Shown here: in pieces, positions 1 through 64,000 of the stretch
Position numbering within the stretch: position 1 is the stretch's first letter
Layout: the number at the start of each line of letters is the position of its first letter
Assembly (NCBI GenBank): GCA_017432425.1
Contig: JAFRJE010000010.1
Location: 11,065 to 75,064 of the forward strand
Direction: 5' to 3'
Length of the DNA stretch: 64,000 bases
Source: Candidatus Saccharimonadota bacterium
GTDB lineage: Bacteria > Patescibacteriota > Saccharimonadia > Saccharimonadales > Saccharimonadaceae
The notes under the pieces: generated by a model
Database searches by the model: none
What the model was told of the DNA's origin: nothing
Seen by the model: only the letters and a program-made list of their open reading frames with translations
Program-made: the position numbers and the translations under genes

Positions 1-2
1 AA

Positions 3-593
3 AACGGTTCCGGAAAAACAACTCTAATTAAACTTATTAACGACCTCCTGACTCCGAGCGAGGGGGAAGTTCTAATTAAAGGGAAAAAGCCCGGAATCGA
101 ATCGAAAAAAATCGTTTCCTATCTTCCCGAGCGAACTTATCTCGATAAATCTTTAACCGTAAAAACCGCAATCAAAGAATTTGCCGACTTCTATCCAGAT
201 TTTAGTTTTAAAAAAGCTAAAAAACTTTTAACCCAACTTGAACTCGACGAAAACCAAAAAATCCTGAAAATGTCGAAAGGTATGCAGGAAAAGCTTCAGC
301 TTCTCCTCGTCATGTCCCGCCGCGCCGAACTTTATATTCTCGACGAGCCATTTTCTGGCGTTGACCCGGCGACGCGCGACGATATTCTCGACCTTATTCT
401 CGAAAACTTTGAAGAAAATTCGAGTTTAGTAATTTCTACGCACCTAATTTCCGACGTTGAGCGCATTCTCGACGAAGTCATTTTTATTAAAAACGGCGAA
501 ATCGTTGAATTTTCTAACGCCGAAAAATTGCGCGAAAAAGAAAACGCTTCGATTGACGAAATTTTTAGAAGGAGATTTAAAAATGCTAAATAA
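3..593 (+). CDS. ABC transporter ATP-binding protein (5' end outside window)
   Basis: Frame is open from the window edge. NGSGKTTLIKLIN Walker A at 3-41, MSKGMQEKL signature-like motif, LYILDEPFSGVD Walker B, STH switch His. Stop TAA at 591-593. Confidence 0.85.
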   Translation, partial: NGSGKTTLIKLINDLLTPSEGEVLIKGKKPGIESKKIVSYLPERTYLDKSLTVKTAIKEFADFYPDFSFKKAKKLLTQLELDENQKILKMSKGMQEKLQLLLVMSRRAELYILDEPFSGVDPATRDDILDLILENFEENSSLVISTHLISDVERILDEVIFIKNGEIVEFSNAEKLREKENASIDEIFRRRFKNAK

Positions 594-1365
594 ACTAATT
601 AAAATCGATTTACGTTCAACTCTAAAAATCGCTCCGATTCTTTTTGGAATTGGCTTTTTCTTCGCTCTCGTCTCATTTTTCTTTTCCAAATTTGGCGACT
701 CGACAATCGCGGAAGTTATTGCCGACATTTCAAAAAACTTTGCGCTTTCTTTCGCAATTTCCGGATTTATTAACGTCGTTACTCGCGCGATTGGCGTGTT
801 TTGGAAAAAACTTTATAGCGACGAAAGTTATTTAACCCATACCCTCCCGCTCTCGAAAAAAACGATTTATCTCTCAAAAACTCTCGCGACGATTTATAGT
901 TCGCTTATTGCGCTCTTCGTTGCGTTCATTATTCTCGTGGTTAATTATAATCTATTTGAAAATTTTGACGCTCTAAAAAACTTTATCGAAGCGACCGCGG
1001 GCGTTACGGGCGGAAACGTTGTCGAATTTCTCGTCCTAATTATTCTAGTTTTCTTTTTCGAAATGACGACTTTAATTTCTGTCGCTTTCTGTGTAATTAT
1101 TTTACGACATTCCACAACCAACTTAAAAGCGACTCTCCTTTCCGCCGGAAGCTATTTAGCGATTCAGGCCATCTTCCTCCTCAGCTTGTTCTTAATCGGG
1201 CTGTTTAATCCGGAAGTTATGGAGCTGTTTAAAAACTCAGATTCAGTTTCCGCCGACAGCATGAAAATAATTTTCTATACCGCCATAATCGTTTATGGTC
1301 TTGCGACCGTAGTTATGAATTGTCGGAACATTAAACTTCTCGAAAAAGGCGTCAACGTCGCGTAG
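583..1365 (+). CDS. ABC-2-type transporter permease (multi-pass membrane protein)
   Basis: ATG 583 follows AGGAGA and overlaps the ATPase stop. Several hydrophobic TM segments. Sits directly after the ABC ATPase. The 457-582 extension in the ORF track overlaps the ATPase gene and is rejected. Confidence 0.6.
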   Translation: MLNKLIKIDLRSTLKIAPILFGIGFFFALVSFFFSKFGDSTIAEVIADISKNFALSFAISGFINVVTRAIGVFWKKLYSDESYLTHTLPLSKKTIYLSKTLATIYSSLIALFVAFIILVVNYNLFENFDALKNFIEATAGVTGGNVVEFLVLIILVFFFEMTTLISVAFCVIILRHSTTNLKATLLSAGSYLAIQAIFLLSLFLIGLFNPEVMELFKNSDSVSADSMKIIFYTAIIVYGLATVVMNCRNIKLLEKGVNVA

Positions 1366-1408
1366 AAATTTAGTATAATAGTTTCATAAGAATTAAAAAG
1401 GAATTTTT

Positions 1409-2011
1409 ATGAAACGAGAAAAATTAAGTGAGATAATCTCGGCGATAGTTCTGTTTTTCGTCGGGGTTCTTCTCTTTGTTTATTCGGATAAAATTTTAGA
1501 TTGGATTTCTGTTATTCTTGGCGCTCTCGCAATCGCTTACGCCGTTATTACTCTCCTCTCCCATATCTCCGCCAAGCCGAAAGACCGTCGCGAAGTTTCG
1601 ATTTTTCTTATCGTTCTCGCCGCCGCGACTGGAATCGTTTTGATTTCGAAATCAACTTTCCTCCGCGAGATGATTTCTTTTATTGTTGGAATTTATATTA
1701 TTCTAACTTCCGCGCTCCAGCTCTCTCTAATTCTCGACTTTAAACGTTTAACCGGCGTTATGATTAGATCGATTATTCTTCCGATTGTCGGCATTATCCT
1801 CGGCGCGCTCTGCGTTTCTGGCGATTTGCTTGTCCCTGACGCTTTGACTAAATATACTGGTATTCTTCTCGCGATTTATAGTATAATTGACATTGTCTCG
1901 ATTTTACTCTTTTCTCATGCCGAGAAGACAGTAAAAACCCACGCCAAAATCCAAGAAGGCGAGATTGTTTCCGAACCCTCGAAGTCCGAAAAGAAATCGA
2001 CAAAGAAGTAA
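1409..2011 (+). CDS. Integral membrane protein, possibly HdeD/DUF308-like
   Basis: 200 aa with about six hydrophobic helices and a Lys/Ser-rich tail. SD-like AAAGGAA upstream. The family assignment is only a resemblance. Confidence 0.5.
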   Translation: MKREKLSEIISAIVLFFVGVLLFVYSDKILDWISVILGALAIAYAVITLLSHISAKPKDRREVSIFLIVLAAATGIVLISKSTFLREMISFIVGIYIILTSALQLSLILDFKRLTGVMIRSIILPIVGIILGALCVSGDLLVPDALTKYTGILLAIYSIIDIVSILLFSHAEKTVKTHAKIQEGEIVSEPSKSEKKSTKK

Positions 2012-2029
2012 AATATATAAGGAGTAAAA

Positions 2030-3304
2030 ATGGCTAAAAATCCCCGCTTAATTTTAATTACGAACCCTGGTTCAAGTTCCCGAAAATACGCGCTCTACCG
2101 CGAAGATGAACTGCTTTGCTCGCTCCACTTTGAGTTTGAGAAGAAAAAAGTCGTCTGTACTTTAAAGCGCGCCGACGAAACCAAGAAAAAAATCGCAACC
2201 GACGCGAAAGATTTAACTTCGACTGTCGGAATCTTAAACCAGATTCTGACCGACGAGGGATATCTCGGCGGCGTCTCAAAAATCGACGCTATTCTTGCTC
2301 GTATTGTTGCGACTGGCGAATATTTTACGCATGACCACCTCGTCGACAAAGAATGTTTGAAGAACCTCGAAATTGCTAAAAAGCGTACTCCGCTTCACGT
2401 CCCTGTTGTCGCGAACGAAATCGAAGCGTTTGTTAAGGAGTTTAAAGGAACTCCCGTCATCGCGATTTCCGACTCCGCTTTCCATTCCGACCGTCCGGAG
2501 TTAATGAAATATTATGCAATCGACAAAGAACTTGCTGATAAAGCGGAAATTAAACGCTACGGCGCGCACGGACTTTCCGTCGGCTCAATCGTAAAGTATA
2601 TGGAAAAAGCCGAAATCCTCCCCGAAAAGTTAATTGTTTGCCATCTCGGCTCCGGCTCTTCGATTACTGCCGTCTATAAAGGCAAGTCCCATGATACTAC
2701 GATGGGCTATACCCCGCTTGAGGGCGTTATGATGTCGACTCGAACCGGCTCAATCGACGCCGCCGCCGCGCTCGCCATCAAACGCGCCTTAAAGATTAAA
2801 GACGACGAAGAACTTGAAGAATACTTAAATAAAAAATGCGGACTTCTCGGCGTTTCCGGCTCGACCGACGATATGCGCGAGATTATTCGTCTTCGCGACG
2901 AGGGCGACGATCGCGGCAGCTTCGCCCACGCGCTCTTTGTCTACCGAATCCAAAGTGCAATCGGTCAAATGGCGGCTTCGCTTGGTGGCGTCGACGCAAT
3001 CGTCTATACCGCAACGATCGGCGAACGCTCCGACGAAATCAGAAAATGCGTCTCCCAAAAACTCGGCTACCTCGGCTTCGAACTCGACAATACGAAAAAC
3101 GAATCCGAACTCGAAAATCGCCATGAAAACATTGCTTCCGAAAACTCAAAGCCGATTTACGTTATTCGAACCGACGAATTTGAGGAGATGATTCGTCGCG
3201 CGAAAGTTGTTCTTGACGGCGAAACTTGCAACTGTGGTTGTGGCGACGAATGTAAATGTGGCGACGATTGTGATTGTAAAAAGTCTTGCGACTGTAAAAA
3301 ATAA
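2030..3304 (+). CDS. ackA: Acetate kinase with C-terminal Cys-rich (metallothionein-like) tail
   Basis: Acetate/propionate kinase motifs: ITNPGSSSRKYALY, ISDSAFHSD, CHLGSGSSITA, TMGYTPLEGVMMSTRTGSID, TATIGERS. AAGGAG SD upstream. Last 25 aa are CNCGCGDECKCGDDCDCKKSCDCKK. Confidence 0.88.
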   Translation: MAKNPRLILITNPGSSSRKYALYREDELLCSLHFEFEKKKVVCTLKRADETKKKIATDAKDLTSTVGILNQILTDEGYLGGVSKIDAILARIVATGEYFTHDHLVDKECLKNLEIAKKRTPLHVPVVANEIEAFVKEFKGTPVIAISDSAFHSDRPELMKYYAIDKELADKAEIKRYGAHGLSVGSIVKYMEKAEILPEKLIVCHLGSGSSITAVYKGKSHDTTMGYTPLEGVMMSTRTGSIDAAAALAIKRALKIKDDEELEEYLNKKCGLLGVSGSTDDMREIIRLRDEGDDRGSFAHALFVYRIQSAIGQMAASLGGVDAIVYTATIGERSDEIRKCVSQKLGYLGFELDNTKNESELENRHENIASENSKPIYVIRTDEFEEMIRRAKVVLDGETCNCGCGDECKCGDDCDCKKSCDCKK

Positions 3305-3888
3305 TGAAAGATTTTTTAAAACAAGTCAGCGACCAGGAAACTAAAAAACTTTTAGAACTAGCGACGCTCGCCCTCGAAACGGAGGGCGACTTCGTCGAAT
3401 TGGGCTGTTACCGCGGCGACACTTCGCTCCTTCTCGAAAAACTAATCGAAAACTCGAAAAAATCGAAAAAACTTTGGCTCTACGATTCTTTCGCCGGTCT
3501 TCCCGAAAAAACTAAAGAAGACGCCTCTGTCGCCGGCGACGAATTTAAGGCGAGCGAACTTTTTGTTTCGAAACGCGAAGTCGTCGAACGTTTTAAAAAA
3601 ACCGGTCTAAAACTTCCGGTTATTAAAAAGAATTTTTTTGAAAACTTAAATCCCGAAACCGACCTGCCGGAAAAAATCGCTTTCGCTTTTCTAGACGGCG
3701 ATTTATATTCCTCAATAAAAACCTCCCTCTCCCTCGTCACTCCGAAACTCTCAGATCGGGGAATTATGCTTGTCCACGATTACAATAATCCAAAACTCCC
3801 CGGACCCGCTCGCGCCGTCGACGAATTTTTAAACAAAAACCCGAATTTTCGGCTTAATCTTTTCGAGACCCTCGCGATTATTTCGTAA
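3304..3888 (+). CDS. Class I SAM-dependent methyltransferase (TylF/MycF-like)
   Basis: ELGCYRGDTS glycine-rich loop, FAFLDGDLY and VHDY motifs resemble macrocin-O-methyltransferase-type enzymes. The start overlaps the ackA stop (TAATG). Confidence 0.6.
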   Translation: MKDFLKQVSDQETKKLLELATLALETEGDFVELGCYRGDTSLLLEKLIENSKKSKKLWLYDSFAGLPEKTKEDASVAGDEFKASELFVSKREVVERFKKTGLKLPVIKKNFFENLNPETDLPEKIAFAFLDGDLYSSIKTSLSLVTPKLSDRGIMLVHDYNNPKLPGPARAVDEFLNKNPNFRLNLFETLAIIS

Positions 3889-4442
3889 TTTTTCGAACTC
3901 GCTCAAGTAACAAATTCGTTTCTTTTTTCTCTTCCAGTTTCGTAATCGCGAAACTCTTTTCGCCCGCGTCTTTTAACGACGCGCCGATATGATAAAATTC
4001 CTCTCGGTCTAAAATCAACAACCGGTCGTGAAAATCGCTCGTCTTATATATTTTTAGCTCCGGATATTCCGAGTTAAACTTCCGAATTTCGTTTAAAGAT
4101 AATTTCGTTGACGGCAACGTTAAAACAGAAACCAAAACTCCCGCCCGTTTCGCTCGGAAATAGCTCTCGATATTCGTCTTTCGTTAAACGAAAACGGAAG
4201 TCGTCCGGAAACCGCTCCCTATTCCGGGTCGCTAACTTGTTTAAAGTCTCCGCCTCAATCCGATAAAGTTTTGCTAAATCAAAATCAAACACTACCGGAC
4301 GTCCGTGAATAATATGAATCAAATCCGCGATGTTTGTCTTGCTTGTCGGAGAAATTTCTCGGTCAATTGCTATAATATATATTATAACATAAAACTTTCT
4401 AAAATAAAACACTACCAGATTTTGACTTAGCACTGTTGACAA
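3878..4442 (-). pseudogene. ORF6N/KilA-N-type DNA-binding protein, split by a frameshift
   Basis: ORF 4074-4442 carries the ORF6N core (IHGRPVVFDFDLAKLYRIEAETLNKLATRNRERFPDDFRFRLTKDEY). ORF 3878-4135 carries the usual C-terminal module (DRLLILDREEFYHIGASLKDAGEKSFAITKL). Both frames are open across 4074-4183. Confidence 0.55.
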
Positions 4443-4453
4443 ACGAGTGCTAG
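4427..4453. promoter_or_regulatory. CIRCE operator (HrcA binding site), dnaK copy 1
   Basis: TTAGCACTG-N9-GAGTGCTAG versus consensus TTAGCACTC-N9-GAGTGCTAA. Confidence 0.8.
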
Positions 4454-4475
4454 TTTGCTACCATAATAGTAGAAA

Positions 4476-4502
4476 CTAGCACTCACATAATAAGACTGCT
4501 AA
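4476..4502. promoter_or_regulatory. CIRCE operator (HrcA binding site), dnaK copy 2
   Basis: CTAGCACTC-N9-GACTGCTAA, 14 nt upstream of the dnaK ATG and overlapping the leader. Confidence 0.75.
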
Positions 4503-4516
4503 CGAAAGGAGAAAAT

Positions 4517-6403
4517 ATGTCAAAAATCATTGGAATTGACCTCGGAACAACTAACTCGGCGTTTGCCTATATGGTTGCCGGAAAACCAGAAGTTATCACT
4601 AACAGCGAGGGCGACCGAACTACCCCTTCGGTCGTTGCGGTAACAAAAAAAGGCGACCGACTCGTCGGGAAAGTTGCCCAGCGTCAGCGCGTAACGAACC
4701 CAAAAAACACGATTTATGGTATTAAACGCTTAATCGGGCGCAAATTCTCCGATAAAGAAGTTCAAAAAGACCTCGATATCATGCCCTATAAAATCGTCGA
4801 AAAAGGTTCTGGCGTTGCGGTCGAAATGGACGAGAAAAAATATACCCCAGAACAAATCTCCGCGATGGTTCTCTCAAAAATCAAAGCCGACGCCGAGGCG
4901 TTTCTTGGCGAAAAGGTAACGGAAGCAATTATTACCGTCCCAGCTTATTTCGACGATTCCCAGCGCCAAGCAACTAAAGACGCCGGAAAAATTGCCGGTC
5001 TCGAAGTAAAACGAATTATTCCGGAACCGACTGCCGCGGCGCTTGCTTACGGGCTTAATAAAAAAGATGATGAAAAAATTGCCGTTTTCGACCTCGGCGG
5101 TGGAACGTTTGACGTTTCGATTCTCGAACTTGGCGACGGCGTTTTCGAAGTAAAAGCGACTAACGGCGATACCCATCTCGGCGGGGAAGATTTCGATAAT
5201 ATTATTGTCAATTATCTCTGCGACGAGTTCAAAAAAGAATCCGGCGTCGATATTAAAGGCGACGCGGCGGCGATGCAACGCATCAAAGACGAAGCCGAAA
5301 AAGCGAAAAAGGAACTCTCCTCCGCGACTTCGACCGACATTAACCTCCCGTTCTTAACCGCTGACGCTGACGGTCCGAAACATTTTGAACATACCCTAAC
5401 TCGCGCGAAACTCGAAGAACTTGTTGCGCCTCTCCTCGATCGTCTCGAAGAACCAGTTAGAAAGGCCCTAAAAGACGCAAAACTTTCCGAAAAAGATATT
5501 AACGAAGTCGTCATGGTCGGCGGTATGACTCGTATGCCGGCGGTCGTCGAAAAAGTTAAAAAGATTTTCGGCAAAGACCCGATGCAGGGCGTCAATCCGG
5601 ACGAAGTCGTTGCGGTCGGCGCGGCGATTGAGGGCGGCGTTCTTCAGGGCGACGTTAAAGACGTTCTCCTTCTCGACGTTACTCCGCTTTCTCTCGGAAT
5701 CGAAACCATGGGCGGCGTTTGCACAAAGTTAATTGATCGCAACACGACCATCCCAACCTCAAAGTCCCAAGTTTTCTCGACTGCCGCCGATAATCAGCCC
5801 CAGGTCGAAATTCACGTTCTCCAAGGCGAACGCGAAATGGCGAACGACAACAAATCTCTCGGTCGCTTTATCCTCGACGGAATCGCCCCCGCCCCGCGCG
5901 GTATTCCTCAAATCGAAGTTACTTTCAACCTCGACGCGAACGGGATTTTGAACGTTACCGCGAAAGACAAGGGAACGGGGAAAGAGCAGTCCATTACAAT
6001 CCAAAACTCCGGAAATATGTCTAAGGAAGATATTGAAAAGGCTCAAAAAGAAGCCGAGCTCCACGCCGACGAAGACAAAAAACGTCGCGAAGCCGTCGAT
6101 GCTCGTAATGTTCTCGAAAACAAAGTCTATCAGTTCGAAAAAATGCCGGACGAATATAAAGACAAAATCTCCGACGAAGATAAAGAAACGATTAAAAAAG
6201 CCTGCGACGCTGCGAAAGAAGTCTTAAAAGACGAAACCGCCGACAAAGAAAAGCTCGAAGCTGCGACGAAAGATCTCGACAATCGTATTATGCCAATCGG
6301 CGCAAAACTCTATCAACAAACTTCTTCCGACGCCTCCGCCTCTTCTGATTCTTCCGAGAAAAAAGACGACGATGACGCTGTCGAAGGAGAAGTAGTTAAA
6401 TAA
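4517..6403 (+). CDS. dnaK: Chaperone DnaK (Hsp70)
   Basis: [28 protein letters not shown] and an acidic C-terminal tail. AAAGGAG SD upstream. Confidence 0.97.
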
Positions 6404-6417
6404 AAAACCATAAAAAT

Positions 6418-6443
6418 AGCCCCCGAAAGGGGGTTATTTTTTT
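6418..6443. terminator. Bidirectional intrinsic terminator between dnaK and 6449-6748
   Basis: CCCCC-GAAA-GGGGG hairpin with an A-run on one side and a T-run on the other. Confidence 0.7.
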
Positions 6444-6448
6444 ATTCT

Positions 6449-6748
6449 CTATTGTTGATTGAACGGCGGCTGAATCGGCGGTTGTTGAACTGGCGGCGTA
6501 TTCATTTCCATCGGCGCCCCACTTAAAAACGAACTTTCTTTCTTCGCTTTTTTCATTTGAATCAACGCCAAAACTCCGACGACAACTCCCGCTAAAATCA
6601 ACCCAACCCCAACTATCGTCCCGACGTTCCCCGAAGCTAGACTCGTATTATTTTCTTCTTCAACGACTGCTTCGGTTTCCTCAACAACCAACCCCTCCTC
6701 CGTCTCGGTCTCCGAATCAACCCACTCTGTATCTAATGTTTCGTCCAT
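6449..6748 (-). CDS. Small single-pass membrane protein, hypothetical
   Basis: Acidic N-terminus, one TM helix (IVGVGLILAGVVVGVLALI), Pro/Gln-rich C-terminus. TGGTATAAT then AAGGAGG upstream on the minus strand. Confidence 0.6.
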   Translation of the reverse strand: MDETLDTEWVDSETETEEGLVVEETEAVVEEENNTSLASGNVGTIVGVGLILAGVVVGVLALIQMKKAKKESSFLSGAPMEMNTPPVQQPPIQPPFNQQ

Positions 6749-6780
6749 TAACCTCCTTTTCTCCTATTATACCATAACCA

Positions 6781-7842
6781 CTATGACTTTTTCCGGACTT
6801 TTTCTAAATGTTCTTTCGCTTTTAGAGTTACTAACCTCCCCCTCGGCGTCCGCTCCAACATTCCAAGCTGTAATAAATATGGTTCATAATAATCCTCAAT
6901 CGTCGACGGCTCATCTCCCGTTAGCGCCGCAATTGTCGCCAGTCCAACCGGTCTATCCCCATAATTATCTAACATCAACTCCAACATGTTCCTGTCCGCC
7001 GGATCCAGCCCTAACTCATCAACCTCCATCATCAAAAGCGCGTCCTCCGCGGTTTTTTTATCAATAATTCCATCCCCGTTTACGTCCGCATAATCCCGAA
7101 CCCGCTTAAACAACCTATTCGCAATCCTCGGCGTTAATCGCGAACGCGTCGAAAGCAGTGCTGTCGCTTCTGGCGAAATTTCCGTTTTTAAAATCCCTGC
7201 CGTCCGCGCGATAATTTGTTCAATTTCTTTTTCGCGGTAATATTCTAAACGGTGGATAATCCCGAACCTGTCTCGAAGTGGGCCGGCTAACGCTCCCGTT
7301 CGCGTCGTCGCCCCAATTACCGTAAATTTCGGCAAATCGAGTCGAACTGATCTCGCTGCCGGACCCTTCCCAATCACAATATCTAGCTTATAATCCTCCA
7401 TCGCCGAATAAAGAATTTCCTCGACCGTCCGTCTCAAACGATGAATTTCGTCAATAAAGAGTACATCTCCCGGCTGGAGATTCGTTAAAATCGACGCCAA
7501 ATCCCCCGCCCGCTCAATCGCCGGCCCCGAAGTTACGCGTAAATTCGCGTTCATTTCGTGCGCAATCACGTTCGCCATCGTCGTTTTTCCCAATCCTGGC
7601 GGGCCATACAAAAGCACATGGTCAAGCGCCGTCCCGTCATTTCGTTTCTTAACTGCGTCAATCGCAAGTTTTAAATTCGACTTTAGCCGCTCCTGTCCGA
7701 TATATGACTTAAAATCAACCGGTCGCAGCGAAACCTCAATCTCGGACTCCTCCGCGTCCGCCTCGTTTAATTTCGAGTCAACCAACCTCTCCTTTTTCGG
7801 TAAAGCCGCCCCCTCCTCCTTAAAACTTCTCTGAATGCTCAT
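6781..7842 (-). CDS. ruvB: Holliday junction branch migration helicase RuvB
   Basis: [12 protein letters not shown] Walker A, LFIDEIHR Walker B, RuvB winged-helix C-terminus. Confidence 0.95.
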
Positions 7843-7923
7843 TCTATCTAGAATTATACCATAAAACTCTGCGGGGCTTTTTCCTGTTCTGAATTTTTGT
7901 TATACTATTAAAAAGGAGTTTTT

Positions 7924-8466
7924 ATGGAATTAAAAAAGAACAGTAAAACCTGGAAAAATCTCGAATATGCTTTCGCTGGCGAGTCCCAGGCTCATACCAA
8001 ATACCAATATTTCGCTTCCCAAGCGAAAAAAGACGGCTATGAACAAATTTCTGAAATTTTTCTCGAAACCGCCGGAAACGAAAAAGAACACGCTAAAATG
8101 TGGTATAAATATCTCCATGACGGAAAAGTTGGCTCGACTAAAGAAAACTTAACTGCTGCTGCGGCTGGCGAAAATGCCGAATGGACAGATATGTACAAAA
8201 AATTCGCCGAAGAAGCTCGCGAAGAGGGTTATGAAGAAATCGCGCAGAAATTTGAAGGCGTCGCCAATGTCGAAAAAGAACATGAAGCTCGCTTCCTTAA
8301 ACTCCGCGACAATATCGAAAACGATGTCGTCTTCAAGTCGGATAAGGTAACCGTCTGGAAATGCCGTAACTGTGGTCACATTTTCGTCGGCGAAGAAGCG
8401 CCAGAACTCTGCCCAGTCTGCGCCCACCCCCGCTCCTACTTCGAAATCAAAGCCAATAACTACTAG
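7924..8466 (+). CDS. Rubrerythrin
   Basis: Ferritin-like di-iron helices (E..H motifs) followed by a C-terminal rubredoxin-type CRNC...CPVC. AAAGGAG SD upstream. Confidence 0.9.
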
Positions 8467-8500
8467 AATTTTACTGAATTTATGATATAATTATCCTAAT

Positions 8501-9202
8501 ATGTCTGGACACTCAAAATGGGCAACGACTAAACGTCAAAAAGCCGTCGTTGACGCGAAACGCGGCGCCCTCTTTACCAAAATCGGCAATCAAATTGCCA
8601 TCGCCGCTCGCGCCGGTACCGACCCGAATATGAACCCAAGCCTCGCGATGGTACTTGAAAAAGCGCGCCTCGCGAATATGCCAAAAGCAAACATCGAACG
8701 CGCAATCGCTCGCGTCGCCGATAAATCCGCCGCCGCATTAATCGAAGAAACTTACGAAGCCTACGGTCCTGGCGGAACCGGAATCATTATTGAAGTCGCA
8801 ACCGACAATAAAAACCGAACGATGCCCGAAGTTCGTCATACGCTCGACAAAAACGGCGGTCGCATGGCTGACCCTGGCTCGGTCATGTTCCAATTCTCCC
8901 GTAAAGGCGTTATCTTTACTCCCGATAAATCCGAAGATAACCTCCTCCTCGCTCTCGACGCCGGCGCCGAAGACGCTGAAGAAGTCGAAGACGGTCTCGA
9001 AATTATTACCTCTTCTTCTGATTTAATGAAAGTTCGCGAGAAACTTGCCGAACAGGGAATCAACGTCGAATCTGCCGAGCTAAAATATCTCCCGACTTCG
9101 ACTGTCCCCGTCGAGGGCGAAACGGAAGAAAAGCTCGAAAAACTTCTCGACGCAATCGACGAGCTCGACGATGTAACCGCCGTTCATACTAATGCCGCAT
9201 AA
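8501..9202 (+). CDS. yebC: YebC/PmpR family transcriptional regulator
   Basis: MSGHSKWATTKRQKAVVDAKRG is the hallmark N-terminus. TATAAT at 8486-8491 lies 9 nt from the ATG. Confidence 0.9.
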   Translation: MSGHSKWATTKRQKAVVDAKRGALFTKIGNQIAIAARAGTDPNMNPSLAMVLEKARLANMPKANIERAIARVADKSAAALIEETYEAYGPGGTGIIIEVATDNKNRTMPEVRHTLDKNGGRMADPGSVMFQFSRKGVIFTPDKSEDNLLLALDAGAEDAEEVEDGLEIITSSSDLMKVREKLAEQGINVESAELKYLPTSTVPVEGETEEKLEKLLDAIDELDDVTAVHTNAA

Positions 9203-9221
9203 AAATAAGGAGGGCTAAATT

Positions 9222-9803
9222 ATGAAAACTTCTCTCGCGCGCATTCGCCATGCTCGTTCAAAGCAAGAATTTCCTTTCTTGCCTCTCGAAGAGGGCGAAT
9301 ATGTCGAACTTGCTTTGACTCGCTCAAAACTCGGTCTTGTTCTAATTTGGGGCGGCGTTGCTATTGCGCTCCTCGGGATCATTCTCTTCGCGACTATAAT
9401 TTCCTCCTCCCTCTCCGCGAGTTCTCTCGGCGGGATCCCCAACTCTGCGATGCCCTACTTTTTCATGTTAATTATTTCTTTAAGCCTTGCTCTCGTCGTC
9501 GCGGGTGTTGTTGGTATGAAAATCTATAACGGTAACTCCCTTTTCGTAACCAACAAACGCATTTTCCAAAACACCATGACCGGACTCTTCGCTCGTTCCT
9601 CAAACGTAATCGAACTTTATCGAATCGAAGACGTCTCCTTTAAACAATCCGGAATCTTCGACTATCTTTTTAAAATCGGAACTATTCGTATGTCGACCGT
9701 CGGCGACGAAACGACCTATACTTTCCCGTTCGTCGATACCCCGACCGACGAAGTCGAAATGATTGCCCACCTAATTCATCTCTCAAAAGACCGCAATTCC
9801 TAG
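9222..9803 (+). CDS. Membrane protein with bacterial PH domain (YdbS/DUF304-like)
   Basis: Two TM helices, then FVTNKRIF...ELYRIEDVSFKQSGIFDYLFKIGTIRMST, typical of bPH_2 domains. Confidence 0.6.
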   Translation: MKTSLARIRHARSKQEFPFLPLEEGEYVELALTRSKLGLVLIWGGVAIALLGIILFATIISSSLSASSLGGIPNSAMPYFFMLIISLSLALVVAGVVGMKIYNGNSLFVTNKRIFQNTMTGLFARSSNVIELYRIEDVSFKQSGIFDYLFKIGTIRMSTVGDETTYTFPFVDTPTDEVEMIAHLIHLSKDRNS

Positions 9804-9806
9804 AAT

Positions 9807-10196
9807 CTAGTTTCTATTTTTCTTAACGTAAGTGTCTTCTTTTTCAAGTTCCGCTCTTAGCGTATATTCTTTGCATTTTCCGTCCTTACAAGACAACGGT
9901 TCATAAGAATACGAACTAAAATCTGTTCCAAAATAATATCCAAGCGGGTCAGTAAACAACGCTGGGTCAATCACAGTCAAAACTTTTTCGGAAATTTCTT
10001 CCGGATAATAACCGTGTTCCGGATAAAACCCTTCCTCGAGCGCATAGTACATTGCGTTAATCGCGGTTTTTCTTTTCTCGTCTCGGTTCATCGCGTCAAC
10101 GTTCGACTTTTGAACAAAAAACAATACCAACGCCAGCGAAGCAAACGCCGCGACAATTATAATTTCTAAAACCGTAAAACCTTTTTTCGTTTTCAT
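9807..10196 (-). CDS. Type IV pilin-like (prepilin N-terminal cleavage/methylation) protein
   Basis: MKTKKGFTVLEIIIVAAF matches the G/FTLxE prepilin signal. The longer ORF to 10295 runs through the tRNA-Ser gene, so ATG 10196 is preferred. Confidence 0.65.
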   Translation of the reverse strand: MKTKKGFTVLEIIIVAAFASLALVLFFVQKSNVDAMNRDEKRKTAINAMYYALEEGFYPEHGYYPEEISEKVLTVIDPALFTDPLGYYFGTDFSSYSYEPLSCKDGKCKEYTLRAELEKEDTYVKKNRN

Positions 10197-10215
10197 CAAA
10201 ATATTTTTAGTTATT

Positions 10216-10301
10216 TGGCGGAAGGGACAAGATTCGAACTTGCGAGGCGTTAACCTGCCGGTTTTCAAGACCGGTGCCTTAAACCACTCGGCCACCCTTC
10301 C
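10216..10301 (-). tRNA. tRNA-Ser (anticodon UGA), CCA encoded
   Basis: The reverse complement folds as GGAAGGG acceptor, GCCGAGTGG D-loop, CCGGT-CTTGAAA-ACCGG anticodon arm, long variable arm, GTTCGAATC T-loop, then CCA. Confidence 0.9.
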
Positions 10302-10379
10302 ACTCTTTATTTTACCATATTCCTCTAAAAACCAAAAGTTTAAAAACTTTCCTTAAAATCTGTTATACTGTAATTAAGA

Positions 10380-11087
10380 ATGTCAATCCTAAAGAAAAAT
10401 CTCTCGAAAAAAACAAAATTTAGCGTCGCGCTTATAATCCTCTTAATTATTGCGCTCAGCGTTTATATTTTTTGGGACATAAAAAACCTCGGGCCCCTAA
10501 CGAGCTTAATGACGAACCGCGACGCTCTAATTAAAAGCGTTAAAGACGCCGGAGTTTTTGGACCTCTCGCCTATATCCTCCTCCAAATCCTCCAAACCGT
10601 CCTCGCTCCGATTCCTGGCGGCGTAATTTCCCCGATTGGCGGCTTCCTCTTTGGTTGGTGGGGAGTTGTTTGGACCAGTATTGGCGCGACGCTCGGTGCG
10701 TGGATTGTTTTTTATATCTCTAAACGTTTCGGTCGTTCTCTCGTCGAAAAAATCGTCAAAAAAGAAGCTGTCGAAAAATTCGATTTTGTTCTTGGTCGCC
10801 ACGCAACTTTCATCTTGTTTATGCTGTTCTTAATCCCCGGACTTCCCGACGATACGATTTGCTATGTTGGCGGTTTAACAAAAGTCCCAATAAAAACCCT
10901 CGTCGTGATTTTTTTCCTCGGTCGTCTTCCTGCCGTCGTCGCGAACAACTATTTCGGCATGGGCTTTAGCGAAGGGAACTACCTCGCGGTTATTCTTTCT
11001 TCCGTCCTCGGTCTAGTTATTCTCGGCTTAATTTATTGGAAACAAGAAGAAATTATTTCTCTTCTAAAATCTAAAAACAAGAACTAA
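10380..11087 (+). CDS. TVP38/TMEM64 (DedA-related) family membrane protein
   Basis: VLAPIPGGVISPIGGFLFGWWGV...YISKRFGR and LIPGLPDDTICYVGG motifs, multi-pass. Confidence 0.7.
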   Translation: MSILKKNLSKKTKFSVALIILLIIALSVYIFWDIKNLGPLTSLMTNRDALIKSVKDAGVFGPLAYILLQILQTVLAPIPGGVISPIGGFLFGWWGVVWTSIGATLGAWIVFYISKRFGRSLVEKIVKKEAVEKFDFVLGRHATFILFMLFLIPGLPDDTICYVGGLTKVPIKTLVVIFFLGRLPAVVANNYFGMGFSEGNYLAVILSSVLGLVILGLIYWKQEEIISLLKSKNKN

Positions 11088-11090
11088 AAT

Positions 11091-12608
11091 TTATTTCGCG
11101 TATTCAATCGCTCGCGTTTCGCGAATTACGTTGACTTTAATTACGCCAGGATAGCTCATCGTTGCTTCAATTTTGTTCGCAATATCTCGCGCGAGTTTTA
11201 GCGCCGTCAAATCATCAATTTGTTTTGGCTCAACAATCACGCGAATTTCTCGTCCCGCCGAAATCGCATATGCCTTATCAATTCCGTTAAAGCTCGTTGC
11301 GATATTTTCGAGATCGCGCATTCTTTCCGCAAAGTTCTCCGCCGAGATATTTCTCGCCCCCGGACGCGCCGCCGAAATCGCGTCGCAAATTTTAACAATT
11401 ACTGCTTCCGGCGTCGTCGGTTCAATATCATCGTGATGCGCCGCAATCGCGTGGACAACTGCGTCGTTCATTCCGTATTTCTTCGCTAGCTCCGCCCCAA
11501 TTTCCGCATGTTTCCCCTCGATTTTGTGCGTAACTGCTTTTCCAATATCATGAAGCAAGGTTGCTGTCTTCGTTATTCGCTTATCCGCCCCAATTTCTTC
11601 CGCAATCATTCCGGCAATATGTGCCATCTCAATACTATGTAAAAGTACATTCTGCCCATAGCTCGTCCTAAACTTCAATTCTCCGAGCAGATGTAAAATT
11701 TCGCGCGGAATCCCAACGACTCCAACTTCCCTCGCCGCGTCTTCGCCGGCTCTAACGACTTCCTTTTCAATTTCTTTCTCGGCTTTCATAACCGCTTCCT
11801 CGATCGACGCCGGATTTATTCTCCCGTCTTTCATCAATCGCTCAAGCGCATATCTCGCAACTTGTCGCCTAATCGGGTCAAAGCTCGACAGAACAACCAT
11901 TCCTGGCGTATCGTCAACCATAATATCAACCCCCGTTGCCCTCTGTAATGCCTGAATGTTGCGCCCCTCTTTTCCAATAATCCTTCCTTTCATTTCGTCG
12001 TCCGGCAACTTCAACGCCGTAATCGTCCTGTCTGCCGTAACTTCGCTCGACATTCTCTCCATCGCCGTCAATAATATCGCCTGCGCCGTCTCGTCAATAT
12101 CGTGTTTAATTTCTTTTTGTTCTTTCGCAACTAACCCGACTAAATCTTGTTTAATGTCGTTCTCGGTCATCATCATCAACTTCTCGCGCGCTTCTTGTTT
12201 CGAGAGTCCAGCGATTTTCTCCAGCTTTTCATGTTGTTTAACGCGAATTTCGCGAACTTCGCCCTTAAGCTCCTCGAGCTCTTTCTCCTGCTTCGAGATT
12301 CTTTCGGTCTTTTTCTCGATCTGGTCTAACTTTCGGTCGAGCGTTGTTTCTCGTTCGGCGAGTCTGTTTTCTGTTCTTTTCCATTCTTTTCTGCGCTCGT
12401 TTTCTTCCGATTGCGCCTTTTCCGCGACCCTCGTCGCTTCTTTTTTCGCCTCTAAAACGATGTCGCTTGCTTCGCGCTTCGCCTTGCGAACTAAATCTTC
12501 GGCTCGGTCTTTCCCGCCGTTTTCGTTCTTTTTGTTATAAGCAACAACTGCCCCGCCGCCCACTGCTAACCCAGCCACCGCGGCGACTACTATAAAAACT
12601 ATATTCAT
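11091..12608 (-). CDS. rny: Ribonuclease Y
   Basis: N-terminal TM anchor, coiled coil, KH domain (GRIIGKEGRNI), HD domain (LLHDIGKA...AHH). ATG 12608 is preferred over the 20-codon upstream extension. Confidence 0.92.
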   Translation of the reverse strand: MNIVFIVVAAVAGLAVGGGAVVAYNKKNENGGKDRAEDLVRKAKREASDIVLEAKKEATRVAEKAQSEENERRKEWKRTENRLAERETTLDRKLDQIEKKTERISKQEKELEELKGEVREIRVKQHEKLEKIAGLSKQEAREKLMMMTENDIKQDLVGLVAKEQKEIKHDIDETAQAILLTAMERMSSEVTADRTITALKLPDDEMKGRIIGKEGRNIQALQRATGVDIMVDDTPGMVVLSSFDPIRRQVARYALERLMKDGRINPASIEEAVMKAEKEIEKEVVRAGEDAAREVGVVGIPREILHLLGELKFRTSYGQNVLLHSIEMAHIAGMIAEEIGADKRITKTATLLHDIGKAVTHKIEGKHAEIGAELAKKYGMNDAVVHAIAAHHDDIEPTTPEAVIVKICDAISAARPGARNISAENFAERMRDLENIATSFNGIDKAYAISAGREIRVIVEPKQIDDLTALKLARDIANKIEATMSYPGVIKVNVIRETRAIEYAK

Positions 12609-12718
12609 TTTTTCTTCTTTCCTATTTTTCTTTTGTTCTCGTTTTCCTGACGAGAACGCTTTTATCAAAAAATATAAAAATTAAATTAACTTCGTATAAT
12701 AAATTATATCACAAATTC

Positions 12719-13525
12719 TTAATATTCACTAACGCCGTTTTTATCGGTCAACATCAACTTCAACGCTTGAACCGCCGCGACTTCTAAACCTTTTTCCGCT
12801 TCGTCTGTCGCGAAAACTGCTTGCGGCGCAACGTAGAAATAATTATATTTTCCAACACTTAAAACTTTCTCCCCAAAACTCTTTCCGTTTTCCGCGTCAT
12901 TATCTCCCTCCTCAATCGCAACCCTCATCAAACATCCCATTCCTCCCGGATTCAATCTTACGTTCGCAAACCCCGGCGACGTGACCGTCCCCGCGCTAAC
13001 CGCGTTAAAACAAATCGTCGGTCGATAATTAAAGTTATCATCATAAACATAGGAAATCTTTTCTAACGTATCTTTAACTTTAATTTTTATCCCAAACTCC
13101 TCAAGATAAATAAACCCTTTTCCGGAATTATTCTCAATCTCTTCTTCTAGCTCCGCGACTTTTTGTTGCGCGGCGCTTAGCTCGCTCTCTTGCGTTGCTA
13201 ATTTTTTATCTTGTTCAGTTTTATTCAAAAACAAATATCCCGAAACCCCTAGCCCAACTAACGCCAAAACCCCCATCAAAACCGCAACCGCGACTAGTCC
13301 CGTATTTTTCTTCGGCTGGTTCATTCGTGCCTGTTGTGCCGCGAGTTCTGCCTGTCGCGCCATTTCTTCTTGGTACTGGAGCTGTCTCCTCGCTTCCTCC
13401 TCGGCACGCTTTCTCGCTTCAATTTCCGCCCGAGTTTCCGCGTACGTCCCTCCGACTTTATTTTCCATCGGCGGCACAATCCGCCTATCTTTATTAAAAT
13501 CTAAAAAACTCGGCTTTTCGTTCAT
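12719..13525 (-). CDS. Hypothetical membrane-anchored protein (coiled coil, TM, globular C-domain)
   Basis: 268 aa. Glu/Arg/Gln-rich helix, TM helix LVAVAVLMGVLALVGLGVSGYLF, and an unrecognised C-terminal domain. Confidence 0.6.
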   Translation of the reverse strand: MNEKPSFLDFNKDRRIVPPMENKVGGTYAETRAEIEARKRAEEEARRQLQYQEEMARQAELAAQQARMNQPKKNTGLVAVAVLMGVLALVGLGVSGYLFLNKTEQDKKLATQESELSAAQQKVAELEEEIENNSGKGFIYLEEFGIKIKVKDTLEKISYVYDDNFNYRPTICFNAVSAGTVTSPGFANVRLNPGGMGCLMRVAIEEGDNDAENGKSFGEKVLSVGKYNYFYVAPQAVFATDEAEKGLEVAAVQALKLMLTDKNGVSEY

Positions 13526-13546
13526 ACTTTAATTATAGCATAAACT

Positions 13547-13879
13547 TTATTTTTTTGGCTTGGAAATATTTGCCGCCCGCCCATAATCCGGAATAATAAC
13601 CTTAACTTTTTCGCCTTTATGGTTATAAAGCGGAATCTGAAGTTGGTCGGCAAGCGTATTAACAATCGCCGCCCCGATTCTCAGTCCCGTAAAACTTCCC
13701 GGTCCCGAAAAAAACGTAATCTCGGAAAGGTCTTTAAAATCTTTCCCGTTCTCTTTCAATTTTTCATGAATAAATCCGAGCAGTTTTTCCGCCATTTCTT
13801 TCCCCTCGTCAAACCGATATTCTTTTTCGTCGAGCCTTAAAACCGCCTCAAAATTCGCTGTATCTAAATACATTTTCAT
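13547..13879 (-). CDS. tsaB: Minimal TsaB-like protein (t6A biosynthesis, N-terminal lobe only)
   Basis: FFSGPGSFTGLRIGAAIVNTLA is the TsaB/YeaZ signature. Only 110 aa. Overlaps the tsaE stop (ATGA-type coupling). Confidence 0.6.
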   Translation of the reverse strand: MKMYLDTANFEAVLRLDEKEYRFDEGKEMAEKLLGFIHEKLKENGKDFKDLSEITFFSGPGSFTGLRIGAAIVNTLADQLQIPLYNHKGEKVKVIIPDYGRAANISKPKK

Positions 13880-14307
13880 AATTTAACCTCTCTTCCTCCG
13901 TCGTTTAAATAATTTATTCTAATTCTTCTCGTCGTTTCCGGCAAAACCCCTCGAACGCTCTCCCCCCATTCAACCACAACAACCGTATTTTTTTCGCTAA
14001 GTGCCTCTTCTAACTCGTTCATCATCAGCCCTGGCTCGTCTAACCTATAAAAATCATAATGAACTAGCTCCCCGCCCTTAAACTCTCTTGAAGCGGGAAT
14101 TAAATATCTTTTCGAAATCATAAACGACGGGGAACTAACCGCCTCCTCGACGCCTAGCCCCTCCGCAATCCCTCGCGTCAACGTCGTTTTTCCTGCCCCG
14201 ACGTCCCCAATCAACTCCATTACGACCGGAAACTTCCCGCCCCTAAGAATTTCTTCGCCCAACTTCTTCCCGAGTTCAATCAGTTCTTTTTCAGTTTTAA
14301 CTATCAT
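13876..14307 (-). CDS. tsaE: tRNA t6A37 biosynthesis ATPase TsaE
   Basis: [32 protein letters not shown] motifs. Confidence 0.85.
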
Positions 14308-14328
14308 ATATATATATTATATCACATT

Positions 14329-14355
14329 CTAGCAGTCTTGATTTTCGAGTGCTAA
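14329..14355. promoter_or_regulatory. CIRCE operator upstream of the dnaJ-like gene
   Basis: CTAGCAGTC-N9-GAGTGCTAA, immediately before TATAAT at 14361-14366. Confidence 0.75.
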
Positions 14356-14372
14356 TTTTATATAATGTTATT

Positions 14373-15284
14373 ATGTCAAAACGCGATTATTATGAAATTT
14401 TAGGCGTCAACAAAAACGCTTCTGATGACGAGATTAAAAAGGCTTACCGAAAGTTAGCAATCAAATACCACCCCGACAAAAACCCTGGCAATAAAGAAGC
14501 TGAAGAAAAGTTTAAGGAAGTCTCCGAGGCATACGAAGTTTTAAGCGATAAACAAAAACGCTCCCGCTATGACCAGTTCGGTCACGCTGGCGTCGGCAAC
14601 AATTCCGGCTTTTCTGGCGGTAATCCTTTCGGAAACGGCAATTTCGATTTTAACGGAACCAGCTTTAATTTCGACTTTGGCGGCGGCGGACTCGACGACA
14701 TTCTCGGCAACATCTTCGGTTTCGGCGGCGGTCGCTCGCGTCGCCCCTCTCGTGGTCAAGATTATGAAGTCCAAACCACAATCACCTTTGAAGAAGCAAT
14801 TTTCGGAACCTCAAAAAAAGTTTCCGACCCCTCCTCTGGAAAAGAAATTAAGATAAAAATCCCCGCCGGCATCGACGACGGCATGGCGATCCGTCTCGCT
14901 GGTAAAGGCGGCGAAGCTCCTTCTGGCGGCGTTCGTGGCGACCTCTATATTCGCGTTCGCGTAAAGCCCCATAAATCCCTAACCCGCGAGGGAAATATTA
15001 TCCTCTCCGAAGAAGTCGTCTCTATGGTTGATGCTGCCCTCGGAACCGAAATCGACGTCGAAACCGTTGACGGAACTATAAAAATGAAAGTCCCCGCCGG
15101 AACTCAATCCGGAACTCCGTTTAAACTCTCTGGTCATGGCGTCCCTATGCGCATCGACGGCGACCGCGGGCCTCATATCGTTACGATTATTGTCGAAACC
15201 CCGAAAAACCTCTCCCGAAAGCAAAAAGAATTGCTTGAAGAGTTTAAAAATCCAAAAAATAAAAAACGCGGTTTCTGGAACTAA
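14373..15284 (+). CDS. J-domain co-chaperone, DnaJ/CbpA-like, lacking the zinc-finger domain
   Basis: J domain with HPD (YHPDKN), Gly/Phe-rich region, two C-terminal beta domains. No CxxCxGxG repeats. ATG 14373 ([11 protein letters not shown]) is preferred over 14349. Confidence 0.85.
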
Positions 15285-15285
15285 C

Positions 15286-15489
15286 TTAAAGATAATAATA
15301 GTCAATTACCCTGTTTGAATAATAGTCAACGATCGCAATATCAACCCCGTTGGCGGCTTTCTCCAGCTTCAAAATCGGCTTCCCGCGTCTATCTCGAATA
15401 ATTCCTGCGTTCGTAACCAGCGCATCATCGAGCGTTCTTCCTCCGCCTAGATACCCTGCGTCTGCTAAAGCCTGCTTTAGAAAGTCCAT
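15286..15489 (-). CDS. Small hypothetical protein (67 aa)
   Basis: ORF only. AAGGAGGAAAAAGGG on the minus strand upstream of the ATG. No recognisable motif. Confidence 0.4.
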   Translation of the reverse strand: MDFLKQALADAGYLGGGRTLDDALVTNAGIIRDRRGKPILKLEKAANGVDIAIVDYYSNRVIDYYYL

Positions 15490-15551
15490 TTTATCCCTTT
15501 TTCCTCCTTAATTTTAAGAAATTATACCGCGCCGAAAAAGATAAATAAACA

Positions 15552-15580
15552 TTGACTTTTTACCTAATCAGTGATATAAT
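15552..15580 (+). promoter_or_regulatory. Sigma70-type promoter (TTGACT-17-TATAAT)
   Basis: TTGACT at 15552-15557, 17-nt spacer, TATAAT at 15575-15580, then AAGGAG and ATG 15589. Confidence 0.55.
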
Positions 15581-15588
15581 TAAGGAGT

Positions 15589-16098
15589 ATGTTTAAAAAC
15601 TTTTCTAAGAGAAAGAACCTAGACATTATCGGTTCGACGGAACTAGTTTCCGTAGAAAATTTTTTGAACATTCCCGCCAAAATCGATACCGGCGCTGATT
15701 CGTCGGCGATTTGGGCGTCGAATATCAACGTTAGCGAAGATGGAGTTTTAAGTTTCTCCCTGTTCGGTAAAGATTCGAAATTCTATACTGGCGAAAAACT
15801 CGAACGCAAAAATTTCCGCGTCCTTATTGTTCGCAGTTCTAACGGCGACGAAGAAATCCGTTACCGAACCGAACTTAGCGTTAAACTCGGTGGTCGAAAA
15901 ATAAAAGCGATGTTCACTCTCGCCGACCGCAGTAAAAACTACTTCCCGATCTTAATCGGTCGGCGAACTCTAAAAAACAAATTCCTCGTTGACGTCTCAA
16001 AACGTGTTGTCGAAAAGGAACAAAACCCGAAAACCCCGACTCTGAACAAAGAATTAAAAGAAAACCCCTTTAAATTTCATCAAAAATATATAAAATAG
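15589..16098 (+). CDS. RimK-associated retropepsin-like protease (DUF785 family)
   Basis: IPAKIDTGADSSAIWA aspartic-protease motif and ILIGRRTLK. Sits directly upstream of rimK. Confidence 0.75.
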   Translation: MFKNFSKRKNLDIIGSTELVSVENFLNIPAKIDTGADSSAIWASNINVSEDGVLSFSLFGKDSKFYTGEKLERKNFRVLIVRSSNGDEEIRYRTELSVKLGGRKIKAMFTLADRSKNYFPILIGRRTLKNKFLVDVSKRVVEKEQNPKTPTLNKELKENPFKFHQKYIK

Positions 16099-16124
16099 CC
16101 TTATGGGGGCTAAAGGAGAAAATT

Positions 16125-17033
16125 ATGAACTTAGCCATTCTCTCAAACGGTAACGCTAACTACTCTACGAAACGTCTCGTCGAGGAGGCTGAAAAGCGTG
16201 GTCATAAAGTTAAAGTCATTAAATACAAAAACTGTTATATGGCTCTCGACAAGAAAAACCCAGACGTTTATTATAAGGGGAAAAAGCTCGAAGGCTTTGA
16301 TGCGATTCTCCCCCGAATCTCTAATAATATGACTCGTTACGGTTGCGCGATTGTTCGTCAGTTCGAGATGCAGGGCGTCTGGACTTCTGCGAACTCGGTT
16401 TCGATTACTCGCGCCCGCGACAAACTGCGCGCCGCCCAGATTCTAACTAAATACGGCGTCGATACCCCGAAAACTCTCGTTTCCCGCAATACCGCCGATA
16501 TTGACGATTTGATTGAACAAATCGGTCTCCCCGTTATTATTAAACTCGCGACCGGAACCCACGGTAACGGCGTTATTCTCGCCGACACGAAAAAAGCCGC
16601 GAAATCCGCGCTTCAGGCTTTCTATCTCTATAACGAAGACGGAACGAACATTCTCCTCCAGGAATACATTAAAGAATCCGCCGGAACCGATATTCGTGCT
16701 TTTGTCGTCGGTAGTCGTGTTGTCGCCTCGATGCAACGCGCCTCTCTCGACGATGATTTCCGCTCCAATCTCCATCAAGGCGGCGCCGGAACTCCGATTA
16801 AATTGACCGACGAAGAAAAGAAAGTCGCTCTAAAAGCCGCAAAAGCAATGAACCTCCACGTTTGTGGTGTCGATTTAATGCGCTCAAATCGCGGCCCGCT
16901 CGTCCTCGAAGTCAACGCTTCTCCTGGGTTCGGGATCGAAAAGGTAACCGGAAAGAACGTCGGCGGAAAAATTATTGAATATATTGAGCATAACGCCCCC
17001 CGCAAAAACTCCAAAGACCGCGTCGGCGCATAA
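16125..17033 (+). CDS. rimK: ATP-grasp ligase RimK (ribosomal protein S6 / alpha-L-glutamate ligase family)
   Basis: Collinear with RimK throughout: PVIIKLATGTHGNGV, DIRAFVVG, RSNLHQGG, GVDLM...LEVNASPG. Confidence 0.9.
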   Translation: MNLAILSNGNANYSTKRLVEEAEKRGHKVKVIKYKNCYMALDKKNPDVYYKGKKLEGFDAILPRISNNMTRYGCAIVRQFEMQGVWTSANSVSITRARDKLRAAQILTKYGVDTPKTLVSRNTADIDDLIEQIGLPVIIKLATGTHGNGVILADTKKAAKSALQAFYLYNEDGTNILLQEYIKESAGTDIRAFVVGSRVVASMQRASLDDDFRSNLHQGGAGTPIKLTDEEKKVALKAAKAMNLHVCGVDLMRSNRGPLVLEVNASPGFGIEKVTGKNVGGKIIEYIEHNAPRKNSKDRVGA

Positions 17034-17038
17034 GCCCG

Positions 17039-18514
17039 ATGAACTTTCTCCTCGAAAAAGTCCACTCTTCCTCGCTTTTTCTCTCTCTTATCCTCGGAAT
17101 TATTTTCGGTACGATTCTTTCGCTCGCCCTAAAAATCAACTTCTTTTCTTCCGTCCTCTGGTTGGTTTTTGTCTCAATTCTAATGATTTATAGTTTCTTA
17201 AAGCCAGCCCGCCTCTTTTTAATTTTAATTTTTCTTGCCGGCGGAATTTTGGCAAACTTCCGTGTTGCCTCCGAACTAAAAAACGAATCTGTGGTCGAAA
17301 GTCTAATCGGAAAAACTCTCGAACTAACCGGCGAAGTCTCCGCCGATCCGTCTCTTTCTGGCTCGACGACCGTCTTAAAATTGTCCAACTTGAGTTTTGC
17401 GAACTCTCCCGACGCCGCCCCTCTAAACGCTTCCGTTTATGTCCAAGTTTCCGTCCCTAGCCCCTCCGTCGTCAAACGCGGTGATTTTTTAACTCTAAGA
17501 GGGGAACTCTCCGCCGGCTTCGGGACTTATTCTGCCTCGCTTTTTCGCCCCGAACTTCTAAAAATCTCTCGTCCGTCCGCGAACCCTCTCCTTGAAACGC
17601 GCGACGCTTTCGCGAACGAAATCAAATCCTCTCTCGACTCTGACGAATCTAGTCTTGGCCTTGCTTATCTCCTCGGTCTCCGCAATGGTCTCTCCGAGGA
17701 GCTGGTCGAAATTCTCTCAATCGTCGGCTTGACCCATATCGTCGTTGCTTCCGGAACCCACCTCTCAATCATCGTCGATTTTATGCGCAAAATTTTCGGA
17801 AAGATTTCGCGCTTTGCTGGATTTTTTTTCGCGGTTCTCCTGATTCTCGTTTTTGCCGAGCTTGTCGGCTGGACCGCCTCGATTACCCGCGCCGCAATTG
17901 TCTCGCTCCTCTCTCTTTCCGCTTGGTACGTCGGGCGCAAGTTCGAGCCTGTTCGGATTATCTTAATTTCAATTGGTCTGACGCTCCTGCTCGACCCGAT
18001 AAACTTGACTAACCTCGGTTGGCTTTTGTCTTTCGGCAGTTTCTCTGGTATTTTGATTCTCGCCCCGCTCCTAACTAAATTTTTCTACGGAGAAAAAACT
18101 CCGAATCTTTTATCGACCGTCCTGCTTGCGACTCTCTCCGCGACTCTAATGACCGCGCCGATTTTGCTTTATTATTTCGGCAGTCTCTCTTTGATTTCGA
18201 TTTTCGCAAACCTCCTAATCCTCCCGACGATTCCGTTCGCGATGGGCTTTACGTTTTTGACTGGGATTTCTGGTTTCTTCTTTCCGCTCCATTGGATTGT
18301 TGTAAAAATCACAACAATCATCTTAGATTACCATCTCCTCGTTATCCGTTTTTTCGGCTCTCAAAAAGTTTTTCTCCTGACCCTCCCCGCGAACGACCCG
18401 CGCGTTTTCCTGCTTTATCTCCCGCTCGTCATTTTAATTTTATATATTGAATTTAAAAAGTTAAAACGAAAAAAATCTCTCCCGAAAAGAGTTCCGCTAT
18501 ATTTTAATTCCTAA
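17039..18514 (+). CDS. comEC: ComEC/Rec2 DNA internalisation channel (DUF4131 + competence domain, no beta-lactamase domain)
   Basis: Multi-pass. LGLTHIVVASGTHLSI is the competence-domain signature. The protein ends at 491 aa, before any metallo-beta-lactamase region. Confidence 0.8.
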   Translation: MNFLLEKVHSSSLFLSLILGIIFGTILSLALKINFFSSVLWLVFVSILMIYSFLKPARLFLILIFLAGGILANFRVASELKNESVVESLIGKTLELTGEVSADPSLSGSTTVLKLSNLSFANSPDAAPLNASVYVQVSVPSPSVVKRGDFLTLRGELSAGFGTYSASLFRPELLKISRPSANPLLETRDAFANEIKSSLDSDESSLGLAYLLGLRNGLSEELVEILSIVGLTHIVVASGTHLSIIVDFMRKIFGKISRFAGFFFAVLLILVFAELVGWTASITRAAIVSLLSLSAWYVGRKFEPVRIILISIGLTLLLDPINLTNLGWLLSFGSFSGILILAPLLTKFFYGEKTPNLLSTVLLATLSATLMTAPILLYYFGSLSLISIFANLLILPTIPFAMGFTFLTGISGFFFPLHWIVVKITTIILDYHLLVIRFFGSQKVFLLTLPANDPRVFLLYLPLVILILYIEFKKLKRKKSLPKRVPLYFNS

Positions 18515-18557
18515 CTAAAATATGTTACTATATATTATAGTAAAAGGAGTCTATGTT

Positions 18558-20489
18558 GTGCCAGAAAAAAATATCGTAAACAAAACAAACAAAAACCAAA
18601 AGAAGCCTGCGAGCTTTTCGAATGCGATTCGTAGTTTTATCTTTTTCTGTTTAATGATTTTATTCTGTTCAATCCTCCTTACGACTCTTTCCGGCTCAAA
18701 TTATTCGACCGAAAAAATTGCCCTTTCCGACTTAATATCCCGAATGAACGACCCGAACGGCGGAATCGCTAAAGTAACCGTCTCCGGAAATAATTTGGAA
18801 ATAACCGAAGTTGGAAAAGATTACCCGACGCTCGTTTCTCGAAAGGACAATTCCGGAACGCTCTACGACCAAGGTCTAAAAAATTATTGCGACGAAATTT
18901 CTAACGCCGACGAAAAAGCGAAGTGCCAGGAATCTTTCCCCGTAATTGAATATGTCGAAGCGACTGACGTTTGGGGAACCGTTCTCGACGTCGCGCTCGT
19001 CGTCCTCCCGATTCTCGCTTTGATTCTTTTCTTTTCCTATATGATGCGTCAGGCTCAGTCTATGAACTCCCAGAATCTTGGTTTTGGCAAAGCAAAAGCC
19101 CGTCTCTACGGTCCAGATAAGAAAAAAGTGACGTTTAAAGACGTTGCTGGAAACGAATCCGCGAAACAAGATCTCGAAGAAATTGTCGATTTTCTAAAAC
19201 ACCCTAAAAAATACGGAACTCTCGGCGCAAAAATCCCCCGCGGCGTTCTTCTCGCCGGCGATCCGGGAACGGGGAAGACTCTAATGGCGCGCGCTGTTGC
19301 TGGCGAAGCGAACGTTCCGTTTTTCTCGATTTCTGGCTCCGAATTTGCTGAAATGTTTGTTGGCGTCGGCGCGTCTCGTGTTCGCGACTTATTCCAAAAA
19401 GCAAAGAAAAACGCTCCCTCGATTATCTTTATCGACGAAATTGACGCCGTCGCCCATAAACGCGACGCCCGTGGCGGTGCTGGTCGCGAAGATGAACAAA
19501 CCTTAAACCAAATTCTTGTCGAAATGGACGGTTTCGATAACGAATCTGGCGTTATTGTTATTGCCGCGACGAATCGCGTTGACATGCTCGACAAAGCTCT
19601 CCTCCGTCCGGGTCGTTTCGATCGCCATGTCAACGTTACTCTTCCCGAGCGAAAAGACCGTCTCGAAATATTAAAAGTCCATTTTAAAGATAAACCGGTT
19701 TCGAAAGACCTCGACCTAGATTCTCTTGCCGCGAAAACCGCCGGCTCCGCTGGTGCCGATCTCGCGAACATTGCGAACGAAGCCGCCATTACCGCCGCTC
19801 GCGAGGGTCATAAAGAAATCACGAACGCCGATTTAACCGAAGCGTTTGAACGCGTCGCGATTGGTCCTGAACGAAAGTCAAAAGTTATGAACGAAAAAGA
19901 ACGTAAAATTACCGCCTACCATGAAGCCGGACACGCAATCGTTGGTCATGTTCTCCCCGATTCTGACCCAGTTCATAAAGTAACGATTATCCCTCGCGGT
20001 CGAACCGGTGGCGTAACTTGGTTCCTCCCGCCCGAAGATCGTAGCTATAAAAACATTTATGAATTAAAAGACATTCTCGCCCGCGCTATGGGCGGACGTA
20101 TTGCCGAAAAACTAATTTTTGGCGCCGAAGCAATCACGACCGGCGCGTCCTCCGATTTGCGCAACGTCGCCTCGCTCGCGAAAGAAATGATCGTCGAGGA
20201 GGGAATGGGCGGGAAAACCCGTAATCTCGTTTTCCCAGAGGGCGAAACTGGCTACTATACAATCCAAACCGGTAAGCCATATTCCGAGAAAACCGCCGAA
20301 CTAATCGACGCCGAAATAAAAACTCTCGCGAACGAAGCTGCGACTCGCGCCGAAGAAGTTTTGAAAGCCAACAAACCCGTCCTCGACAAACTCGCCGCGG
20401 CTCTCCTCGAAAAAGAAACGCTCGAAGAAAAAGATTTAGTCGATTTATTAAAAGACTCGAAACTCCCAACTTCCGCTAAGCTCTACTAA
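18558..20489 (+). CDS. ftsH: ATP-dependent zinc metalloprotease FtsH
   Basis: GDPGTGKTLMARAVAGEA, IIFIDEIDA, HEAGHA. GTG 18558 sits 8 nt after AAGGAG and is preferred over ATG 18522. Confidence 0.95.
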   Translation: MPEKNIVNKTNKNQKKPASFSNAIRSFIFFCLMILFCSILLTTLSGSNYSTEKIALSDLISRMNDPNGGIAKVTVSGNNLEITEVGKDYPTLVSRKDNSGTLYDQGLKNYCDEISNADEKAKCQESFPVIEYVEATDVWGTVLDVALVVLPILALILFFSYMMRQAQSMNSQNLGFGKAKARLYGPDKKKVTFKDVAGNESAKQDLEEIVDFLKHPKKYGTLGAKIPRGVLLAGDPGTGKTLMARAVAGEANVPFFSISGSEFAEMFVGVGASRVRDLFQKAKKNAPSIIFIDEIDAVAHKRDARGGAGREDEQTLNQILVEMDGFDNESGVIVIAATNRVDMLDKALLRPGRFDRHVNVTLPERKDRLEILKVHFKDKPVSKDLDLDSLAAKTAGSAGADLANIANEAAITAAREGHKEITNADLTEAFERVAIGPERKSKVMNEKERKITAYHEAGHAIVGHVLPDSDPVHKVTIIPRGRTGGVTWFLPPEDRSYKNIYELKDILARAMGGRIAEKLIFGAEAITTGASSDLRNVASLAKEMIVEEGMGGKTRNLVFPEGETGYYTIQTGKPYSEKTAELIDAEIKTLANEAATRAEEVLKANKPVLDKLAAALLEKETLEEKDLVDLLKDSKLPTSAKLY

Positions 20490-20509
20490 ACCGTGCTATA
20501 ATTTTTAGT

Positions 20510-22138
20510 ATGAGTCGTTTTAAATTTAAATCCGTTGTTGCGCTTGCGAACAAAAAACTCTCGATTAAATCCGCTGCGATTCTTCTTGCCTGCTCAACTC
20601 TCGTTTCTGCGCTTCTCGGAATTTTCCGCGACCGTCTTTTAAACGGCTATTATCTCGATACCTATCCAACTGGAATTGACGCCTATACCGCCGCCTTTAC
20701 AATTCCCGACTTTATGTTCTTTATCCTAACTTCCGGCGCGCTTGCCGTTTCTTTCATTCCCGTTTTTAACGAAAGATTAGTAAAAGGGAACAAAAAATCC
20801 GCGTGGGAGCTTTCCGCCTCTCTGCTTAACTTTCTTGCCGTCGTAACTCTGATTGCGAGCGTTCTGATTATGATTTTTGCCGAACCGCTCGTCCGCTATG
20901 TCGTCGGACCCGGCCTCGATGAATCCGGAACGATTCTCGCGATTAATATGATGCGCGTTATTGCAATTAATCCTTTTCTTTTTTCAATTTCAACCGTCCT
21001 TGCCTCAATCCAGCAAGCCGTCGGTCGTTTCGTTTTTTACGCCCTCGCGCCTGCGGTTTATAACGTCGGTATTCTCGTCGGCATTACCGTCTTTACTGGC
21101 GGGATTAATCTCTTTGGACTTCAAATTTTTGAGGGCGGAATTATGGGCGTCGCTCTCGGCGTCGTTTTTGGCGCCATTCTCCAAGTCATTATCAGCCTAA
21201 TTGGTCTGTTCGGTCTCGGTTTCGACTATGATTTTAAAATCAACTGGAAAAATCAGGGCTTTAAATCCGTTCTAAAACTTCTTCCCGCCCGCTCGCTCGA
21301 CCAGGGAATCGACTACGTCAATACAATCGTCTCGACAAACCTTTCCTCGCGCATGGGCGCCGGCGCGCTTCGCAGCTTCCAACAGGCGACCTCTCTCCAT
21401 CAAATGCCCGTCAACTTAATTGGCGTTGCGATCTCGACCGCTTTCTTCCCGAAATTAACCGAAGAACTCGGCGAGGGAGAAGACGAAAAATTCCGCGATA
21501 CTTTCCGCTCGGCGCTCCGTATGATTATCTGGATTTCGCTTCCCGTCGCGACCGTCGCTTTCTTTGCTCGCGGTTATGTCGTCAATTTCATTAAAAACGG
21601 CGGCGACGCCCTAATTTCCTCAATTCTCGGAACGCTCGTTCTCGCGATTCTCGCCCGCTCAATTTTTCATATCGCTTCTCGCGGTTTTTATGCCTATCAA
21701 GATACTAAAACCCCGTTCGTCGTCTCTATTTTTGCAATCGGCTCGACGATTCTCCTCTCGATTCTCTTTTATATTCTTGGTTATGGAACGAGCGGTCTGG
21801 GTTGGGCGCAAAGCCTCGGCGCCGTTCTCGAAATTATTATCCTCCTTTTTATTTTAAATCGTCGCTCAAAGCGCGAACTGCTTGATAAAACTTTCTTTAA
21901 AAGCCTCGCGCGCATGATTTTCGCGACTTTCGTGACTGCCTGCGTCGCCTATTCAATGACTAAATTCTTCCCGCTCATGGCGACCGACAATTCTTTCTTT
22001 GCGACTTTCCCGAAATTCTGCCTAATTTCCGTTGTTAGCCTCTTCGCCTATCTTCTCGCGAGCTATTTTCTCGGCATTAAAGAAGCCGACGGCGTTCTCG
22101 AAAAACTGAAGAAAATTCTCTTTGGAAACATAAAATAA
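20510..22138 (+). CDS. murJ: Lipid II flippase MurJ
   Basis: 542 aa, about 14 TM helices. The N-terminal LLGIFRDRLL...AFTIPDF pattern is typical of MurJ/MviN. Confidence 0.85.
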   Translation: MSRFKFKSVVALANKKLSIKSAAILLACSTLVSALLGIFRDRLLNGYYLDTYPTGIDAYTAAFTIPDFMFFILTSGALAVSFIPVFNERLVKGNKKSAWELSASLLNFLAVVTLIASVLIMIFAEPLVRYVVGPGLDESGTILAINMMRVIAINPFLFSISTVLASIQQAVGRFVFYALAPAVYNVGILVGITVFTGGINLFGLQIFEGGIMGVALGVVFGAILQVIISLIGLFGLGFDYDFKINWKNQGFKSVLKLLPARSLDQGIDYVNTIVSTNLSSRMGAGALRSFQQATSLHQMPVNLIGVAISTAFFPKLTEELGEGEDEKFRDTFRSALRMIIWISLPVATVAFFARGYVVNFIKNGGDALISSILGTLVLAILARSIFHIASRGFYAYQDTKTPFVVSIFAIGSTILLSILFYILGYGTSGLGWAQSLGAVLEIIILLFILNRRSKRELLDKTFFKSLARMIFATFVTACVAYSMTKFFPLMATDNSFFATFPKFCLISVVSLFAYLLASYFLGIKEADGVLEKLKKILFGNIK

Positions 22139-22155
22139 TCATATATAATATATAT

Positions 22156-22965
22156 ATGCCTATTTTTGAGTCTATTGTTCTTGGTCTAGTCCAAGGTTTA
22201 ACCGAATTTATTCCCGTCTCTTCTTCGGGTCATCTCGAATTAGTCGAAGCTCTCCTTTCCGCCGGCTCCCGCGCCGAGAATTTCCATCTCTTCCTCGAAT
22301 TTATCAATCTCGGAACGCTTCTCGCGCTTTTGATTTTTTATCGAAAAAAGATTCTCGAAATCCTAAGTCAGATTTTCAAAAAACATGATTTTAAATTCGC
22401 GATCAATATCCTTCTAACAATTCTTCCCGTCGGCATCGCCGGTCTTCTTCTTTCCGATTTGATTGAGTCGCTTCCTTTCTTTTCTTCCCTCGCGACAATC
22501 TCCGTCGCGATGTTGGTTGTCGGTCTTTTAATGTATTTCATTGACAAACTCCCGAAACTCTCGAAACTAAAAAACCTAGACTCTCTCCCGAAATCTCGCG
22601 CCCTTTTAATCGGCTGCGCCCAAATCTTCGCCCTAATTCCCGGAACTTCCCGCTCTGGAACTTCTATCCTCGCTGGTCGCCTCGTCGGACTTAATTCCGA
22701 AGATGCTGCGGATTATTCTTTCCTTGCCTCGATTCCGATTATGACCGGCGTCTGCTTAAAAATGTTTCTAAAATCCTCCTCTCGCGCCTACTTCTTCGCG
22801 AATCTCGGAACTCTCGCGCTCTCGAATCTTGTCGCCTTTTTGTCTGGACTTTTCGCGCTCTACTTCGTTTTGAGATTTTTGAAAAAACCGAATGGCTTAA
22901 AATACTTCGGCGCCTATCGGATTTGCCTCGCTCTGCTTGTTTTGGCTCTTGTTTTAATTAGTTAA
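22156..22965 (+). CDS. uppP: Undecaprenyl-diphosphate phosphatase
   Basis: GLTEFIPVSSSGHL and PGTSRSGTSI motifs of the BacA/UppP family. Confidence 0.9.
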   Translation: MPIFESIVLGLVQGLTEFIPVSSSGHLELVEALLSAGSRAENFHLFLEFINLGTLLALLIFYRKKILEILSQIFKKHDFKFAINILLTILPVGIAGLLLSDLIESLPFFSSLATISVAMLVVGLLMYFIDKLPKLSKLKNLDSLPKSRALLIGCAQIFALIPGTSRSGTSILAGRLVGLNSEDAADYSFLASIPIMTGVCLKMFLKSSSRAYFFANLGTLALSNLVAFLSGLFALYFVLRFLKKPNGLKYFGAYRICLALLVLALVLIS

Positions 22966-22984
22966 ATTTGCTAAAATAATTCCT

Positions 22985-23056
22985 GTCGCTCATTTTTCCC
23001 AAGAGATCAGTCGGCGAGGAAGATCTTTCGCGAGGTGGGTCGGTCGTCTGAGCGAT
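22985..23056 (+). other. Candidate structured RNA element (72-nt nested imperfect hairpin)
   Basis: Nested pairings 22985-92/23049-56, 22998-23001/23036-39 and 23002-08/23022-28 with a 13-nt apical loop. Lies in a 247-nt gap between convergent genes. The strand is not determined. Confidence 0.25.
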
Positions 23057-23080
23057 AAAAATTAAAATAGAAGGTTAATA

Positions 23081-23167
23081 ATGCGTATTGGACTAAAACG
23101 AGCGAAAAAAACTCGTAATAAGTCTAAGATAACTCCTGCCCCGTGGCAAGAATTTATCGAAATCTAA
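23081..23167 (+). CDS. Candidate 28-codon basic micro-ORF (MRIGLKRAKKTRNKSKITPAPWQEFIEI)
   Basis: GAAGG lies 7 nt upstream of the ATG and a terminator follows directly. Not in the ORF track, which lists longer ORFs only. No homology judgement is possible. Confidence 0.25.
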   Translation: MRIGLKRAKKTRNKSKITPAPWQEFIEI

Positions 23168-23174
23168 ATAAAAA

Positions 23175-23196
23175 AGAACCCGAAAGGGTTCTTTTT
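23175..23196. terminator. Bidirectional intrinsic terminator
   Basis: AGAACCC-GAAA-GGGTTCT hairpin flanked by an A-run and a T-run. Confidence 0.75.
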
Positions 23197-23212
23197 AGTT
23201 CTCCGAAAAACC

Positions 23213-23965
23213 TTATTCCGCCCTCGCGGTTTCCGTTTTCTCCCCCAGCTTTTTCTCGATCAACTTTTTAAAATAACTAATAAATCCGGATTTTGTCGCC
23301 GCGCTTTCGTCGTCTACCCATTTTATCTCCTCTCCGTCCATATAAAACGCTGGCGTCGCGGAAACCGCAATCCTTTTTCCGAGCGCACAGTCAAAACTGA
23401 CTTTCGCGGATACTTCGCTGCTCGACATATCTTTTACGAACTGCGTTTCGTCTCCTGCCCCTCCGCTAACGGTTTTAAAATATTCAACAAATTTTTCTTT
23501 TCTCCCCGCGCCTGAAAGATATTCCCATTCGCTTTGGTTCGCGAATAATAAGTTCGCGTATTCTTTCCAGTAGTCTTGAAGCCCCGCCGCTTCTGCTGCC
23601 GAAGCCGCCGCTCTGCCGTTTTGATGATATGAAAGCAAGAATGAACGATAGACGATCGCTGCCTTGCCGTTAAAACTTTCTAAAACTTCGTTAATCCAGG
23701 GATTCGTCGTTGCGCAACCCGGACATTGGTAATCGGCATATTCATAAATATAAACCTCCGGCTCGACCCCCTCAACCGTTCCTTTAATATGGTCGCCAAT
23801 CCCGCCATTATTTTCGTCCCCCTCAATAATAGAATATAAATCATATTCCTCAATCGCCGCGTTTTGTTTTTCCTTTTCCTCCGAGTTTCGCATTGAAACA
23901 AAAATTCCGATTCCAATAAACGCAACAACAAGGGAAATAATTATTATAAGCGTAGATCTCTTCAT
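23213..23965 (-). CDS. DsbA-like thiol:disulfide oxidoreductase (membrane-anchored thioredoxin fold)
   Basis: N-terminal TM anchor, CPGC active site in YADYQCPGCA, and a DsbA-like helical insert. Confidence 0.75.
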   Translation of the reverse strand: MKRSTLIIIISLVVAFIGIGIFVSMRNSEEKEKQNAAIEEYDLYSIIEGDENNGGIGDHIKGTVEGVEPEVYIYEYADYQCPGCATTNPWINEVLESFNGKAAIVYRSFLLSYHQNGRAAASAAEAAGLQDYWKEYANLLFANQSEWEYLSGAGRKEKFVEYFKTVSGGAGDETQFVKDMSSSEVSAKVSFDCALGKRIAVSATPAFYMDGEEIKWVDDESAATKSGFISYFKKLIEKKLGEKTETARAE

Positions 23966-23982
23966 AGTGTTATAATTATACT

Positions 23983-24630
23983 ATGAATTCCGATTCATTT
24001 CTAGAAAGATTCTTGCGGAAGCTAACTAAATTCCTTGACCCTCGTCTCGAAAAATACCGCGAGAAAAAGCCGGTCGAGAAAAAGAAACTTCCCGCCCCGA
24101 AGTCGAAAGAAGAGCTGCTTGATCTTTTAAAGCGCTGTCCAGATTCTGTCCTAAATTCCTCTGAACGTCTAAAAATCGCTTCGGCGATGATGTTTAAAAC
24201 AACCAAAGTTAGTGAGATTATGCTCGAAAAGCCCGCGATTACTTTCGTCCGCGAAACTGATTTTATGGGGCCGCTAACGCTAGACAAACTCTACCGTTCC
24301 GGTTTTAAACATTTTCCCGTTGTCGATTCGAAAGGCGATCTCGTCGGCATCCTTCATACTTCCTCGCTCAACTCCCTAAAAATCAAAGAAACCGACCGCG
24401 CCTTTAAATACCTCGACCCGAATATTTTTTACGTTCGTGCGGATTATTCTCTCGAAAAAGCCTTCGCTGCCTTTCTCCGGACGAATTCTTATTTTTTCAT
24501 TGTCATTAATAAGAATAACGAACTCGTCGGTCTTTTGACTGTCGAAATGCTAATCGGCTATCTTCTCGGAAAAGCTCCGACCGATAAATTCGAAGCCGAT
24601 TCTGACCGTCTTTCCGTCGCCGTTCGCTAA
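23983..24630 (+). CDS. CBS-pair domain protein
   Basis: Two CBS motifs (HFPVVDSKGDLVGILH; FFIVINKNNELVGLLT). TGTTATAAT lies 6 nt upstream of the ATG. Confidence 0.7.
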   Translation: MNSDSFLERFLRKLTKFLDPRLEKYREKKPVEKKKLPAPKSKEELLDLLKRCPDSVLNSSERLKIASAMMFKTTKVSEIMLEKPAITFVRETDFMGPLTLDKLYRSGFKHFPVVDSKGDLVGILHTSSLNSLKIKETDRAFKYLDPNIFYVRADYSLEKAFAAFLRTNSYFFIVINKNNELVGLLTVEMLIGYLLGKAPTDKFEADSDRLSVAVR

Positions 24631-24668
24631 TCTTTTCTCTTCTCTGATTTTGTGGTATAATTTTTTTC

Positions 24669-26432
24669 ATGAAACTTCAATCGCTCGCTCTAAAAAACTA
24701 TCTAAAAAAATCTGTAACTGTCTCCGGCTGGGTTAATTCGCGTCGCGATCATGGTGGTTTAATTTTCATTGACTTGCGAGATTTTTCCGGCTTAGTCCAA
24801 CTCGTTATTACTCCCGATTCAAAAGAAAGTTTTAAACTTGCCGAAACTCTGCGCGACGAATTTGTTATTGAAGCGACCGGCGTCGTTCGCGAGCGTGAAG
24901 AAGATTTAAAAAATCCAAATATCGAAACTGGTGATATCGAAGTCGTCGTAAAAGATTTGAAACTCTTAAACAGATCCGAACCGCTCCCCGTCAACACAAA
25001 AGATGAGGGAACCGAATCGGGCGAAGAACTTCGTCTTAAATATCGTTACCTCGACCTCCGCCGTCCGTCGATGCAGAAAATCTTGAAACGCCGCTCCGAG
25101 TTTTACCGTTTCCTAAGAAACTATATGTACGACCGCGGCTTTACCGAAATAACGACCCCGATTCTTGCCAATTCCTCCCCTGAGGGCGCGCGTGACTTTC
25201 TCGTCCCCTCTCGCCTCCGCCCCGGAACTTTCTATGCCCTCCCCCAAGCTCCGCAACAATTCAAACAACTTCTCATGGTCGGCGGCGTCGAACGCTATTT
25301 CCAAATCGCCCCTTGCTTCCGCGACGAAGACCCTCGCGCCGATCGTCTCTACGGCGACTTTTACCAACTCGACTGCGAAATGTCTTTTGTTGAAGATGGC
25401 GAAATTGTCCGCGAAACAATGGAACCGCTCCTAAAAACCCTCGTAACCAATTTTGCTGGCAAAAAACTTTTGTCCGAAAAAATCCCTCGAATTTCTTATA
25501 AAGACGCGATGGAAAAATACGGCGTCGACAAACCCGATCTCCGCTATAAAATGGAGTTGATTGAGCTGACTGATGTTTTTGAAAAAACCGAGTTTAAAGT
25601 TTTTAAAGCTCCTTGCGTAAAAGCCCTTTGCGTTAAAGGCGGCGCTTCTCTCTCTCGTTCAAAAATCGACGAGTTTACCGAAAAAGCAAAAAAAGAAGGC
25701 GCTGGCGGGCTTGCTTATATTCTATATTCCGACGGCGAAGCGAAATCTCCGATTTTGAAGTTCATGAAACCTGAAGAAATTAAAGCCGTTAAAGAAAGAA
25801 CCGGCGCAACCGACGGCGACGCAGTTTTCTTTGGCGCCGACGACCGTAAAAAAGTTAATAAAATCCTCGGCGCGCTTCGTATCGCTTTCGCGGATTACTT
25901 TAATCTTGCCGACGAAAATACCGTTGCGCTTTGCTGGGTAATCGACTTCCCGTTTTACGAATGGGATGAAAAAGCGAAAAAACTCGACTTCGGTCACAAC
26001 CCTTTCTCAATGCCAAAAGGCGGACTCGCCGCGCTCGAAAACGCAAAAACCGACGAGGAAAAACTCTCGATTGTCGCCGACCAATACGATATGGTCATGA
26101 ACGGAATCGAAATCTGCTCTGGCGCTGTCCGAAACTATAATCCCGAAATCATGTACAAAGTCTTTAATATCCTCGGCTTTAACAACGAATACGTCGAAGC
26201 ACGTTTCGGCGGAATGTTGAACGCCTTTAAATTCGGCGCCCCGCCGCACGCCGGCTGCGCCTACGGCATTGACCGTATTTTCATGGAACTTGAGGGAACT
26301 CGCTCAATCCGCGACGTCGTTGCTTTCCCGAAAAACGGTTCTGGCGTCGATTTAATGATGAACTCCCCCTCCGTCGTCGACAAGTCTCAGCTCGACGAGG
26401 CCCATCTCGCAATTCTCCCGCCCGAAGATTAA
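24669..26432 (+). CDS. aspS: Aspartyl-tRNA synthetase
   Basis: OB-fold N-terminus with GWVNSRRDHGGLIFIDLRD, plus class II motifs FRDEDPRADR and GGMLNAFKFGAPPHAGCAYGIDR. Confidence 0.95.
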   Translation: MKLQSLALKNYLKKSVTVSGWVNSRRDHGGLIFIDLRDFSGLVQLVITPDSKESFKLAETLRDEFVIEATGVVREREEDLKNPNIETGDIEVVVKDLKLLNRSEPLPVNTKDEGTESGEELRLKYRYLDLRRPSMQKILKRRSEFYRFLRNYMYDRGFTEITTPILANSSPEGARDFLVPSRLRPGTFYALPQAPQQFKQLLMVGGVERYFQIAPCFRDEDPRADRLYGDFYQLDCEMSFVEDGEIVRETMEPLLKTLVTNFAGKKLLSEKIPRISYKDAMEKYGVDKPDLRYKMELIELTDVFEKTEFKVFKAPCVKALCVKGGASLSRSKIDEFTEKAKKEGAGGLAYILYSDGEAKSPILKFMKPEEIKAVKERTGATDGDAVFFGADDRKKVNKILGALRIAFADYFNLADENTVALCWVIDFPFYEWDEKAKKLDFGHNPFSMPKGGLAALENAKTDEEKLSIVADQYDMVMNGIEICSGAVRNYNPEIMYKVFNILGFNNEYVEARFGGMLNAFKFGAPPHAGCAYGIDRIFMELEGTRSIRDVVAFPKNGSGVDLMMNSPSVVDKSQLDEAHLAILPPED

Positions 26433-27094
26433 TCTTTCTCCGTTTCGACGTTTTCGATATTTTTCAAATAAATTCCCGTATCTAAAATTCGAAAGTTAAA
26501 TTTAAACGCGCTAAACTTGTCTGAATTTTTATTAAAATACTCAACCGCGCTCTGGTAATCAGAAAAACTTTCGACCCTAAAATACCCCTCTTTTGAAAGA
26601 TTTTCAAAATGGTAATCTCCGTCTTCCGCCTTTAAAAATCCAATCCGAACAATCGTATAAAAAGTATTATCTTCGAAATTTTCTTCATATTTCTCAACAT
26701 CCGTAAAAGCGTCGCGCGTATTATTCTCGTCATATAAACTAGCTAGCGCCGAATATAAAAATTTTATATCTTCGTCTGCCGTTTCCGCCATTTGTTCATA
26801 AAAATTCAGATTCGAGGAGATTTTTGGATTAAACAAAGTCGCAATATTTTCCGCAAGAATCGAGTCAAGCGCCAAATCCGAAATCTTTTCTGGTTTCAAA
26901 CTACTTTTCTCCGCCAGCTCTCTCCGGTAGTTATAATTCCGATAACCCAAACTCCCAGCCAATCCAAGCGCAAACATCGAAAGGTATAATAAGAAAGTAA
27001 TTACTCCGCGTCGCGACTTCGGCTCCGTTTCCTCTTCTGGCTCTTCCGCGACAATCAGCCCAGGCTCTAAATCGTCTTCGATTTTTTCTTCCAT
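26429..27094 (-). CDS. Hypothetical membrane-anchored protein
   Basis: 221 aa. Acidic N-terminus, one TM helix (VITFLLYLSMFALGLAGSLGY), unrecognised C-domain. Its stop overlaps the aspS stop. Confidence 0.55.
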   Translation of the reverse strand: MEEKIEDDLEPGLIVAEEPEEETEPKSRRGVITFLLYLSMFALGLAGSLGYRNYNYRRELAEKSSLKPEKISDLALDSILAENIATLFNPKISSNLNFYEQMAETADEDIKFLYSALASLYDENNTRDAFTDVEKYEENFEDNTFYTIVRIGFLKAEDGDYHFENLSKEGYFRVESFSDYQSAVEYFNKNSDKFSAFKFNFRILDTGIYLKNIENVETEKD

Positions 27095-27203
27095 TATGAA
27101 AATTATACCATAAGTTCTTTCCGCTGAAAATTTTAAAAATCCCCTTTTAATTCCAAAACTTTCTTGTTATTATAGGTTCAGATTAATAAGAGGTAATATT
27201 TAT

Positions 27204-28247
27204 ATGGTAACGAAGAAACCGATGGGCGAAACCGACGAAAAAGCAAAAGCACGAGCCGAGGGAAAGGCGCAGGCGCTTAACCTCGCAATTTCCCAAATTA
27301 CAAAACAATTCGGCGACGGTTCAATTATGCGTCTCGGCGATACGAAAAAAATCGACATCGCTCTCCTCCCGTCCGGTTCTCTTTCGCTTGATCTTGCTCT
27401 CGGCGGCGGCTATCCTCGCGGGCGTATCATCGAAATCTACGGGCCCGAATCTTCCGGAAAAACGACCCTGACTCTCCACGCAATCGCCGAAATGCAAAAA
27501 ACCGGCGGAACTGCTGCCTTTATTGACGCCGAGCACGCTCTCGACCCCGCCTACGCTAAACGTATTGGCGTTGATACGGAGAATCTTCTAATTTCCCAAC
27601 CCGACAATGGCGAACAAGCGCTCGAAATCTGCGAAACTCTCGTCCGCTCCGGAGCTGTCGATTTAATTGTTGTTGACTCTGTCGCCGCCCTCGTTCCGCA
27701 GGCCGAAATTGACGGCGATATGGGTGACGCCCAAATGGGTCTCCAGGCTCGCCTCATGTCCCAAGCCATGCGCAAACTAACCGGAATTATCTCAAAATCA
27801 AAAGCGACCGTAATTTTCATTAACCAAATCCGTATGAAAATCGGCGTCATGTTTGGCAACCCCGAAACGACGACCGGCGGTAACGCTCTAAAGTTTTATG
27901 CTTCCGTCCGTCTTGATATTCGTCGCATTGGTCAAATTAAAGACGGCGACAATATCGCCGGCAACCGAACGAAAGTAAAAATCGTTAAAAACAAAATTGC
28001 CGCGCCGTTTCGAACCGCCGAGTTCGACATTATGTATAACGAGGGAATCTCAAAAGTCGGCGACGTTCTCGACCTCGGCGTTCAATTCGGTATCCTCGAA
28101 AAATCTGGCGCGTTTCTAAAATATAAAGGCGAGACTCTCGGTCAAGGTCGCGAAAACGTGAAAAAACTTTTCCGCGAAAACCCGAAGCTAATGAACGAAA
28201 TCGAAGCCCAAGTTCGCGAAAAAGCAAAAGCCGCTGAAGAAAATTAA
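27204..28247 (+). CDS. recA: Recombinase RecA
   Basis: GPESSGKTT Walker A, VVDSVAAL, the [13 protein letters not shown]2 region, [26 protein letters not shown]. Confidence 0.97.
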
Positions 28248-28811
28248 ATGAAAACAAACGAACTTTGGAATGATTATTTTCCAAACGGCGAGTTAAGAAA
28301 AACTCCTCGCCCTGTCGCTCTCGGAAATCCCGATTGCGAAGAAGATTCGATCGTCGGAACAGTTTTGATTTTATTTTACCGAAAAAATCCAGCAACGAAT
28401 TCGTTTGAAGTTCTGTTCCAAAAACGTTCTCCTCTTGTCGACCATAACGCCGGAAAGTGGGACTATTCCGCTGGCGGTCATATCAACTTTAACGAATCCC
28501 CTCTCGCCGCCGCCCTCCGCGAAACGAAAGAAGAAATTGGCGTTTCTCTAGCCGAATCCGAATTGGAATTTCTTGCGACCCTAAAAGCCTCGTTTAAGAA
28601 AAATATGTTTCTAAATTGTTATCTTTCCGACCGAACCGGAAAACCCGACGTTTTTAATTTTAACGACGAAGAAGTTTCTGAAGTAAAATGGGTTCCGTTT
28701 TCCGAATTTGATAATTTTATCGACGAATTTTGTAAAAGTTCAATCAAAAACGGAAAACTGACGCGCAAAATTTTTAAGAAATGGCTAAAGTCTAAAAATG
28801 GAACTGATTGA
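28248..28811 (+). CDS. NUDIX hydrolase
   Basis: Nudix box GGHINFNESPLAAALRETKEEIGV. The start abuts the recA stop. Confidence 0.85.
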   Translation: MKTNELWNDYFPNGELRKTPRPVALGNPDCEEDSIVGTVLILFYRKNPATNSFEVLFQKRSPLVDHNAGKWDYSAGGHINFNESPLAAALRETKEEIGVSLAESELEFLATLKASFKKNMFLNCYLSDRTGKPDVFNFNDEEVSEVKWVPFSEFDNFIDEFCKSSIKNGKLTRKIFKKWLKSKNGTD

Positions 28812-29550
28812 AGCGAAAAAAATTACCGCCCTAAAACCCGCCGTCCGAATCGAAAACCGCGTCAATGTTTTTATTAACGAAAAATTCGCTTTTTCGCTCG
28901 ACTTGTCCCAAATTGTTGAATATAAACTAAAAATCGGAAAAGTTTTAACACCCGAAGAAATCGAAAAACTAAAACACGCTTCGATTTTTGGAAAACTTTA
29001 CGCTTCGACGCTTGAATGGGTTTTAATTCGTCCGCGCTCGGTTAAGGAAACTCGCGACCATCTCCGCCTAAAATTATTAAAACAAAATCAAGAAAATAAA
29101 CGTCGCGAAAAAAATAAAACTTATTTAAAAGAAAATCCTGAACTAAAATCTCGCGCAAAAGAATTAAAAATTTATACAAAAAAACTTGAACTTTTTTCCT
29201 CCGAAGATATCGAAGCCGTAATCAAAAAACTGCTCGAAAAAAATTATTTAAACGATAAAACTTTCGCGAACTTTTACGTCGAAAACCGTTTCCTAAAAAA
29301 AGGTATTTCCGAGCGTCGTCTCCGCGAAGAACTAAGAAAAAAAGGAATCGACGCTACCTTAATCACCGAAGCTCTCGAAACTTCTTCTCGTGATCCCGAA
29401 GCCGAAATCGAGAAAATAATTAAAAAAAGAGCAAAAAAATATTCCTCGCCCGAAAAACTTCTCGCCTATCTCCTCCGCCAAGGGTTTCCTTATGAGCTCT
29501 CAAAAGAAAAAACTACTAAATTTTTTAAAGCTCTCCCGCCGCAGCTTTAA
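28798..29550 (+). CDS. recX: RecX-like regulatory protein
   Basis: Repeated three-helix modules, an FANFYVENRFLKKGISERRLREELRKKGI segment, and a position downstream of recA. Confidence 0.7.
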   Translation: MELIEAKKITALKPAVRIENRVNVFINEKFAFSLDLSQIVEYKLKIGKVLTPEEIEKLKHASIFGKLYASTLEWVLIRPRSVKETRDHLRLKLLKQNQENKRREKNKTYLKENPELKSRAKELKIYTKKLELFSSEDIEAVIKKLLEKNYLNDKTFANFYVENRFLKKGISERRLREELRKKGIDATLITEALETSSRDPEAEIEKIIKKRAKKYSSPEKLLAYLLRQGFPYELSKEKTTKFFKALPPQL

Positions 29551-30022
29551 TTTTTTCGTTAAAAATTTCCGTAATTTTTTCCGAAACCGCGTTCGCTTGG
29601 ATTTTTATTTCGTTATATTTTTCTGAAATTTCATTATTATCTTCCGCTGTTTTATAAAATTCGAGAAAATTTTTAAAATTTTCTTTAAAATTCTCAATTT
29701 CTTCTCGAACTTTTTCGGTTTTTGCTTCCGAAATTAGTTTTTCTAACTTTCCGAGATAATTATTAAATTCTTCTTCTCCCGCTTCTTCCGGAATTTCCGA
29801 AAAATTTTCCGAAACGGCTTTAGAAAATTCTGTTTTTTCTAAAACTGCCGCGCTAAGAGCCGACAATTTTTCTTCAGTTTCGATTTTAAAATTTTCGCGA
29901 CCGTCCTCAACGCCTTGATGATAAATAAATTTTGTTCCATAAAACCCGCCAACAATCAAAACCAGAAACAACAAAACGACTAAAATAATTTTAAAAAGTT
30001 TTTTAGATTTATTTCCTTTCAT
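29525..30022 (-). CDS. Hypothetical membrane-anchored coiled-coil protein
   Basis: N-terminal TM helix (LFKIILVVLLFLVLIVGGFYG), then a Glu/Lys-rich helical region. Confidence 0.55.
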   Translation of the reverse strand: MKGNKSKKLFKIILVVLLFLVLIVGGFYGTKFIYHQGVEDGRENFKIETEEKLSALSAAVLEKTEFSKAVSENFSEIPEEAGEEEFNNYLGKLEKLISEAKTEKVREEIENFKENFKNFLEFYKTAEDNNEISEKYNEIKIQANAVSEKITEIFNEKIKAAAGEL

Positions 30023-30032
30023 TTTTCCTCCA

Positions 30033-30695
30033 TTATCTTAATGTCCAAAGCTCAAAATCCAGCGGCCACGCATTAAACGCATCGCACCCTCTTAGTCCCG
30101 TCGATTGCTGGAGCATAATCGGCGCCAACCCGCCATTCGGGCAACTCGTTTCGTGGTTATAATGTCCGAGCCAATGCCCAACTTCGTGATTGACGACCAT
30201 GTGTTGATAATCTCGCGTTACCATTCCCGCGCCTCGACTCGCTTCCGTCCCCTCGCGCCACCTTTCGTCGTTAATAATAACTTCATTATTCCACGTCGTA
30301 CATGACAATTCTCCCGAACAACCCGCCGTCGCTTCGAGCGAAGCTGCGTCCGAAAGAATAATATTTAAATCTTGCCCTGACTTAACCTCAATAAATTTTA
30401 ATCCTGCCCGAACCCAACCACGCGCGTCGTTCAACGTTTCTGAAACTTTTCCGCGAAAATCTGAAAAATCCGCGACTATGCTTCCCCAAGTTAGAGTTTT
30501 ATAATAAATTATTTTTTCGCCGTTAATTTCATGCGCCTTTGCCGCCCCAGTCGAAAGTGTGTTTGTCCCGTTTGGATTTTGCGCACCCGAACTCCCGACT
30601 GCCGCGACCGAAATTTTTTCTACGAATCTTTCTGGAACCGGAATTTCGATTACTTCGCTCGTCAGTTGCGTGGCTAAACTTTGAACATCAAACAT
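30033..30695 (-). CDS. Putative zinc metallopeptidase (HExxH)
   Basis: The NHEVGHWLGHYNHETSC motif contains HEVGH plus downstream His residues. The rest is unrecognised. Confidence 0.55.
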   Translation of the reverse strand: MFDVQSLATQLTSEVIEIPVPERFVEKISVAAVGSSGAQNPNGTNTLSTGAAKAHEINGEKIIYYKTLTWGSIVADFSDFRGKVSETLNDARGWVRAGLKFIEVKSGQDLNIILSDAASLEATAGCSGELSCTTWNNEVIINDERWREGTEASRGAGMVTRDYQHMVVNHEVGHWLGHYNHETSCPNGGLAPIMLQQSTGLRGCDAFNAWPLDFELWTLR

Positions 30696-30737
30696 AATCC
30701 TATTATATATTATTTTAAGAAATGCTATAATAAAGTT

Positions 30738-31331
30738 ATGTTAATGAACGGCTCAAGGTTGATTAATTTTCCAATTTTAAGTCTTCATGTTGGCGGCGCG
30801 ATTGCGCGAACCGCCCGCCCCGTTATCAACCCAGACAACTTAAAAATCATTGCTTACGAAACAATCCCGACTCCTCTCCTCGATGAAGAAGCTGGCGAAA
30901 TTCTCGAAACTCGCGACGTGCGCGAATTTGCGAATGTCGGTATGATTGTCGATTCTGGCGACGTTTTTGTTAATCGTGGCGACGTCATAAAACTCGATAA
31001 AATCCTCGACCTAAATTTCGATTTAATCGGCTTAAAAGTCGAAACAAAAAAAGGAACAAAGCTCGGTAAAGTTCTTGACTATACCGTTAATACCGACGAT
31101 TTCTCCGTTCTCCAGCTCATTATTAAACGCCCCGCAATGAAAGCCTTTCTTGACCCCGAACTAGTAATTCCGAAAAAAGAAATTGTCGAAATAACCGACT
31201 ATAAAGTTATCGTTAAAGACGAAGAAGATAAAATCCGCAAAAAAGCAGTTAAAGAAAATTTTGTCCCAAATTTTGTTAATCCTTTTCGCGAGCCGGATTT
31301 TTCCTCCTCCCGCGTCGATCGTCATAATTGA
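30738..31331 (+). CDS. PRC-barrel domain protein (two PRC-like modules)
   Basis: GSRLINFPILSLHVGGAIA and LIGLKVETKKGTKLGKVLDY resemble PRC barrels. ATG 30738 lies 6 nt after TGCTATAAT. Confidence 0.55.
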   Translation: MLMNGSRLINFPILSLHVGGAIARTARPVINPDNLKIIAYETIPTPLLDEEAGEILETRDVREFANVGMIVDSGDVFVNRGDVIKLDKILDLNFDLIGLKVETKKGTKLGKVLDYTVNTDDFSVLQLIIKRPAMKAFLDPELVIPKKEIVEITDYKVIVKDEEDKIRKKAVKENFVPNFVNPFREPDFSSSRVDRHN

Positions 31332-32176
31332 AAATCAGCTTTATTTATTCTAACTAATTTATCTTCCGGCAAGTTAAATTTTTTTCCGGGCTGATAAGTT
31401 TTAATTGCGTTTAAAAACTCTAAAATTTGCGGACGCGTCGTCGCGACTTCGCTTCTTAAAAGCCCCTCGCGCAAAATCTCTAAACTAACTTTTTCGTCTA
31501 AGTTCAAAAACCATTCCCGCTTGAATCTTCGCTCTTCCGGTAAAATCTCCTCTAAAATCTTTTCAATCTCGCGCATTATTTTTTTCTGCTCACTCCAGAG
31601 CTGATAAATTTCTAATTTCCTTTCAAACTCAATCGCCCGAACTTTCTCGCGAATCCGATTTCTTAAATAATTTTCCGACGAATTTGTTGGGTCTTCTCGA
31701 AAGACAATTTTTTTCTTCGCCGCGTATTCTAGAATTTTCTTTCGGTCAAAAATTTCGCCTAAAAATCCGTCGATTAACGGTCGTCGTATTCCGAAACTCG
31801 AAAGCCCCGCCAGCCCTCGCCAACCCGTCCCGCGCAAAAAATTTATTGCCGTCGTTTCGACTAAATCGTCGAGATGATGCGCCGTAAAAATCTCCCCCCG
31901 TTCTTTAAACGCGACTTTTCTTAAAAATTCGTAGCGCACCTTTCGCGCTCTTTCTTCCGAAACCCCCTCTCCGAGTTTTTCCTCTCCGAGATAAGTTAAA
32001 ACTCCCGCTCTCTCGGCGATTTTTTTAACAAACTCCGCATCTGCCCTCGAACTCTCCCTCGTTCCGTGGTCAAAAGTTGCGACAACCAGTTCATCTCGCT
32101 TGAATTTTTTTGTAAAAATATCAAGCATCACCATCGAATCGACGCCGCCGCTAACCGCTAAGATTTTTTTCATCAA
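31322..32176 (-). CDS. tilS: tRNA(Ile)-lysidine synthase, short form
   Basis: PP-loop AVSGGVDSMV and HHLDD motifs. At 284 aa it lacks the C-terminal tRNA-binding extension. Confidence 0.85.
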   Translation of the reverse strand: MMKKILAVSGGVDSMVMLDIFTKKFKRDELVVATFDHGTRESSRADAEFVKKIAERAGVLTYLGEEKLGEGVSEERARKVRYEFLRKVAFKERGEIFTAHHLDDLVETTAINFLRGTGWRGLAGLSSFGIRRPLIDGFLGEIFDRKKILEYAAKKKIVFREDPTNSSENYLRNRIREKVRAIEFERKLEIYQLWSEQKKIMREIEKILEEILPEERRFKREWFLNLDEKVSLEILREGLLRSEVATTRPQILEFLNAIKTYQPGKKFNLPEDKLVRINKADFQL

Positions 32177-32222
32177 AAATATTATAACATATTCCCCTGA
32201 TTATGCTATAATAAAGACTATT

Positions 32223-34007
32223 ATGGATCTTGAGAAAATTCGTAATTTCTGTATCATCGCCCACATCGACCACGGCAAGTCAACTCTTGCCGATCGCATG
32301 ATGGAAATTACCGGAACCGTCTCGAAGCGCGAAATGAAAGCCCAACTTCTCGATTCGATGGAACTCGAACGCGAAAAGGGAATTACGATTAAACTCGCCC
32401 CAGTCCAAATGTCTTATAAGGGCTATGAACTAAACCTGATTGATACCCCGGGTCATGTCGACTTTTCCTATGAAGTTTCTCGCTCGCTCCAAGCCGTCGA
32501 GACCGCCGTTCTTGTTGTTGATGCGACTCAAGGAATCCAAGCCCAAACTCTCGCGAACGTCTATCTTGCGCTCGAACAAAACTTATATATTATCCCCGTC
32601 ATTAACAAAATCGACCTTCCCGCCGCCGACGTTCCGAGAGTCGAAAACGAAATTATTAACCTCCTCGGTTGTAAAAGAGAAGACATTATCGGCGTTTCCG
32701 CGAAGACTGGACTTAATGTCGAACAAGTCCTCGACGCGATTATCGAGAAAGCGCCGGCGCCAGACATGAGTAAACATTCAGATTCGAGCCTCCGCGCCCT
32801 CATTTTTGACAGCTACTTCGACGACTATCGCGGCGTCGTCCTCTATGTCCGCGTTTTTGAGGGCGAACTTTTAAAGAACTCCGAAATCCACATGATCGCC
32901 AACAACTCTAACGGTCTTGCTCTTGAAGTCGGAAAGTTAACGCCGAAGATGTCCCCAAAAGATTCTCTTTCCGAGGGCGAAATCGGTTATATCGTCACGA
33001 ACCTAAAAACGACTCGTGAAGCTAAAGTCGGCGATACTGTAACTTTAAGAAAATCTCCCGCAGCCTCTCCTCTCCCTGGTTATAAAAACGTCCTCCCTTT
33101 TGTCTATGCTGGCTTTTTTCCAGTTTCTAACGACCAATATAAAACCCTAAAAGAAGCAATCGAAAAACTTTCTCTTTCCGACTCTGCCCTCGCTTTTGAG
33201 CCAGAAAACTCCCCCGTCCTCGGCTTTGGACTCCGTATCGGCTTCCTTGGTCTTCTCCACATGGACATCGTTCGTGAGCGACTTGAGCGCGAATTTAATC
33301 TCGACCTCGTCATCACTAATCCCTCGACGAATTATGAAGTAACTCTTAACTCCGGCGCTGAGCTTGAAATTAAGTCCGCCGCCGACCTCCCCGACCTTTC
33401 CGAAATCGCCGAAATCCGCGAACCGTGGGTAAAAGGCGAGATTATTCTCCCGAAAACTATGATTGGCGGCGTCCTAAATTTAATTGTCGAAAAACGCGGA
33501 CTCCAGAAAAATATCAGTTATCTTGAAGATCGCGCAATTATTAACTTTGAAGCTCCAATGGCGAACCTCCTGACCGATTTCTATGACCAACTAAAATCCG
33601 TAACTTCTGGCTACGCCTCTTTTAACTATGAACTAAAAGGTTATGTTGCCGAAGATCTCGTTCGAGTCGATTTTCTTGTCGCTGGCGAAAAAATCGACGC
33701 CCTCGCTATCATGTGCCACCGTTCCGAAGCCGACGCAATCGGTCGTACTGTAACAAAAAAACTAAAAGAAGTTATCCCGCGCCAGAACTTCGAAGTTGCG
33801 CTCCAAGCCGCAATCGGCGCCCGCATTCTCTCTCGCGAAACTATCGGCGCCTACCGAAAAGACGTAACCGTAAAAATTCATACCGGCGACCGCGACCGCA
33901 AAGCAAAATTACTCGAAAAACAAAAACGCGGCAAAGCCCGTATGAAACGCTTCGGCAAAATCGACATTCCGTCCGAAGCCTTTACTGTAATGCTGAAACG
34001 CGACTAA
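32223..34007 (+). CDS. lepA: Elongation factor 4 (LepA)
   Basis: AHIDHGKST, DTPGHVDF, NKID GTPase motifs and the LepA-specific C-terminus. ATG 32223 is preferred; the 32100 extension overlaps tilS. Confidence 0.95.
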   Translation: MDLEKIRNFCIIAHIDHGKSTLADRMMEITGTVSKREMKAQLLDSMELEREKGITIKLAPVQMSYKGYELNLIDTPGHVDFSYEVSRSLQAVETAVLVVDATQGIQAQTLANVYLALEQNLYIIPVINKIDLPAADVPRVENEIINLLGCKREDIIGVSAKTGLNVEQVLDAIIEKAPAPDMSKHSDSSLRALIFDSYFDDYRGVVLYVRVFEGELLKNSEIHMIANNSNGLALEVGKLTPKMSPKDSLSEGEIGYIVTNLKTTREAKVGDTVTLRKSPAASPLPGYKNVLPFVYAGFFPVSNDQYKTLKEAIEKLSLSDSALAFEPENSPVLGFGLRIGFLGLLHMDIVRERLEREFNLDLVITNPSTNYEVTLNSGAELEIKSAADLPDLSEIAEIREPWVKGEIILPKTMIGGVLNLIVEKRGLQKNISYLEDRAIINFEAPMANLLTDFYDQLKSVTSGYASFNYELKGYVAEDLVRVDFLVAGEKIDALAIMCHRSEADAIGRTVTKKLKEVIPRQNFEVALQAAIGARILSRETIGAYRKDVTVKIHTGDRDRKAKLLEKQKRGKARMKRFGKIDIPSEAFTVMLKRD

Positions 34008-34012
34008 AAAAT

Positions 34013-34702
34013 CTAGAAGAACGTTCCGCCGTATCCTAAATTCCTCTCGTCCATGATTTTCTTTTGGGAGAAAGCGTATAATTTTTCAACTAATTCCCTA
34101 AAAACTATTTCTCTATCCATATCTCCCTTAACTTCGACTAGAAGCCCTAGTTCGCGATAACGCAATAAAACCGGCGCGGTCTTTTCTCTAAATTCCTGAA
34201 TCCGCGTCATGAAAACTTCTAGGTTTTTATCATCTTCGCGATTCCCGCGGTCATTGATAATCGTAACCGATTTAAATCTCTCCGTAACGTCTGCCTCGGA
34301 AACATTTAAAACAATCGCCGCCTTAATTTCGTGTCCTGCGGCTTTCGCTTTCTCAATCACCGTATCTTCCTCGCCCTTCCACCTCCCAATCGACGACAAA
34401 ACCAACGGAAATTCCGCCAACTCAGGCTTACTAAAATATGGCAAAACCCAATCATAAAACAAATTCGTATCAATCAATTTCCCCTCGCCAGTCAGATTTT
34501 TCCCCTTTTCCGCCTCCATCGCCCGAATAATTAGCCCGCTCGACAAGAACTTCCCGTTAATCGCCTCCGCGAGTTTGACCCCAACCGTATCTTTTCCCGA
34601 CATTGGCAACCCAAAGATATTTATCGACCCCCTCCCAAGCCAATTTCTTAACGCTTGAATCTTTAGAGCAAAATCATTATCCATACCAAAATTATACCCC
34701 AA
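34013..34702 (-). CDS. Adenylate kinase family nucleoside-monophosphate kinase-like protein
   Basis: P-loop GLPMSGKDT. SSGLIIRAM, a REDD segment and TAPVLLRYRELG are collinear with adenylate kinases. Divergent overall. Confidence 0.6.
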   Translation of the reverse strand: MGYNFGMDNDFALKIQALRNWLGRGSINIFGLPMSGKDTVGVKLAEAINGKFLSSGLIIRAMEAEKGKNLTGEGKLIDTNLFYDWVLPYFSKPELAEFPLVLSSIGRWKGEEDTVIEKAKAAGHEIKAAIVLNVSEADVTERFKSVTIINDRGNREDDKNLEVFMTRIQEFREKTAPVLLRYRELGLLVEVKGDMDREIVFRELVEKLYAFSQKKIMDERNLGYGGTFF

Positions 34703-34728
34703 CTTCCGCCCCTCGTAAATCTACTTTT

Positions 34729-34755
34729 TTAGCACTCTTGTCTTTTCTCTGCTAA
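34729..34755. promoter_or_regulatory. CIRCE operator upstream of hrcA-grpE
   Basis: TTAGCACTC-N9-CTCTGCTAA, just before TGTATAAT at 34759-34766. Confidence 0.7.
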
Positions 34756-34772
34756 TTTTGTATAATTGAATC

Positions 34773-35510
34773 ATGAATTTAACCGAACGCCAGAAAGAAA
34801 TTCTTTTTGCGATTATTGAGGAATATGCCGAACTTGCGACTCCCGTCGGAAGCATTACCCTCGCGAAACTTTTTGACGTTTCCTCTGCGACAATCCGTTC
34901 CGAAATGGCAAAACTCGAAAGTTTTGGTTTGATTGCCCAGCCCCATACTTCCGCCGGTCGTATCCCGACCGACGCCGGCTACCGTCTCTATGTCAACTCT
35001 CTGTCCGAAGAAGCCGACCGCGAGCTCGAAGCCGAAGAACCGACTCTTCCGAAAGCCCTTTCTCGTGGCGCTCATGTCCTCGAAGTTCGTGTTTCCTCCC
35101 AAGCGACCGCCGACGCCGCTATTCGTGGCGCGGTTGATTCTCTCGTCGAGTTGACCGGAAACCTCGGTCTCGGAACAATCGGTAACCAACTCTATCTCGC
35201 TGGCATGTCCCGCCTCTTTAACCAACCTGAATTTCTCGAAGTCTCCCGCGTCCAAGCTGTCGCGAAACTCCTTGATAATCTCGAACCCTGGCTAAAAGAA
35301 GCCGCCCCTGGCGAACCGCTCAATATCTTTATCGGCAAAGAAAATCCGATCGGAAAATCCTCCGGCGTCTCTCTAATTATCTCAAAATTCCGCTCCCCGT
35401 TCTCGGACAATAGTTATATCGGCGTCCTCGGCCCGACCCGCCAAAACTACCAAAAAGTTATGTCGCTCGTTCGTCGCGCCGGAAAAATGCTCGAAATTTC
35501 GTTAAATTAA
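34773..35510 (+). CDS. hrcA: Heat-inducible transcription repressor HrcA, short form
   Basis: [16 protein letters not shown]...PVGS winged-helix N-terminus and [10 protein letters not shown] motif. 245 aa. Confidence 0.85.
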
Positions 35511-35522
35511 GGAGAAAAGCTT

Positions 35523-35996
35523 ATGAAAAAAACCGAAAAACCCTCTGAAACGCCTCTAGAAGCCCCTAAGAGCGCCGAAACCCCCGAACCTTCCTTAGAC
35601 GGCTCTACGCTTCTTTCCGACCTCCAGCGAACTCGTGCTGACTTTGAAAATTATCGTAAAAACGTCGAAAAAGAGAAAGAAAACTTTGGAAAATTAATAA
35701 AATTCTCTACCGTTGAAAAAGTTCTCCCTCTCCTCGACGACCTCGACCGCGCAATTTCCGCCTACCCAAAAGAGCTAAAGCCCCTTGAAAAAAATTTCGC
35801 AAAAGCCCTAAAAAACCTCGAACTAGAAAAAATCGAAACCGCTCCCGGAACCGAATTTAACCCTGAACTCCACGAAGCCGTCCTTGTCGAACCCTCCGAC
35901 GGCGAAAAAGAAGTCATAAAAGAAACTCTTCGCCCTGGCTATTTTTATCAAGGCGAGATTCTTCGCCCTGCGATGGTAAAAGTCGAACACGTTTAA
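35523..35996 (+). CDS. grpE: Nucleotide exchange factor GrpE
   Basis: LQRTRADFENYRKN and GYFYQGEILRPAMVKV motifs. AAGGAG SD upstream. Confidence 0.9.
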   Translation: MKKTEKPSETPLEAPKSAETPEPSLDGSTLLSDLQRTRADFENYRKNVEKEKENFGKLIKFSTVEKVLPLLDDLDRAISAYPKELKPLEKNFAKALKNLELEKIETAPGTEFNPELHEAVLVEPSDGEKEVIKETLRPGYFYQGEILRPAMVKVEHV

Positions 35997-36021
35997 TATA
36001 TTATATGCTATAATTGTTCTT

Positions 36022-38805
36022 ATGGTACGAGCGAAAAAAGAAAAGAAAAAGGTTACTGTCGAACTTCCGAAACAGGAAGAGAAAAGATATAAAAAATCCC
36101 AGGCGGAAAAAGAAATCCGAACAACGAAGACGAAGCGTCTTTCGAATCGCGAAGTGAAAAATATGGGCTTTTTCGCCCGTTTGAGTTATAACCGAAAACT
36201 CCGCGCCGACAAAGAAGCGCGTCGCCGCGCCGAAGATCTCGCCTCTCTCCCGAAACAACCGATTAAACGTTTCTTTGCCCGTCTCGCCCCGAAACGCGTT
36301 CTTCGCTATATCTTTTCTTGGCGTGGCGTAAAAAACTTCTTTAAGTTTTGTTTTGCTTGTCTCCTCCTCGGCGTAATCGGCGTCGGCGGGCTTTTCCTCT
36401 ATTATAAAAAAGACATCAGCAACATCCAACTTTCCGACATTGTTATCGCCGAAACCGTAAATACCTATCTCGACCGTAACGGCGTTGTTCTCTGGGAAGA
36501 TACCGGTTCCGAAAACTATCGCCTCGTTGTCGATGGTTCAGAAATCTCGACCTATATGCGCCAAGCGACCGTCGCAATCGAGGATAAAAATTTCTATAAC
36601 CACCCTGGCGTTGATTTTACTGGTCTAGTTCGCGCCGCGTTTTCGACTCTCTCTGGACAAGGCGTTCAGGGCGGCTCGACCTTGACCCAACAACTTATTA
36701 AACAAGTCTACTTTGCTGACGAAGCTGCTTCCGAGAACCGCGGTGGAATCGCCCGAAAGATTAAAGAGTTAATTCTCGCCGTCGAGCTCGAAAAAATGTA
36801 CGATAAGGAACAGATTATTACGATGTACTTGAACGAAAGTCCGTATGGCGGTCGTCGTAACGGCGTCGAGTCTGCTGCCCAGACTTACTTTGGAAAATCT
36901 GCCTCCGAACTCACCCTCGCCGAATCCGCGCTCCTCGCGAGCATTCCGAACAACCCCGCCGTCTTAAACCCCTATAACGAATATGGCCATGAAGCTCTTA
37001 TTGCTCGCCAGCAAAAAACCTTGAACGTAATGGCAGAACTCGGCTATATAACCGAGGAAGAAGCAAAAGAAGCGAAAGAAGTTGCGATTCTTGATACCCT
37101 GAAGCCCGAATCGTCCCAATACGCCAATATGCTCGCGCCGCATTTTGTTCTTGAAGTTAAGAAACAGCTTGAGGAAAAATACGGTTACTCAACCATGCGC
37201 TCCGGCGGTTTTACGATTAAAACGACTCTCGACTATAACGCCCAGAAAATTGCTGAAGATGCCGTTCGTGTCGGCGACAGTTACCGCTATCTAAACGGTA
37301 GTGACAATATCGCCCTCGTCTCTCTCGATGTTGAGACTAGCCAAGTTATCGCCATGGTCGGCTCGCTTGACTTTAATAACGCCGAATATGGCGAAGTCAA
37401 CGCAACGACTTCCCTGCTCGAACCTGGTTCGACAATCAAGCCAATTCTCGACTATTCTCCACTCTTCATGCAGCGTAGCGGAATTAATTACGCCCCCGGA
37501 ACAATCCTCGCCGACGAAAATATCGACAAAATTTACTGTCGTGGCTATACCGGTTCTTGCGCCCTCCGTAATGCTTCGAACCGTTTTTATGGCAACATTA
37601 CCATTCGCCAGAGCTTAGGCAACTCCTTTAACATCGGCGCTGTTAAAGCCCTCTATATTAACGGAATCGAGAACAGTCTCGAAATCGCACATAAACTTGG
37701 CGACGTCAGTTATTGCGCCGACGACCCGACTAGCGCTGGGCTTTCGATTGCGATTGGTTCGGGCTGTACTGTTCGCCCCGTCGAACACGCCAACGCCTAC
37801 GCCTCGATTGCCCGCGGGGGCGCCTATAAAGACATCAGCTACGTTCTCGAAGTAAAAAATTCCTCTGGCGACATCATTGAAACTTGGGAAGACAAACAAC
37901 CGACTCAGGTTGTCTCCGAAGAAGTTGCCTATATGATTTCCGACATTCTCGGCGATGCTTCCGCTCGTTCTCTGAACTTCGGCTATCAAGCGACCTCGTT
38001 TGGCTTCGTTGTTCCTGGCGTCCGAACCGCCTCAAAAACCGGAACAACAACCACAACCGACGCGAACGTAACGAAAGATTCTTGGATGGAAAGTTATTCG
38101 ACCGCTGTTTCGACTCTTGTTTGGAACGGAAATCATGACGGCTCTGGTATGGCGGGAACCAACGAAATTGTCCGTCGCGTAATTAACGAATATATGTCCC
38201 GCGTCCATACCGAAGTCCTTGCAAACAACGGAAAGTGGAGCTCGGGCGATTGGTTCGTCCGACCCGCCGGAATCCAAACCTTAACCGTAAACGGGAAAAC
38301 CGATATTTTCCCAAGCTGGTATAACGAAAAATCCTCTGGCGTCTCAAAAGATAAATTGAGCTTTAATAAATATACTAGAAAACTCGCCGCGACCTGTACT
38401 CCTAGCGACCAAATTATCGAAATCGAAGTAACGAAGATAACTGACCCCATGACAAATAACGTAATTTGGAACGTTCCCGACGGGTATGACCGCGAAACGA
38501 CCGACGATTGTAGCTATACCTCTCCCCGCGCCAGTATTAAAAACTCGAACGGCAGTCTCCGCATTACCGTTTCCGGAAGCAATATTATCGGCGGCGAATA
38601 TGTTCTCGAAATCGACGGCGTCGAAGTCGAACGCGGAAGTATTCCGAGCTATAACTTTACCGCTAGCCGCGCTGTTCTCGGAACCGAAACGAACGTTAAA
38701 GTTATCGTTTCTGACGCGCTTGGCGGCTCGGCGACTGGGAGCGTAACTCTCGTCCCGACGAAAAAGCCTTCGGACTCGAATTCTTCCTCGAGCTCCTCTG
38801 ATTAG
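36022..38805 (+). CDS. Class A penicillin-binding protein (glycosyltransferase + transpeptidase) with long C-terminal extension
   Basis: EDKNFYNHPGVD and GGSTLTQQL (GT51). STIKP, SFN and KTGTT (transpeptidase). About 250 aa of extra C-terminal sequence ending in a poly-Ser tail. Confidence 0.9.
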   Translation: MVRAKKEKKKVTVELPKQEEKRYKKSQAEKEIRTTKTKRLSNREVKNMGFFARLSYNRKLRADKEARRRAEDLASLPKQPIKRFFARLAPKRVLRYIFSWRGVKNFFKFCFACLLLGVIGVGGLFLYYKKDISNIQLSDIVIAETVNTYLDRNGVVLWEDTGSENYRLVVDGSEISTYMRQATVAIEDKNFYNHPGVDFTGLVRAAFSTLSGQGVQGGSTLTQQLIKQVYFADEAASENRGGIARKIKELILAVELEKMYDKEQIITMYLNESPYGGRRNGVESAAQTYFGKSASELTLAESALLASIPNNPAVLNPYNEYGHEALIARQQKTLNVMAELGYITEEEAKEAKEVAILDTLKPESSQYANMLAPHFVLEVKKQLEEKYGYSTMRSGGFTIKTTLDYNAQKIAEDAVRVGDSYRYLNGSDNIALVSLDVETSQVIAMVGSLDFNNAEYGEVNATTSLLEPGSTIKPILDYSPLFMQRSGINYAPGTILADENIDKIYCRGYTGSCALRNASNRFYGNITIRQSLGNSFNIGAVKALYINGIENSLEIAHKLGDVSYCADDPTSAGLSIAIGSGCTVRPVEHANAYASIARGGAYKDISYVLEVKNSSGDIIETWEDKQPTQVVSEEVAYMISDILGDASARSLNFGYQATSFGFVVPGVRTASKTGTTTTTDANVTKDSWMESYSTAVSTLVWNGNHDGSGMAGTNEIVRRVINEYMSRVHTEVLANNGKWSSGDWFVRPAGIQTLTVNGKTDIFPSWYNEKSSGVSKDKLSFNKYTRKLAATCTPSDQIIEIEVTKITDPMTNNVIWNVPDGYDRETTDDCSYTSPRASIKNSNGSLRITVSGSNIIGGEYVLEIDGVEVERGSIPSYNFTASRAVLGTETNVKVIVSDALGGSATGSVTLVPTKKPSDSNSSSSSSD

Positions 38806-39478
38806 CAAAAATCATTTTTCCCGAACTAGTCTGTAAGAATCGGACAAAGTAAACTTCAAGTTCTTGTCCGATTTTTTTCGCTGCGTTGTCGACAACAACC
38901 ATCGTCCCGTCTTTAAGATACCCAATTCCTTGCTTTGGATTGCTACCTTTTGTTGTAATTTTTACAACAAACTTCTCGCCCGGCAAAAATTCGTTTCTAA
39001 GAACTAAAGCAAGGTCATTAATGTTTAAAGTTTCGATTTTTTCCGTCGCCGCCACTTTTGAAAGGTTAAAATCGCAAGTCAAAATAATTCCATTATTTTC
39101 TTTTGCGAGCGAAAGCAGTCGTTCATCAACCGGCGTTCGGTCGAGCGCATCCTGTAAAATCTCTGTATTAAAATAAACAACTCGCTCTAGTTCGTTCGCG
39201 ACATCCATTCCAAATCTTGCGCGCGTTCGTTTTTCTGAGTCTTTTCCGTCTGCGAGCAACTGGAGTTCGCGAATTACGCTTCGCGGAATAATCAAATCAT
39301 CAGACAAAAAACCAGTTTTCGCGACTTCTAAAATTCTTCCGTCCATTAAACTTGACGTATCAACATAAATTTTTCTCTTCCCGCGAGTTTTTGGCGTTCG
39401 TTTTTTAAGTGCGTTGACCGTTAAAAAACTAGTCTCGCTAAGGATTAAAAGGGAAGCAATAAAACATAATAATTCCAT
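38702..39478 (-). CDS. PIN + TRAM domain protein (YacL-like)
   Basis: N-terminal TM helix, PIN motif IYVDTSSLMDGRI, TRAM-like GQELEVYFVRFLQTSSGKMIFA. The 3' end overlaps the PBP gene by 104 nt. Confidence 0.75.
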   Translation of the reverse strand: MELLCFIASLLILSETSFLTVNALKKRTPKTRGKRKIYVDTSSLMDGRILEVAKTGFLSDDLIIPRSVIRELQLLADGKDSEKRTRARFGMDVANELERVVYFNTEILQDALDRTPVDERLLSLAKENNGIILTCDFNLSKVAATEKIETLNINDLALVLRNEFLPGEKFVVKITTKGSNPKQGIGYLKDGTMVVVDNAAKKIGQELEVYFVRFLQTSSGKMIFANQRSSRKNSSPKAFSSGRELRSQSPSRQARQKR

Positions 39479-39552
39479 AAGAATTATTATAACATATTTT
39501 CTAGAAATATAAAATTATTCTAAAAAACTAAAAAATTATATATAATATACTT

Positions 39553-40491
39553 ATGTTTAGTGAAATTTCTCGTCGTGTTCGCGCTGCCGATTATTTAACC
39601 GTCGCTGAACTGTTTTTAAAGGATAATTTCCTCTTAAAGACCCCGCTTTCTTTTTCCGATGTGAAACCTCGTCTTCTTGGTCATTGGGGAACGTGCCACG
39701 GAATTAACCTCGCCTACGCGAATTTGCGCGCCGTCTATAAATTTCGCGATTTCCAGTTTATTCTCGGTCCTGGACATGGTTTCCCCGCTCTAAACGCGAA
39801 TCTCTTTCTCGACGGCGAACTCGAAAAAGTCGATAAAAACGCGACCCGTAATCTCTCCGGAATCGAATATCTTTGTAAAAATTTCTCTTGGCCCTCTGGC
39901 TTCCCGTCCCACGCTTCTCCTTTGACTCCGGGCGTCGTCGTCGAGGGCGGCGAACTCGGCTACGCTCTCGGCGCCGCCTACGGGGCTTCCCTTGGTCGCC
40001 CCGAAAGAACCGTCGCGGTTCTTCTCGGCGACGGCGAACTCGAAACCGCCTCGACCCTCGCGTCAATGAACTTAAATAAACTAATTAGCGGCGAAAAAAA
40101 CGGCAAAGTCCTCCCGATTCTCGCCTTAAACGGCTATAAAATCTCCGGCCCGACCGTCTACGGTCGAAAGTCCGAAAGGGAAATGAACGAGCTCCTTCGC
40201 GGCTTCGGTTTTACGCCTCTCGTTTTCGACGGCGAAAATCCCGAACGTTTCCAATATATCCTCGAAAAAGCCGAATCGCTCGAAAAGCCGTTTCTTGTAA
40301 TGAAAGTCGAAAAAGGTTTCGGTTGCCCTGCGGAGCTGAACGGCAATAAACTCTCTGGGAACTACCTAGCCCATCAAATCCCCCTCCCCCTCGCAAAGTC
40401 CGACGAAACCCAACTTAAACTTCTCGAAGCCTGGCTGAAAAGTTATAATTTCGACGAACTTTATTCGGACGGGAAAGGATTTGATTTATGA
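39553..40491 (+). CDS. xfp: Phosphoketolase, N-terminal piece
   Basis: LLGHWGTCHGIN, EGGELGYALGAAYGA, GDGELET and PILALNGYKISGPT are collinear with the N-terminal third of Xfp. TGA overlaps the next ATG (ATGA). Confidence 0.85.
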   Translation: MFSEISRRVRAADYLTVAELFLKDNFLLKTPLSFSDVKPRLLGHWGTCHGINLAYANLRAVYKFRDFQFILGPGHGFPALNANLFLDGELEKVDKNATRNLSGIEYLCKNFSWPSGFPSHASPLTPGVVVEGGELGYALGAAYGASLGRPERTVAVLLGDGELETASTLASMNLNKLISGEKNGKVLPILALNGYKISGPTVYGRKSEREMNELLRGFGFTPLVFDGENPERFQYILEKAESLEKPFLVMKVEKGFGCPAELNGNKLSGNYLAHQIPLPLAKSDETQLKLLEAWLKSYNFDELYSDGKGFDL

Positions 40492-41684
40492 TTGAACGCG
40501 TTGAAAACCCCGGTAAAGAAACCATAAACATCGCTCGAAAATTCGGCGAACTCCTCTCCGACCGCTTTAAAAAAGACCCGAATTTCTATCTTTTCTCTCC
40601 CGACGAAACGACCTCAAATCGCCTCGACGCCGTTTATGAAGTCGAATCGCGCGCTTGGGCGCTCCCGACCGAAGATTGGGATCTCCCCGAGTCGAAAGAC
40701 GGTCGAATTATCGAACTCCTTTCTGAAAACGCCCTCTTCGCAACTATGGTCGGCGCGCTCGGAAATGGTAATCGCGCAATGATGACGAGCTACGAATCCT
40801 TTTTCTCAGTCATAACTTCCCAGCTTCTCCAACAGCTCAAATTCTACGTCCAGCTCGACGCTGTCCCTTGGCGAAAACCCCTCCCCGCGGTTAATCTCCT
40901 CTCGACTTCCACCTGCTGGCGCCAGGATCATAACGGCTTTTCTCATCAATCCCCCGCCTTGATTTCAACTCTCCTCTCTGTCCCCTCGAAAAAAGCAAAT
41001 TGTTTCTTCCCAATCGACGACGTTTCGGCGGAGGAGACCTTTAACCGAATGCTTGCCTCCGAAAACGTTGTAAATTTAACAACGTTCGATAAAAACGACC
41101 TCCCTCGCTGGATTGATTCAAACCACGCTCGCTTCCAGTTCGATAATGGCGGCGCCTCGATTTTTAGCTTTGCTTCCGACGAAAATCCGGAGATTGTCCT
41201 AACTGCCGCTGGCGACCTCGCGACTCGCGAAATGCTTGCCGCTCGCGAACTAATTAAACGCGACTTCCCGAATCTCCGCCTCCGTTTTGTCGGAATAAAC
41301 GCTCTCTCTTACGGAAAAATTGGAACTGTCGATAAACCCCTGTTTAAAGAAACTTTTGACGCCTATTTCCCGGTACATTGTCCAATCATCGCCAGCTTCC
41401 ACGGTTATCCCGACGCTTTGCGAAATATTCTCCTAAACTACCTCCTCCCCGCCTCCGCCGCTGAACCCCGCCTAGAAAAACTCTCCGTCCACGGTTTCGA
41501 GGAAGTTGGTTCAACCACAACCCCGTTCGAGATGTTGAGTTTGAATCATAATTCTCGCTTCGACCTCGCCGCTGATATTGCGCGAACCGCAAACCGCCCT
41601 GACCTCGCCGAGAAATATCTGAACAAAATCGCCGAAAATCGCGATTACGCCCGCCTCTTTGGTAAAGATAAAATTGTGTTATAA
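40488..41684 (+). CDS. xfp: Phosphoketolase, middle and C-terminal piece
   Basis: FSPDETTSNRL, SYESFF, LLSTSTCWRQDHNGFSHQSP and HGFEEVGSTTTPFEM are collinear with the remainder of Xfp. Confidence 0.85.
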   Translation: MIERVENPGKETINIARKFGELLSDRFKKDPNFYLFSPDETTSNRLDAVYEVESRAWALPTEDWDLPESKDGRIIELLSENALFATMVGALGNGNRAMMTSYESFFSVITSQLLQQLKFYVQLDAVPWRKPLPAVNLLSTSTCWRQDHNGFSHQSPALISTLLSVPSKKANCFFPIDDVSAEETFNRMLASENVVNLTTFDKNDLPRWIDSNHARFQFDNGGASIFSFASDENPEIVLTAAGDLATREMLAARELIKRDFPNLRLRFVGINALSYGKIGTVDKPLFKETFDAYFPVHCPIIASFHGYPDALRNILLNYLLPASAAEPRLEKLSVHGFEEVGSTTTPFEMLSLNHNSRFDLAADIARTANRPDLAEKYLNKIAENRDYARLFGKDKIVL

Positions 41685-41691
41685 TTAGTTC

Positions 41692-42957
41692 ATGAAACTA
41701 TCCGAAGAACTAATTTGGCGCGGTTTTTGCGCAGAAAATACTTTAGAAACCCCTGAAGAACTCGATAATCGCGAGTCTAAAAAGTTCTATTTTGGCGCCG
41801 ACCCCTCTGCTGACTCTTTGACGATTGGGAATCTCGCCGCGATGATGATGTGTGCCTGCTTCGTTCGCCATGGCTACGAGCCAACTCTCCTTGTTGGTGG
41901 CGCAACTGGTCAAATCGGCGATCCGAAAGAAACCGGCGAGCGTGATTTGAAGCCTCTTGAAGAAGTCGAATTTAATAAAAATTGTATTAAAAACCAAATG
42001 TCCCGCGTTATAAAATCCGATTCTCTCGAAATGGTTGATAATCTTGATTGGTTTAAAAATATAAACTACCTTTCTTTCCTCCGCGAAATCGGAAAAACTT
42101 TCTCTATGACCCAACTTCTCGACCGCCAATTTATTCAAGCTCGCATTGGCGTCGGCGGCTCCGGAATTTCCTACGCCGAGTTTTCTTATACTTTGATTCA
42201 GGGCTATGATTTTCTCCATCTTTTCCGCGAAAAGGGAATCTCGCTCCAACTTTGCGGCGCCGACCAATTTGGCAACGCCTCGACCGGTATCCATCTGATT
42301 AAGCGTCTCGAAAACGTCCGCGCCGACGTCTGGTCAACGCCTCTGATAATTGACCCCGTTTCCGGTCGTAAGTTCGGAAAATCCGAAGGCAACGCCGTTT
42401 GGCTCGCCTCTAAACCAGCGACTAAACCTAACGGCGAAAAATCCGAAAACTTTACTTCTATCTTTGATTTTTACCAGTTCTGGCTCAACCAACCCGACGA
42501 ATCCGTCGAATATTTAATTAAAATTTATACCGTCCTCGACCGCCCCGAAATCGAAAATATCCTCGCGGAACATAAATCCTCGCCCGAACTCCGTCTTGCC
42601 CAGAAAGCCCTCGCAAAAGGCGCGACTGAGGTTGTCCATGGCGCTTCTGCTGCCTCCGCCGCCGAGTTTGCGACGAATCTCCTTTTCTCAAAAGACAAGA
42701 CAGCTCTAAAATCCCTAACCTCCGCCGATTTTGAAAAACTCTCTTCTGTTCTTGGCGAAGTCAGCCTCGCCGAGAATCCCGACCTCCTCTCTGCCCTCGT
42801 CGCCTCAAAACTCGCTTCCTCGAAGTCCGAAGCCCGAAAATTAGTAAAATCCGGCGCTATCTCCGTCAATGGCGAAAAAATCTCCGACGAAACCCTCGTC
42901 TTGAAAGAACCTTCTCTCTTAAAACGTGGCAAAAACAAATTCGTAATTGTTGAATAA
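41692..42957 (+). CDS. tyrS: Tyrosyl-tRNA synthetase with divergent HIGH motif
   Basis: FGADPSADSL-TIGN-L, LVGGATGQIGDP, KFGKSEG (KMSKS) and a C-terminal S4 domain. TIGN replaces the usual HLGH. Confidence 0.85.
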   Translation: MKLSEELIWRGFCAENTLETPEELDNRESKKFYFGADPSADSLTIGNLAAMMMCACFVRHGYEPTLLVGGATGQIGDPKETGERDLKPLEEVEFNKNCIKNQMSRVIKSDSLEMVDNLDWFKNINYLSFLREIGKTFSMTQLLDRQFIQARIGVGGSGISYAEFSYTLIQGYDFLHLFREKGISLQLCGADQFGNASTGIHLIKRLENVRADVWSTPLIIDPVSGRKFGKSEGNAVWLASKPATKPNGEKSENFTSIFDFYQFWLNQPDESVEYLIKIYTVLDRPEIENILAEHKSSPELRLAQKALAKGATEVVHGASAASAAEFATNLLFSKDKTALKSLTSADFEKLSSVLGEVSLAENPDLLSALVASKLASSKSEARKLVKSGAISVNGEKISDETLVLKEPSLLKRGKNKFVIVE

Positions 42958-42991
42958 TCTGCTATAATATTTTTATAATCTAGGAGGTAAT

Positions 42992-43771
42992 ATGAAAAAA
43001 GTTCTCAGTTTCGACGTCGATCAGACGCTCAATATCGCCAAAACCCCAATTCCGGACGAAATCGCCGATTTGCTGATTAGATGTCTAAAAAACAACCTCC
43101 AAATCTGCCCGATTTCCGGCCAAAAATTCGACCAATTCCTCGTCCAAATCGTTGATCCGCTAAAAAATCGCGGCGTTTCTCCCTCTGAACTAAAAAATCT
43201 CCATCTTTTCGTTGCTCAGGGAACTCAATACTACCGCTATAATCCCGACCAAGAAGATTGGACAAAAATCTATGATTATCCTCTAAAAGAAGAGGAAGTT
43301 AAAAAAATAACCGAAGCTCTTGAAACCGCTGCGAAAGAACTTGGTTTTTGGGAAGCAGATAAACTGAAAGACGGCGACGAAATCATTGAAAACCGCCTTT
43401 CCCAGGTTACCTTCTCCGCTCTCGGTCAAAAAGCTGGAACAAAAGAAAAATACGCTTGGGATCCCGATTGTAAAAAACGCGAGAAAATCGTCGAAAAAGC
43501 GAAAGCTCTTGCCCCCGAATTTGATTATGAAATCGGCGGGACAACTTCGATTAACGCGATTAAACCTGGCATGAACAAAAAATTCGGTATGGAAAATTTG
43601 CTCAAACAACTTTCTGTCGAAAAATCCGACGTCCTCTATTTTGGTGACATGACTCAGCCCGGCGGAAATGATTATCCCGTTGTTAAGATGGGGATCGATA
43701 CAATTACCGTCCGCTCCCACGAAGATACCGCTTTCGCCCTGCGCGGAATTCTCGGTTTTCTTTCAAAATAA
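42992..43771 (+). CDS. HAD-IIB family phosphatase/phosphomannomutase-like hydrolase
   Basis: FDVDQTL (DxD), ISGQ, and K...YFGDMTQPGGNDY motifs. AGGAGG SD upstream. Confidence 0.7.
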   Translation: MKKVLSFDVDQTLNIAKTPIPDEIADLLIRCLKNNLQICPISGQKFDQFLVQIVDPLKNRGVSPSELKNLHLFVAQGTQYYRYNPDQEDWTKIYDYPLKEEEVKKITEALETAAKELGFWEADKLKDGDEIIENRLSQVTFSALGQKAGTKEKYAWDPDCKKREKIVEKAKALAPEFDYEIGGTTSINAIKPGMNKKFGMENLLKQLSVEKSDVLYFGDMTQPGGNDYPVVKMGIDTITVRSHEDTAFALRGILGFLSK

Positions 43772-43796
43772 AAATCCTTATGCTATAATCATTATT

Positions 43797-44576
43797 ATGA
43801 AAACTTATATTGTCGGTAACTGGAAAATGAACTTTTCCGTTGGCGAATCTTCTCTCTATCTTCATAAACTTCTTCTAAAAATTCGCGCTGCTCGCGGTCT
43901 CGAAGTTGTCGTTGCTCCCTCTCTTGTCTCTCTCCAAAGTCTTTCGCTCCAGACCGATCGCCGAAAGATTAAACTCGCCGCCCAAAACTTCTTTTACCGC
44001 GATTTTGGCGCCTATACTGGCGAAGTTTCCGTCTCCCAACTCCGCTCGCTTGTCGACTACGCAATCGTCGGACATAGCGAACGTCGTTATATCTTTAAAG
44101 AGACCGATAAAGACGTTAGAAACAAAGTCGCCGCCGCCCTCCGAAACGGTATAACTCCGATTCTTTGCGTTGGTGAAACCGAGTCCGAACGAACTTTTGG
44201 CGAAACTGCCGACGTAATTCGCGATATGGTGCTTGGCGGACTTTCCGAAGTTTCCGCCGAAGATGTAAAAAAAGTTATTCTCGCCTACGAACCAGTCTGG
44301 GCAATTTCTGGCTCTGGACGCAATGTAAAGCCCGCCTCTCCTCTCGACGTAAAGGACGTCTTTTCGCTTATTCGCGAAACTTTGAAAGAAACTTATGGCA
44401 AAGAAACCGCCGAAGAAACTCCGCTTCTGTTTGGCGGCTCAGTTTCCCCCGATAATGCCGGCGGCTATCTTAGTTTGTCCGACTGTAACGGTTTACTGAT
44501 TGGTGGTGCGAGTTTGATTGCGCCGAAGTTTATTGATATAATTGAAGAAGCAAAAAGGCTAAAATCCGAGAAATGA
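43797..44576 (+). CDS. tpiA: Triosephosphate isomerase
   Basis: GNWKMN, VGHSERR and AYEPVWAI catalytic motifs. ATG 43797 lies 7 nt after TGCTATAAT. Confidence 0.92.
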   Translation: MKTYIVGNWKMNFSVGESSLYLHKLLLKIRAARGLEVVVAPSLVSLQSLSLQTDRRKIKLAAQNFFYRDFGAYTGEVSVSQLRSLVDYAIVGHSERRYIFKETDKDVRNKVAAALRNGITPILCVGETESERTFGETADVIRDMVLGGLSEVSAEDVKKVILAYEPVWAISGSGRNVKPASPLDVKDVFSLIRETLKETYGKETAEETPLLFGGSVSPDNAGGYLSLSDCNGLLIGGASLIAPKFIDIIEEAKRLKSEK

Positions 44577-45127
44577 CCGAAAAAGTAAAACGATACATGG
44601 ATTTTATGGGCCCCTCGACCCGTACCGTAAAAAAATCCTCAAGCGATCCGCTCGCGGCTCGCCCTGTCGTTCGTTCTGCCTCTAAAACTCCCTCCTCGAA
44701 AAAGCCCGTCGCCGAGAAACCCGCCCCAATAAAAAAGCCTGCTCAAAAACCCCTTAAAACCGCCTCCCCTGCGAAAGATTCTGACGCTCTCGCCCTAAAA
44801 GCCGCTGCTGCTCTCTCTGGGACGAACTTAAAATCCTCTGCCCCCTCGAAATATACCTTAAACGGAAAATCCCCTTTTCTGTCTTCTTATAATATTGAGA
44901 AACGTCCCCTTTCTGACTCCATAAAAGAGAAAAAAGTCGAAGAAATTACGAAGAAAAACGTCTACAAAAAAGAAGAAAAGCCCGTAAAAAAGTCTAAAAA
45001 AGAGCCGGTCGTCGTTATTGACCAACCGAAAAAATCTTCCGGTTTAAGCCTCGTTATTATTATTCTAATTACTATTCTTCTTGGGGCCGCCGTCGGCGCC
45101 GGTGCCTATTTCCTCCTCCCGAAATAA
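44573..45127 (+). CDS. Hypothetical Lys/Pro/Ser-rich protein with C-terminal TM helix
   Basis: The ATGA overlap with tpiA suggests translational coupling. Low-complexity basic region, then LSLVIIILITILLGAAVGAGAYFLL. Confidence 0.6.
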   Translation: MTEKVKRYMDFMGPSTRTVKKSSSDPLAARPVVRSASKTPSSKKPVAEKPAPIKKPAQKPLKTASPAKDSDALALKAAAALSGTNLKSSAPSKYTLNGKSPFLSSYNIEKRPLSDSIKEKKVEEITKKNVYKKEEKPVKKSKKEPVVVIDQPKKSSGLSLVIIILITILLGAAVGAGAYFLLPK

Positions 45128-45165
45128 AAAATACCCCCTAAAAGGGGTAGAATATTATATTGACC

Positions 45166-45243
45166 TGGGGTGGGATATCGGGATCGAACCGACGACCTTC
45201 TGGACCACAATCAGACGCTCTAACCATCTGAGCTAATCCCACC
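45166..45243 (-). tRNA. tRNA-His (anticodon GUG), with G-1 and CCA encoded
   Basis: The reverse complement is G-GTGGGAT acceptor, AGCTCAGATGGTTAGAGC D-arm, loop TTGTGGT, GGTTCGATCC T-arm, ATCCCAC-C-CCA. Closely collinear with E. coli tRNA-His. Confidence 0.9.
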
Positions 45244-45290
45244 ATAGTCCACCTAATTATACTATAAAACCCCCAGAAAAGAAACCCTAA

Positions 45291-45319
45291 TTGACTATTT
45301 TCCTAATAAGTTATATAAT
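45291..45319 (+). promoter_or_regulatory. Sigma70-type promoter (TTGACT-17-TATAAT)
   Basis: TTGACT at 45291-45296 and TATAAT at 45314-45319, followed by AGGAGG at 45365-45370 and TTG start 45380. Confidence 0.55.
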
Positions 45320-45379
45320 ATAAATATACAACTTCTCTCTTGAAGAAGCGTAAATTAAAATCCTAGGAGGTGAATTTTC

Positions 45380-46162
45380 TTGTCTGAAGAAAATAATCGT
45401 GAGAATCCCCCAGTTGAAGAAGATGTCCAGGAAAACTCCGAAGAAGAAACTTCTCCCGACCCCCCGACTCCCGAAGACGCCCCCGACGACGATGATGATA
45501 GTGATGAGTATGATGAGTATGATGATATTTTCGACGTCGAAGATGACGAAGACGATGATGACGATGATGGCGAATTTGAATATGAAGATCCGCCCCCGCG
45601 CCGGCGTCGCAAGCGTCGCAACTCTCGCAGGTACAGCCGTCGTCGCCGTTCTCCTTTCAGCTTCGCGCTAGCTATCTGTCTCATCGTCCTGTTTGCCCTC
45701 ATCATCTTTCTGGTCGTTTTGCTTTCGACCAGAGGTAATTCGTCAACTACTCCCCAACCCGCTCTCCAGACCCCGACGCCTGTTCCTGCTTCTACCGCTT
45801 CAATCGTTTATGTAACGCCCGTTCCGACGTCGGGGGCAGTTCATGCGACCGCTGCCCCGACTACCCAAGTCATCTACGTTACTCAGGCTCCAGTCATAAC
45901 ATCGGTTCCGACAGCGACCCCTGTTCCGACTGCAACCCCGACCCCAACTAGAAGTCCCGAGCTGACCCCGCCGCCTCGTTCGACGGCTACGCCGCCCGTC
46001 TGGACTTCTCCCCCAGTTTCAACCCCAACGCCAGTCATAACCCCGACTCCAGAACCATACGCCAGCCCAGTCCCGGAGATTATCCCCGAAGTTACGCTTC
46101 GCCCCGAACTAGCCGGCGACGGAGATAATTCGACCCACTTCAACTTTTCCGATGACGATTAA
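45380..46162 (+). CDS. Hypothetical charge-patterned single-pass membrane protein (hyperacidic and polybasic N-region, TM, Pro-Thr-rich ectodomain, C-terminal HFNFSDDD)
   Basis: TTG start 9 nt after AGGAGG. DDDDDSDEYDEYDDIFDVEDDEDDDDDD, then RRRRKRRNSRRYSRRRR, a TM helix, PTATPVPTATPTPT and TPPPRS. G+C-rich relative to neighbours. Confidence 0.75.
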   Translation: MSEENNRENPPVEEDVQENSEEETSPDPPTPEDAPDDDDDSDEYDEYDDIFDVEDDEDDDDDDGEFEYEDPPPRRRRKRRNSRRYSRRRRSPFSFALAICLIVLFALIIFLVVLLSTRGNSSTTPQPALQTPTPVPASTASIVYVTPVPTSGAVHATAAPTTQVIYVTQAPVITSVPTATPVPTATPTPTRSPELTPPPRSTATPPVWTSPPVSTPTPVITPTPEPYASPVPEIIPEVTLRPELAGDGDNSTHFNFSDDD

Positions 46163-46173
46163 CCTCCTCCCCG

Positions 46174-46199
46174 CCCCGCTTAATGAAGCGGGGCTTTTT
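46174..46199 (+). terminator. Intrinsic terminator
   Basis: CCCCGCT-TAATGA-AGCGGGG followed by CTTTTT. Confidence 0.75.
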
Positions 46200-46265
46200 C
46201 TATCAAATTCCCTAAAATCTCTTCTTGTAGCTAGGAAAATGTGTTATAATGAACTAAATCTATCC

Positions 46266-46342
<77 letters not shown>

Positions 46343-46453
46343 ATGTTAATAATTGGTTAAGCATATCTCAACTACCCCTGTAAAAAGGGGCTTTTTTGTT
46401 AGTTTTCCGTAAAATGGCATAAGCGGATTTGAACCCTCAAAATTGCTTCTGCT

Positions 46454-46702
46454 TGGTGCAAAAAAGAGAAAATTCTTGTTACCGTGTAACATGGTTATTT
46501 TTCGCTATACTCGTTCATGAACATATCTATCGAATATCACGTATTTTAGGCTTGCCTGGTGCAGGTCTGGTGCAGTTTTGCGCTTGCCTGGTGCAGTTTT
46601 GCGCTTGCCTGGTGCAGTTTTGCGCTTGCCTGGTGCAAAATTATGTTGTATTTGGGCAATCCTGGTGCGTACTTGGTGCAGTTCTGGTGCACAATTGGTG
46701 CA
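46454..46702. repeat. Array of ten TGGTGC(A/G) sites spaced in multiples of about one helical turn, including 3.5 tandem 21-bp units
   Basis: Sites start at 46454, 46557, 46568, 46589, 46610, 46631, 46663, 46674, 46685 and 46696. The unit GCTTGCCTGGTGCAGTTTTGC is repeated in tandem. Confidence 0.9.
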
Positions 46703-46705
46703 ACA

Positions 46706-46788
46706 CCAAAGTGCCAAGTTTTTCCCAGCCGAACTGCCAAGTATTCTTTCTCCAAAGTGCCAAGTTTTTCCCAGCCGAACTGCCAAGT
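46706..46788. repeat. Two identical 37-bp direct repeats carrying four TGCCAAGT sites at 23-bp spacing
   Basis: CCAAAGTGCCAAGTTTTTCCCAGCCGAACTGCCAAGT at 46706-46742 and 46752-46788. TGCCAAGT at 46712, 46735, 46758 and 46781. Confidence 0.9.
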
Positions 46789-46829
46789 TCGAGCTTGCTT
46801 TTATAAAACTTGTGATATAATCAGGATAT

Positions 46830-48104
46830 ATGGCAAAAAATGAATATATCCCCAGATTAGTCGATAAGGAGCTCCAAGAAAAACTAGACAACTTTGGCGC
46901 GATTAACATTATCGGTTGTAAATGGTGTGGCAAAACGCGAACCGCAAAAGAATTCGCTAAGAGTTTTATTGAACTTCAAAACCCAAACGATAAGTCTATT
47001 CCTCTTATCAAAAGTGAACCCAGCCTCGCCCTTGAAGGCAACTACCCCCGGCTAATCGACGAGTGGCAAGATATTCCAGAAATCTGGGATGCTGTCCGCT
47101 ATGAAGTTGATAAGACCGGAGAAATTGGCCAATTTATATTAACGGGCTCATCCACTCCTAGAAAAGAAAAGCCAAAACACTCAGGTGCGGGACGGTTTGC
47201 AGACGTCAAAATGCGCCCCATGTCTTTATTCGAATCGGGTGATTCTAACGGTGAGATTTCCTTAGAATCTCTCTTTATTTCTAATATCAGAGTCAAGGGC
47301 GAATCCCCTTATCGTCTCGGCGATATCGCTTATCTTTGTGCTCGTGGTGGTTGGCCGAGTAGTATAGCGCATAAACCGACCAACCCTTTGCTCCTACCTA
47401 AGGAATATCTTAAGAAACTCATCAATCGAGAAGAAAGCTTTGGTGATATTGATTATTTTAGCCCGGGACGAATGCAGGCTCTCCTCAGGTCGATCGCTAG
47501 AAAAACTGCAACTCCAATTCGGATTGCTACAACCGTCAATGACATTTTACAAAATACAGGAACGAGCATTACCGACATCACGGTCTCAAACTACCTATCG
47601 GTTCTTGAACAGCTTTACTTGCTTGAAGACGTTGAAGCTTGGTCGCCGAAGCTAAGAAGCAAAACTGATATTCGTACGACCAAAAAGCGCTTTTTCGTCG
47701 ATCCATCTCTTGCTGTAGCATCTCTTTACGCAAATGAAAACGATCTGCTATCTGACGCGGAAACATTTGGTCTAATCTTTGAATCCATGGCACTTCGCGA
47801 TCTAAGGATCTACTCTGAAGCAATTAACGGTGAACTCTTTTATTATCGCGACAAAAACGGGTTAGAATGCGACGCAATCATTCATCTCGCAGATGGAAGG
47901 TGGGGTGCCATAGAAATCAAGCTTGGGTCTGCTAAGGAAACCATCGAAGCAGCAGCGGCTTCATTACGCGCTCTTGAAACGCAAATTGACACAACGGCCA
48001 TGAAGTCTCCTTCGTTTCTGATGATTCTATCTGGCGACTCAAAATATGCCTACAGAAGGGAAGATGGCGTATATGTAGTGCCGATTGGATGTCTCAAGCC
48101 ATAG
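46830..48104 (+). CDS. AAA+ ATPase of the AAA_14/DUF4143 type
   Basis: Walker A GCKWCGKT and LIDEWQ Walker B-like motif. Overall layout resembles COG1373-type ATPases. TGATATAAT lies 8 nt upstream of the ATG. Confidence 0.8.
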   Translation: MAKNEYIPRLVDKELQEKLDNFGAINIIGCKWCGKTRTAKEFAKSFIELQNPNDKSIPLIKSEPSLALEGNYPRLIDEWQDIPEIWDAVRYEVDKTGEIGQFILTGSSTPRKEKPKHSGAGRFADVKMRPMSLFESGDSNGEISLESLFISNIRVKGESPYRLGDIAYLCARGGWPSSIAHKPTNPLLLPKEYLKKLINREESFGDIDYFSPGRMQALLRSIARKTATPIRIATTVNDILQNTGTSITDITVSNYLSVLEQLYLLEDVEAWSPKLRSKTDIRTTKKRFFVDPSLAVASLYANENDLLSDAETFGLIFESMALRDLRIYSEAINGELFYYRDKNGLECDAIIHLADGRWGAIEIKLGSAKETIEAAAASLRALETQIDTTAMKSPSFLMILSGDSKYAYRREDGVYVVPIGCLKP

Positions 48105-48166
48105 AGGTGCGAGAAATGGGGTTTAATAAAACAAACGACAACAACGCAGCATAGTATAAATAAACC

Positions 48167-49072
48167 CTATACTATCCCCTCATGATTCCCCTCAATCTTA
48201 TACATTCTTCTTTCTCCACGATTCTTGACTACTTTTTTATTGATGTAGTCTTTCGTGTAAGATTTCCCAATCACTACATCGCCGTGATATTTCTCATTGT
48301 TCAGAATACCTACGATGGTAGCCGGATGCCATTTAGCTTTGCCTTTAGGGGCAGGGATAGCTTCCTGTTCTAGGATATGTGCAATTCTGGTAGAACCCTT
48401 GCCTTGTTGGTTTAGCTCAAAGATTCTTCTCACAACTCTAGCTTCTGGTTCATAAATAACTAATTTGCCAGTTGCTTCGTCTTTCCTATAGCCATAACAA
48501 GGTCGGTTATATCTTCCCGACTTCCCCGACTCCGCCGCCCTTTCCATTCCCCACTTAATATTCTCGCTGCGTTGTCGACTTTCGTCCTGGAAGAGGGAAA
48601 AGAAAACAGAATAATACATCTCCGCCTTAGGGTCAAAGATAGAAACAGGATAACATTCAAACCTAACTTCTATCCCCAAATCCTTTAACTCTCTCAAAAT
48701 AGAAAGCCCGTCTACCGTATTCCTACTGAATCGACTCGGACTTTTACAAAGGATCAGATCAATCCTGCCTTTTCGGCAATCATCAAGCATCGCCAAGAAT
48801 TCCGGTCGTTTATCGGTTCTCAGTCCTGACGCCTCATCCGCATAAATTCCTACATAGTTCCAGTTCGGATTCTTCTTAATGTAATCTCTATAATACTCTT
48901 TCTGCGCTATTAGGGAGCCATATTGCTCATCTTTCTTAGAAGAAACTCGCGCGTAAGCAGCAACGTTAAGACGTCTATTGCTTTTATCTATACTAAGTTC
49001 ATGGCGAGAAACTTCGTCAGTCAACCATGCCTCTGGTAGTATTTCCTGGACTTTCATAAACGCAGGTATCAT
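48167..49072 (-). CDS. Large serine recombinase, C-terminally truncated (resolvase + recombinase domains only)
   Basis: AAYARVSS catalytic Ser, LILCKSPSRFSRN, PCYGYRKD, WHPATIVGILNNEKYHGD. Ends at ...IEGNHEGIV, where full-length enzymes continue into a zinc ribbon and coiled coil. Downstream frames show no continuation. Confidence 0.75.
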   Translation of the reverse strand: MIPAFMKVQEILPEAWLTDEVSRHELSIDKSNRRLNVAAYARVSSKKDEQYGSLIAQKEYYRDYIKKNPNWNYVGIYADEASGLRTDKRPEFLAMLDDCRKGRIDLILCKSPSRFSRNTVDGLSILRELKDLGIEVRFECYPVSIFDPKAEMYYSVFFSLFQDESRQRSENIKWGMERAAESGKSGRYNRPCYGYRKDEATGKLVIYEPEARVVRRIFELNQQGKGSTRIAHILEQEAIPAPKGKAKWHPATIVGILNNEKYHGDVVIGKSYTKDYINKKVVKNRGERRMYKIEGNHEGIV

Positions 49073-49120
49073 AACATATTTTTGAGGTAGTTCAAAGCAT
49101 AAACACCTTCCACCCCTGTT

Positions 49121-49326
49121 GCTACACGGTAAAACACGGGAAACGTATTGTGTTACACGGAAAAGCATGTGAGCCTTATTATGCTACACGGGAAAGAAAA
49201 AATCGTTACACGGCAAAACACGGGAAAAGTGTATTCAAGCAAAAAGCGAACAGCGAACCCAAAAATCGAACCATAGGATTCACTTCGTTATTTGAGCTGC
49301 ACACACCCACGGTATTCGCTACACGG
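49121..49326. repeat. Array of seven ACACGG sites, six of them spaced in multiples of about one helical turn, upstream of the recombinase gene
   Basis: ACACGG at 49124, 49134, 49155, 49186, 49208, 49218 and 49321. A 25-bp composite G(C/T)TACACGG(T/C)AAAACACGGGAAA(C/A)G occurs at 49121 and 49205 (22/25 identical). Confidence 0.85.
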
Positions 49327-49439
49327 AAGGCTACTTTGTCGCCAAATTGACGCAACGAGCCACTCCCCTTGACTAAGGGACTTTTTTATGCTAAAATTTC
49401 AAAAAATCGCACCTTTCGCTCAAAAAAGGAGGAATATTC

Positions 49440-49787
49440 ATGAAGCCTTCCGTTATTGCCGTATCTGTCGCCTTTGTCGCTATTATCGTCGCCGTTGTTA
49501 TCGCCCTCTGCTTAGACTCGACTGGAACTTCCGCCCCGCCGACGACCGCTGTCCAAGCCCAAACCGCTACGCCCCAGGTCGTCTATGCGACCGCGGCTCC
49601 CGCCAGCGAAAATTTGACCTGGGCGCTCTATGATTCTAAAACCGGTCAAATCATCGCCACCCCCGTTCCGACCGCGACCCCTGTTCCTCTCCAGAATCCC
49701 AACGATCGCCCATTTGGGGACGTCTCAAAAGGCGCCGTCTCCGATTATGGCGACGGCTTCCAATCTACCCCTCCGCCCCGCTCCTAA
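49440..49787 (+). CDS. Short paralogue of the 45380 protein ectodomain (signal anchor + Pro-Thr-rich, ends TPPPRS)
   Basis: AGGAGG SD upstream. TM helix VIAVSVAFVAIIVAVVIALCL. TATPQVVYATAAP and ATPVPTATPVP match APTTQVIYVTQAP and VPTATPVPTATP in the 45380 product. Confidence 0.65.
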   Translation: MKPSVIAVSVAFVAIIVAVVIALCLDSTGTSAPPTTAVQAQTATPQVVYATAAPASENLTWALYDSKTGQIIATPVPTATPVPLQNPNDRPFGDVSKGAVSDYGDGFQSTPPPRS

Positions 49788-49800
49788 CGCGGGGCTTTTT
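49776..49800 (+). terminator. Intrinsic terminator homologous to the one at 46174
   Basis: CCCCGC-TCCTAAC-GCGGGG followed by CTTTTT. The TAA stop of the gene lies in the loop. Confidence 0.75.
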
Positions 49801-49809
49801 CTAAAACGG

Positions 49810-50571
49810 CTAAATACAGGTATAGCCGCCGTCAACCGGCAAAATTACCCCTGTTACATAACTTGCTTCTTTCGAAGCCAAGAAAACAGCCGCCGCGTCT
49901 AACTCGCCCGGCTTCCCGTATCTTTCCATCGGTACGTGTGTTTTTGCAAACTCCTGGAACTTCGGCGTGTCGAGTACCGGCTTCGTTAACTCTGTCTCAA
50001 AATACCCTGGACAAATCGCATTACAGGTTATTCCGTCCGTCGCCAATTCCGCCGCGACTGCTCGCGTAAAGTTAACGACTCCGCCTTTCGAGGAATGATA
50101 AGCAACCGTATGGATTTCCGTATTTCCGACCAACCCATACATACTCGCGATATTTATAATTCGCCCATAATTTTGTTTTTTCATCAACTTCCCAAACGCC
50201 CGCGTCATCTTAAACACGCTAGTCAAATCAGTCGCAATCGTAAAGTCCCACTCTTCGTCCTCCATCTCGACGACTCCTTTATCTTTTGAGCTTCCCGCGC
50301 AGTTTAGTAAAATATCAACTTTCCCGAACTCCGCCTCGACTTTCTCCGCCGCCGCGTTAATCTCCTCTGTCATCGTTACGTCTACCTTAACGGGGAGAAC
50401 TTTAACCTTATATTCTTTTTCTAACCTCGCTTTTAGCTCCTCTAGTCTTTCGACTCGCCTCGCTAGAATCGCTAAATCCGCTCCCTGTCGCGCAAATGCC
50501 TCCGCCATTTGTCTCCCTAAACCGCTCGACGCTCCAGTTACGACCGCGACTTGCCCTTTTAAGTTAAACAT
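49810..50571 (-). CDS. Short-chain dehydrogenase/reductase (3-oxoacyl-ACP reductase-like)
   Basis: VTGASSGLG cofactor motif, NCAG, and the YHSSK catalytic Tyr/Lys. ATG 50571 follows AAAGGAG. Confidence 0.85.
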   Translation of the reverse strand: MFNLKGQVAVVTGASSGLGRQMAEAFARQGADLAILARRVERLEELKARLEKEYKVKVLPVKVDVTMTEEINAAAEKVEAEFGKVDILLNCAGSSKDKGVVEMEDEEWDFTIATDLTSVFKMTRAFGKLMKKQNYGRIINIASMYGLVGNTEIHTVAYHSSKGGVVNFTRAVAAELATDGITCNAICPGYFETELTKPVLDTPKFQEFAKTHVPMERYGKPGELDAAAVFLASKEASYVTGVILPVDGGYTCI

Positions 50572-50637
50572 AAAAACTCCTTTCTGTAAATTTTTTTCAC
50601 AATCTATTTCATGCATTTCTTTAATCTTGACGCTAAA

Positions 50638-51585
50638 TCATAATTCACCTCGTGATATAAAATCAATCGCTCCTGTCGCCGCAACCGCCCCGTCCGCCGT
50701 TGCTGTAACCAGTTGATTTAACTTTTTCTTCCGAACGTCCCCTGCGCAAAACACCCCCTCCCTCGAAGTTCGACAGCTTTCGTCCGACTCAATATATCCC
50801 TCTTTGTCAAGTTCAATGAACTCCTTAAACCTCTGATTATCTGGCTCTCGCCCAATCGCAACAAACAACCCCCCAACCGCCAGCTCTTTTCTCTCTGAAT
50901 CGCCTCCGGAAACCTCTGTCTCCTCTAAAATTATCTTTTCTAGCTTTTTACCCCCTGCTAATTCGACAATTTTTTTGTTCATCAAAAACTCAACATGCCC
51001 CAACTACGCGACTTTCTCGACCAAAGCCTTGTCTGCCCGAAACTCCCCTCGTCGATGGATAACATAAACCTTAGCCGCTAAATTCGCGAGATAGAGCGCG
51101 TCCCAGAGTGCCGTATTTCCGCCCCCGTTAACCGCGACCGTCTTTCCCTTAAAGAACCCCCCGTCGCAGGTCGCGCAGTACGAAATCCCCCGCCCGACAA
51201 ACTTTTCCTCGTTACTAAGCCCAAGTCTCCTCTCGACCGACCCATTGGCGAGAATAATCGCTCGCGCAACATATTCTCCCTCGTCTGTCAAAACTTTAAA
51301 CTTCCCCCTGCCTTGATTATTTTCAACAATTTCTAAAACCTCCTCAAACCTAAACTCCGCCCCTAGCTCCTTCGCTTGTTTATAGAGGTTATTCGCAAAC
51401 TCGACCCCAGAAATATGCGCTGCCGCCGGATAATTCTCGATTTTTGTCGTATTTATAATTTGCCCGCCGTACGTTTTCGCCTCAAAAACCAAAACTTCCT
51501 TTCCCGCCCGTACCCCATAAATCGCCGCCGTCATTCCCGCCGCCCCCGCGCCAACAATGACAATATCATAAACTTTTTCTGTCAT
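50638..51585 (-). pseudogene. trxB: Thioredoxin reductase interrupted by one in-frame TAG
   Basis: The two ORFs are contiguous and in the same frame (193 aa, TAG at 51004-51006, 121 aa). They carry GAGAAGMTAA, CATCDG, GGGNTA and FCAGDV motifs. The combined length is typical of TrxB. Confidence 0.7.
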
Positions 51586-51588
51586 ACT

Positions 51589-51894
51589 CTAATCCTCTAA
51601 TAGTTTCAATACCTTTTGCTTCGACATCGCCCCAATCGATCGCTTAATCTCTTTTCCGCCTCTAAAAACAACCAAACAGGGAATCGAAGAAACCTCGAAT
51701 TCCTCCGCTGAATCCTCATTTTCGTCAATATTAACCGAAAAAACTCGTCCCTCCCCCGCCTCTTTCTCGACTTCCTCTAAAACCGGCTTCATCATCTGAC
51801 ACGGGCCACACCAATCCGCATTAAAATCAACTAAAACCCTCTTCTCTCCCTCGAGAACTTTCTCTTTAAAACTCGCCTTATTTAGTTCAATCAT
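51589..51894 (-). CDS. trxA: Thioredoxin
   Basis: WCGPC active site; 101 aa. Confidence 0.9.
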   Translation of the reverse strand: MIELNKASFKEKVLEGEKRVLVDFNADWCGPCQMMKPVLEEVEKEAGEGRVFSVNIDENEDSAEEFEVSSIPCLVVFRGGKEIKRSIGAMSKQKVLKLLED

Positions 51895-51895
51895 C

Positions 51896-52447
51896 TTAGT
51901 TGACCCCTAATAATTTTTTAATATCGTCCTCAAATTCAAGCGGATTCGTCGTCGGCGCATACCTAAACGCCGGCTCGCCCGTCCTCGAAATCAAAAATTT
52001 CGTAAAGTTCCAGCGAATATACCCCTTTTCTTTCGCCGCTTTCGGAACCATTTTGTCAATCGCCCCCATCGCGAGCTTATTTTTCATCCCCCTAACTTCT
52101 TCTTCCGGAATCGCTCCCTTTAAGAAGCTAAAAATCGGCTCCGCTTTATCTCCGTTGACCTCAATTTTCTTTAATTGGTCAAATTTTGTCTTATATTTCC
52201 CCGTACAAAATGTGTGGATTTCTTCGTCCGTCCCTGGTGCTTGATGCCCAAACTGGTCGCACGGAAAATCGAGAATTTCAAGCCCCGTTTCGTGATATTT
52301 TTCATACAGCGTCTCTAACCCCTCGTATTGCGGCGTGAATCCGCACCCCGTCGCCGTATTAACGACCAAAATAACTTTCCCCTCTAAAGTTTTCAAATCC
52401 AACTCGCTTCCGTCGCGCTTTGGAACCTTAAAATCATAAATTTTCAT
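51896..52447 (-). CDS. Glutathione peroxidase family peroxidase (Cys type)
   Basis: NTATGCGFTPQY, FPCDQFGHQ and WNFTKFL motifs. Confidence 0.88.
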   Translation of the reverse strand: MKIYDFKVPKRDGSELDLKTLEGKVILVVNTATGCGFTPQYEGLETLYEKYHETGLEILDFPCDQFGHQAPGTDEEIHTFCTGKYKTKFDQLKKIEVNGDKAEPIFSFLKGAIPEEEVRGMKNKLAMGAIDKMVPKAAKEKGYIRWNFTKFLISRTGEPAFRYAPTTNPLEFEDDIKKLLGVN

Positions 52448-52575
52448 ACCTAAATAACTCCTTTGCTCTCTAAATTATACCATACAAAACCTTAACTTTT
52501 CCCTAAAAACCTTGTCTTTAAACTTCGTTTAAACTTAACTGTGATAAAATAATATTAACTAAACGGAGTATTTTT

Positions 52576-53991
52576 ATGGACAATAATTCTTACATTTCCT
52601 CAACCGGCGGCGAGAATGCCCTCCTCGTCTCTGGCGAAGACCTGACTTTAACCTCTCCGACCATCTCCAAAACCGGCGATGAATCTTCCGAAAACTCCGA
52701 TTTTTACGGAACTAACGCTGCTGTCCTCGTAACTTCCGGAACCTTAAAAATCTCTGGCGGCTCCGTCGAGACTAACGCCTCCCACGCTAACGCCGTCTTC
52801 GCCTATTCCTCCGGTAAAATTGAGCTCGAAAATACCTCAATCAAAACCTCCGGTAACAATTCCGGCGGGATTATGGTAACCGGCGGCGGAACCCTAACCG
52901 CGACGAACCTCTCTGTCGAAACCTCTGGTAACTCCTCCGCCGCTATTCGCTCCGACCGCGGCGGCGGAACAATCAACGTCTCTGGCGGCTCCTACACGAC
53001 CTCTGGCGTCGGCTCTCCCGCAATCTACTCAACCGCCGACATTTACATCTCTGACGGCGCCGAACTTTCCTCGACTTCCTCCGAGGGCGTCGTTATCGAG
53101 GGCTCAAATTCCGTCTCTCTCGAAAAATCCTCCCTGACCGACACGAACGTCTCCCTAAACGGCAATTCCGAAACCTATAAAAATATCTTCATTTACCAGA
53201 GTATGTCCGGCGACGCGAAAGAGGGAACTGGAAAGTTTAACGCCTCTGACTCTCTAATCACGACGAATAAAGGCGATACTTTTTTCATTACAAACACGAC
53301 CGCCGCAATTACCCTCTCTAATAATAAATTTGTCAATACCGACCCGACCGGCGTTTTTCTCCGCGCGGGGAGCGGAAAATGGGGAACTAAAGGAAAAAAC
53401 GGCGGAATCGTCAATCTAACCCTCGATTCTCAGGTCATCGAAGGCGATATTGTCCTCAACTCAATTTCTAGCCTCTCTCTCGTCCTTGAGAATGAAAGCT
53501 ACTATAAAGGAACGTTTAAACTTTCCGACGGATACTGGGACGAATCCGCAATTACCGCCTCCGCCAGCTATTCAAACTCCTTAACTCTCTCTAAAGATTC
53601 CGTTTACGTCTTAACCGGCGACACTGGCTTCTCCTCTCTCGAAAACGAAGACGAATCGAACTCAAACATCTACGCTAACGGCTATAATCTCTATGTTGCT
53701 GGCGAAAAAGTCGAAGTGAACGAATCCGAAGCTCCCGCCGTCCCTGAGGTCTCCCTCGATTCAACTTCTACGGAAACCTCCTCCTCTGTCGAAGAAGTAA
53801 CTGACCCCGTCGCCTCCCCTGAAGAAATTTCTTCCTCTCCCTCTCTCGCTCTAATTCTCTCCCTCTCTGTCTGTGGCGTTCTCCTCCTCGGTTTAATTAT
53901 TTTCATGATTCTTAAACTCCGTAAAAAATCTCCGAACCCTCCCGACGTTATTATTGACCAATCTACCCCTCCTGAAAACCCCTTTAAATAA
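52576..53991 (+). CDS. Beta-helix repeat surface-type protein (Cthe_2159-like carbohydrate-binding family resemblance) with C-terminal TM helix
   Basis: Repeats of the type ISGGSVETN / TSGNNSGGIMVTGGGTLTATN / VSGGSYTTSG. C-terminal LALILSLSVCGVLLLGLIIFMIL then a basic stop-transfer. No N-terminal signal peptide in the ORF. Confidence 0.55.
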   Translation: MDNNSYISSTGGENALLVSGEDLTLTSPTISKTGDESSENSDFYGTNAAVLVTSGTLKISGGSVETNASHANAVFAYSSGKIELENTSIKTSGNNSGGIMVTGGGTLTATNLSVETSGNSSAAIRSDRGGGTINVSGGSYTTSGVGSPAIYSTADIYISDGAELSSTSSEGVVIEGSNSVSLEKSSLTDTNVSLNGNSETYKNIFIYQSMSGDAKEGTGKFNASDSLITTNKGDTFFITNTTAAITLSNNKFVNTDPTGVFLRAGSGKWGTKGKNGGIVNLTLDSQVIEGDIVLNSISSLSLVLENESYYKGTFKLSDGYWDESAITASASYSNSLTLSKDSVYVLTGDTGFSSLENEDESNSNIYANGYNLYVAGEKVEVNESEAPAVPEVSLDSTSTETSSSVEEVTDPVASPEEISSSPSLALILSLSVCGVLLLGLIIFMILKLRKKSPNPPDVIIDQSTPPENPFK

Positions 53992-53998
53992 AATACTC

Positions 53999-54027
53999 TT
54001 GCTTTTTTGTCGAAAGTGTGATATAAT
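53999..54027 (+). promoter_or_regulatory. Sigma70-type promoter (TTGCTT-17-TATAAT)
   Basis: TTGCTT at 53999-54004 and TATAAT at 54022-54027 with TG at -14/-15. About 60-nt leader, then AGGGGAGG. Confidence 0.5.
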
Positions 54028-54091
54028 AAGGTCATTGCTTCGGAATTTGTCCTGAGCACGCACTCAAACTTTTTAGGGGAGGTAAAAAGTT

Positions 54092-55111
54092 ATGTTTGAC
54101 AAGGTGTTTAATGGTACCCCTGGTCTTTTCGACCTGTTCGACACGCAGGAACCCGCCTTGCGGGATTCCCGCAAGAAGAAGTCCGCTGGACAGTCCCGCC
54201 CGAAGCAGGGCTCCCGCAACGACTCCAATACTAATCCGGCGCGCCCGCGTTCGGTTAGTGATAATCCCAGAAAGGGAGGAGAGAACAATATGCCCAAACC
54301 CGTTGACATTCCCGCTCGCCGTCCGGCGCCGCAGTCTGCGCCCCAGATGGCTAACCCCCGTCAGCCCCTGTCCGAACCGACTCCGGAGTCCGAATCTTCG
54401 GTAAAGCCGGCTTCTCCGGCGCGTCCGGTAATCAATTTGCCTGCCGCCGACCCCAAGCCCGCCGATGCCGACGCTCCTCGCGTTCCGTCCCTTTTCGACG
54501 GCTCTGACGATGACCTTACTCCGCCCGAACAGCCCGCCCCTAAGTCGGGAAAGCACACCCCCGGCACTTCTAGGGAAAGCCTCCCGCCGAGGCGGTCTTC
54601 CGACCCGTATAACTTTACGGACGAGGACTTCGCCTGGGCGAACGCCAACGTCTTCAAGCGGATGCGCAATCGCATCGAAGAGATGCGCCAGAATGGCGAG
54701 TGCCTCCAAATCGCCCCCAGCGACTACGAGGCAGACCTTCTCGACCCTGTGAGCGACCTTACGTTTCACATGGACAACGGCAACGCGCATTTCGCCAACG
54801 CCAACTTCATCGAACCGGGAACGCTCGACTATGTTGTTACCATCGCCCAGAATCTCTTTGGGCTGGAGGAGCCCAAGCCGAAAGCGCAGCTCTGCGCCCC
54901 GTTCTTCTACCGTTACGGTGGATGGCGCAGTATCGACGAGGTTGAGCGGGAAGAAGGTAGAATGATTACCTATTCCCAGCTGACCGCCCCCGACTCTATG
55001 TGGAAGTGGTTCCTGACCGACCGGAGTGGCAAGCCCCTCTGTGACAAGGCTGGCGAACTGCCCGCGGGCGATATCGACATCGAGGCGTATCTGAACGACC
55101 GGTACGCCTAA
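54092..55111 (+). CDS. Hypothetical protein: disordered Pro/Arg/Ser-rich N-half with LFDGSDDD, unrecognised globular C-half
   Basis: The long ORF starts with an SD. G+C-rich with CTG/CAG-biased codons. No signal peptide or TM helix. Confidence 0.7.
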   Translation: MFDKVFNGTPGLFDLFDTQEPALRDSRKKKSAGQSRPKQGSRNDSNTNPARPRSVSDNPRKGGENNMPKPVDIPARRPAPQSAPQMANPRQPLSEPTPESESSVKPASPARPVINLPAADPKPADADAPRVPSLFDGSDDDLTPPEQPAPKSGKHTPGTSRESLPPRRSSDPYNFTDEDFAWANANVFKRMRNRIEEMRQNGECLQIAPSDYEADLLDPVSDLTFHMDNGNAHFANANFIEPGTLDYVVTIAQNLFGLEEPKPKAQLCAPFFYRYGGWRSIDEVEREEGRMITYSQLTAPDSMWKWFLTDRSGKPLCDKAGELPAGDIDIEAYLNDRYA

Positions 55112-55131
55112 TCCGCCTTAAACACCCCTTT

Positions 55132-55160
55132 CCCTCGCGCTAAAACGCGGGGGATTTTTT
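55132..55160 (+). terminator. Intrinsic terminator
   Basis: CCCTCGCG-CTAAAA-CGCGGGGG stem followed by ATTTTTT. Confidence 0.8.
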
Positions 55161-55220
55161 ATGTCTAAAAACTAAACATAACCATTTTTTAGAAAACCTG
55201 TAAAATTTATGATAATAACC

Positions 55221-55249
55221 TTGACTTTTTTAGCGATGTGTGCTATAAT
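55221..55249 (+). promoter_or_regulatory. Consensus sigma70 promoter (TTGACT-17-TATAAT)
   Basis: TTGACT at 55221-55226 and TATAAT at 55244-55249 with TG at -14/-15. Confidence 0.6.
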
Positions 55250-55258
55250 GAAAATAGT

Positions 55259-55334
55259 CCATACGGGTGTGGCTAATAACCTGTGTGTATGGTCATTAAA
55301 ACCGAATCATCTCAGATACAAACCACGTATCTGA
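55259..55334 (+). promoter_or_regulatory. Structured 5' leader (two hairpins) of the 55374-57872 operon
   Basis: CCATAC...GTATGG at 55259-55292 and TCAGATAC-AAACCAC-GTATCTGA at 55312-55334, between the promoter and AAGGAGGG. Confidence 0.35.
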
Positions 55335-55373
55335 ACAAATACTACTCTGTATGACAAAAAGGAGGGGGCTTCC

Positions 55374-56198
55374 ATGTTGGCATACTACATCTGTGTAGTT
55401 CTCACTATCATCGTTTCGATTCTTATCGCTTTAACCTTCTGGTTTCAGTGTGTGAGCAACAATCGGGATCGGAGAGACCGAAAAATCATGAGGCCTGTTC
55501 CCATGTTCGGACTCTCGACCGCCATCGCTTTCGCGACCTGGCTTCCAATGTTTCTCTCGATCCAGATTCTCCGCGCCCAGTCAATCTCCGTTTTTGGAGC
55601 AATCGGCGAAGCGCTCGTCGCTTGTCTTGCCCTTGTCGAGCTCGTTTTCGTGCTCGACTGGAACAAAAAGGCAAAGACCGAGGGTCAAGCCAAAGGAGTT
55701 TTCACTCTAGTGCTCGTCCCAATCGCCGTCTTTACCTGCGCTCTGACCACGCTTTTCTCTAAAACAGATTGGTGGTTGGTCGTATTCTTCGCTGTTCTGG
55801 CGTTTTCCTCGATTATGTTCACTTGGGCCGCGCGCTCAAAGAACCCGCTCTTCAGGAAGATTAAGAGGACGAAGAAAAAGACACGGGAACGTTTCCGCTC
55901 CTATGACGAGTACGACGAGTACGACGAGTATGACGAAGATGACGAATATGACGAAGAAGATGAAGAAGACGACGATGATGAAGAGGAGGACGACGAAGAG
56001 GAAGAAGACGAAGACGAATACGACGAATATGATGACGATGACGATAACGACGATGATGACGAACCCGAACCGAGGAGGAAAACAACCAATTCTTCTCGCC
56101 GTCGCGGTTCGACCATCGTTCCGCGGCGCATCCAACCCAACTCAAACCAGAACCGTCGCAAGAAGCGGCGCTCCAACGCGACTCGCGTTAGGAGATGA
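55374..56198 (+). CDS. Hypothetical five-TM membrane protein with polybasic / about 60-residue D-E-Y hyperacidic / polybasic tail
   Basis: Five hydrophobic helices, then KIKRTKKKTRERFRSY, then DEYDEYDEYDEDDEYDEEDEEDDDDEEEDDEEEEDEDEYDEYDDDDDNDDDDE, then an RRKKRRSNATRVRR tail. SD AAGGAGGG upstream. Confidence 0.7.
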   Translation: MLAYYICVVLTIIVSILIALTFWFQCVSNNRDRRDRKIMRPVPMFGLSTAIAFATWLPMFLSIQILRAQSISVFGAIGEALVACLALVELVFVLDWNKKAKTEGQAKGVFTLVLVPIAVFTCALTTLFSKTDWWLVVFFAVLAFSSIMFTWAARSKNPLFRKIKRTKKKTRERFRSYDEYDEYDEYDEDDEYDEEDEEDDDDEEEDDEEEEDEDEYDEYDDDDDNDDDDEPEPRRKTTNSSRRRGSTIVPRRIQPNSNQNRRKKRRSNATRVRR

Positions 56199-56216
56199 CT
56201 ATAGGAGGTGTTTTAG

Positions 56217-57872
56217 ATGCGTAAAACGCGCAAAAAGCCCGGCATCGTCCGGTTCACTAGTTTCCTGGCAATCATTTCCGTTTTCGGACTGATTGTCAGC
56301 AGCCTGGGCGTGGCAAATCCTGCCTGGCTCAGCGAAGCCCGTAACCTGATTGACCCTGTCGCTTACGCTGATGGGGTTGAACAAGCCGATCTGACCTTCG
56401 CCTGGAGCGGAAATACCCGCGAACACGCCGACCTCAGCTACCGTTCGCTCATGTCGAACAAGTACTGGGACGCCGGCGAGTGGGTAATTTCCCACAACAG
56501 CTTCTACGAAACCGACGAGGCTCGCGTAGCCGCCGCTGGTTTTAGTGATGCTTTGACTTTCCCCTTTGCGAACTGGCCCGAAGATGAATGGGAAATGATG
56601 TATTTCGACCCCGACCTCCTGAAACAGGAAGTCTGGGAAGAACTGAAAACCAACCCGATTTACCTCTACGCTTTTATCAGCTATCTCCGCGACTGCGAAA
56701 CCAGAAGCGGCGGTACTCTGGGCGACTGGAACTCGGATTGGATGGACCATTACATCGAAACGTCCGACTACTATTGTTCTTTGGCGAACCCGAACAGTCC
56801 GAACTATAATCCCAACGCCGATCTGAAAGGCTGGGACTATTGGACTTGGCAGTCCCAGACGAACATGTATGAAGCCGTCGCGACCGACGAATACAAGGAA
56901 ATCGCTATTCTAGCGATGTCTCTGTTTGACCGGTTCGTGTTTATCGGCTTCTATGACAACGTCAACGCTTACGAATCGTGGGCGCTGAGCGATACCCAGT
57001 CAACCGACTACCGGACGGCGATTAAAATGGATTACCATATTACCCGCCCGGCGATTGTCTTCGGCTATGAACGTAAGGATAGCTTCGGTGCGCGCTTTTT
57101 CGGCGGACAGGGAACTTATGATTGTTTGTTAGGGCTTGACCGCCATGACAAACGTCCCGAGCGACCTGGCGAACCCGAACAGCCGCCTGCCCCGACCGCA
57201 ACTCCCTACATTCCTCCGATTTCCCAGCCGACTCCGACTCCGGAAATGCCGACTGTCCCGCCGATTGAGACGGTTCCGCCGACGAAACCGCCGAAGCCGA
57301 CCCCGACCCCGACTGCGACTCCTGTCCCGACTGCGACCCCGCAGCCTACGACAACTCCGCAACCTACGACAACGCCGCGACCGACGAATACACCTAAGCC
57401 GACTCCGACGGCAAAACCGACGCCTACACCGACAGCGAAGCCGACCCCGACCCCAACGGTCAAGCCGACTCCGACTCCGACAACTAGGCCGACTCCGACT
57501 CCGACGCCTGCCCCGACCGCAACTCCCCATCCGACCAAGGATCCGGGCGAACGGCCCCAGGCTACAGATGCGCCGATTGGCGGTGGTCCGGTTAATCCGG
57601 AGAATTCGGAAGATCCCTATCAGCCGACTCCGCCTCCGCGTTCAACGCCGAGGCCGGCAGACCCGACTCCGAAGCCAGCTGACCCGACGCCGAAACCGAC
57701 CGAAAAGCCGGCAGACCCGACGCCGAAGCCAGCCGATCCGACGAAGAAACCGGAAGTAACCGTGGCTCCGCCCGCTCCGGTTGAACCGGAAAAACCGGCG
57801 GCAACCAAAAAGCCGGAGATTCATGACGATCCTCCCCAGGAGGAACACATCGACTTCTCCGACGACGACTAG
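56217..57872 (+). CDS. Hypothetical secreted/anchored protein: signal anchor, Trp/Tyr/Asp-rich domain, about 200-aa Pro-Thr-rich linker, C-terminal HIDFSDDD
   Basis: TAGGAGG SD; the ATG lies 18 nt after the upstream stop. FTSFLAIISVFGLIVSSLGVA signal, PTATPVPTATP and TPPPRS modules, PADPTPK repeats. Confidence 0.75.
   Translation: MRKTRKKPGIVRFTSFLAIISVFGLIVSSLGVANPAWLSEARNLIDPVAYADGVEQADLTFAWSGNTREHADLSYRSLMSNKYWDAGEWVISHNSFYETDEARVAAAGFSDALTFPFANWPEDEWEMMYFDPDLLKQEVWEELKTNPIYLYAFISYLRDCETRSGGTLGDWNSDWMDHYIETSDYYCSLANPNSPNYNPNADLKGWDYWTWQSQTNMYEAVATDEYKEIAILAMSLFDRFVFIGFYDNVNAYESWALSDTQSTDYRTAIKMDYHITRPAIVFGYERKDSFGARFFGGQGTYDCLLGLDRHDKRPERPGEPEQPPAPTATPYIPPISQPTPTPEMPTVPPIETVPPTKPPKPTPTPTATPVPTATPQPTTTPQPTTTPRPTNTPKPTPTAKPTPTPTAKPTPTPTVKPTPTPTTRPTPTPTPAPTATPHPTKDPGERPQATDAPIGGGPVNPENSEDPYQPTPPPRSTPRPADPTPKPADPTPKPTEKPADPTPKPADPTKKPEVTVAPPAPVEPEKPAATKKPEIHDDPPQEEHIDFSDDD
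57654..57761 (+). repeat. Tandem 54-nt coding duplication (PADPTPKPADPT(P/K)KP units)
   Basis: CCGGCAGACCCGAC...CCGAAGCCAGC recurs at 57654 and 57708. Confidence 0.7.
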
Positions 57873-58045
57873 TTCATACAGCGAACCTTATTTGCTTCGG
57901 CGGATTTCATATCCGCCGGGGCTTCCCCTTAAAAGATCTATTTTGTTTCTGAGACGATTCGGCTTTTTTGGCAGCATTAACAATCCGGCTAGAAAAAGTT
58001 CTCTAAAAGTGTTAATCTAAAGTTAATCTATAATAAGGAGTTATT

Positions 58046-59299
58046 ATGAAAAAAGGATTAAAAATCGCTCTCGGCGCGACGGCTGCTGTCGCTCTCGCTG
58101 GAGTTAACTATGCTCCGAGCCTTGTTTCTGCTTGGGGCGACAATGGTGGCGGTCGAACCACTTACACAATCGACCAAATCAATAAAGGGGCTATCGACGA
58201 CAAAATCGTCTTTAACTCTATCTCCGACAACCCGGACGGTAACGAGCTTTACTTCGTTTCTGCCCGTGCTGACGGCTCTGCTAACATTTGGAATACTAAC
58301 GACATTACCGTCGAAGACGGCAAAACTTACATCGTTCGTATGTATGTCCACAACAACAACCCTCGTGGAACGGAAATGATCGCTAAAAATGTTACGGCGA
58401 ACTTTTACGTCCCGACTGAATCCGGAACGGAACTTTCTGTCAACGGTTTTATCGACTCAACTAACGCGACCCCGTCTAGCTACTGGGACAGCGTTGTCTT
58501 TAAATCCTCCCAGAACTTCCACCTCGAATACATTTCCGGTTCTGCCTTGATTGAGAACAAAGGCAAACTTAACGGAACTAAACTTTCCGACAACATCGTT
58601 ACCGGCGGTACTCTTCTCGGCTATGATTCGCTTAATGGCGAAATCCCTGGCTGTTTCGGTTACTCTGCTTTCGTAACGATTAAAGTTAAAGCGACCTACG
58701 ATTATAACTTCTCGATTAAGAAGCAAGTTAAAATCAGCGGTACTAAAGGTTGGAAAGAATCCGTTGACGCTAAAGTTGGCGACAAAGTTGATTATCGTAT
58801 CATCTTTGAAAACCTTAGCGACCAAACCGCAACTGACGTTGTCTTAAAAGACATTCTTCCTGGAAACCTTAAATTCGTTGATGATTCAATGAAACTCACT
58901 AACGGTTCCCACCCTGATGGAATTGCTCTTTCTGGCAACGACATCGTTGCTGGCGGCTTAAACATCGGTAGCTATAAGAAGAACGCAAACGCGGCTCTTA
59001 TCTTTACCGCTGAAGTCGTTGACGAAGATTTAGGTTGTGGTAACAACACTTTAAGGAACTGGGCGCAAGCCTATGTTGGCAACGGTTCTAACCCGACTGG
59101 TGTAAAACAAGATGACGCTGACGTTGTCGTCGCGAAAACTTGTAGCGAACCCGTTGAGCCTGTTGAACCTGTCGAACCGACTACCCCGGAAAAACTTCCG
59201 GAAACTGGTGCTGGCTCGATTGTTGCTTCCGCTCTTGGCTTAGGTTCAATCGTAGCCTCTGCTGGCTACTACATCTCTAGCCGTAAAAAATTAGCTTAA
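58046..59299 (+). CDS. LPXTG-anchored cell-surface protein (sortase substrate) with DUF11-like repeat domain
   Basis: Signal peptide MKKGLKIALGATAAVALAG. C-terminal LPETG, hydrophobic stretch and RKK. The VGDKVDYRIIFENLSDQTATDVVLKDILP segment resembles the conserved-repeat/DUF11 fold. Confidence 0.85.
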   Translation: MKKGLKIALGATAAVALAGVNYAPSLVSAWGDNGGGRTTYTIDQINKGAIDDKIVFNSISDNPDGNELYFVSARADGSANIWNTNDITVEDGKTYIVRMYVHNNNPRGTEMIAKNVTANFYVPTESGTELSVNGFIDSTNATPSSYWDSVVFKSSQNFHLEYISGSALIENKGKLNGTKLSDNIVTGGTLLGYDSLNGEIPGCFGYSAFVTIKVKATYDYNFSIKKQVKISGTKGWKESVDAKVGDKVDYRIIFENLSDQTATDVVLKDILPGNLKFVDDSMKLTNGSHPDGIALSGNDIVAGGLNIGSYKKNANAALIFTAEVVDEDLGCGNNTLRNWAQAYVGNGSNPTGVKQDDADVVVAKTCSEPVEPVEPVEPTTPEKLPETGAGSIVASALGLGSIVASAGYYISSRKKLA

Positions 59300-59317
59300 A
59301 TCTTGGTCGCTCAACAG

Positions 59318-59347
59318 AAAATCTCCCCGTAAAAAGGGAGATTTTTT
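59318..59347. terminator. Bidirectional intrinsic terminator
   Basis: AAATCTCCC-loop-GGGAGATTT with flanking A and T runs, between convergent genes. Confidence 0.8.
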
Positions 59348-59357
59348 GGTTGAAAAA

Positions 59358-60155
59358 TTATTTTCCCGCCGCCGTAATTACGTTATCAAACAAAACCGCA
59401 ACCGTCATCGGCCCAACCCCGCCGATCTTCGGCGTAATCGCGACCAAATCTTCTCGCTCGCGAATTTCCTCCTCAATATCCCCGACCAAAATCCCTCCCT
59501 CGCTCGCCGTCCCCGCGTCAACCACTACTGCCCCGCTCTTAACCATTTCTCTCTTGATTAAACGCGGAACCCCCGTCGCAGAAATAACAACATCAAAACT
59601 CGAAAGGGAATTAAGCGAATCCCCCTCCTCAAAAACTCGAACCTCTAACCCTGAATCTTTAAACATCTTATAAAGCGGCGCCCCGACCAGCCTTCCCCGC
59701 CCAACCAGCGCGATTTTCTTTCCCGAAAGCTCAATATTATACCCCGCGAGCAACCAATTTATTGCCGTCGCCGTCGCCGAATCGAACTCCCCCGCCCCGC
59801 TTAGTCCGTCAACGTCTTTTTCCGGCGCAATCAAACTAACAACCGCGTCCGTCTCCTCTTTTTTCTTCAGCGGCAACTGGACAATCATTCCCGAAACTTC
59901 CGGATTAAGATTTTGTTTTTTAATCTCACGTTTTAAAATCTCAATATCATGATTAAAAAAATCAACAACTCTAACTCCAATGTCGTCGCCATATTTCTTT
60001 TTTAGCTGAACATATTTTTCAATTACCGGACTATCATTATCGCGAATAATCAAAAGCTGCGGAACTTTTTTCTCCCCGCTCATCGCCCGTACTAAATTCG
60101 CTTGTCGTTCCTTAATAAACCCCGCGAGTTCTTGCCCGTCTAAAATTTTCGTCAT
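59358..60155 (-). CDS. folD: Bifunctional methylenetetrahydrofolate dehydrogenase/cyclohydrolase
   Basis: ILDGQELA N-terminus, VQLPLP-like motif (IVQLPL), GRGRLVGAP, PGGVGPMT-like motif (IGGVGPMTVA). Confidence 0.92.
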   Translation of the reverse strand: MTKILDGQELAGFIKERQANLVRAMSGEKKVPQLLIIRDNDSPVIEKYVQLKKKYGDDIGVRVVDFFNHDIEILKREIKKQNLNPEVSGMIVQLPLKKKEETDAVVSLIAPEKDVDGLSGAGEFDSATATAINWLLAGYNIELSGKKIALVGRGRLVGAPLYKMFKDSGLEVRVFEEGDSLNSLSSFDVVISATGVPRLIKREMVKSGAVVVDAGTASEGGILVGDIEEEIREREDLVAITPKIGGVGPMTVAVLFDNVITAAGK

Positions 60156-60158
60156 TTT

Positions 60159-61196
60159 CTAATTCTCCTTAATCTCGACCGGTTCTTTTTCGAGCGAAAC
60201 TCCAAATTTTTCTTTAACAACCCGCGCAATTTCCGCGACCGCCTTTTCTAAATCCGAAAAACTTTTTCCGCTTTCGTTAATTAAAACAAGACTTGCTTTT
60301 TCGTTAACTTTAAATCCAAAAAAACTTTTCCCAACCAGCCCCGCCGCTTCGATTAAATATCCCGTATTAACTTTATTTCTCCCCGCCTCTCCGCGTCGAA
60401 TCGGAACGCCTAATTTTTCAAGCCTTTCCGCTTCCGCGTCGTCGACATAAATATTTTTAAAGAAACTTCCCGCGCTCGCAATTTCTTTCGGGTCGGGTAA
60501 TTTTTCCGCCCGAATCGCGGCGACTGCTTGATAAATCGACTTTGGCGAATAATCAGAAATTCCGTTTTCGTCTAAATATTTCTGGAGCGAATTATAAAAC
60601 GGCTGACGGATTTCCCCGCGTTTTAATTTTAATGTAATCGAAATAATAAAATATCTTCCCCTCGTTTCGCCAGAATTAAAAATCGACTTTCGATAACCGA
60701 AATTCATTTTTTCTTTCGGAATCTCAACAATCTCGTCAATTAACGTATCGTATGCCTCGACCGTTTCGAGCGTCTGGGCAATTTCTTGTCCGTATGCCCC
60801 GATATTCTGAACCGGCGCCGCTCCCGCCGTCCCCGGAATTTTTGCCATCGCTTCGATTCCAGTTAGTCCCCGCCCGGTCGTAAACTTAACAACGTCGTCC
60901 CAAATTTCTCCGCCCGCCACCTCGATTTTCATATATTTTTCTCCCCCCTCCTCGCTTTCTTCTAAAATCCGAATCCCTTTAATTTTGTTCATTAAAATCG
61001 CGCCCGAAAATCCCTCGTCGCGCCCCAAACTATTCGCCCCTTCGCCGAGAAAATAAACCGCGAGATTTTTATCTCGTATAAACTCAAACGCCTCCGCTAG
61101 CTCTTCCTTTTTCTCAACTTCAATTACATATTCCGCTGCTCCGCCAAGTCGCATCGTCGTCAATTCTTTTAATAAAACATTTTCTAAAATCTTCAT
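60159..61196 (-). CDS. murB: UDP-N-acetylenolpyruvoylglucosamine reductase
   Basis: TTMRLGGAA, FLGEGANSL, IPGTAGAAPVQNIGAYGQE, SGSFFKN-like (AGSFFKN). Confidence 0.9.
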   Translation of the reverse strand: MKILENVLLKELTTMRLGGAAEYVIEVEKKEELAEAFEFIRDKNLAVYFLGEGANSLGRDEGFSGAILMNKIKGIRILEESEEGGEKYMKIEVAGGEIWDDVVKFTTGRGLTGIEAMAKIPGTAGAAPVQNIGAYGQEIAQTLETVEAYDTLIDEIVEIPKEKMNFGYRKSIFNSGETRGRYFIISITLKLKRGEIRQPFYNSLQKYLDENGISDYSPKSIYQAVAAIRAEKLPDPKEIASAGSFFKNIYVDDAEAERLEKLGVPIRRGEAGRNKVNTGYLIEAAGLVGKSFFGFKVNEKASLVLINESGKSFSDLEKAVAEIARVVKEKFGVSLEKEPVEIKEN

Positions 61197-63127
61197 TCTC
61201 GCGTTCTCCTTTTCCTAGTATAATATATACTAATCGCTAGAAAAATCAACCCGACCCCCGCGCCGAGCGTCCTCCCGCGCGTCGTATATTTTAACTTAAC
61301 TGTATGCTCTCCGGGTTTAATATTAAGTTTTAAAAACTTAACCTCGTTTTCTTGAATCATGACTTTTTCGCCGTCAACTTCCGCGCTCCAACCCTCATTA
61401 AACGGAATCGAAAAAACTAGAGCTTCTCCCTCCTCCGCTTCAACTTTCGCAAAAATCTCGCTGCTACTTTTTCGCTCGACCTCGACTCGCTCGCTCGTCC
61501 GTTCTTCTCCTTTTTCTAAAAATCCGATTTTAAGCGCGTCCTCTTTTTTCTCGACCGTCCCGTCTTTTAAAATTCTATATTTAACGCCGACTAACTTTTC
61601 TGCTTCCGCGTTTCCTGGGTTATATTCGACCGTAAAATTATTTATTTTCTTCGCAATTTTCAAATCTTCCGTCAACATCTCTCGCGTCTTCGGCTCCAGG
61701 GTCGAAGAAAATCCAGAAATCCCGTTATAATTCATTCCCAGCCCGTCGTTCCAACTCCCTCTCTCGCTCGCAATTCGATAAAACTCGTCGTCTTCGTCCT
61801 TAATCCGCGTAACGATTTCTAAGTTTTCCCGAAATTCTTCCGTTAGCTCAGCAATTTCTCTCCCGTTTTCTTCTTCGTTCGCCGCCCTAACGAGCGCGAG
61901 TCCGCTCCCGCCTAAATCGACTACCTGTAACAAAACTACTCCCGCGAGAACTGCCCCGACCCTCCTCTTTCCTATCCTGCTTTCCTTTCTATCTTTAAGC
62001 ATTAAAACTAAACTTTCCGCCGCGATAAAAACTAGAACGAACGCAAATATATAACTATACCGAAACCTAAACCAGGCCTCAATCGTCCCCGCGTGCCAAA
62101 TCGAATTAAACGTCCGAATAAAAAACGACAGAACAAAAGTGAGAACTAGCCCGCCCGCCGCCAACTTCTCCCTTCTCTCAACTTTCTTGTTTAAAAAATA
62201 TGCGCCAACCAAAACTAAAATAATCAGCCCAACATAAAAATTCGGAACTCCGCTTTCGAGATTTTTTTCCGGCAACGTCCCGCCAACTAGCGCGACCAAA
62301 AACTCAACCAAACTCAAATTCGCCGCCGGTTTAAACGCCGACAACGCAATCCTCTGCGTTCCGCTTCCCGAAAGTAGCGTCGGAATTATAACCGCCATTC
62401 CAATCCCGCCCGCGAGAATTGACGCGCCAAAAAATTTCTTCGCAATTTCTAAAACTTCCGCTTTTTCGCGTTTCTTTCTGAGTGTTAAAAACGCTACGAA
62501 CAAAACCGAAAAAATCGCCAACATAAACCCAACGTAAAAATTCGCGAGAATCGTCGTCGCCAAACTAACTAAGTATAGCTTCGTTTGTTTTTCTTCAACT
62601 AATTTTCTAAGTCCCAGCGCAACTAGCGGCAACATAATTACGCCGTCGAGCCACATAATATGGAAAAAGAAAATAAACGTAAAACTCGAAAGCACAAAAC
62701 TTGTTCCAAGAAAAATCGCGTAAAAATCTCGTCTTTGTTTTATTTTTTCTAAAACTTTTCGGAAAAAGATAAACGACGTAATTCCCGCCGCTCCGAGTTT
62801 TAACGCGAGAATAATATTAAACCCAAGAATAATTTTTTCCGCCGGAAACAAAACAACGAGTAAATTAAACGGCGAAAATAAATAATACGCCGCTAAACTA
62901 AAAAATCCGCCTCCGACCGAAAACGAAAACGCGTAGTCTAAATTATTTTGACCAAGCAAAATCGTTCGATAGTAGGCTAAGAAATTTATATATTGTTCTT
63001 CCGCGTCCGAAAAAACCGTCGTCGGCTTCGCGCCGACTAAATTCAAAATTAAAACTACGCCAAAAAACCCAACTACCGGAACTAAAAATGCAACAACAAA
63101 CGGAATTATTCTCTTCAGTTTAATCAT
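61193..63127 (-). CDS. YfhO-family membrane protein (putative glycosyl transferase/lipid-linked glycan handling)
   Basis: 644 aa, multi-pass. AAYYLFSPFNLLVVLFP matches the YfhO signature region. Extracytoplasmic C-domain plus a terminal TM helix. Confidence 0.6.
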   Translation of the reverse strand: MIKLKRIIPFVVAFLVPVVGFFGVVLILNLVGAKPTTVFSDAEEQYINFLAYYRTILLGQNNLDYAFSFSVGGGFFSLAAYYLFSPFNLLVVLFPAEKIILGFNIILALKLGAAGITSFIFFRKVLEKIKQRRDFYAIFLGTSFVLSSFTFIFFFHIMWLDGVIMLPLVALGLRKLVEEKQTKLYLVSLATTILANFYVGFMLAIFSVLFVAFLTLRKKREKAEVLEIAKKFFGASILAGGIGMAVIIPTLLSGSGTQRIALSAFKPAANLSLVEFLVALVGGTLPEKNLESGVPNFYVGLIILVLVGAYFLNKKVERREKLAAGGLVLTFVLSFFIRTFNSIWHAGTIEAWFRFRYSYIFAFVLVFIAAESLVLMLKDRKESRIGKRRVGAVLAGVVLLQVVDLGGSGLALVRAANEEENGREIAELTEEFRENLEIVTRIKDEDDEFYRIASERGSWNDGLGMNYNGISGFSSTLEPKTREMLTEDLKIAKKINNFTVEYNPGNAEAEKLVGVKYRILKDGTVEKKEDALKIGFLEKGEERTSERVEVERKSSSEIFAKVEAEEGEALVFSIPFNEGWSAEVDGEKVMIQENEVKFLKLNIKPGEHTVKLKYTTRGRTLGAGVGLIFLAISIYYTRKRRTRE

Positions 63128-63205
63128 AAATATATTCCAATTATACCATATAATATATGTCGATTTTTTCAGTTTTCTTTAAGCAAACCGCCATACAATT
63201 CAATC

Positions 63206-64000
63206 ATGTTCAAAAATATGTTTAAACGCAGTTGGCTTTCGCTCAAACGTAAGTTCGGGCGAACGATTATATTAACTTTAATTTTTTTCATGATGGCGAA
63301 TTTGGTTCTCGCCGCGTTCATTATTAAAAGCGCTGTTTCCGCCCAAATGGACTACGCAAAATCAACGCTCGGCGGAACCGTCTCGATTCAGGCCGATATG
63401 GAGACTATTCGCGAAACCCAAAAATCCGAACTTTCCGAGGGTAACGATCCTCGCGAAATGTTTAAGTCGATGTCTCGTCCGAGCGTTAGTGTCGAAACCG
63501 CGAACAAAATCATTTCGACCCATACTGACTATATTCGCGATTATTCTTACGTCGTTTCCGCTTCTGCGAACGCGAACAATCTCGAAACCGTCGAAACCAA
63601 AGGTTTTAGCGGGAAAGGCAACAATTTTCCGGGTATGAATTTCCCCGATGAGCTTTCGTCCGATTCGTCCGACGCCTCCCTCGACGCCGACATCACGATT
63701 GCCGGTTTTAACGCCTACGCCTATATTGACGGGGTCGAAAATGAAACTATAACTCTAAAAGACGGAACCTATTTCGACGAAGACGCGACTGATAGTGCTC
63801 TAATTTCCTATGAATTTTCCGAACTAAATTCCTTAAAAGTTGGCGACGAATTTACGTTAAAAAATGTTTATTCCGAAACCGAAATTACCTTGACCGTAAT
63901 CGGAATTTATGATACGTCCGAAAGTCGCGCCGACGCAAACATTATTTACATGAATACCTCGACCGCCGCTAAATTCCTTAGCGCGAGCGACTATAACGAC
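63206..64000 (+). CDS. FtsX/MacB-type ABC transporter permease (3' end outside window)
   Basis: Frame open from ATG 63206 to the window end. MFKRSWLSLKRKFGRTIILTLIFFMMANLVLA N-terminal TM helix followed by a large extracytoplasmic domain, as in MacB-like permeases. Confidence 0.7.
   Translation, partial: MFKNMFKRSWLSLKRKFGRTIILTLIFFMMANLVLAAFIIKSAVSAQMDYAKSTLGGTVSIQADMETIRETQKSELSEGNDPREMFKSMSRPSVSVETANKIISTHTDYIRDYSYVVSASANANNLETVETKGFSGKGNNFPGMNFPDELSSDSSDASLDADITIAGFNAYAYIDGVENETITLKDGTYFDEDATDSALISYEFSELNSLKVGDEFTLKNVYSETEITLTVIGIYDTSESRADANIIYMNTSTAAKFLSASDYND

Follow-up and report, generated by a model that had tools for sequence, protein, structure and literature searches.

On four subterminal direct repeats of 9 bp, set in helical phase, the serine transposase of the IS607 family binds cooperatively and forms a filament, which pairs the ends of the element (PMC6188088). 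By analogy, the ends of the element described here would work most like those of IS607. The element lies in a 64-kb stretch of DNA from Candidatus Saccharimonadota; below, "the window" means this whole stretch. Shared with IS607 (IS1535/IS607 TnpA) are a serine recombinase, several short phased direct motifs at the ends and the lack of classical terminal inverted repeats. However, TnpA of IS607 is a protein of about 200 aa with an N-terminal MerR-like DNA-binding domain, while the recombinase here has 296 aa with an N-terminal catalytic domain and a C-terminal "Recombinase" domain. IS607 has about four motifs at 20-60 bp from the end, whereas 6-10 sites are found here, and they are farther away, at 100-350 bp from the junction. 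Further, IS607 shows little target specificity, while the elements described here lie just after tRNA genes.

Large serine recombinases (phage integrases, SCCmec Ccr, TnpX/TndX) are similar in their homologous catalytic and Recombinase domains. They integrate site-specifically with a short common core, as the element described here may do too, with its putative core AATTG. In these proteins, of about 440 aa or more, a zinc ribbon and a coiled coil govern directionality; the recombinase of the window lacks both. Pairing and directionality are normally the task either of accessory sites or of the zinc-ribbon/coiled-coil region of the large serine recombinases. To our knowledge, no serine integrase characterised to date depends on accessory sites, and we know of no phased accessory arrays in large serine recombinase systems.

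In concept, the arrays also resemble sites II/III of res (Tn3, gamma-delta) and the arm sites of lambda, as there extra recombinase sites near the crossover take part in a higher-order complex and give directionality. But the subsites of res are inverted-repeat dimer sites, three per res and within about 120 bp, while here we see direct repeats and one imperfect palindrome (46479-46495). Arm-type sites are a feature of tyrosine integrases that bind them through a dedicated N-terminal domain, whereas the recombinase of the window is of the serine type.

Direct repeats of 21 bp (two turns) and 11 bp resemble plasmid iterons or parC-type sites. Plasmid iterons and ParR/parC arrays share with this locus direct repeats of about 11 or 21-22 bp on one helix face. 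Iteron origins are defined by at least three direct repeats of 17-22 bp at about two turns, and the 21-bp unit is present here in 3.4 copies. However, iterons and ParR/parC arrays are known only in linkage with a rep or par gene, and the element in the window has none.

Finally, Tycheposons of Prochlorococcus are also small cargo elements beside tRNA genes in streamlined genomes. They reportedly use mostly tyrosine recombinases and integrate into the tRNA gene itself, and we know of no phased heptamer arrays reported for them. Judged by the defining features of each group, the element described here is not an iteron origin, a par site, an IS607 element, a canonical large serine recombinase element, a res site or a set of lambda arm sites. 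We found neither a short serine recombinase element of Saccharibacteria nor such arrays described in the literature.

Layout of the locus

Read on the + strand, the order is tRNA-Gly, a terminator-like hairpin, the TGGTGCA array, a 23-bp array, an extended -10, an ATPase gene, a convergent recombinase gene on the - strand, an ACACGG array and then ordinary chromosomal genes. Housekeeping proteins encoded in the window fall into clusters, at identities of at least 90%, with proteins assigned to Candidatus Saccharibacteria bacterium. The features are listed below; L348 is a related element beside tRNA-Pro.

46266-46340, + strand: tRNA-Gly(TCC) (ARAGORN; Rfam tRNA, 73 bits)
46344-46436, + strand: conserved left-end block with AATTGGTTAAGCATATC, the terminator-like hairpin CCCCTGTAAAAAGGGG followed by a T-run, and TGGCATAAGCGGATTTGAAC
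46351-46355, no strand: left junction core AATTG, the putative crossover region (attL), 11 bp past the encoded CCA of tRNA-Gly; AATTG is repeated at the right junction
46454-46460, + strand: outlying TGGTGCA site, 103 bp before the main array, aligning with the degenerate GCTGGGCATA in L348
46479-46495, no strand: imperfect palindrome ACCGTGTAACATGGT, which includes an inverted copy of the right-end motif (CCGTGTA), the only one at the left end
46557-46702, + strand: main YYTGGTGC(A/G) array of nine sites, with the 21-bp x 3.4 repeat (46567-46637) and a cluster of sites spaced by 11 bp (46663-46702)
46705-46789, + strand: array of 23-bp period, TGCCAAGT x 4 (TRF), part of the ATPase gene module
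46811-46821, + strand: extended -10 of the ATPase gene, TGTGATATAAT, read from the sequence; ACTTGTGRTATAAT is conserved in the homologue loci L009, L012 and L013
46830-48104, + strand: cargo ATPase, AAA_14 and DUF4143 (Pfam); PADLOC PDC-S01-like, E = 1.8e-57
48167-49057, - strand: short serine recombinase, 296 aa, Resolvase and Recombinase domains (Pfam)
49068-49095, - strand: sigma-70-like promoter of the recombinase gene, TTGAAC, 16-nt spacer and TATGAT with TG; the region is conserved in L348
49123-49224, + strand: ACACGGnAAA array of six sites (49124, 49134, 49155, 49186, 49208, 49218), inverted relative to the left-end motif
49320-49353, + strand: right end, with the terminal TACACGG 25 bp before AATTG (49345-49349) and the conserved stretch GCC(A/T)AATTGACGC, after which the similarity to L348 ends
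49366-49389, + strand: terminator-like hairpin CCCTTGACTAAGGG followed by a T-run, just outside the right AATTG

From this layout, the region of about 3.0 kb between tRNA-Gly and the outer hairpin (about 46351-49349) appears to be an integrated element. The outer hairpin is probably the native terminator of tRNA-Gly, displaced by the insertion: excising the 3.0 kb between the AATTG cores would put it directly after the tRNA gene. We read the hairpin in the left block, right after tRNA-Gly, as a substitute terminator that the element brings along. AATTG is also present at both the left and the right junction of L348. Given its architecture and its recurrence, the element is probably mobile, perhaps still today. 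The predicted empty site reads ...CGCACCATGATGTTAATAATTGACGCAACGAGCCACTCCCC... and the predicted circular junction ...GGCTACTTTGTCGCCAAATTGGTTAAGCATATCTCAAC...; neither was retrieved, and the element is present in every contig that has the flanking gene at 49440-49787. The initial annotation had placed the TGGTGCA array at the edge of a putative element beside tRNA-Gly and had seen no Rep, Par or small DNA-binding gene in the element. Both statements hold: Pfam, NCBIfam and PADLOC, run on all ORFs of the element, find only the ATPase and the serine recombinase.

The recombinase matches PF00239 in its N-terminal part (E = 1e-28) and PF07508 in its C-terminal part (E = 3e-17). The Zn-ribbon family PF13408 gives no match, and the protein sequence stops at residue 296, within the Recombinase domain or directly behind it. 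In all assemblies (20 or more contigs) the gene is called at 296 aa, and homologues of 283-309 aa are numerous, indicating that the short form is a real architecture and not a broken gene. Conserved positions in 29 members of the family comprise, among others, the R-x-S motif and the resolvase domain's paired arginines.

The best NCBIfam and PDB matches of the recombinase are CcrB/CcrC, a conjugative-transposon recombinase and SPbeta SprA. The IS607 model of NCBIfam scores 41.7 bits against a cut-off of 110. Viral relatives have 435-560 aa and are nearly all full-length large serine recombinases; as full-length forms they are uninformative on the arrays. Plasmid relatives are mostly long forms too, and R. 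albus pRUMAL02 has a 289-aa form between two long ones.

Phased arrays and related elements

The heptamer TGGTGCA occurs nine times in the 64-kb window, always on the + strand (46454, 46557, 46568, 46589, 46610, 46631, 46674, 46685 and 46696). In shuffled sequences 1.06 +/- 1.02 copies are found, and none of 100 shuffles contains at least nine. A tenth site, TGGTGCG, starts at 46663, and all ten lie within 46454-46702. Counted from 46557, the start-to-start spacings are 11, 21, 21, 21, 32, 11, 11 and 11 bp. The ten sites and their spacings had been described in the initial annotation, together with a perfect tandem core and a location on one face of the helix. The motif count, the shuffles and the spacing list bear out the sites and spacings, and in TRF the tandem core is a 21-bp unit repeated 3.4 times at 100% matches (46567-46637).

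The location on one helix face is confirmed by circular resultants of 0.88-0.98 at periods of 10.5-10.65 bp. All ten sites together give 0.89 at 10.5 bp, the nine main sites give 0.98 at 10.65 bp, and collapsing the 21-bp copies leaves the values at 0.88-0.98. Phasing as good as this was obtained in 8 of 20,000 random placements. As a pattern, phased and with many sites, the array is of the cooperative protein-binding kind that had been suggested for it, with a putative binder.

Beyond the perfect tandem unit there are six of the ten sites, where the 4-nt spacers differ and the heptamer and the phase do not. The perfect copies of 21 bp appear to have arisen in a recent expansion by slippage, which added sites and preserved the phase, and as such they could be neutral slippage. 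The same locus is found in more than 20 metagenome contigs. Its 21-bp unit is present in 3.4 copies in the window and in four other contigs (L002, L005, L006, L008), and in 2.4 copies in three (L001, L003, L004). This split tracks the assembly project, so that both strain variation and an assembly effect are possible.

A dispersed repeat, named in the initial annotation as an outcome that would speak against a binding array, is not what we see: no further copy of the 21-bp unit is present in the window, in IMG/VR or in 436 fetched loci, other than those that represent this locus itself. When genome and virus collections were scanned for three TGGTGCA sites, nearly all the matches listed were coding repeats with a period that is a multiple of 3.

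At the opposite end of the element the ACACGG sites, including a seventh at 49321, are phased as well (R about 0.9 at 10.3-10.5 bp). TACACGG has six exact copies in the window, none of them outside the element: five belong to the right end, and the sixth, which is inverted, is at 46482 on the - strand. This last copy is part of the palindrome region, where 13 nt are 92% complementary to 49120-49132 and 49151-49163. The left motif GGTGCA and the right motif CCGTGT(A), which is the reverse complement of (T)ACACGG, have a common core. The combined pattern [CG]GTG[TC]A is found 20 times in the window, with 16 copies inside the 3-kb element. Of these, 11 are forward copies, ten of which lie at the left end and one within the recombinase gene, and the other five, all at the right end, are in reverse orientation. 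Each end of the element also has one outlying site, 103 bp from the main array.

Two related elements were found in the same metagenomes, L348 beside tRNA-Pro and L351 beside tRNA-Gln. Their recombinases are 80% and 78% identical to that of the window, respectively. With the tRNA placed to the left, L348 starts with the 3' end of the tRNA and a block about 80% identical to 46315-46434 of the window (AATTGGTTAAGCATATC...CCCCTGTAAAAAGGGG...TGGCATRAGCGGATTYGAAC); for the left-end block the identity is 80% over 122 bp. Then follows a left array of five (C/T)(T/C)GGGTGCA sites with spacings of 10, 31, 11 and 10 bp (R = 0.98 at 10.3-10.5 bp) and a degenerate sixth site in phase. Compared with the window, the motif and the phase are kept, while the spacers and the length of the array differ.

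The cargo of L348 consists of three unrelated small ORFs, followed by the recombinase gene, which points toward the tRNA. The left array lies downstream of the 3' end of this cargo operon, where there is no promoter to control. At the right end four ACACGG sites, spaced by 10 bp, are found directly upstream of the recombinase promoter. The last TACACGG stands exactly 25 bp before AATTGACGC, and after this point the similarity to the window ends. The right array of the window is expanded by 64 bp relative to that of L348, which suggests that both arrays grow by duplication.

In L351 the end block is again recognisable after the tRNA, here tRNA-Gln. It is accompanied by two GTTGGTGT sites and one inverted GTTGGTGCA site (GTTGGTG(T/C) type), as well as TACACG(G/A) sites. 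The left-end sites are few, and the recombinase gene has the opposite orientation. L351 is bounded by a 31-bp direct repeat, ATGrTAACAATAATTGGTTGTGTTTTCCTAAA, which contains AATTGG. A more distant relative, L354, has a recombinase that is 54% identical, an ATPase as cargo and the end block at the start of the contig. No heptamer arrays are present in L354, so arrays are not obligatory for this type of element. In the window itself, the block was not found after tRNA-His.

The cargos of the window element, L348 and L351 are unrelated, and the recombinase is the only gene that these three have in common. The related elements have no Rep, Par or primase gene, and they share no small DNA-binding gene.

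A few other readings of the array region were considered and rejected. A structured RNA is not indicated, as the folding z-scores relative to shuffles are -1.08 (+ strand) and -0.44 (- strand), and Rfam matches only the tRNAs. The ORF at 46429-46806 would encode a Cys/Trp-rich repeat that has no support, and from its sequence we judge it to be non-coding. A sigma-54 promoter has the consensus TGGCACG-N4-TTGC. In TGGTGCAGTTTTGC the spacing from GG to GC is one base short of this consensus, and it occurs in three to four tandem repeats.

The ATPase gene and its 23-bp array

The cargo in the window is an ATPase whose DUF4143 part is classed in the PD-(D/E)XK nuclease superfamily (PMC3424549). For comparison we used the regions upstream of its homologues at 87 loci, with identities of 45-86%, from Saccharibacteria and other phyla. 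At 75 of the 87 loci a tandem array with a period of 22-24 bp is found upstream of the ATPase gene, with a median of 2.8 copies. The unit of this array is approximately GCCAAA-N4-SSRAAG-TAAAA-N3, and the array ends at a median of 51 bp before the start codon.

None of these loci contains TGGTGCA sites. Among them, the homologues with 70-86% identity (L009, L012, L013, L340, L343, L344 and L345) have the GTGCCAAGT-type 23-bp array and the promoter but no TGGTGCA. Further, no neighbour or partner gene of the ATPase is conserved in 83 loci. The presence of the 23-bp array in most of the family and the lack of a conserved neighbour indicate that the ATPase and its array form a self-contained module.

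The array at 46705-46789 is the true member of this class in the window. The TGGTGCA array differs from the class in its period (11/21 bp), its motif and its position (-273 to -127). That the TGGTGCA array is part of the ATPase module is rejected from the upstream regions of the 87 homologues, and a partner gene of the ATPase as its binder is rejected since none is conserved. The link to the ATPase promoter that had been drawn in the initial annotation is not supported either: the ATPase has its own 23-bp array, and no homologue has TGGTGCA. As a separate observation, the 23-bp array accompanies PDC-S01-like ATPase genes across phyla, and we found no mention of it in the literature.

Possible roles of the arrays

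We propose, with about even confidence, that the TGGTGCA sites form a tRNA-proximal subterminal array of cooperative accessory sites for the recombinase or a partner protein. Binding by the recombinase is favoured because a related phased array is present at the same end of L348, an inverted motif is present at the opposite end, and the recombinase is the only shared gene. For the same reasons, arm-type recombinase sites fit best among the candidates listed in the initial annotation, while the iterons and partition sites on that list do not fit.

The element is built from a 95-bp end block with a putative replacement terminator, a YYTGGTGCA array, a cargo slot, the gene for the 296-aa recombinase and an inverted ACACGG array. 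Here the slot holds the PDC-S01-like ATPase with its own 23-bp array. The ACACGG array lies just upstream of the recombinase promoter, and one further site is found at 25 bp from the right junction. At each end, multiple molecules of the recombinase, or of an accessory protein that acts with it, could line up along one face of the helix. The two nucleoprotein arrays may pair the ends of the element, build the synaptic complex and control integration and excision. In this way the arrays might provide the recombinase with control of directionality although it has no coiled coil.

The arrays may instead be bound by another protein, such as a nucleoid or DNA-bending protein of the host or a directionality factor encoded elsewhere, and the recombinase would then work at the junction cores alone. 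The motifs of the two ends (GGTGCA on the left and CCGTGT on the right) are not identical and have only the core GTG-Y-A in common, so that two different binders are possible. In addition, the recombinase has no obvious extra DNA-binding domain beyond the Recombinase domain, and L354, if it is active, works without arrays. Still, one would expect a general host factor to have further TGGTGCA sites in 64 kb of host DNA, where there are none, and no small DNA-binding gene is common to the elements; we consider such a binder unlikely.

A regulatory function is also conceivable, where the array would be a multi-operator control region of the ATPase promoter, or an insulator against read-through from the tRNA, tuned by the number of 21-bp copies. 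In favour of this, the array lies 127-273 bp upstream of the start of the ATPase and abuts the 23-bp array, its copy number varies between assemblies, and the ACACGG array is directly upstream of the recombinase promoter. But the counterpart in L348, behind the 3' end of the cargo operon, has nothing to regulate, ATPase homologues elsewhere do without the array, and no regulator gene is present in the element. This makes control of the cargo quite unlikely.

A neutral minisatellite, in which replication slippage has multiplied a short motif that has no function, would agree with the 3.4 fully identical copies and their number being polymorphic between assemblies, as well as with the 64-bp expansion of the ACACGG array. 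It would not explain why the six sites beyond the tandem unit have the same heptamer and phase with other spacers. Nor would it explain that the diverged L348 keeps a phased motif, with one base changed, at the same position and with unrelated spacers. We regard neutrality of the whole array as improbable.

Replication iterons, or a centromere-like partition site that maintains the excised circle, had been among the suggestions of the initial annotation, which also proposed a search for AT-rich unwinding elements nearby. There is a moderately AT-rich stretch at 46440-46530 (GC 0.32-0.33), but a strongly AT-rich unwinding element was not found, the lowest GC being 0.32 in a 60-bp window beside the array. 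No match to the DnaA box TTATCCACA with at most one mismatch occurs in the element. No Rep, Par or primase gene is present in the element of the window or in the related elements, and the array does not travel with such genes. The element, with its 3 kb, one recombinase and one cargo gene, has no replication machinery. Among 72,556 plasmids and 50,697 phages no similarity to known plasmids or phages was detected. A role in replication or partition is thus highly improbable, and accessory sites for recombination remain our preferred reading.

A wider proposal, which we regard as possible but doubtful, is that the window element and its relatives represent an undescribed class of miniature cargo-shuttling elements in Saccharibacteria. 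Such elements would encode a "medium" serine recombinase, with catalytic and Recombinase domains but neither zinc ribbon nor coiled coil, and have inverted phased ends of 5-10 heptamers. A filament of the recombinase on these ends would take the place of the coiled coil in pairing them and in setting the direction of recombination. They would insert between a tRNA gene and its terminator, bringing a replacement terminator, and would deliver defence or toxin genes (PDC-S01-like ATPase, CdiA-C-like domain).

Descriptions of mobile elements from Saccharibacteria and other ultra-small episymbionts are scarce. If the array is neutral or purely regulatory, the finding is an ordinary one. If the proposed role of the arrays is true, IS607 would be joined by another, independent example of phased subterminal repeats being used by a serine recombinase. 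A compact integration system specific for the flanks of tRNA genes could also become a genetic tool for hard-to-manipulate organisms. Under the same condition, a defined 3-kb element with a compact 296-aa recombinase, recognisable ends and an evident place for cargo would account for the movement of defence and toxin genes among these reduced genomes.

A tandem array linked to the ATPase genes

Immediately 5' of the promoter of AAA_14/DUF4143 ATPase genes resembling the PADLOC candidate PDC-S01 lies a conserved tandem array with a period of 22-24 bp. It was found at 75 of the 87 loci, with several phyla represented. The arrays hold a median of 2.8 copies (maximum 5.8) of a unit approximating GCCAAA-N4-SSRAAG-TAAAA-N3, and the ATPase start codon follows about 51 bp past the array end.

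ATPase-linked arrays
46705-46789, window
3856-3966, ATPase homologue locus L009
3901-3962, ATPase homologue locus L012
1281-1347, ATPase homologue locus L013
Further arrays: most of loci L260-L339

No neighbouring gene is conserved beside the ATPase, and because of this the ATPase itself may bind its own array. We found no description of the array in literature mentioning DUF4143, COG1373 or PDC-S01.

Other short phased arrays also occur at ATPase loci. At L009, GACACAC x 3 flanks the gene on either side (3676-3702 and 5971-5997). At L265 and L266, from a different organism, 4.8 AAGGTAT-type units with an 11-bp period are located about 300 bp upstream (2692-2744 in L265). The motifs of these arrays differ, and the arrays might mark the ends of further elements.

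The element boundary

The reverse complement of the window's phased heptamer, TGCACCA, shares 6 of 7 bases with CGCACCA, in which the neighbouring tRNA-Gly gene finishes at its 3' end (window 46335-46340 compared with 46557-46702). Since no clear equivalent is seen in the related elements beside tRNA-Pro and tRNA-Gln, this likeness may be due to chance.

Many metagenome contigs are broken at the tRNA or within repeat arrays: L005, L006 and L008 start within tRNA-Gly, L007, L255 and L340-L342 within an array, and L354 at the tRNA end. These breaks are compatible either with repeat-induced assembly breaks or with population heterogeneity at the element boundary.

Other genes of the window

The thioredoxin reductase gene carries an in-frame TAG (51004-51006, minus strand), which divides it into ORFs of 193 and 121 aa. 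In every other assembly of the locus AAG stands at this position, and the encoded protein of 315 aa is intact. A second difference is found nearby, at position 50997. The TAG could be a strain nonsense mutation or a sequence error.

Several ORFs without a family match contain coding tandem repeats that are acidic or rich in Pro/Thr/Asp. Such ORFs resemble the low-complexity surface proteins that are typical of Saccharibacteria.

Repeat-rich ORFs in the window, with the TRF repeats inside them
ORFs: 45380-46162, 55374-56198, 57200-57700
TRF repeats: 45491-45621, 55902-56063, 57228-57694

Short serine recombinases and their elements

The recombinase of the element belongs to a family of short forms (283-309 aa) that have Resolvase and Recombinase domains and are without a zinc-ribbon.

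Short serine recombinases
48167-49057, minus strand, window
5001-5906, L348, element beside tRNA-Pro
5001-5873, L351, element beside tRNA-Gln
4247-5173, L354, more distant element

In Saccharibacteria from the same metagenomes, small elements defined by this recombinase family directly follow different tRNA genes (Gly, Pro, Gln). The cargos of these elements bear no relation to one another and comprise a PDC-S01-like ATPase, a set of three small ORFs, a CdiA_C-like toxin domain and an RNase_T protein.

On the Ruminococcus albus 7 plasmid pRUMAL02 (L435), a 289-aa 'recombinase family protein' (NC_014825.1:265276-266145) is flanked by two long serine recombinase genes, whose products are 512 aa and about 545 aa. 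Given this position between two long forms, the short form in Firmicutes may be one member of a multi-recombinase set, rather than acting alone.

Follow-up and report, generated by a model that had tools for sequence, protein, structure and literature searches.

The three-gene block at 54092-57872 of the window (the whole 64,000-nucleotide stretch of DNA that was analysed) is, in the reading we moderately favour, a vertically inherited, Saccharibacteria-specific and fast-evolving cell-envelope cassette that has seen no recent import. The ectodomain encoded by its third gene represents a previously undescribed protein family. The NCBI names of neighbouring proteins place the window in a ruminant-gut Saccharibacteria, in keeping with the Saccharibacteria-like organism considered by the first-pass annotation.

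Layout and products of the block

The three ORFs claimed earlier were present with the expected lengths of 339, 274 and 551 aa, as were GGAGG-type SD sites for each unit. The block and its relevant surroundings comprise the following features.

45380-46162, + strand: module-sharing protein (acidic tract, Arg patch, TM, Pro/Thr stalk) with C-terminal HFNFSDDD
49440-49787, + strand: small TM-anchored Pro/Thr/Ala-rich protein with short stalk motifs in common
52576-53991, + strand: upstream neighbour, Ser/Gly/Thr-rich beta-helix-like protein with a C-terminal TM anchor (weak Beta_helix match, hydropathy)
53999-54027, + strand: promoter-like sequence upstream of gene 1, TTGCTT-17-TGaTATAAT (read directly; below the promoter-scan threshold)
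54092-55111, + strand: gene 1, 339 aa, no TM, no family, GC3 0.72, z +7.3
54520-55180, + strand: divergent allelic patch, gene 1 C-domain plus about 70 bp downstream (window compared with L016)
55131-55154, + strand: intrinsic-terminator-like hairpin on the 3' side of gene 1, 9 pairs, 7 of them G-C, then TTTTTTAT
55221-55249, + strand: promoter-like sequence for genes 2-3, TTGACT-17-TATAAT, 11/12, with TG (promoter scan)
55374-56198, + strand: gene 2, 274 aa, polytopic membrane protein (hydropathy, charge blocks)
56217-57176, + strand: gene 3, N-terminal signal anchor and alpha/beta ectodomain of about 280 aa (family motifs, AlphaFold2)
57177-57872, + strand: gene 3, Pro/Thr-rich stalk of about 230 aa (repeats) ending in the acidic tip HIDFSDDD
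58046-59299, + strand: downstream neighbour, DUF11 (PF01345) surface protein with LPXTG anchor (Pfam, NCBIfam)

The promoter proposed at 55221 and the hairpin with its T-run were both detected by scan, while the one proposed at 53999 has a perfect extended -10 but a -35 that matches at merely 3 of 6 positions. Genes 2 and 3 are separated by 18 nucleotides, gene 3 having its own SD and no terminator intervening, and are predicted to be co-transcribed. In the related locus L001 the stop and start of their equivalents overlap, and in two lineages (L014 and P0113/L021) gene 3 and a putatively gene 2-like TM domain are found in one protein. Independent samples yielded at least 24 contigs with this layout, so the arrangement is not an assembly artefact.

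Searches of Pfam, NCBIfam, PADLOC and PHROGs assigned no family to the proteins of genes 1, 2 and 3; the earlier statement that the globular parts belong to no recognisable family agrees with the Pfam, NCBIfam and Foldseek results. The gene 1 product shows no hydrophobic segment by hydropathy and would be cytoplasmic. It carries F/L-D motifs at its N-terminus (MFDKVF…GLFDLFD); next come a disordered half rich in Pro, Arg and Ser, which extends to LFDGSDDD, and a globular C-domain of about 175 aa. Five TM helices had been counted in gene 2; four of them are strong hydrophobic segments, but the fifth is weaker. Its tail, composed of a basic patch, an Asp/Glu/Tyr tract of about 60 aa and an Arg/Lys end, probably faces the cytoplasm. 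At its C-terminal end the gene 3 ectodomain carries HDKRPE, a motif of the family, and its AlphaFold2 model (pLDDT 83, pTM 0.86) found no Foldseek match in the PDB (best E 0.44) or in BFVD (0.43), which points to a predicted fold without relatives in either collection. The acidic tip is widespread, with at least three D/E among the last 8 residues in 148 of the 159 gene 3 family members. Hydropathy and architecture mark the products of genes 2 and 3 as membrane or extracytoplasmic proteins, as the first-pass annotation had suggested. Its modular paralogous set joining the block to 45380-46162 and 49440-49787 held up less well: tracts and tip are in common, but the likeness is limited to low-complexity modules, namely acidic, Arg-rich and Pro/Thr tracts and a C-terminal F-x-F-S-D-D-D. 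The motifs that 49440-49787 has in common with the stalk region of gene 3 are VPTATPVP and TPPPRS.

Codon usage of the block within the window

The block is G+C-rich, as had been claimed, with a GC of 0.555 against 0.453 elsewhere in the window, and the hand counts of 35/60 at 57361-57420 and 23/60 at 20521-20580 were exact. GC3 reaches 0.72, 0.61 and 0.64 in genes 1, 2 and 3, compared with 0.40-0.56 in their neighbours. Conditioned on each gene's amino-acid content and on the codon table of core genes, these values correspond to z scores of +7.3, +4.1 and +4.8, whereas the same test on 56 core genes gave a maximum z of 2.5. The excess therefore persisted once amino-acid composition was controlled for, and for the whole block z was +9.1 against same-strand core genes, whose maximum was 2.3. 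It is greatest in the globular parts of the block proteins, which rules out a low-complexity artefact. That Leu is mostly CTG was an overstatement, since CTG and CTC account for 31% and 34% of the Leu codons of the block; the CTG share in core genes is 4-5%.

Replication-strand skew is absent from the block. The codon anomaly is confined to coding DNA, and the spacers between the block genes are AT-rich (GC 0.37-0.38), as is the remaining genome. The dnaK gene, located on the same strand, prefers the opposite codons, which indicates that the bias is not driven by expression. Neither the beta-helix neighbour nor the DUF11/LPXTG neighbour has a GC3 excess, the codon usage of the latter being normal, and 45380-46162 (z -1.2) and 49440-49787 (z +1.5) are not outliers either.

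Conservation of the locus and replacement of alleles

Homologues of gene 3 numbered 53 in a single-sequence search and more than 130 in a profile search, and family members have a common architecture and invariant motifs. The sole database homologue with a source name comes from Saccharibacteria (Ca. Nanosynbacter sp.), and all six GTDB loci with the family are from Saccharibacteria, Ca. Nanosyncoccus nanoralicus among them. The order tpiA – … – gene 1-like – gene 2-like – gene 3-like – DUF11/LPXTG – … – folD/murB was found at eight other loci (L002, L010-L015 and L019), which include Nanosyncoccus and Nanosynbacter. Compared with the window, housekeeping neighbours at these loci are 50-63% identical and gene 3 is 25-28% identical. 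The DUF11/LPXTG gene (44-45%) is in every locus the one immediately 3' of the gene 3 homologue. At all related loci the position of gene 2 is taken by a gene whose product has several TM segments and a patch of acidic residues. BLASTP gave no matches between genes 1 and 2 and their positional equivalents, and hhalign gave P values of 0.005 for gene 1 and 4e-4 for gene 2, the latter a marginal profile similarity; the putative orthology of these two genes is suggested by position and architecture only. The closest relative of the cassette is L001, where the cassette is likewise GC-rich and the counterpart of the 52576-53991 protein (TM at residues 424-442) occupies the same position with 66% identity. 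At the tpiA locus of S. epibionticum the cassette is apparently absent, so that the family is perhaps not universal in the phylum. Within Nanosyncoccus, mean pairwise identity was 59% for gene 1-like, 69% for gene 2-like and 83% for gene 3-like proteins, 92% for FolD and 96% for DUF11.

The codon anomaly recurs with the locus. A same-strand GC3 excess was found in 8 of the 8 other loci (z 4.7-14.1), and all nine loci have elevated AAG and CAG irrespective of strand bias. GC3 tracks evolutionary rate imperfectly, because gene 2-like genes evolve faster than gene 3-like genes yet have a lower GC3.

These results bear on the origin proposed by the first-pass annotation, a horizontal acquisition with a high-G+C actinobacterial host as donor. 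A recent import of a three-gene island, its codons an un-ameliorated donor signature, would account for a strong and real GC3 and codon anomaly and for the missing replication-strand skew expected of young DNA, and a serine-recombinase element with two tRNA genes lies 5-9 kb upstream. However, this element is a separate 3-kb insertion absent from L016, which keeps the block. Synteny across eight other deeply diverged Saccharibacteria loci, the anomaly at all of them, AT-rich spacers and native-type promoters also speak against import; an excess seen in every lineage examined makes an un-ameliorated donor signature impossible. No homologues outside Saccharibacteria were found in protein sets of 5.8 billion and 1.84 billion sequences, GTDB, or phage and plasmid collections, and no actinobacterial relatives turned up there, all named homologues being from Saccharibacteria. 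We consider recent import, contradicted by the conserved locus, the recurrent anomaly and the absence of outside homologues, extremely improbable. Homology to a well-characterised, vertically inherited family had been named as the contrary outcome; a vertical, lineage-wide family was indeed found, but it is an uncharacterised one.

One exchange of DNA could be observed directly. The sister strain L016 is about 99% identical to the window on both sides of 54520-55180 and 64-80% identical within it. This sharp-edged patch of about 650 bp records a homologous replacement between strains. In the gene 1 C-domain dS was 0.66 and dN 0.31, compared with a dS of 0.03 in the N-half, and the substitution spectrum of the patch is symmetric. 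At the protein level, the N-terminal half is about 97% identical and the C-domain 57%, with a sharp junction at LFD|GSDDD, and the sister-strain allele was the only homologue of gene 1 that HMMER recovered over 1.84 billion representatives.

Such a swap between strains that are about 99% identical is what would be visible under serial xenologous replacement, in which the contents of an ancestral locus are overwritten by alleles of Saccharibacteria that are on average G+C-richer and draw on a shared mobile pool. Both C-domain alleles are equally GC3-rich (0.76 and 0.74), the closest relative has a GC-rich cassette too, and a missing strand skew would suit DNA that switches genomic context. Nevertheless, gene 3 has diverged in step with its housekeeping flanks at every depth sampled, from 99% identity in L016 to 25-28% where the neighbours are at 50-63%, and the high-GC donor pool required was not observed: among the loci, no Saccharibacteria genome has a background GC3 that matches the cassette's. 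We therefore regard this explanation as unlikely.

The same junction, together with the orphan status of the C-domain, would be expected if gene 1 encoded a polymorphic effector or toxin whose C-domain can be swapped and whose export is non-Sec, the downstream genes serving immunity or delivery. Family searches of gene 1, however, revealed no toxin, LXG/WXG, Rhs or trafficking domain. Gene 2 does not co-vary, being about 99% identical save for an indel in the acidic tract, the variable 70 bp 3' of the gene 1 stop hold no small ORF, and the dN/dS of the patch (0.46) does not signify positive selection. A toxin role for gene 1 thus appears highly unlikely.

Proposed role and comparison with known systems

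For the vertically inherited envelope cassette that we favour, gene 3 would provide a membrane-anchored ectodomain followed by a Pro/Thr stalk of wall-crossing length and a short acidic-hydrophobic tip. Gene 2 would be a polytopic membrane protein working with gene 3, as suggested by co-transcription, the frame overlap in a relative and the fusion in two lineages. Gene 1 appears to form its own transcription unit. Its product, which has short F/L-D-acidic motifs and a C-terminal domain that can be exchanged, probably docks at the cytoplasmic face of the putative complex. The most likely role of the cassette, acting with the adjoining LPXTG/DUF11 protein, is to build or decorate a surface structure, either of the epibiont envelope or at the host interface.

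Since the GC3 excess and the skew loss are intrinsic to the cassette in every lineage, some active process within Saccharibacteria must maintain them. The most likely cause would be GC-biased conversion coupled to frequent homologous exchange at the locus, although only a single recombination event was detected at the cassette. Codon selection is the main alternative. In this case AAG, CAG and CTG would be kept because they slow or pattern translation, or shape the mRNA, for co-translational insertion or assembly. The rise of AAG and CAG whatever the strand bias, the restriction of the anomaly to coding DNA, the opposite preference of dnaK and a CPR precedent, the TM-anchored Pro-Thr-Asp repeat surface protein of a Gracilibacterium (PMC6851277), are consistent with such selection. 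On the other hand, gene 1 has the strongest excess and no membrane segment, and the secreted neighbours, the DUF11/LPXTG and beta-helix proteins, have no excess at all. We judge selection on synonymous sites to be quite unlikely.

Polymorphic toxin systems such as CDI, Rhs and LXG have exchangeable C-terminal domains. Gene 1 resembles them in its conserved N-part, its divergent C-domain beginning at a short motif and its cassette-like replacement between strains, but it has no recognisable trafficking or toxin domain, co-varying immunity gene or export signal. Like classical genomic islands, the block is atypical with respect to its flanks in GC, GC3, codon usage and strand skew. In contrast to them, it occupies one and the same position in deeply diverged relatives, which show the anomaly as well. 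Mobility genes or repeats belonging to it are missing from its flanks, it has no donor homologues, and its spacers are native AT-rich DNA.

Pro/Thr-rich segments of Gram-positive surface proteins are thought to span the cell wall. Gene 3, which adjoins a bona fide LPXTG protein (58046-59299), shares with LPXTG/sortase substrates the exported character in a monoderm and a long Pro/Thr-rich segment. Its polarity, however, is reversed, with an N-terminal TM anchor, a membrane-proximal globular domain and a distal stalk. The C-terminus is a free acidic tip instead of an LPXTG motif, hydrophobic stretch and basic tail, and the ectodomain has no known family or fold in Pfam, NCBIfam, PDB or BFVD.

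Previous work described a hypervariable Pro-Thr-Asp repeat surface protein in a Gracilibacterium (BD1-5), with an N-terminal TM, an extracellular Pro/Thr-rich repeat and atypical, more GC-ending codons, for which translational pausing was discussed (Sieber et al., mBio 2019; PMC6851277). Within-population variation was limited to the repeat-protein gene, with synonymous shuffling in one array of one genome (PMC6851277). Although unrelated in sequence, the two cases share a CPR origin, a single N-terminal TM, an extracellular Pro/Thr-rich region, locally atypical GC-ending codons and variation within the population that is restricted to one gene. Unlike the Gracilibacterium case, the cassette anomaly extends over three genes and into their globular domains, and it is found at a conserved locus in different genera; what distinguishes the strains is the replacement of an allele in a domain without repeats.

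Codon usage of the three-gene block

The first-pass annotation had singled out three consecutive genes as a G+C-rich, codon-foreign block. All three open reading frames were present as it had described them; they are listed here together with the neighbouring features referred to below.

44573-45127: Lys-rich, C-terminally TM-anchored protein encoded after tpiA
46266-46340: tRNA-Gly(TCC)
46341-49359: integrative element
50638-51585, minus strand: trxB
52576-53991: beta-helix-like surface-protein gene, upstream neighbour
54092-55111, plus strand: gene 1
55374-56198, plus strand: gene 2
56217-57872, plus strand: gene 3
58046-59299: DUF11/LPXTG gene, downstream neighbour

A promoter (55221), a terminator (55131) and the Shine-Dalgarno sites were all found, and a promoter site was also present at 53999, albeit with a weak -35 element. 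Gene 1 is served by a promoter and a terminator of its own, and genes 2 and 3 have a common promoter in the window. In NCBI, proteins of the neighbourhood are entered under 'Candidatus Saccharibacteria bacterium' (IJI70 locus tags). Independent ruminant-gut samples yielded at least 24 contigs with the same layout, so the block is no chimera of the assembly. Between the gene 2 promoter and start codon, a leader of about 115 nt (55256-55373) can form several hairpins, with a folding z-score of only -1.8, which is not significant, and it matched no Rfam family.

The unusual composition was confirmed, with a GC content of 0.555 in the block against 0.453 elsewhere in the window, and the hand counts of 35/60 and 23/60 G+C proved exact on recount. 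GC3 was 0.72, 0.61 and 0.64 in genes 1, 2 and 3, and 0.40-0.56 in nearby genes. When amino acids were controlled for by means of the core codon table, the three genes still deviated by z = +7.3, +4.1 and +4.8, respectively, with none of 56 core genes exceeding 2.5. Third positions in the window show a strong strand asymmetry (C3 0.36 and G3 0.13 in plus-strand genes, C3 0.14 and G3 0.32 in minus-strand genes), so that any codon comparison here needs same-strand controls, and the block test was redone accordingly. With same-strand core genes as control, the GC3 of the block reached z = +9.1 (controls at most 2.3), and the excess came entirely from G3, which rose from 0.13 to 0.30. An apparent avoidance of G-ending codons by core genes is confounded by this asymmetry, and the GC3 result was stronger under same-strand control. 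Cumulative GC skew fell monotonically, which places the whole window on one replichore.

Codons enriched in the block were CTG, AAG and CAG. Leucine had been described as mostly CTG, which overstates a genuine enrichment (CTG makes up 31% of Leu codons in the block and 4-5% in core genes). The regional GC3 excess was largest in the globular parts, namely the gene 1 C-domain (z 6.9) and the gene 3 ectodomain (z 4.1), so that Pro/Thr or Asp/Glu repeats do not account for it. Spacers within the block had a GC content of 0.37-0.38, resembling the rest of the genome, and the adjacent DUF11 and beta-helix genes showed normal codon usage. Two further genes, 45380-46162 and 49440-49787, had been grouped with the block as a paralogous set; they have low-complexity modules and an FSDDD tip in common with it and nothing beyond these, and neither is a GC3 outlier. 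Elsewhere in the window, three adjacent genes at 28248-30022 fell far short of the expected GC3 (z -3.1 to -4.8) in an AT-rich patch with a GC content of 0.34 at 29-30 kb, and a foreign origin suits this patch better than the flagged block.

A fixed chromosomal position and a new protein family

Acquisition of the block from an actinobacterial host, as previously proposed, was not supported by comparison with relatives. A gene 3 homologue and the DUF11 neighbour lie between tpiA and folD/murB in the relatives' loci L002, L010-L015 and L019, which comprise six loci from a GTDB scan (one genome per species; all Saccharibacteria, including Ca. Nanosyncoccus nanoralicus), an 820-kb scaffold (L002) and a Nanosynbacter contig (L019). 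There, as in the window, a polytopic membrane-protein gene is located directly upstream of the gene 3 homologue and a DUF11/LPXTG gene directly downstream, and in Nanosyncoccus-type loci the gene of a small, probably cytoplasmic protein precedes the polytopic one. Identities to the window proteins were 50-63% for TIM, FolD and MurB, 44-45% for DUF11 and 25-28% for the gene 3 domain. Together with the synteny, these values indicate that the locus is old and that the cassette diverged along with its genome, only faster.

A recent genomic island would account for the deviating composition; against it stand the fixed syntenic address, the absence of donor homologues and the lack of a mobility boundary. 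The donor search returned only Saccharibacteria or unnamed metagenome proteins and none from Actinobacteria, phage collections gave no match to the block, and plasmid collections gave low-complexity matches only. The block has no mobility-gene, tRNA or direct-repeat boundary of its own; the sole integrative element, at 46341-49359, is separate, and the sister strain L016 lacks this element and still carries the block.

The element itself (3,019 bp) begins directly after the CCA end of tRNA-Gly(TCC). The empty site in L016 reads GCACCA followed immediately by CTCCCC, and both junctions carry CCA. It contains 21- and 23-bp tandem repeats (46544-46788), an AAA_14/DUF4143 ATPase matching the candidate defence family PADLOC PDC-S01 (E 1.8e-57) and a serine recombinase/integrase (phrog_95, E 1e-84), and looks like a minimal integrative element with possible defence cargo.

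Other parts of the region vary as well. In L013 (5494-8720), extra genes, including a 111-aa ORF (GC3 0.70) and the gene of a 498-aa protein, separate the equivalents of genes 1 and 2, so that insertions into the interior of the cassette are possible. The Lys-rich protein encoded after tpiA has 184 aa in the window and 408-560 aa, with a long coiled-coil or disordered N-terminal part, in L002 (5603-6829) and L019 (600-2282); conservation is confined to the last ~100 residues (about 40% identity). In S. epibionticum, the gene at this position carries the structure-based annotation 'SPOR domain-containing' (PMC10633639 supplement), the gene order after tpiA is different and DUF11 genes lie elsewhere (Tn-seq tables, PMC10633639); no mapping of these tables to the gene 3 family was obtained. 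The trxB gene of the window has an in-frame TAG at 51004-51006 where three sister contigs have AAG (Lys194), and is either a pseudogene or affected by a sequencing error.

A search with the N-terminal 335 residues of gene 3 retrieved 53 proteins, and a trimmed profile more than 130, one of them from Ca. Nanosynbacter sp. All members of the family, defined in this analysis as the gene 3-type Saccharibacteria ectodomain family, have a signal anchor, an ectodomain of ~270 aa ending in HDKRPE, a Pro-rich tail and an acidic, often aromatic, C-terminal tip. The window protein contains the ectodomain motifs R-V-x-A-x-G-F-S-x-A-L, N-x-x-W and H-D-K-R-P-E, and columns S56, R64, G69, A73, F78, E103, N107, N133, W136, G166, D272, K273 and R274 were invariant in alignments A1, A2 and A4. 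At least three D/E occur among the last eight residues in 148 of 159 members, and the window protein ends in HIDFSDDD. Gene 3 represents a new, lineage-wide Saccharibacteria protein family within a lineage-wide cassette that has a conserved codon-usage regime.

Within the tail, Nanosynbacter and Nanosyncoccus members (e.g., residues ~345-420 of the family protein P0175) have in common a conserved, non-repetitive segment, …KDSVNNGG…GGG.T.G.D.FEP.DP…G.GH..PA…TP.PDQSH…, which is found only in degenerate form at residues ~447-480 of the window protein. Its conservation implies that the tail is more than a spacer.

Predicted proteins and strain variation

That the three products belong to no recognisable family was borne out, since Pfam, NCBIfam, PADLOC and PHROGs gave compositional, sub-threshold matches only, likewise for the equivalents in other loci. 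The matches to SepX/GlpR, MacP, Trypan_PARP and HrpE were rejected, as they fell in charged or low-complexity tracts and far under the cut-offs.

Gene 3 encodes a single N-terminal TM segment. AlphaFold with a shallow 54-sequence alignment gave an unusable model of its ectodomain (pLDDT 43), and a more diverse alignment of 66 sequences was needed to reach pLDDT 83 and pTM 0.86. In this model, the ectodomain is predicted to be a helical bundle packed against a C-terminal antiparallel sheet, for which Foldseek found no match in PDB (best E 0.44, TM 0.16) or BFVD (best E 0.43); the gene 3 profile had no match among PDB sequences. Genes 1-3 had no Gram_pos_anchor or TIGR01167 match and no C-terminal TM segment. 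In this they differ from LPXTG sortase substrates, whose C-terminal LPXTG motif, hydrophobic segment and basic tail occur only in the neighbour at 58046-59299.

Gene 2 had been credited with five TM helices; four segments are strong and the fifth is weaker. With five, all basic loops and the basic-acidic-basic tail are predicted from hydropathy to be cytoplasmic. In L014 (9458-11329, 623 aa) and L021 (1886-3283, P0113, 465 aa), a polytopic N-terminal domain is fused to a gene 3-type ectodomain, and these lineages have no separate gene 2. The fusions link genes 2 and 3 in the manner of a Rosetta stone. In L001, the equivalents of these two genes overlap, the stop of the former with the start of the latter.

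The gene 1 product has no hydrophobic segment; its N-terminal F/L-D motif is followed by a disordered linker and then by an orphan C-domain. When 1.84 billion representatives were scanned in full by HMMER with this C-domain, the search found one homologue, the sister-strain allele, besides a spurious repeat match in a 3,523-aa protein, and a PDB sequence search gave no match. A SepF-like reading of the overall pattern (amphipathic N-terminus, acidic/aromatic patch, linker and small C-domain) was considered and is not claimed, given that there was no Pfam SepF match. Neither gene 1 nor gene 2 had a BLASTP match to its positional equivalents, and hhalign gave colinear but weak alignments (gene 1 with L001, P = 0.005; gene 2 with the Nanosyncoccus set, P = 4e-4). 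The putative orthology of these two genes with their equivalents rests on position and architecture.

The L016 strain is ~99% identical to the window over 20 kb, except for a 650-bp patch (54520-55180) with 64-80% identity that spans the gene 1 C-domain and 70 bp downstream. The patch had a dS of 0.66 and a dN of 0.31, compared with a dS of 0.03 in the N-terminal half of gene 1; its junction within the gene falls between LFD and GSDDD of the LFDGSDDD motif, and both alleles are GC3-rich. Outside the patch, the two strains differ in the block by indels, which affect the acidic tract and the Pro/Thr stalk.

Local hypervariation of this kind might come from a diversity-generating retroelement, which is excluded by the symmetric substitution spectrum over about 650 bp, with indels. 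There was no repeat copy of the patch within 45300-58000, and no reverse transcriptase among the ORFs scanned, which were part of those in the window. Genes 1 and 2 were also considered as a polymorphic toxin/immunity pair. This reading was rejected because gene 2 does not co-vary with the gene 1 C-domain, being ~99% identical between strains that differ in that domain; gene 1 also had no match to a known trafficking or toxin domain. Pairwise identity within Nanosyncoccus averaged 59% for gene 1-like, 69% for gene 2-like and 83% for gene 3-like proteins, and 92% for FolD and 96% for DUF11.

Possible causes of the codon anomaly and probable role of the cassette

The cassette genes exceeded the GC3 expected from same-strand neighbours in 8 of 8 other loci (z 4.7-14.1). 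The share of AAG among Lys codons rose from about 0.35 to about 0.65, and that of CAG among Gln codons from about 0.45 to about 0.78. In L014, where the strand bias is reversed, C3 showed the largest rise, and what all cassettes have in common is a raised GC3 and a near-absent replication-strand skew. At these divergences synonymous sites are saturated, so that a donor signature could not have survived and the bias must be maintained within each lineage. Codon bias for high expression was ruled out, since dnaK on the same strand avoids exactly the codons that are raised in the block.

Three causes are candidates: conversion biased towards GC at a recombination hot spot, selection that favours locally non-preferred codons, or repeated replacement by alleles from a pool within Saccharibacteria. 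Were it biased conversion, the locus would lend itself as a clean, natural test case, set in a reduced genome; codon selection would point to gene-specific translation control in CPR bacteria. Foreign-looking codon usage is here a stable trait of an old, vertically inherited locus, which compositional detectors of horizontal transfer will miscall.

Saccharibacteria are obligate epibionts, and their surface and host-interface genes are mostly unannotated. The part of the earlier interpretation that saw envelope proteins without a known family in such an epibiont was supported, and our reading is that the block forms an envelope cassette specific to Saccharibacteria and inherited vertically. The gene 2 product may act as a membrane scaffold that pairs with the stalked ectodomain of gene 3, whose Pro/Thr tail could span the wall and display the acidic tip. 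Gene 1 would provide a cytoplasmic partner with a C-domain swapped between strains, and the cassette sits next to the gene of the sortase-anchored DUF11 protein. By inference, the cassette probably serves surface architecture or host contact. The analysis delineates a conserved cassette of three genes that keeps one chromosomal address in several genera, human oral Nanosynbacter among them, and supplies a confident predicted model of a new ectodomain as well as a testable link between two of the cassette genes.

A more far-reaching proposal, which we regard as improbable, is that the cassette is a dedicated, lineage-wide recombination hot spot under biased gene conversion, encoding a new-fold trans-envelope complex for strain-specific epibiont-host contact. 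Over divergence at the family level, conversion would keep synonymous sites at high GC3 and without strand skew, off the genomic equilibrium, and the complex would unite a variable adaptor in the cytoplasm, a scaffold in the membrane and a stalked ectodomain whose tip is acidic. If this were true, the codon anomaly would be a genomic marker of host-interface genes in Saccharibacteria.

The nearest published parallel to the cassette is a TM-anchored Pro-Thr-Asp repeat surface protein of Gracilibacterium, which combines atypical codon use with local hypervariation (PMC6851277); its sequence is unrelated to the cassette, and its codon anomaly is of much narrower scope.
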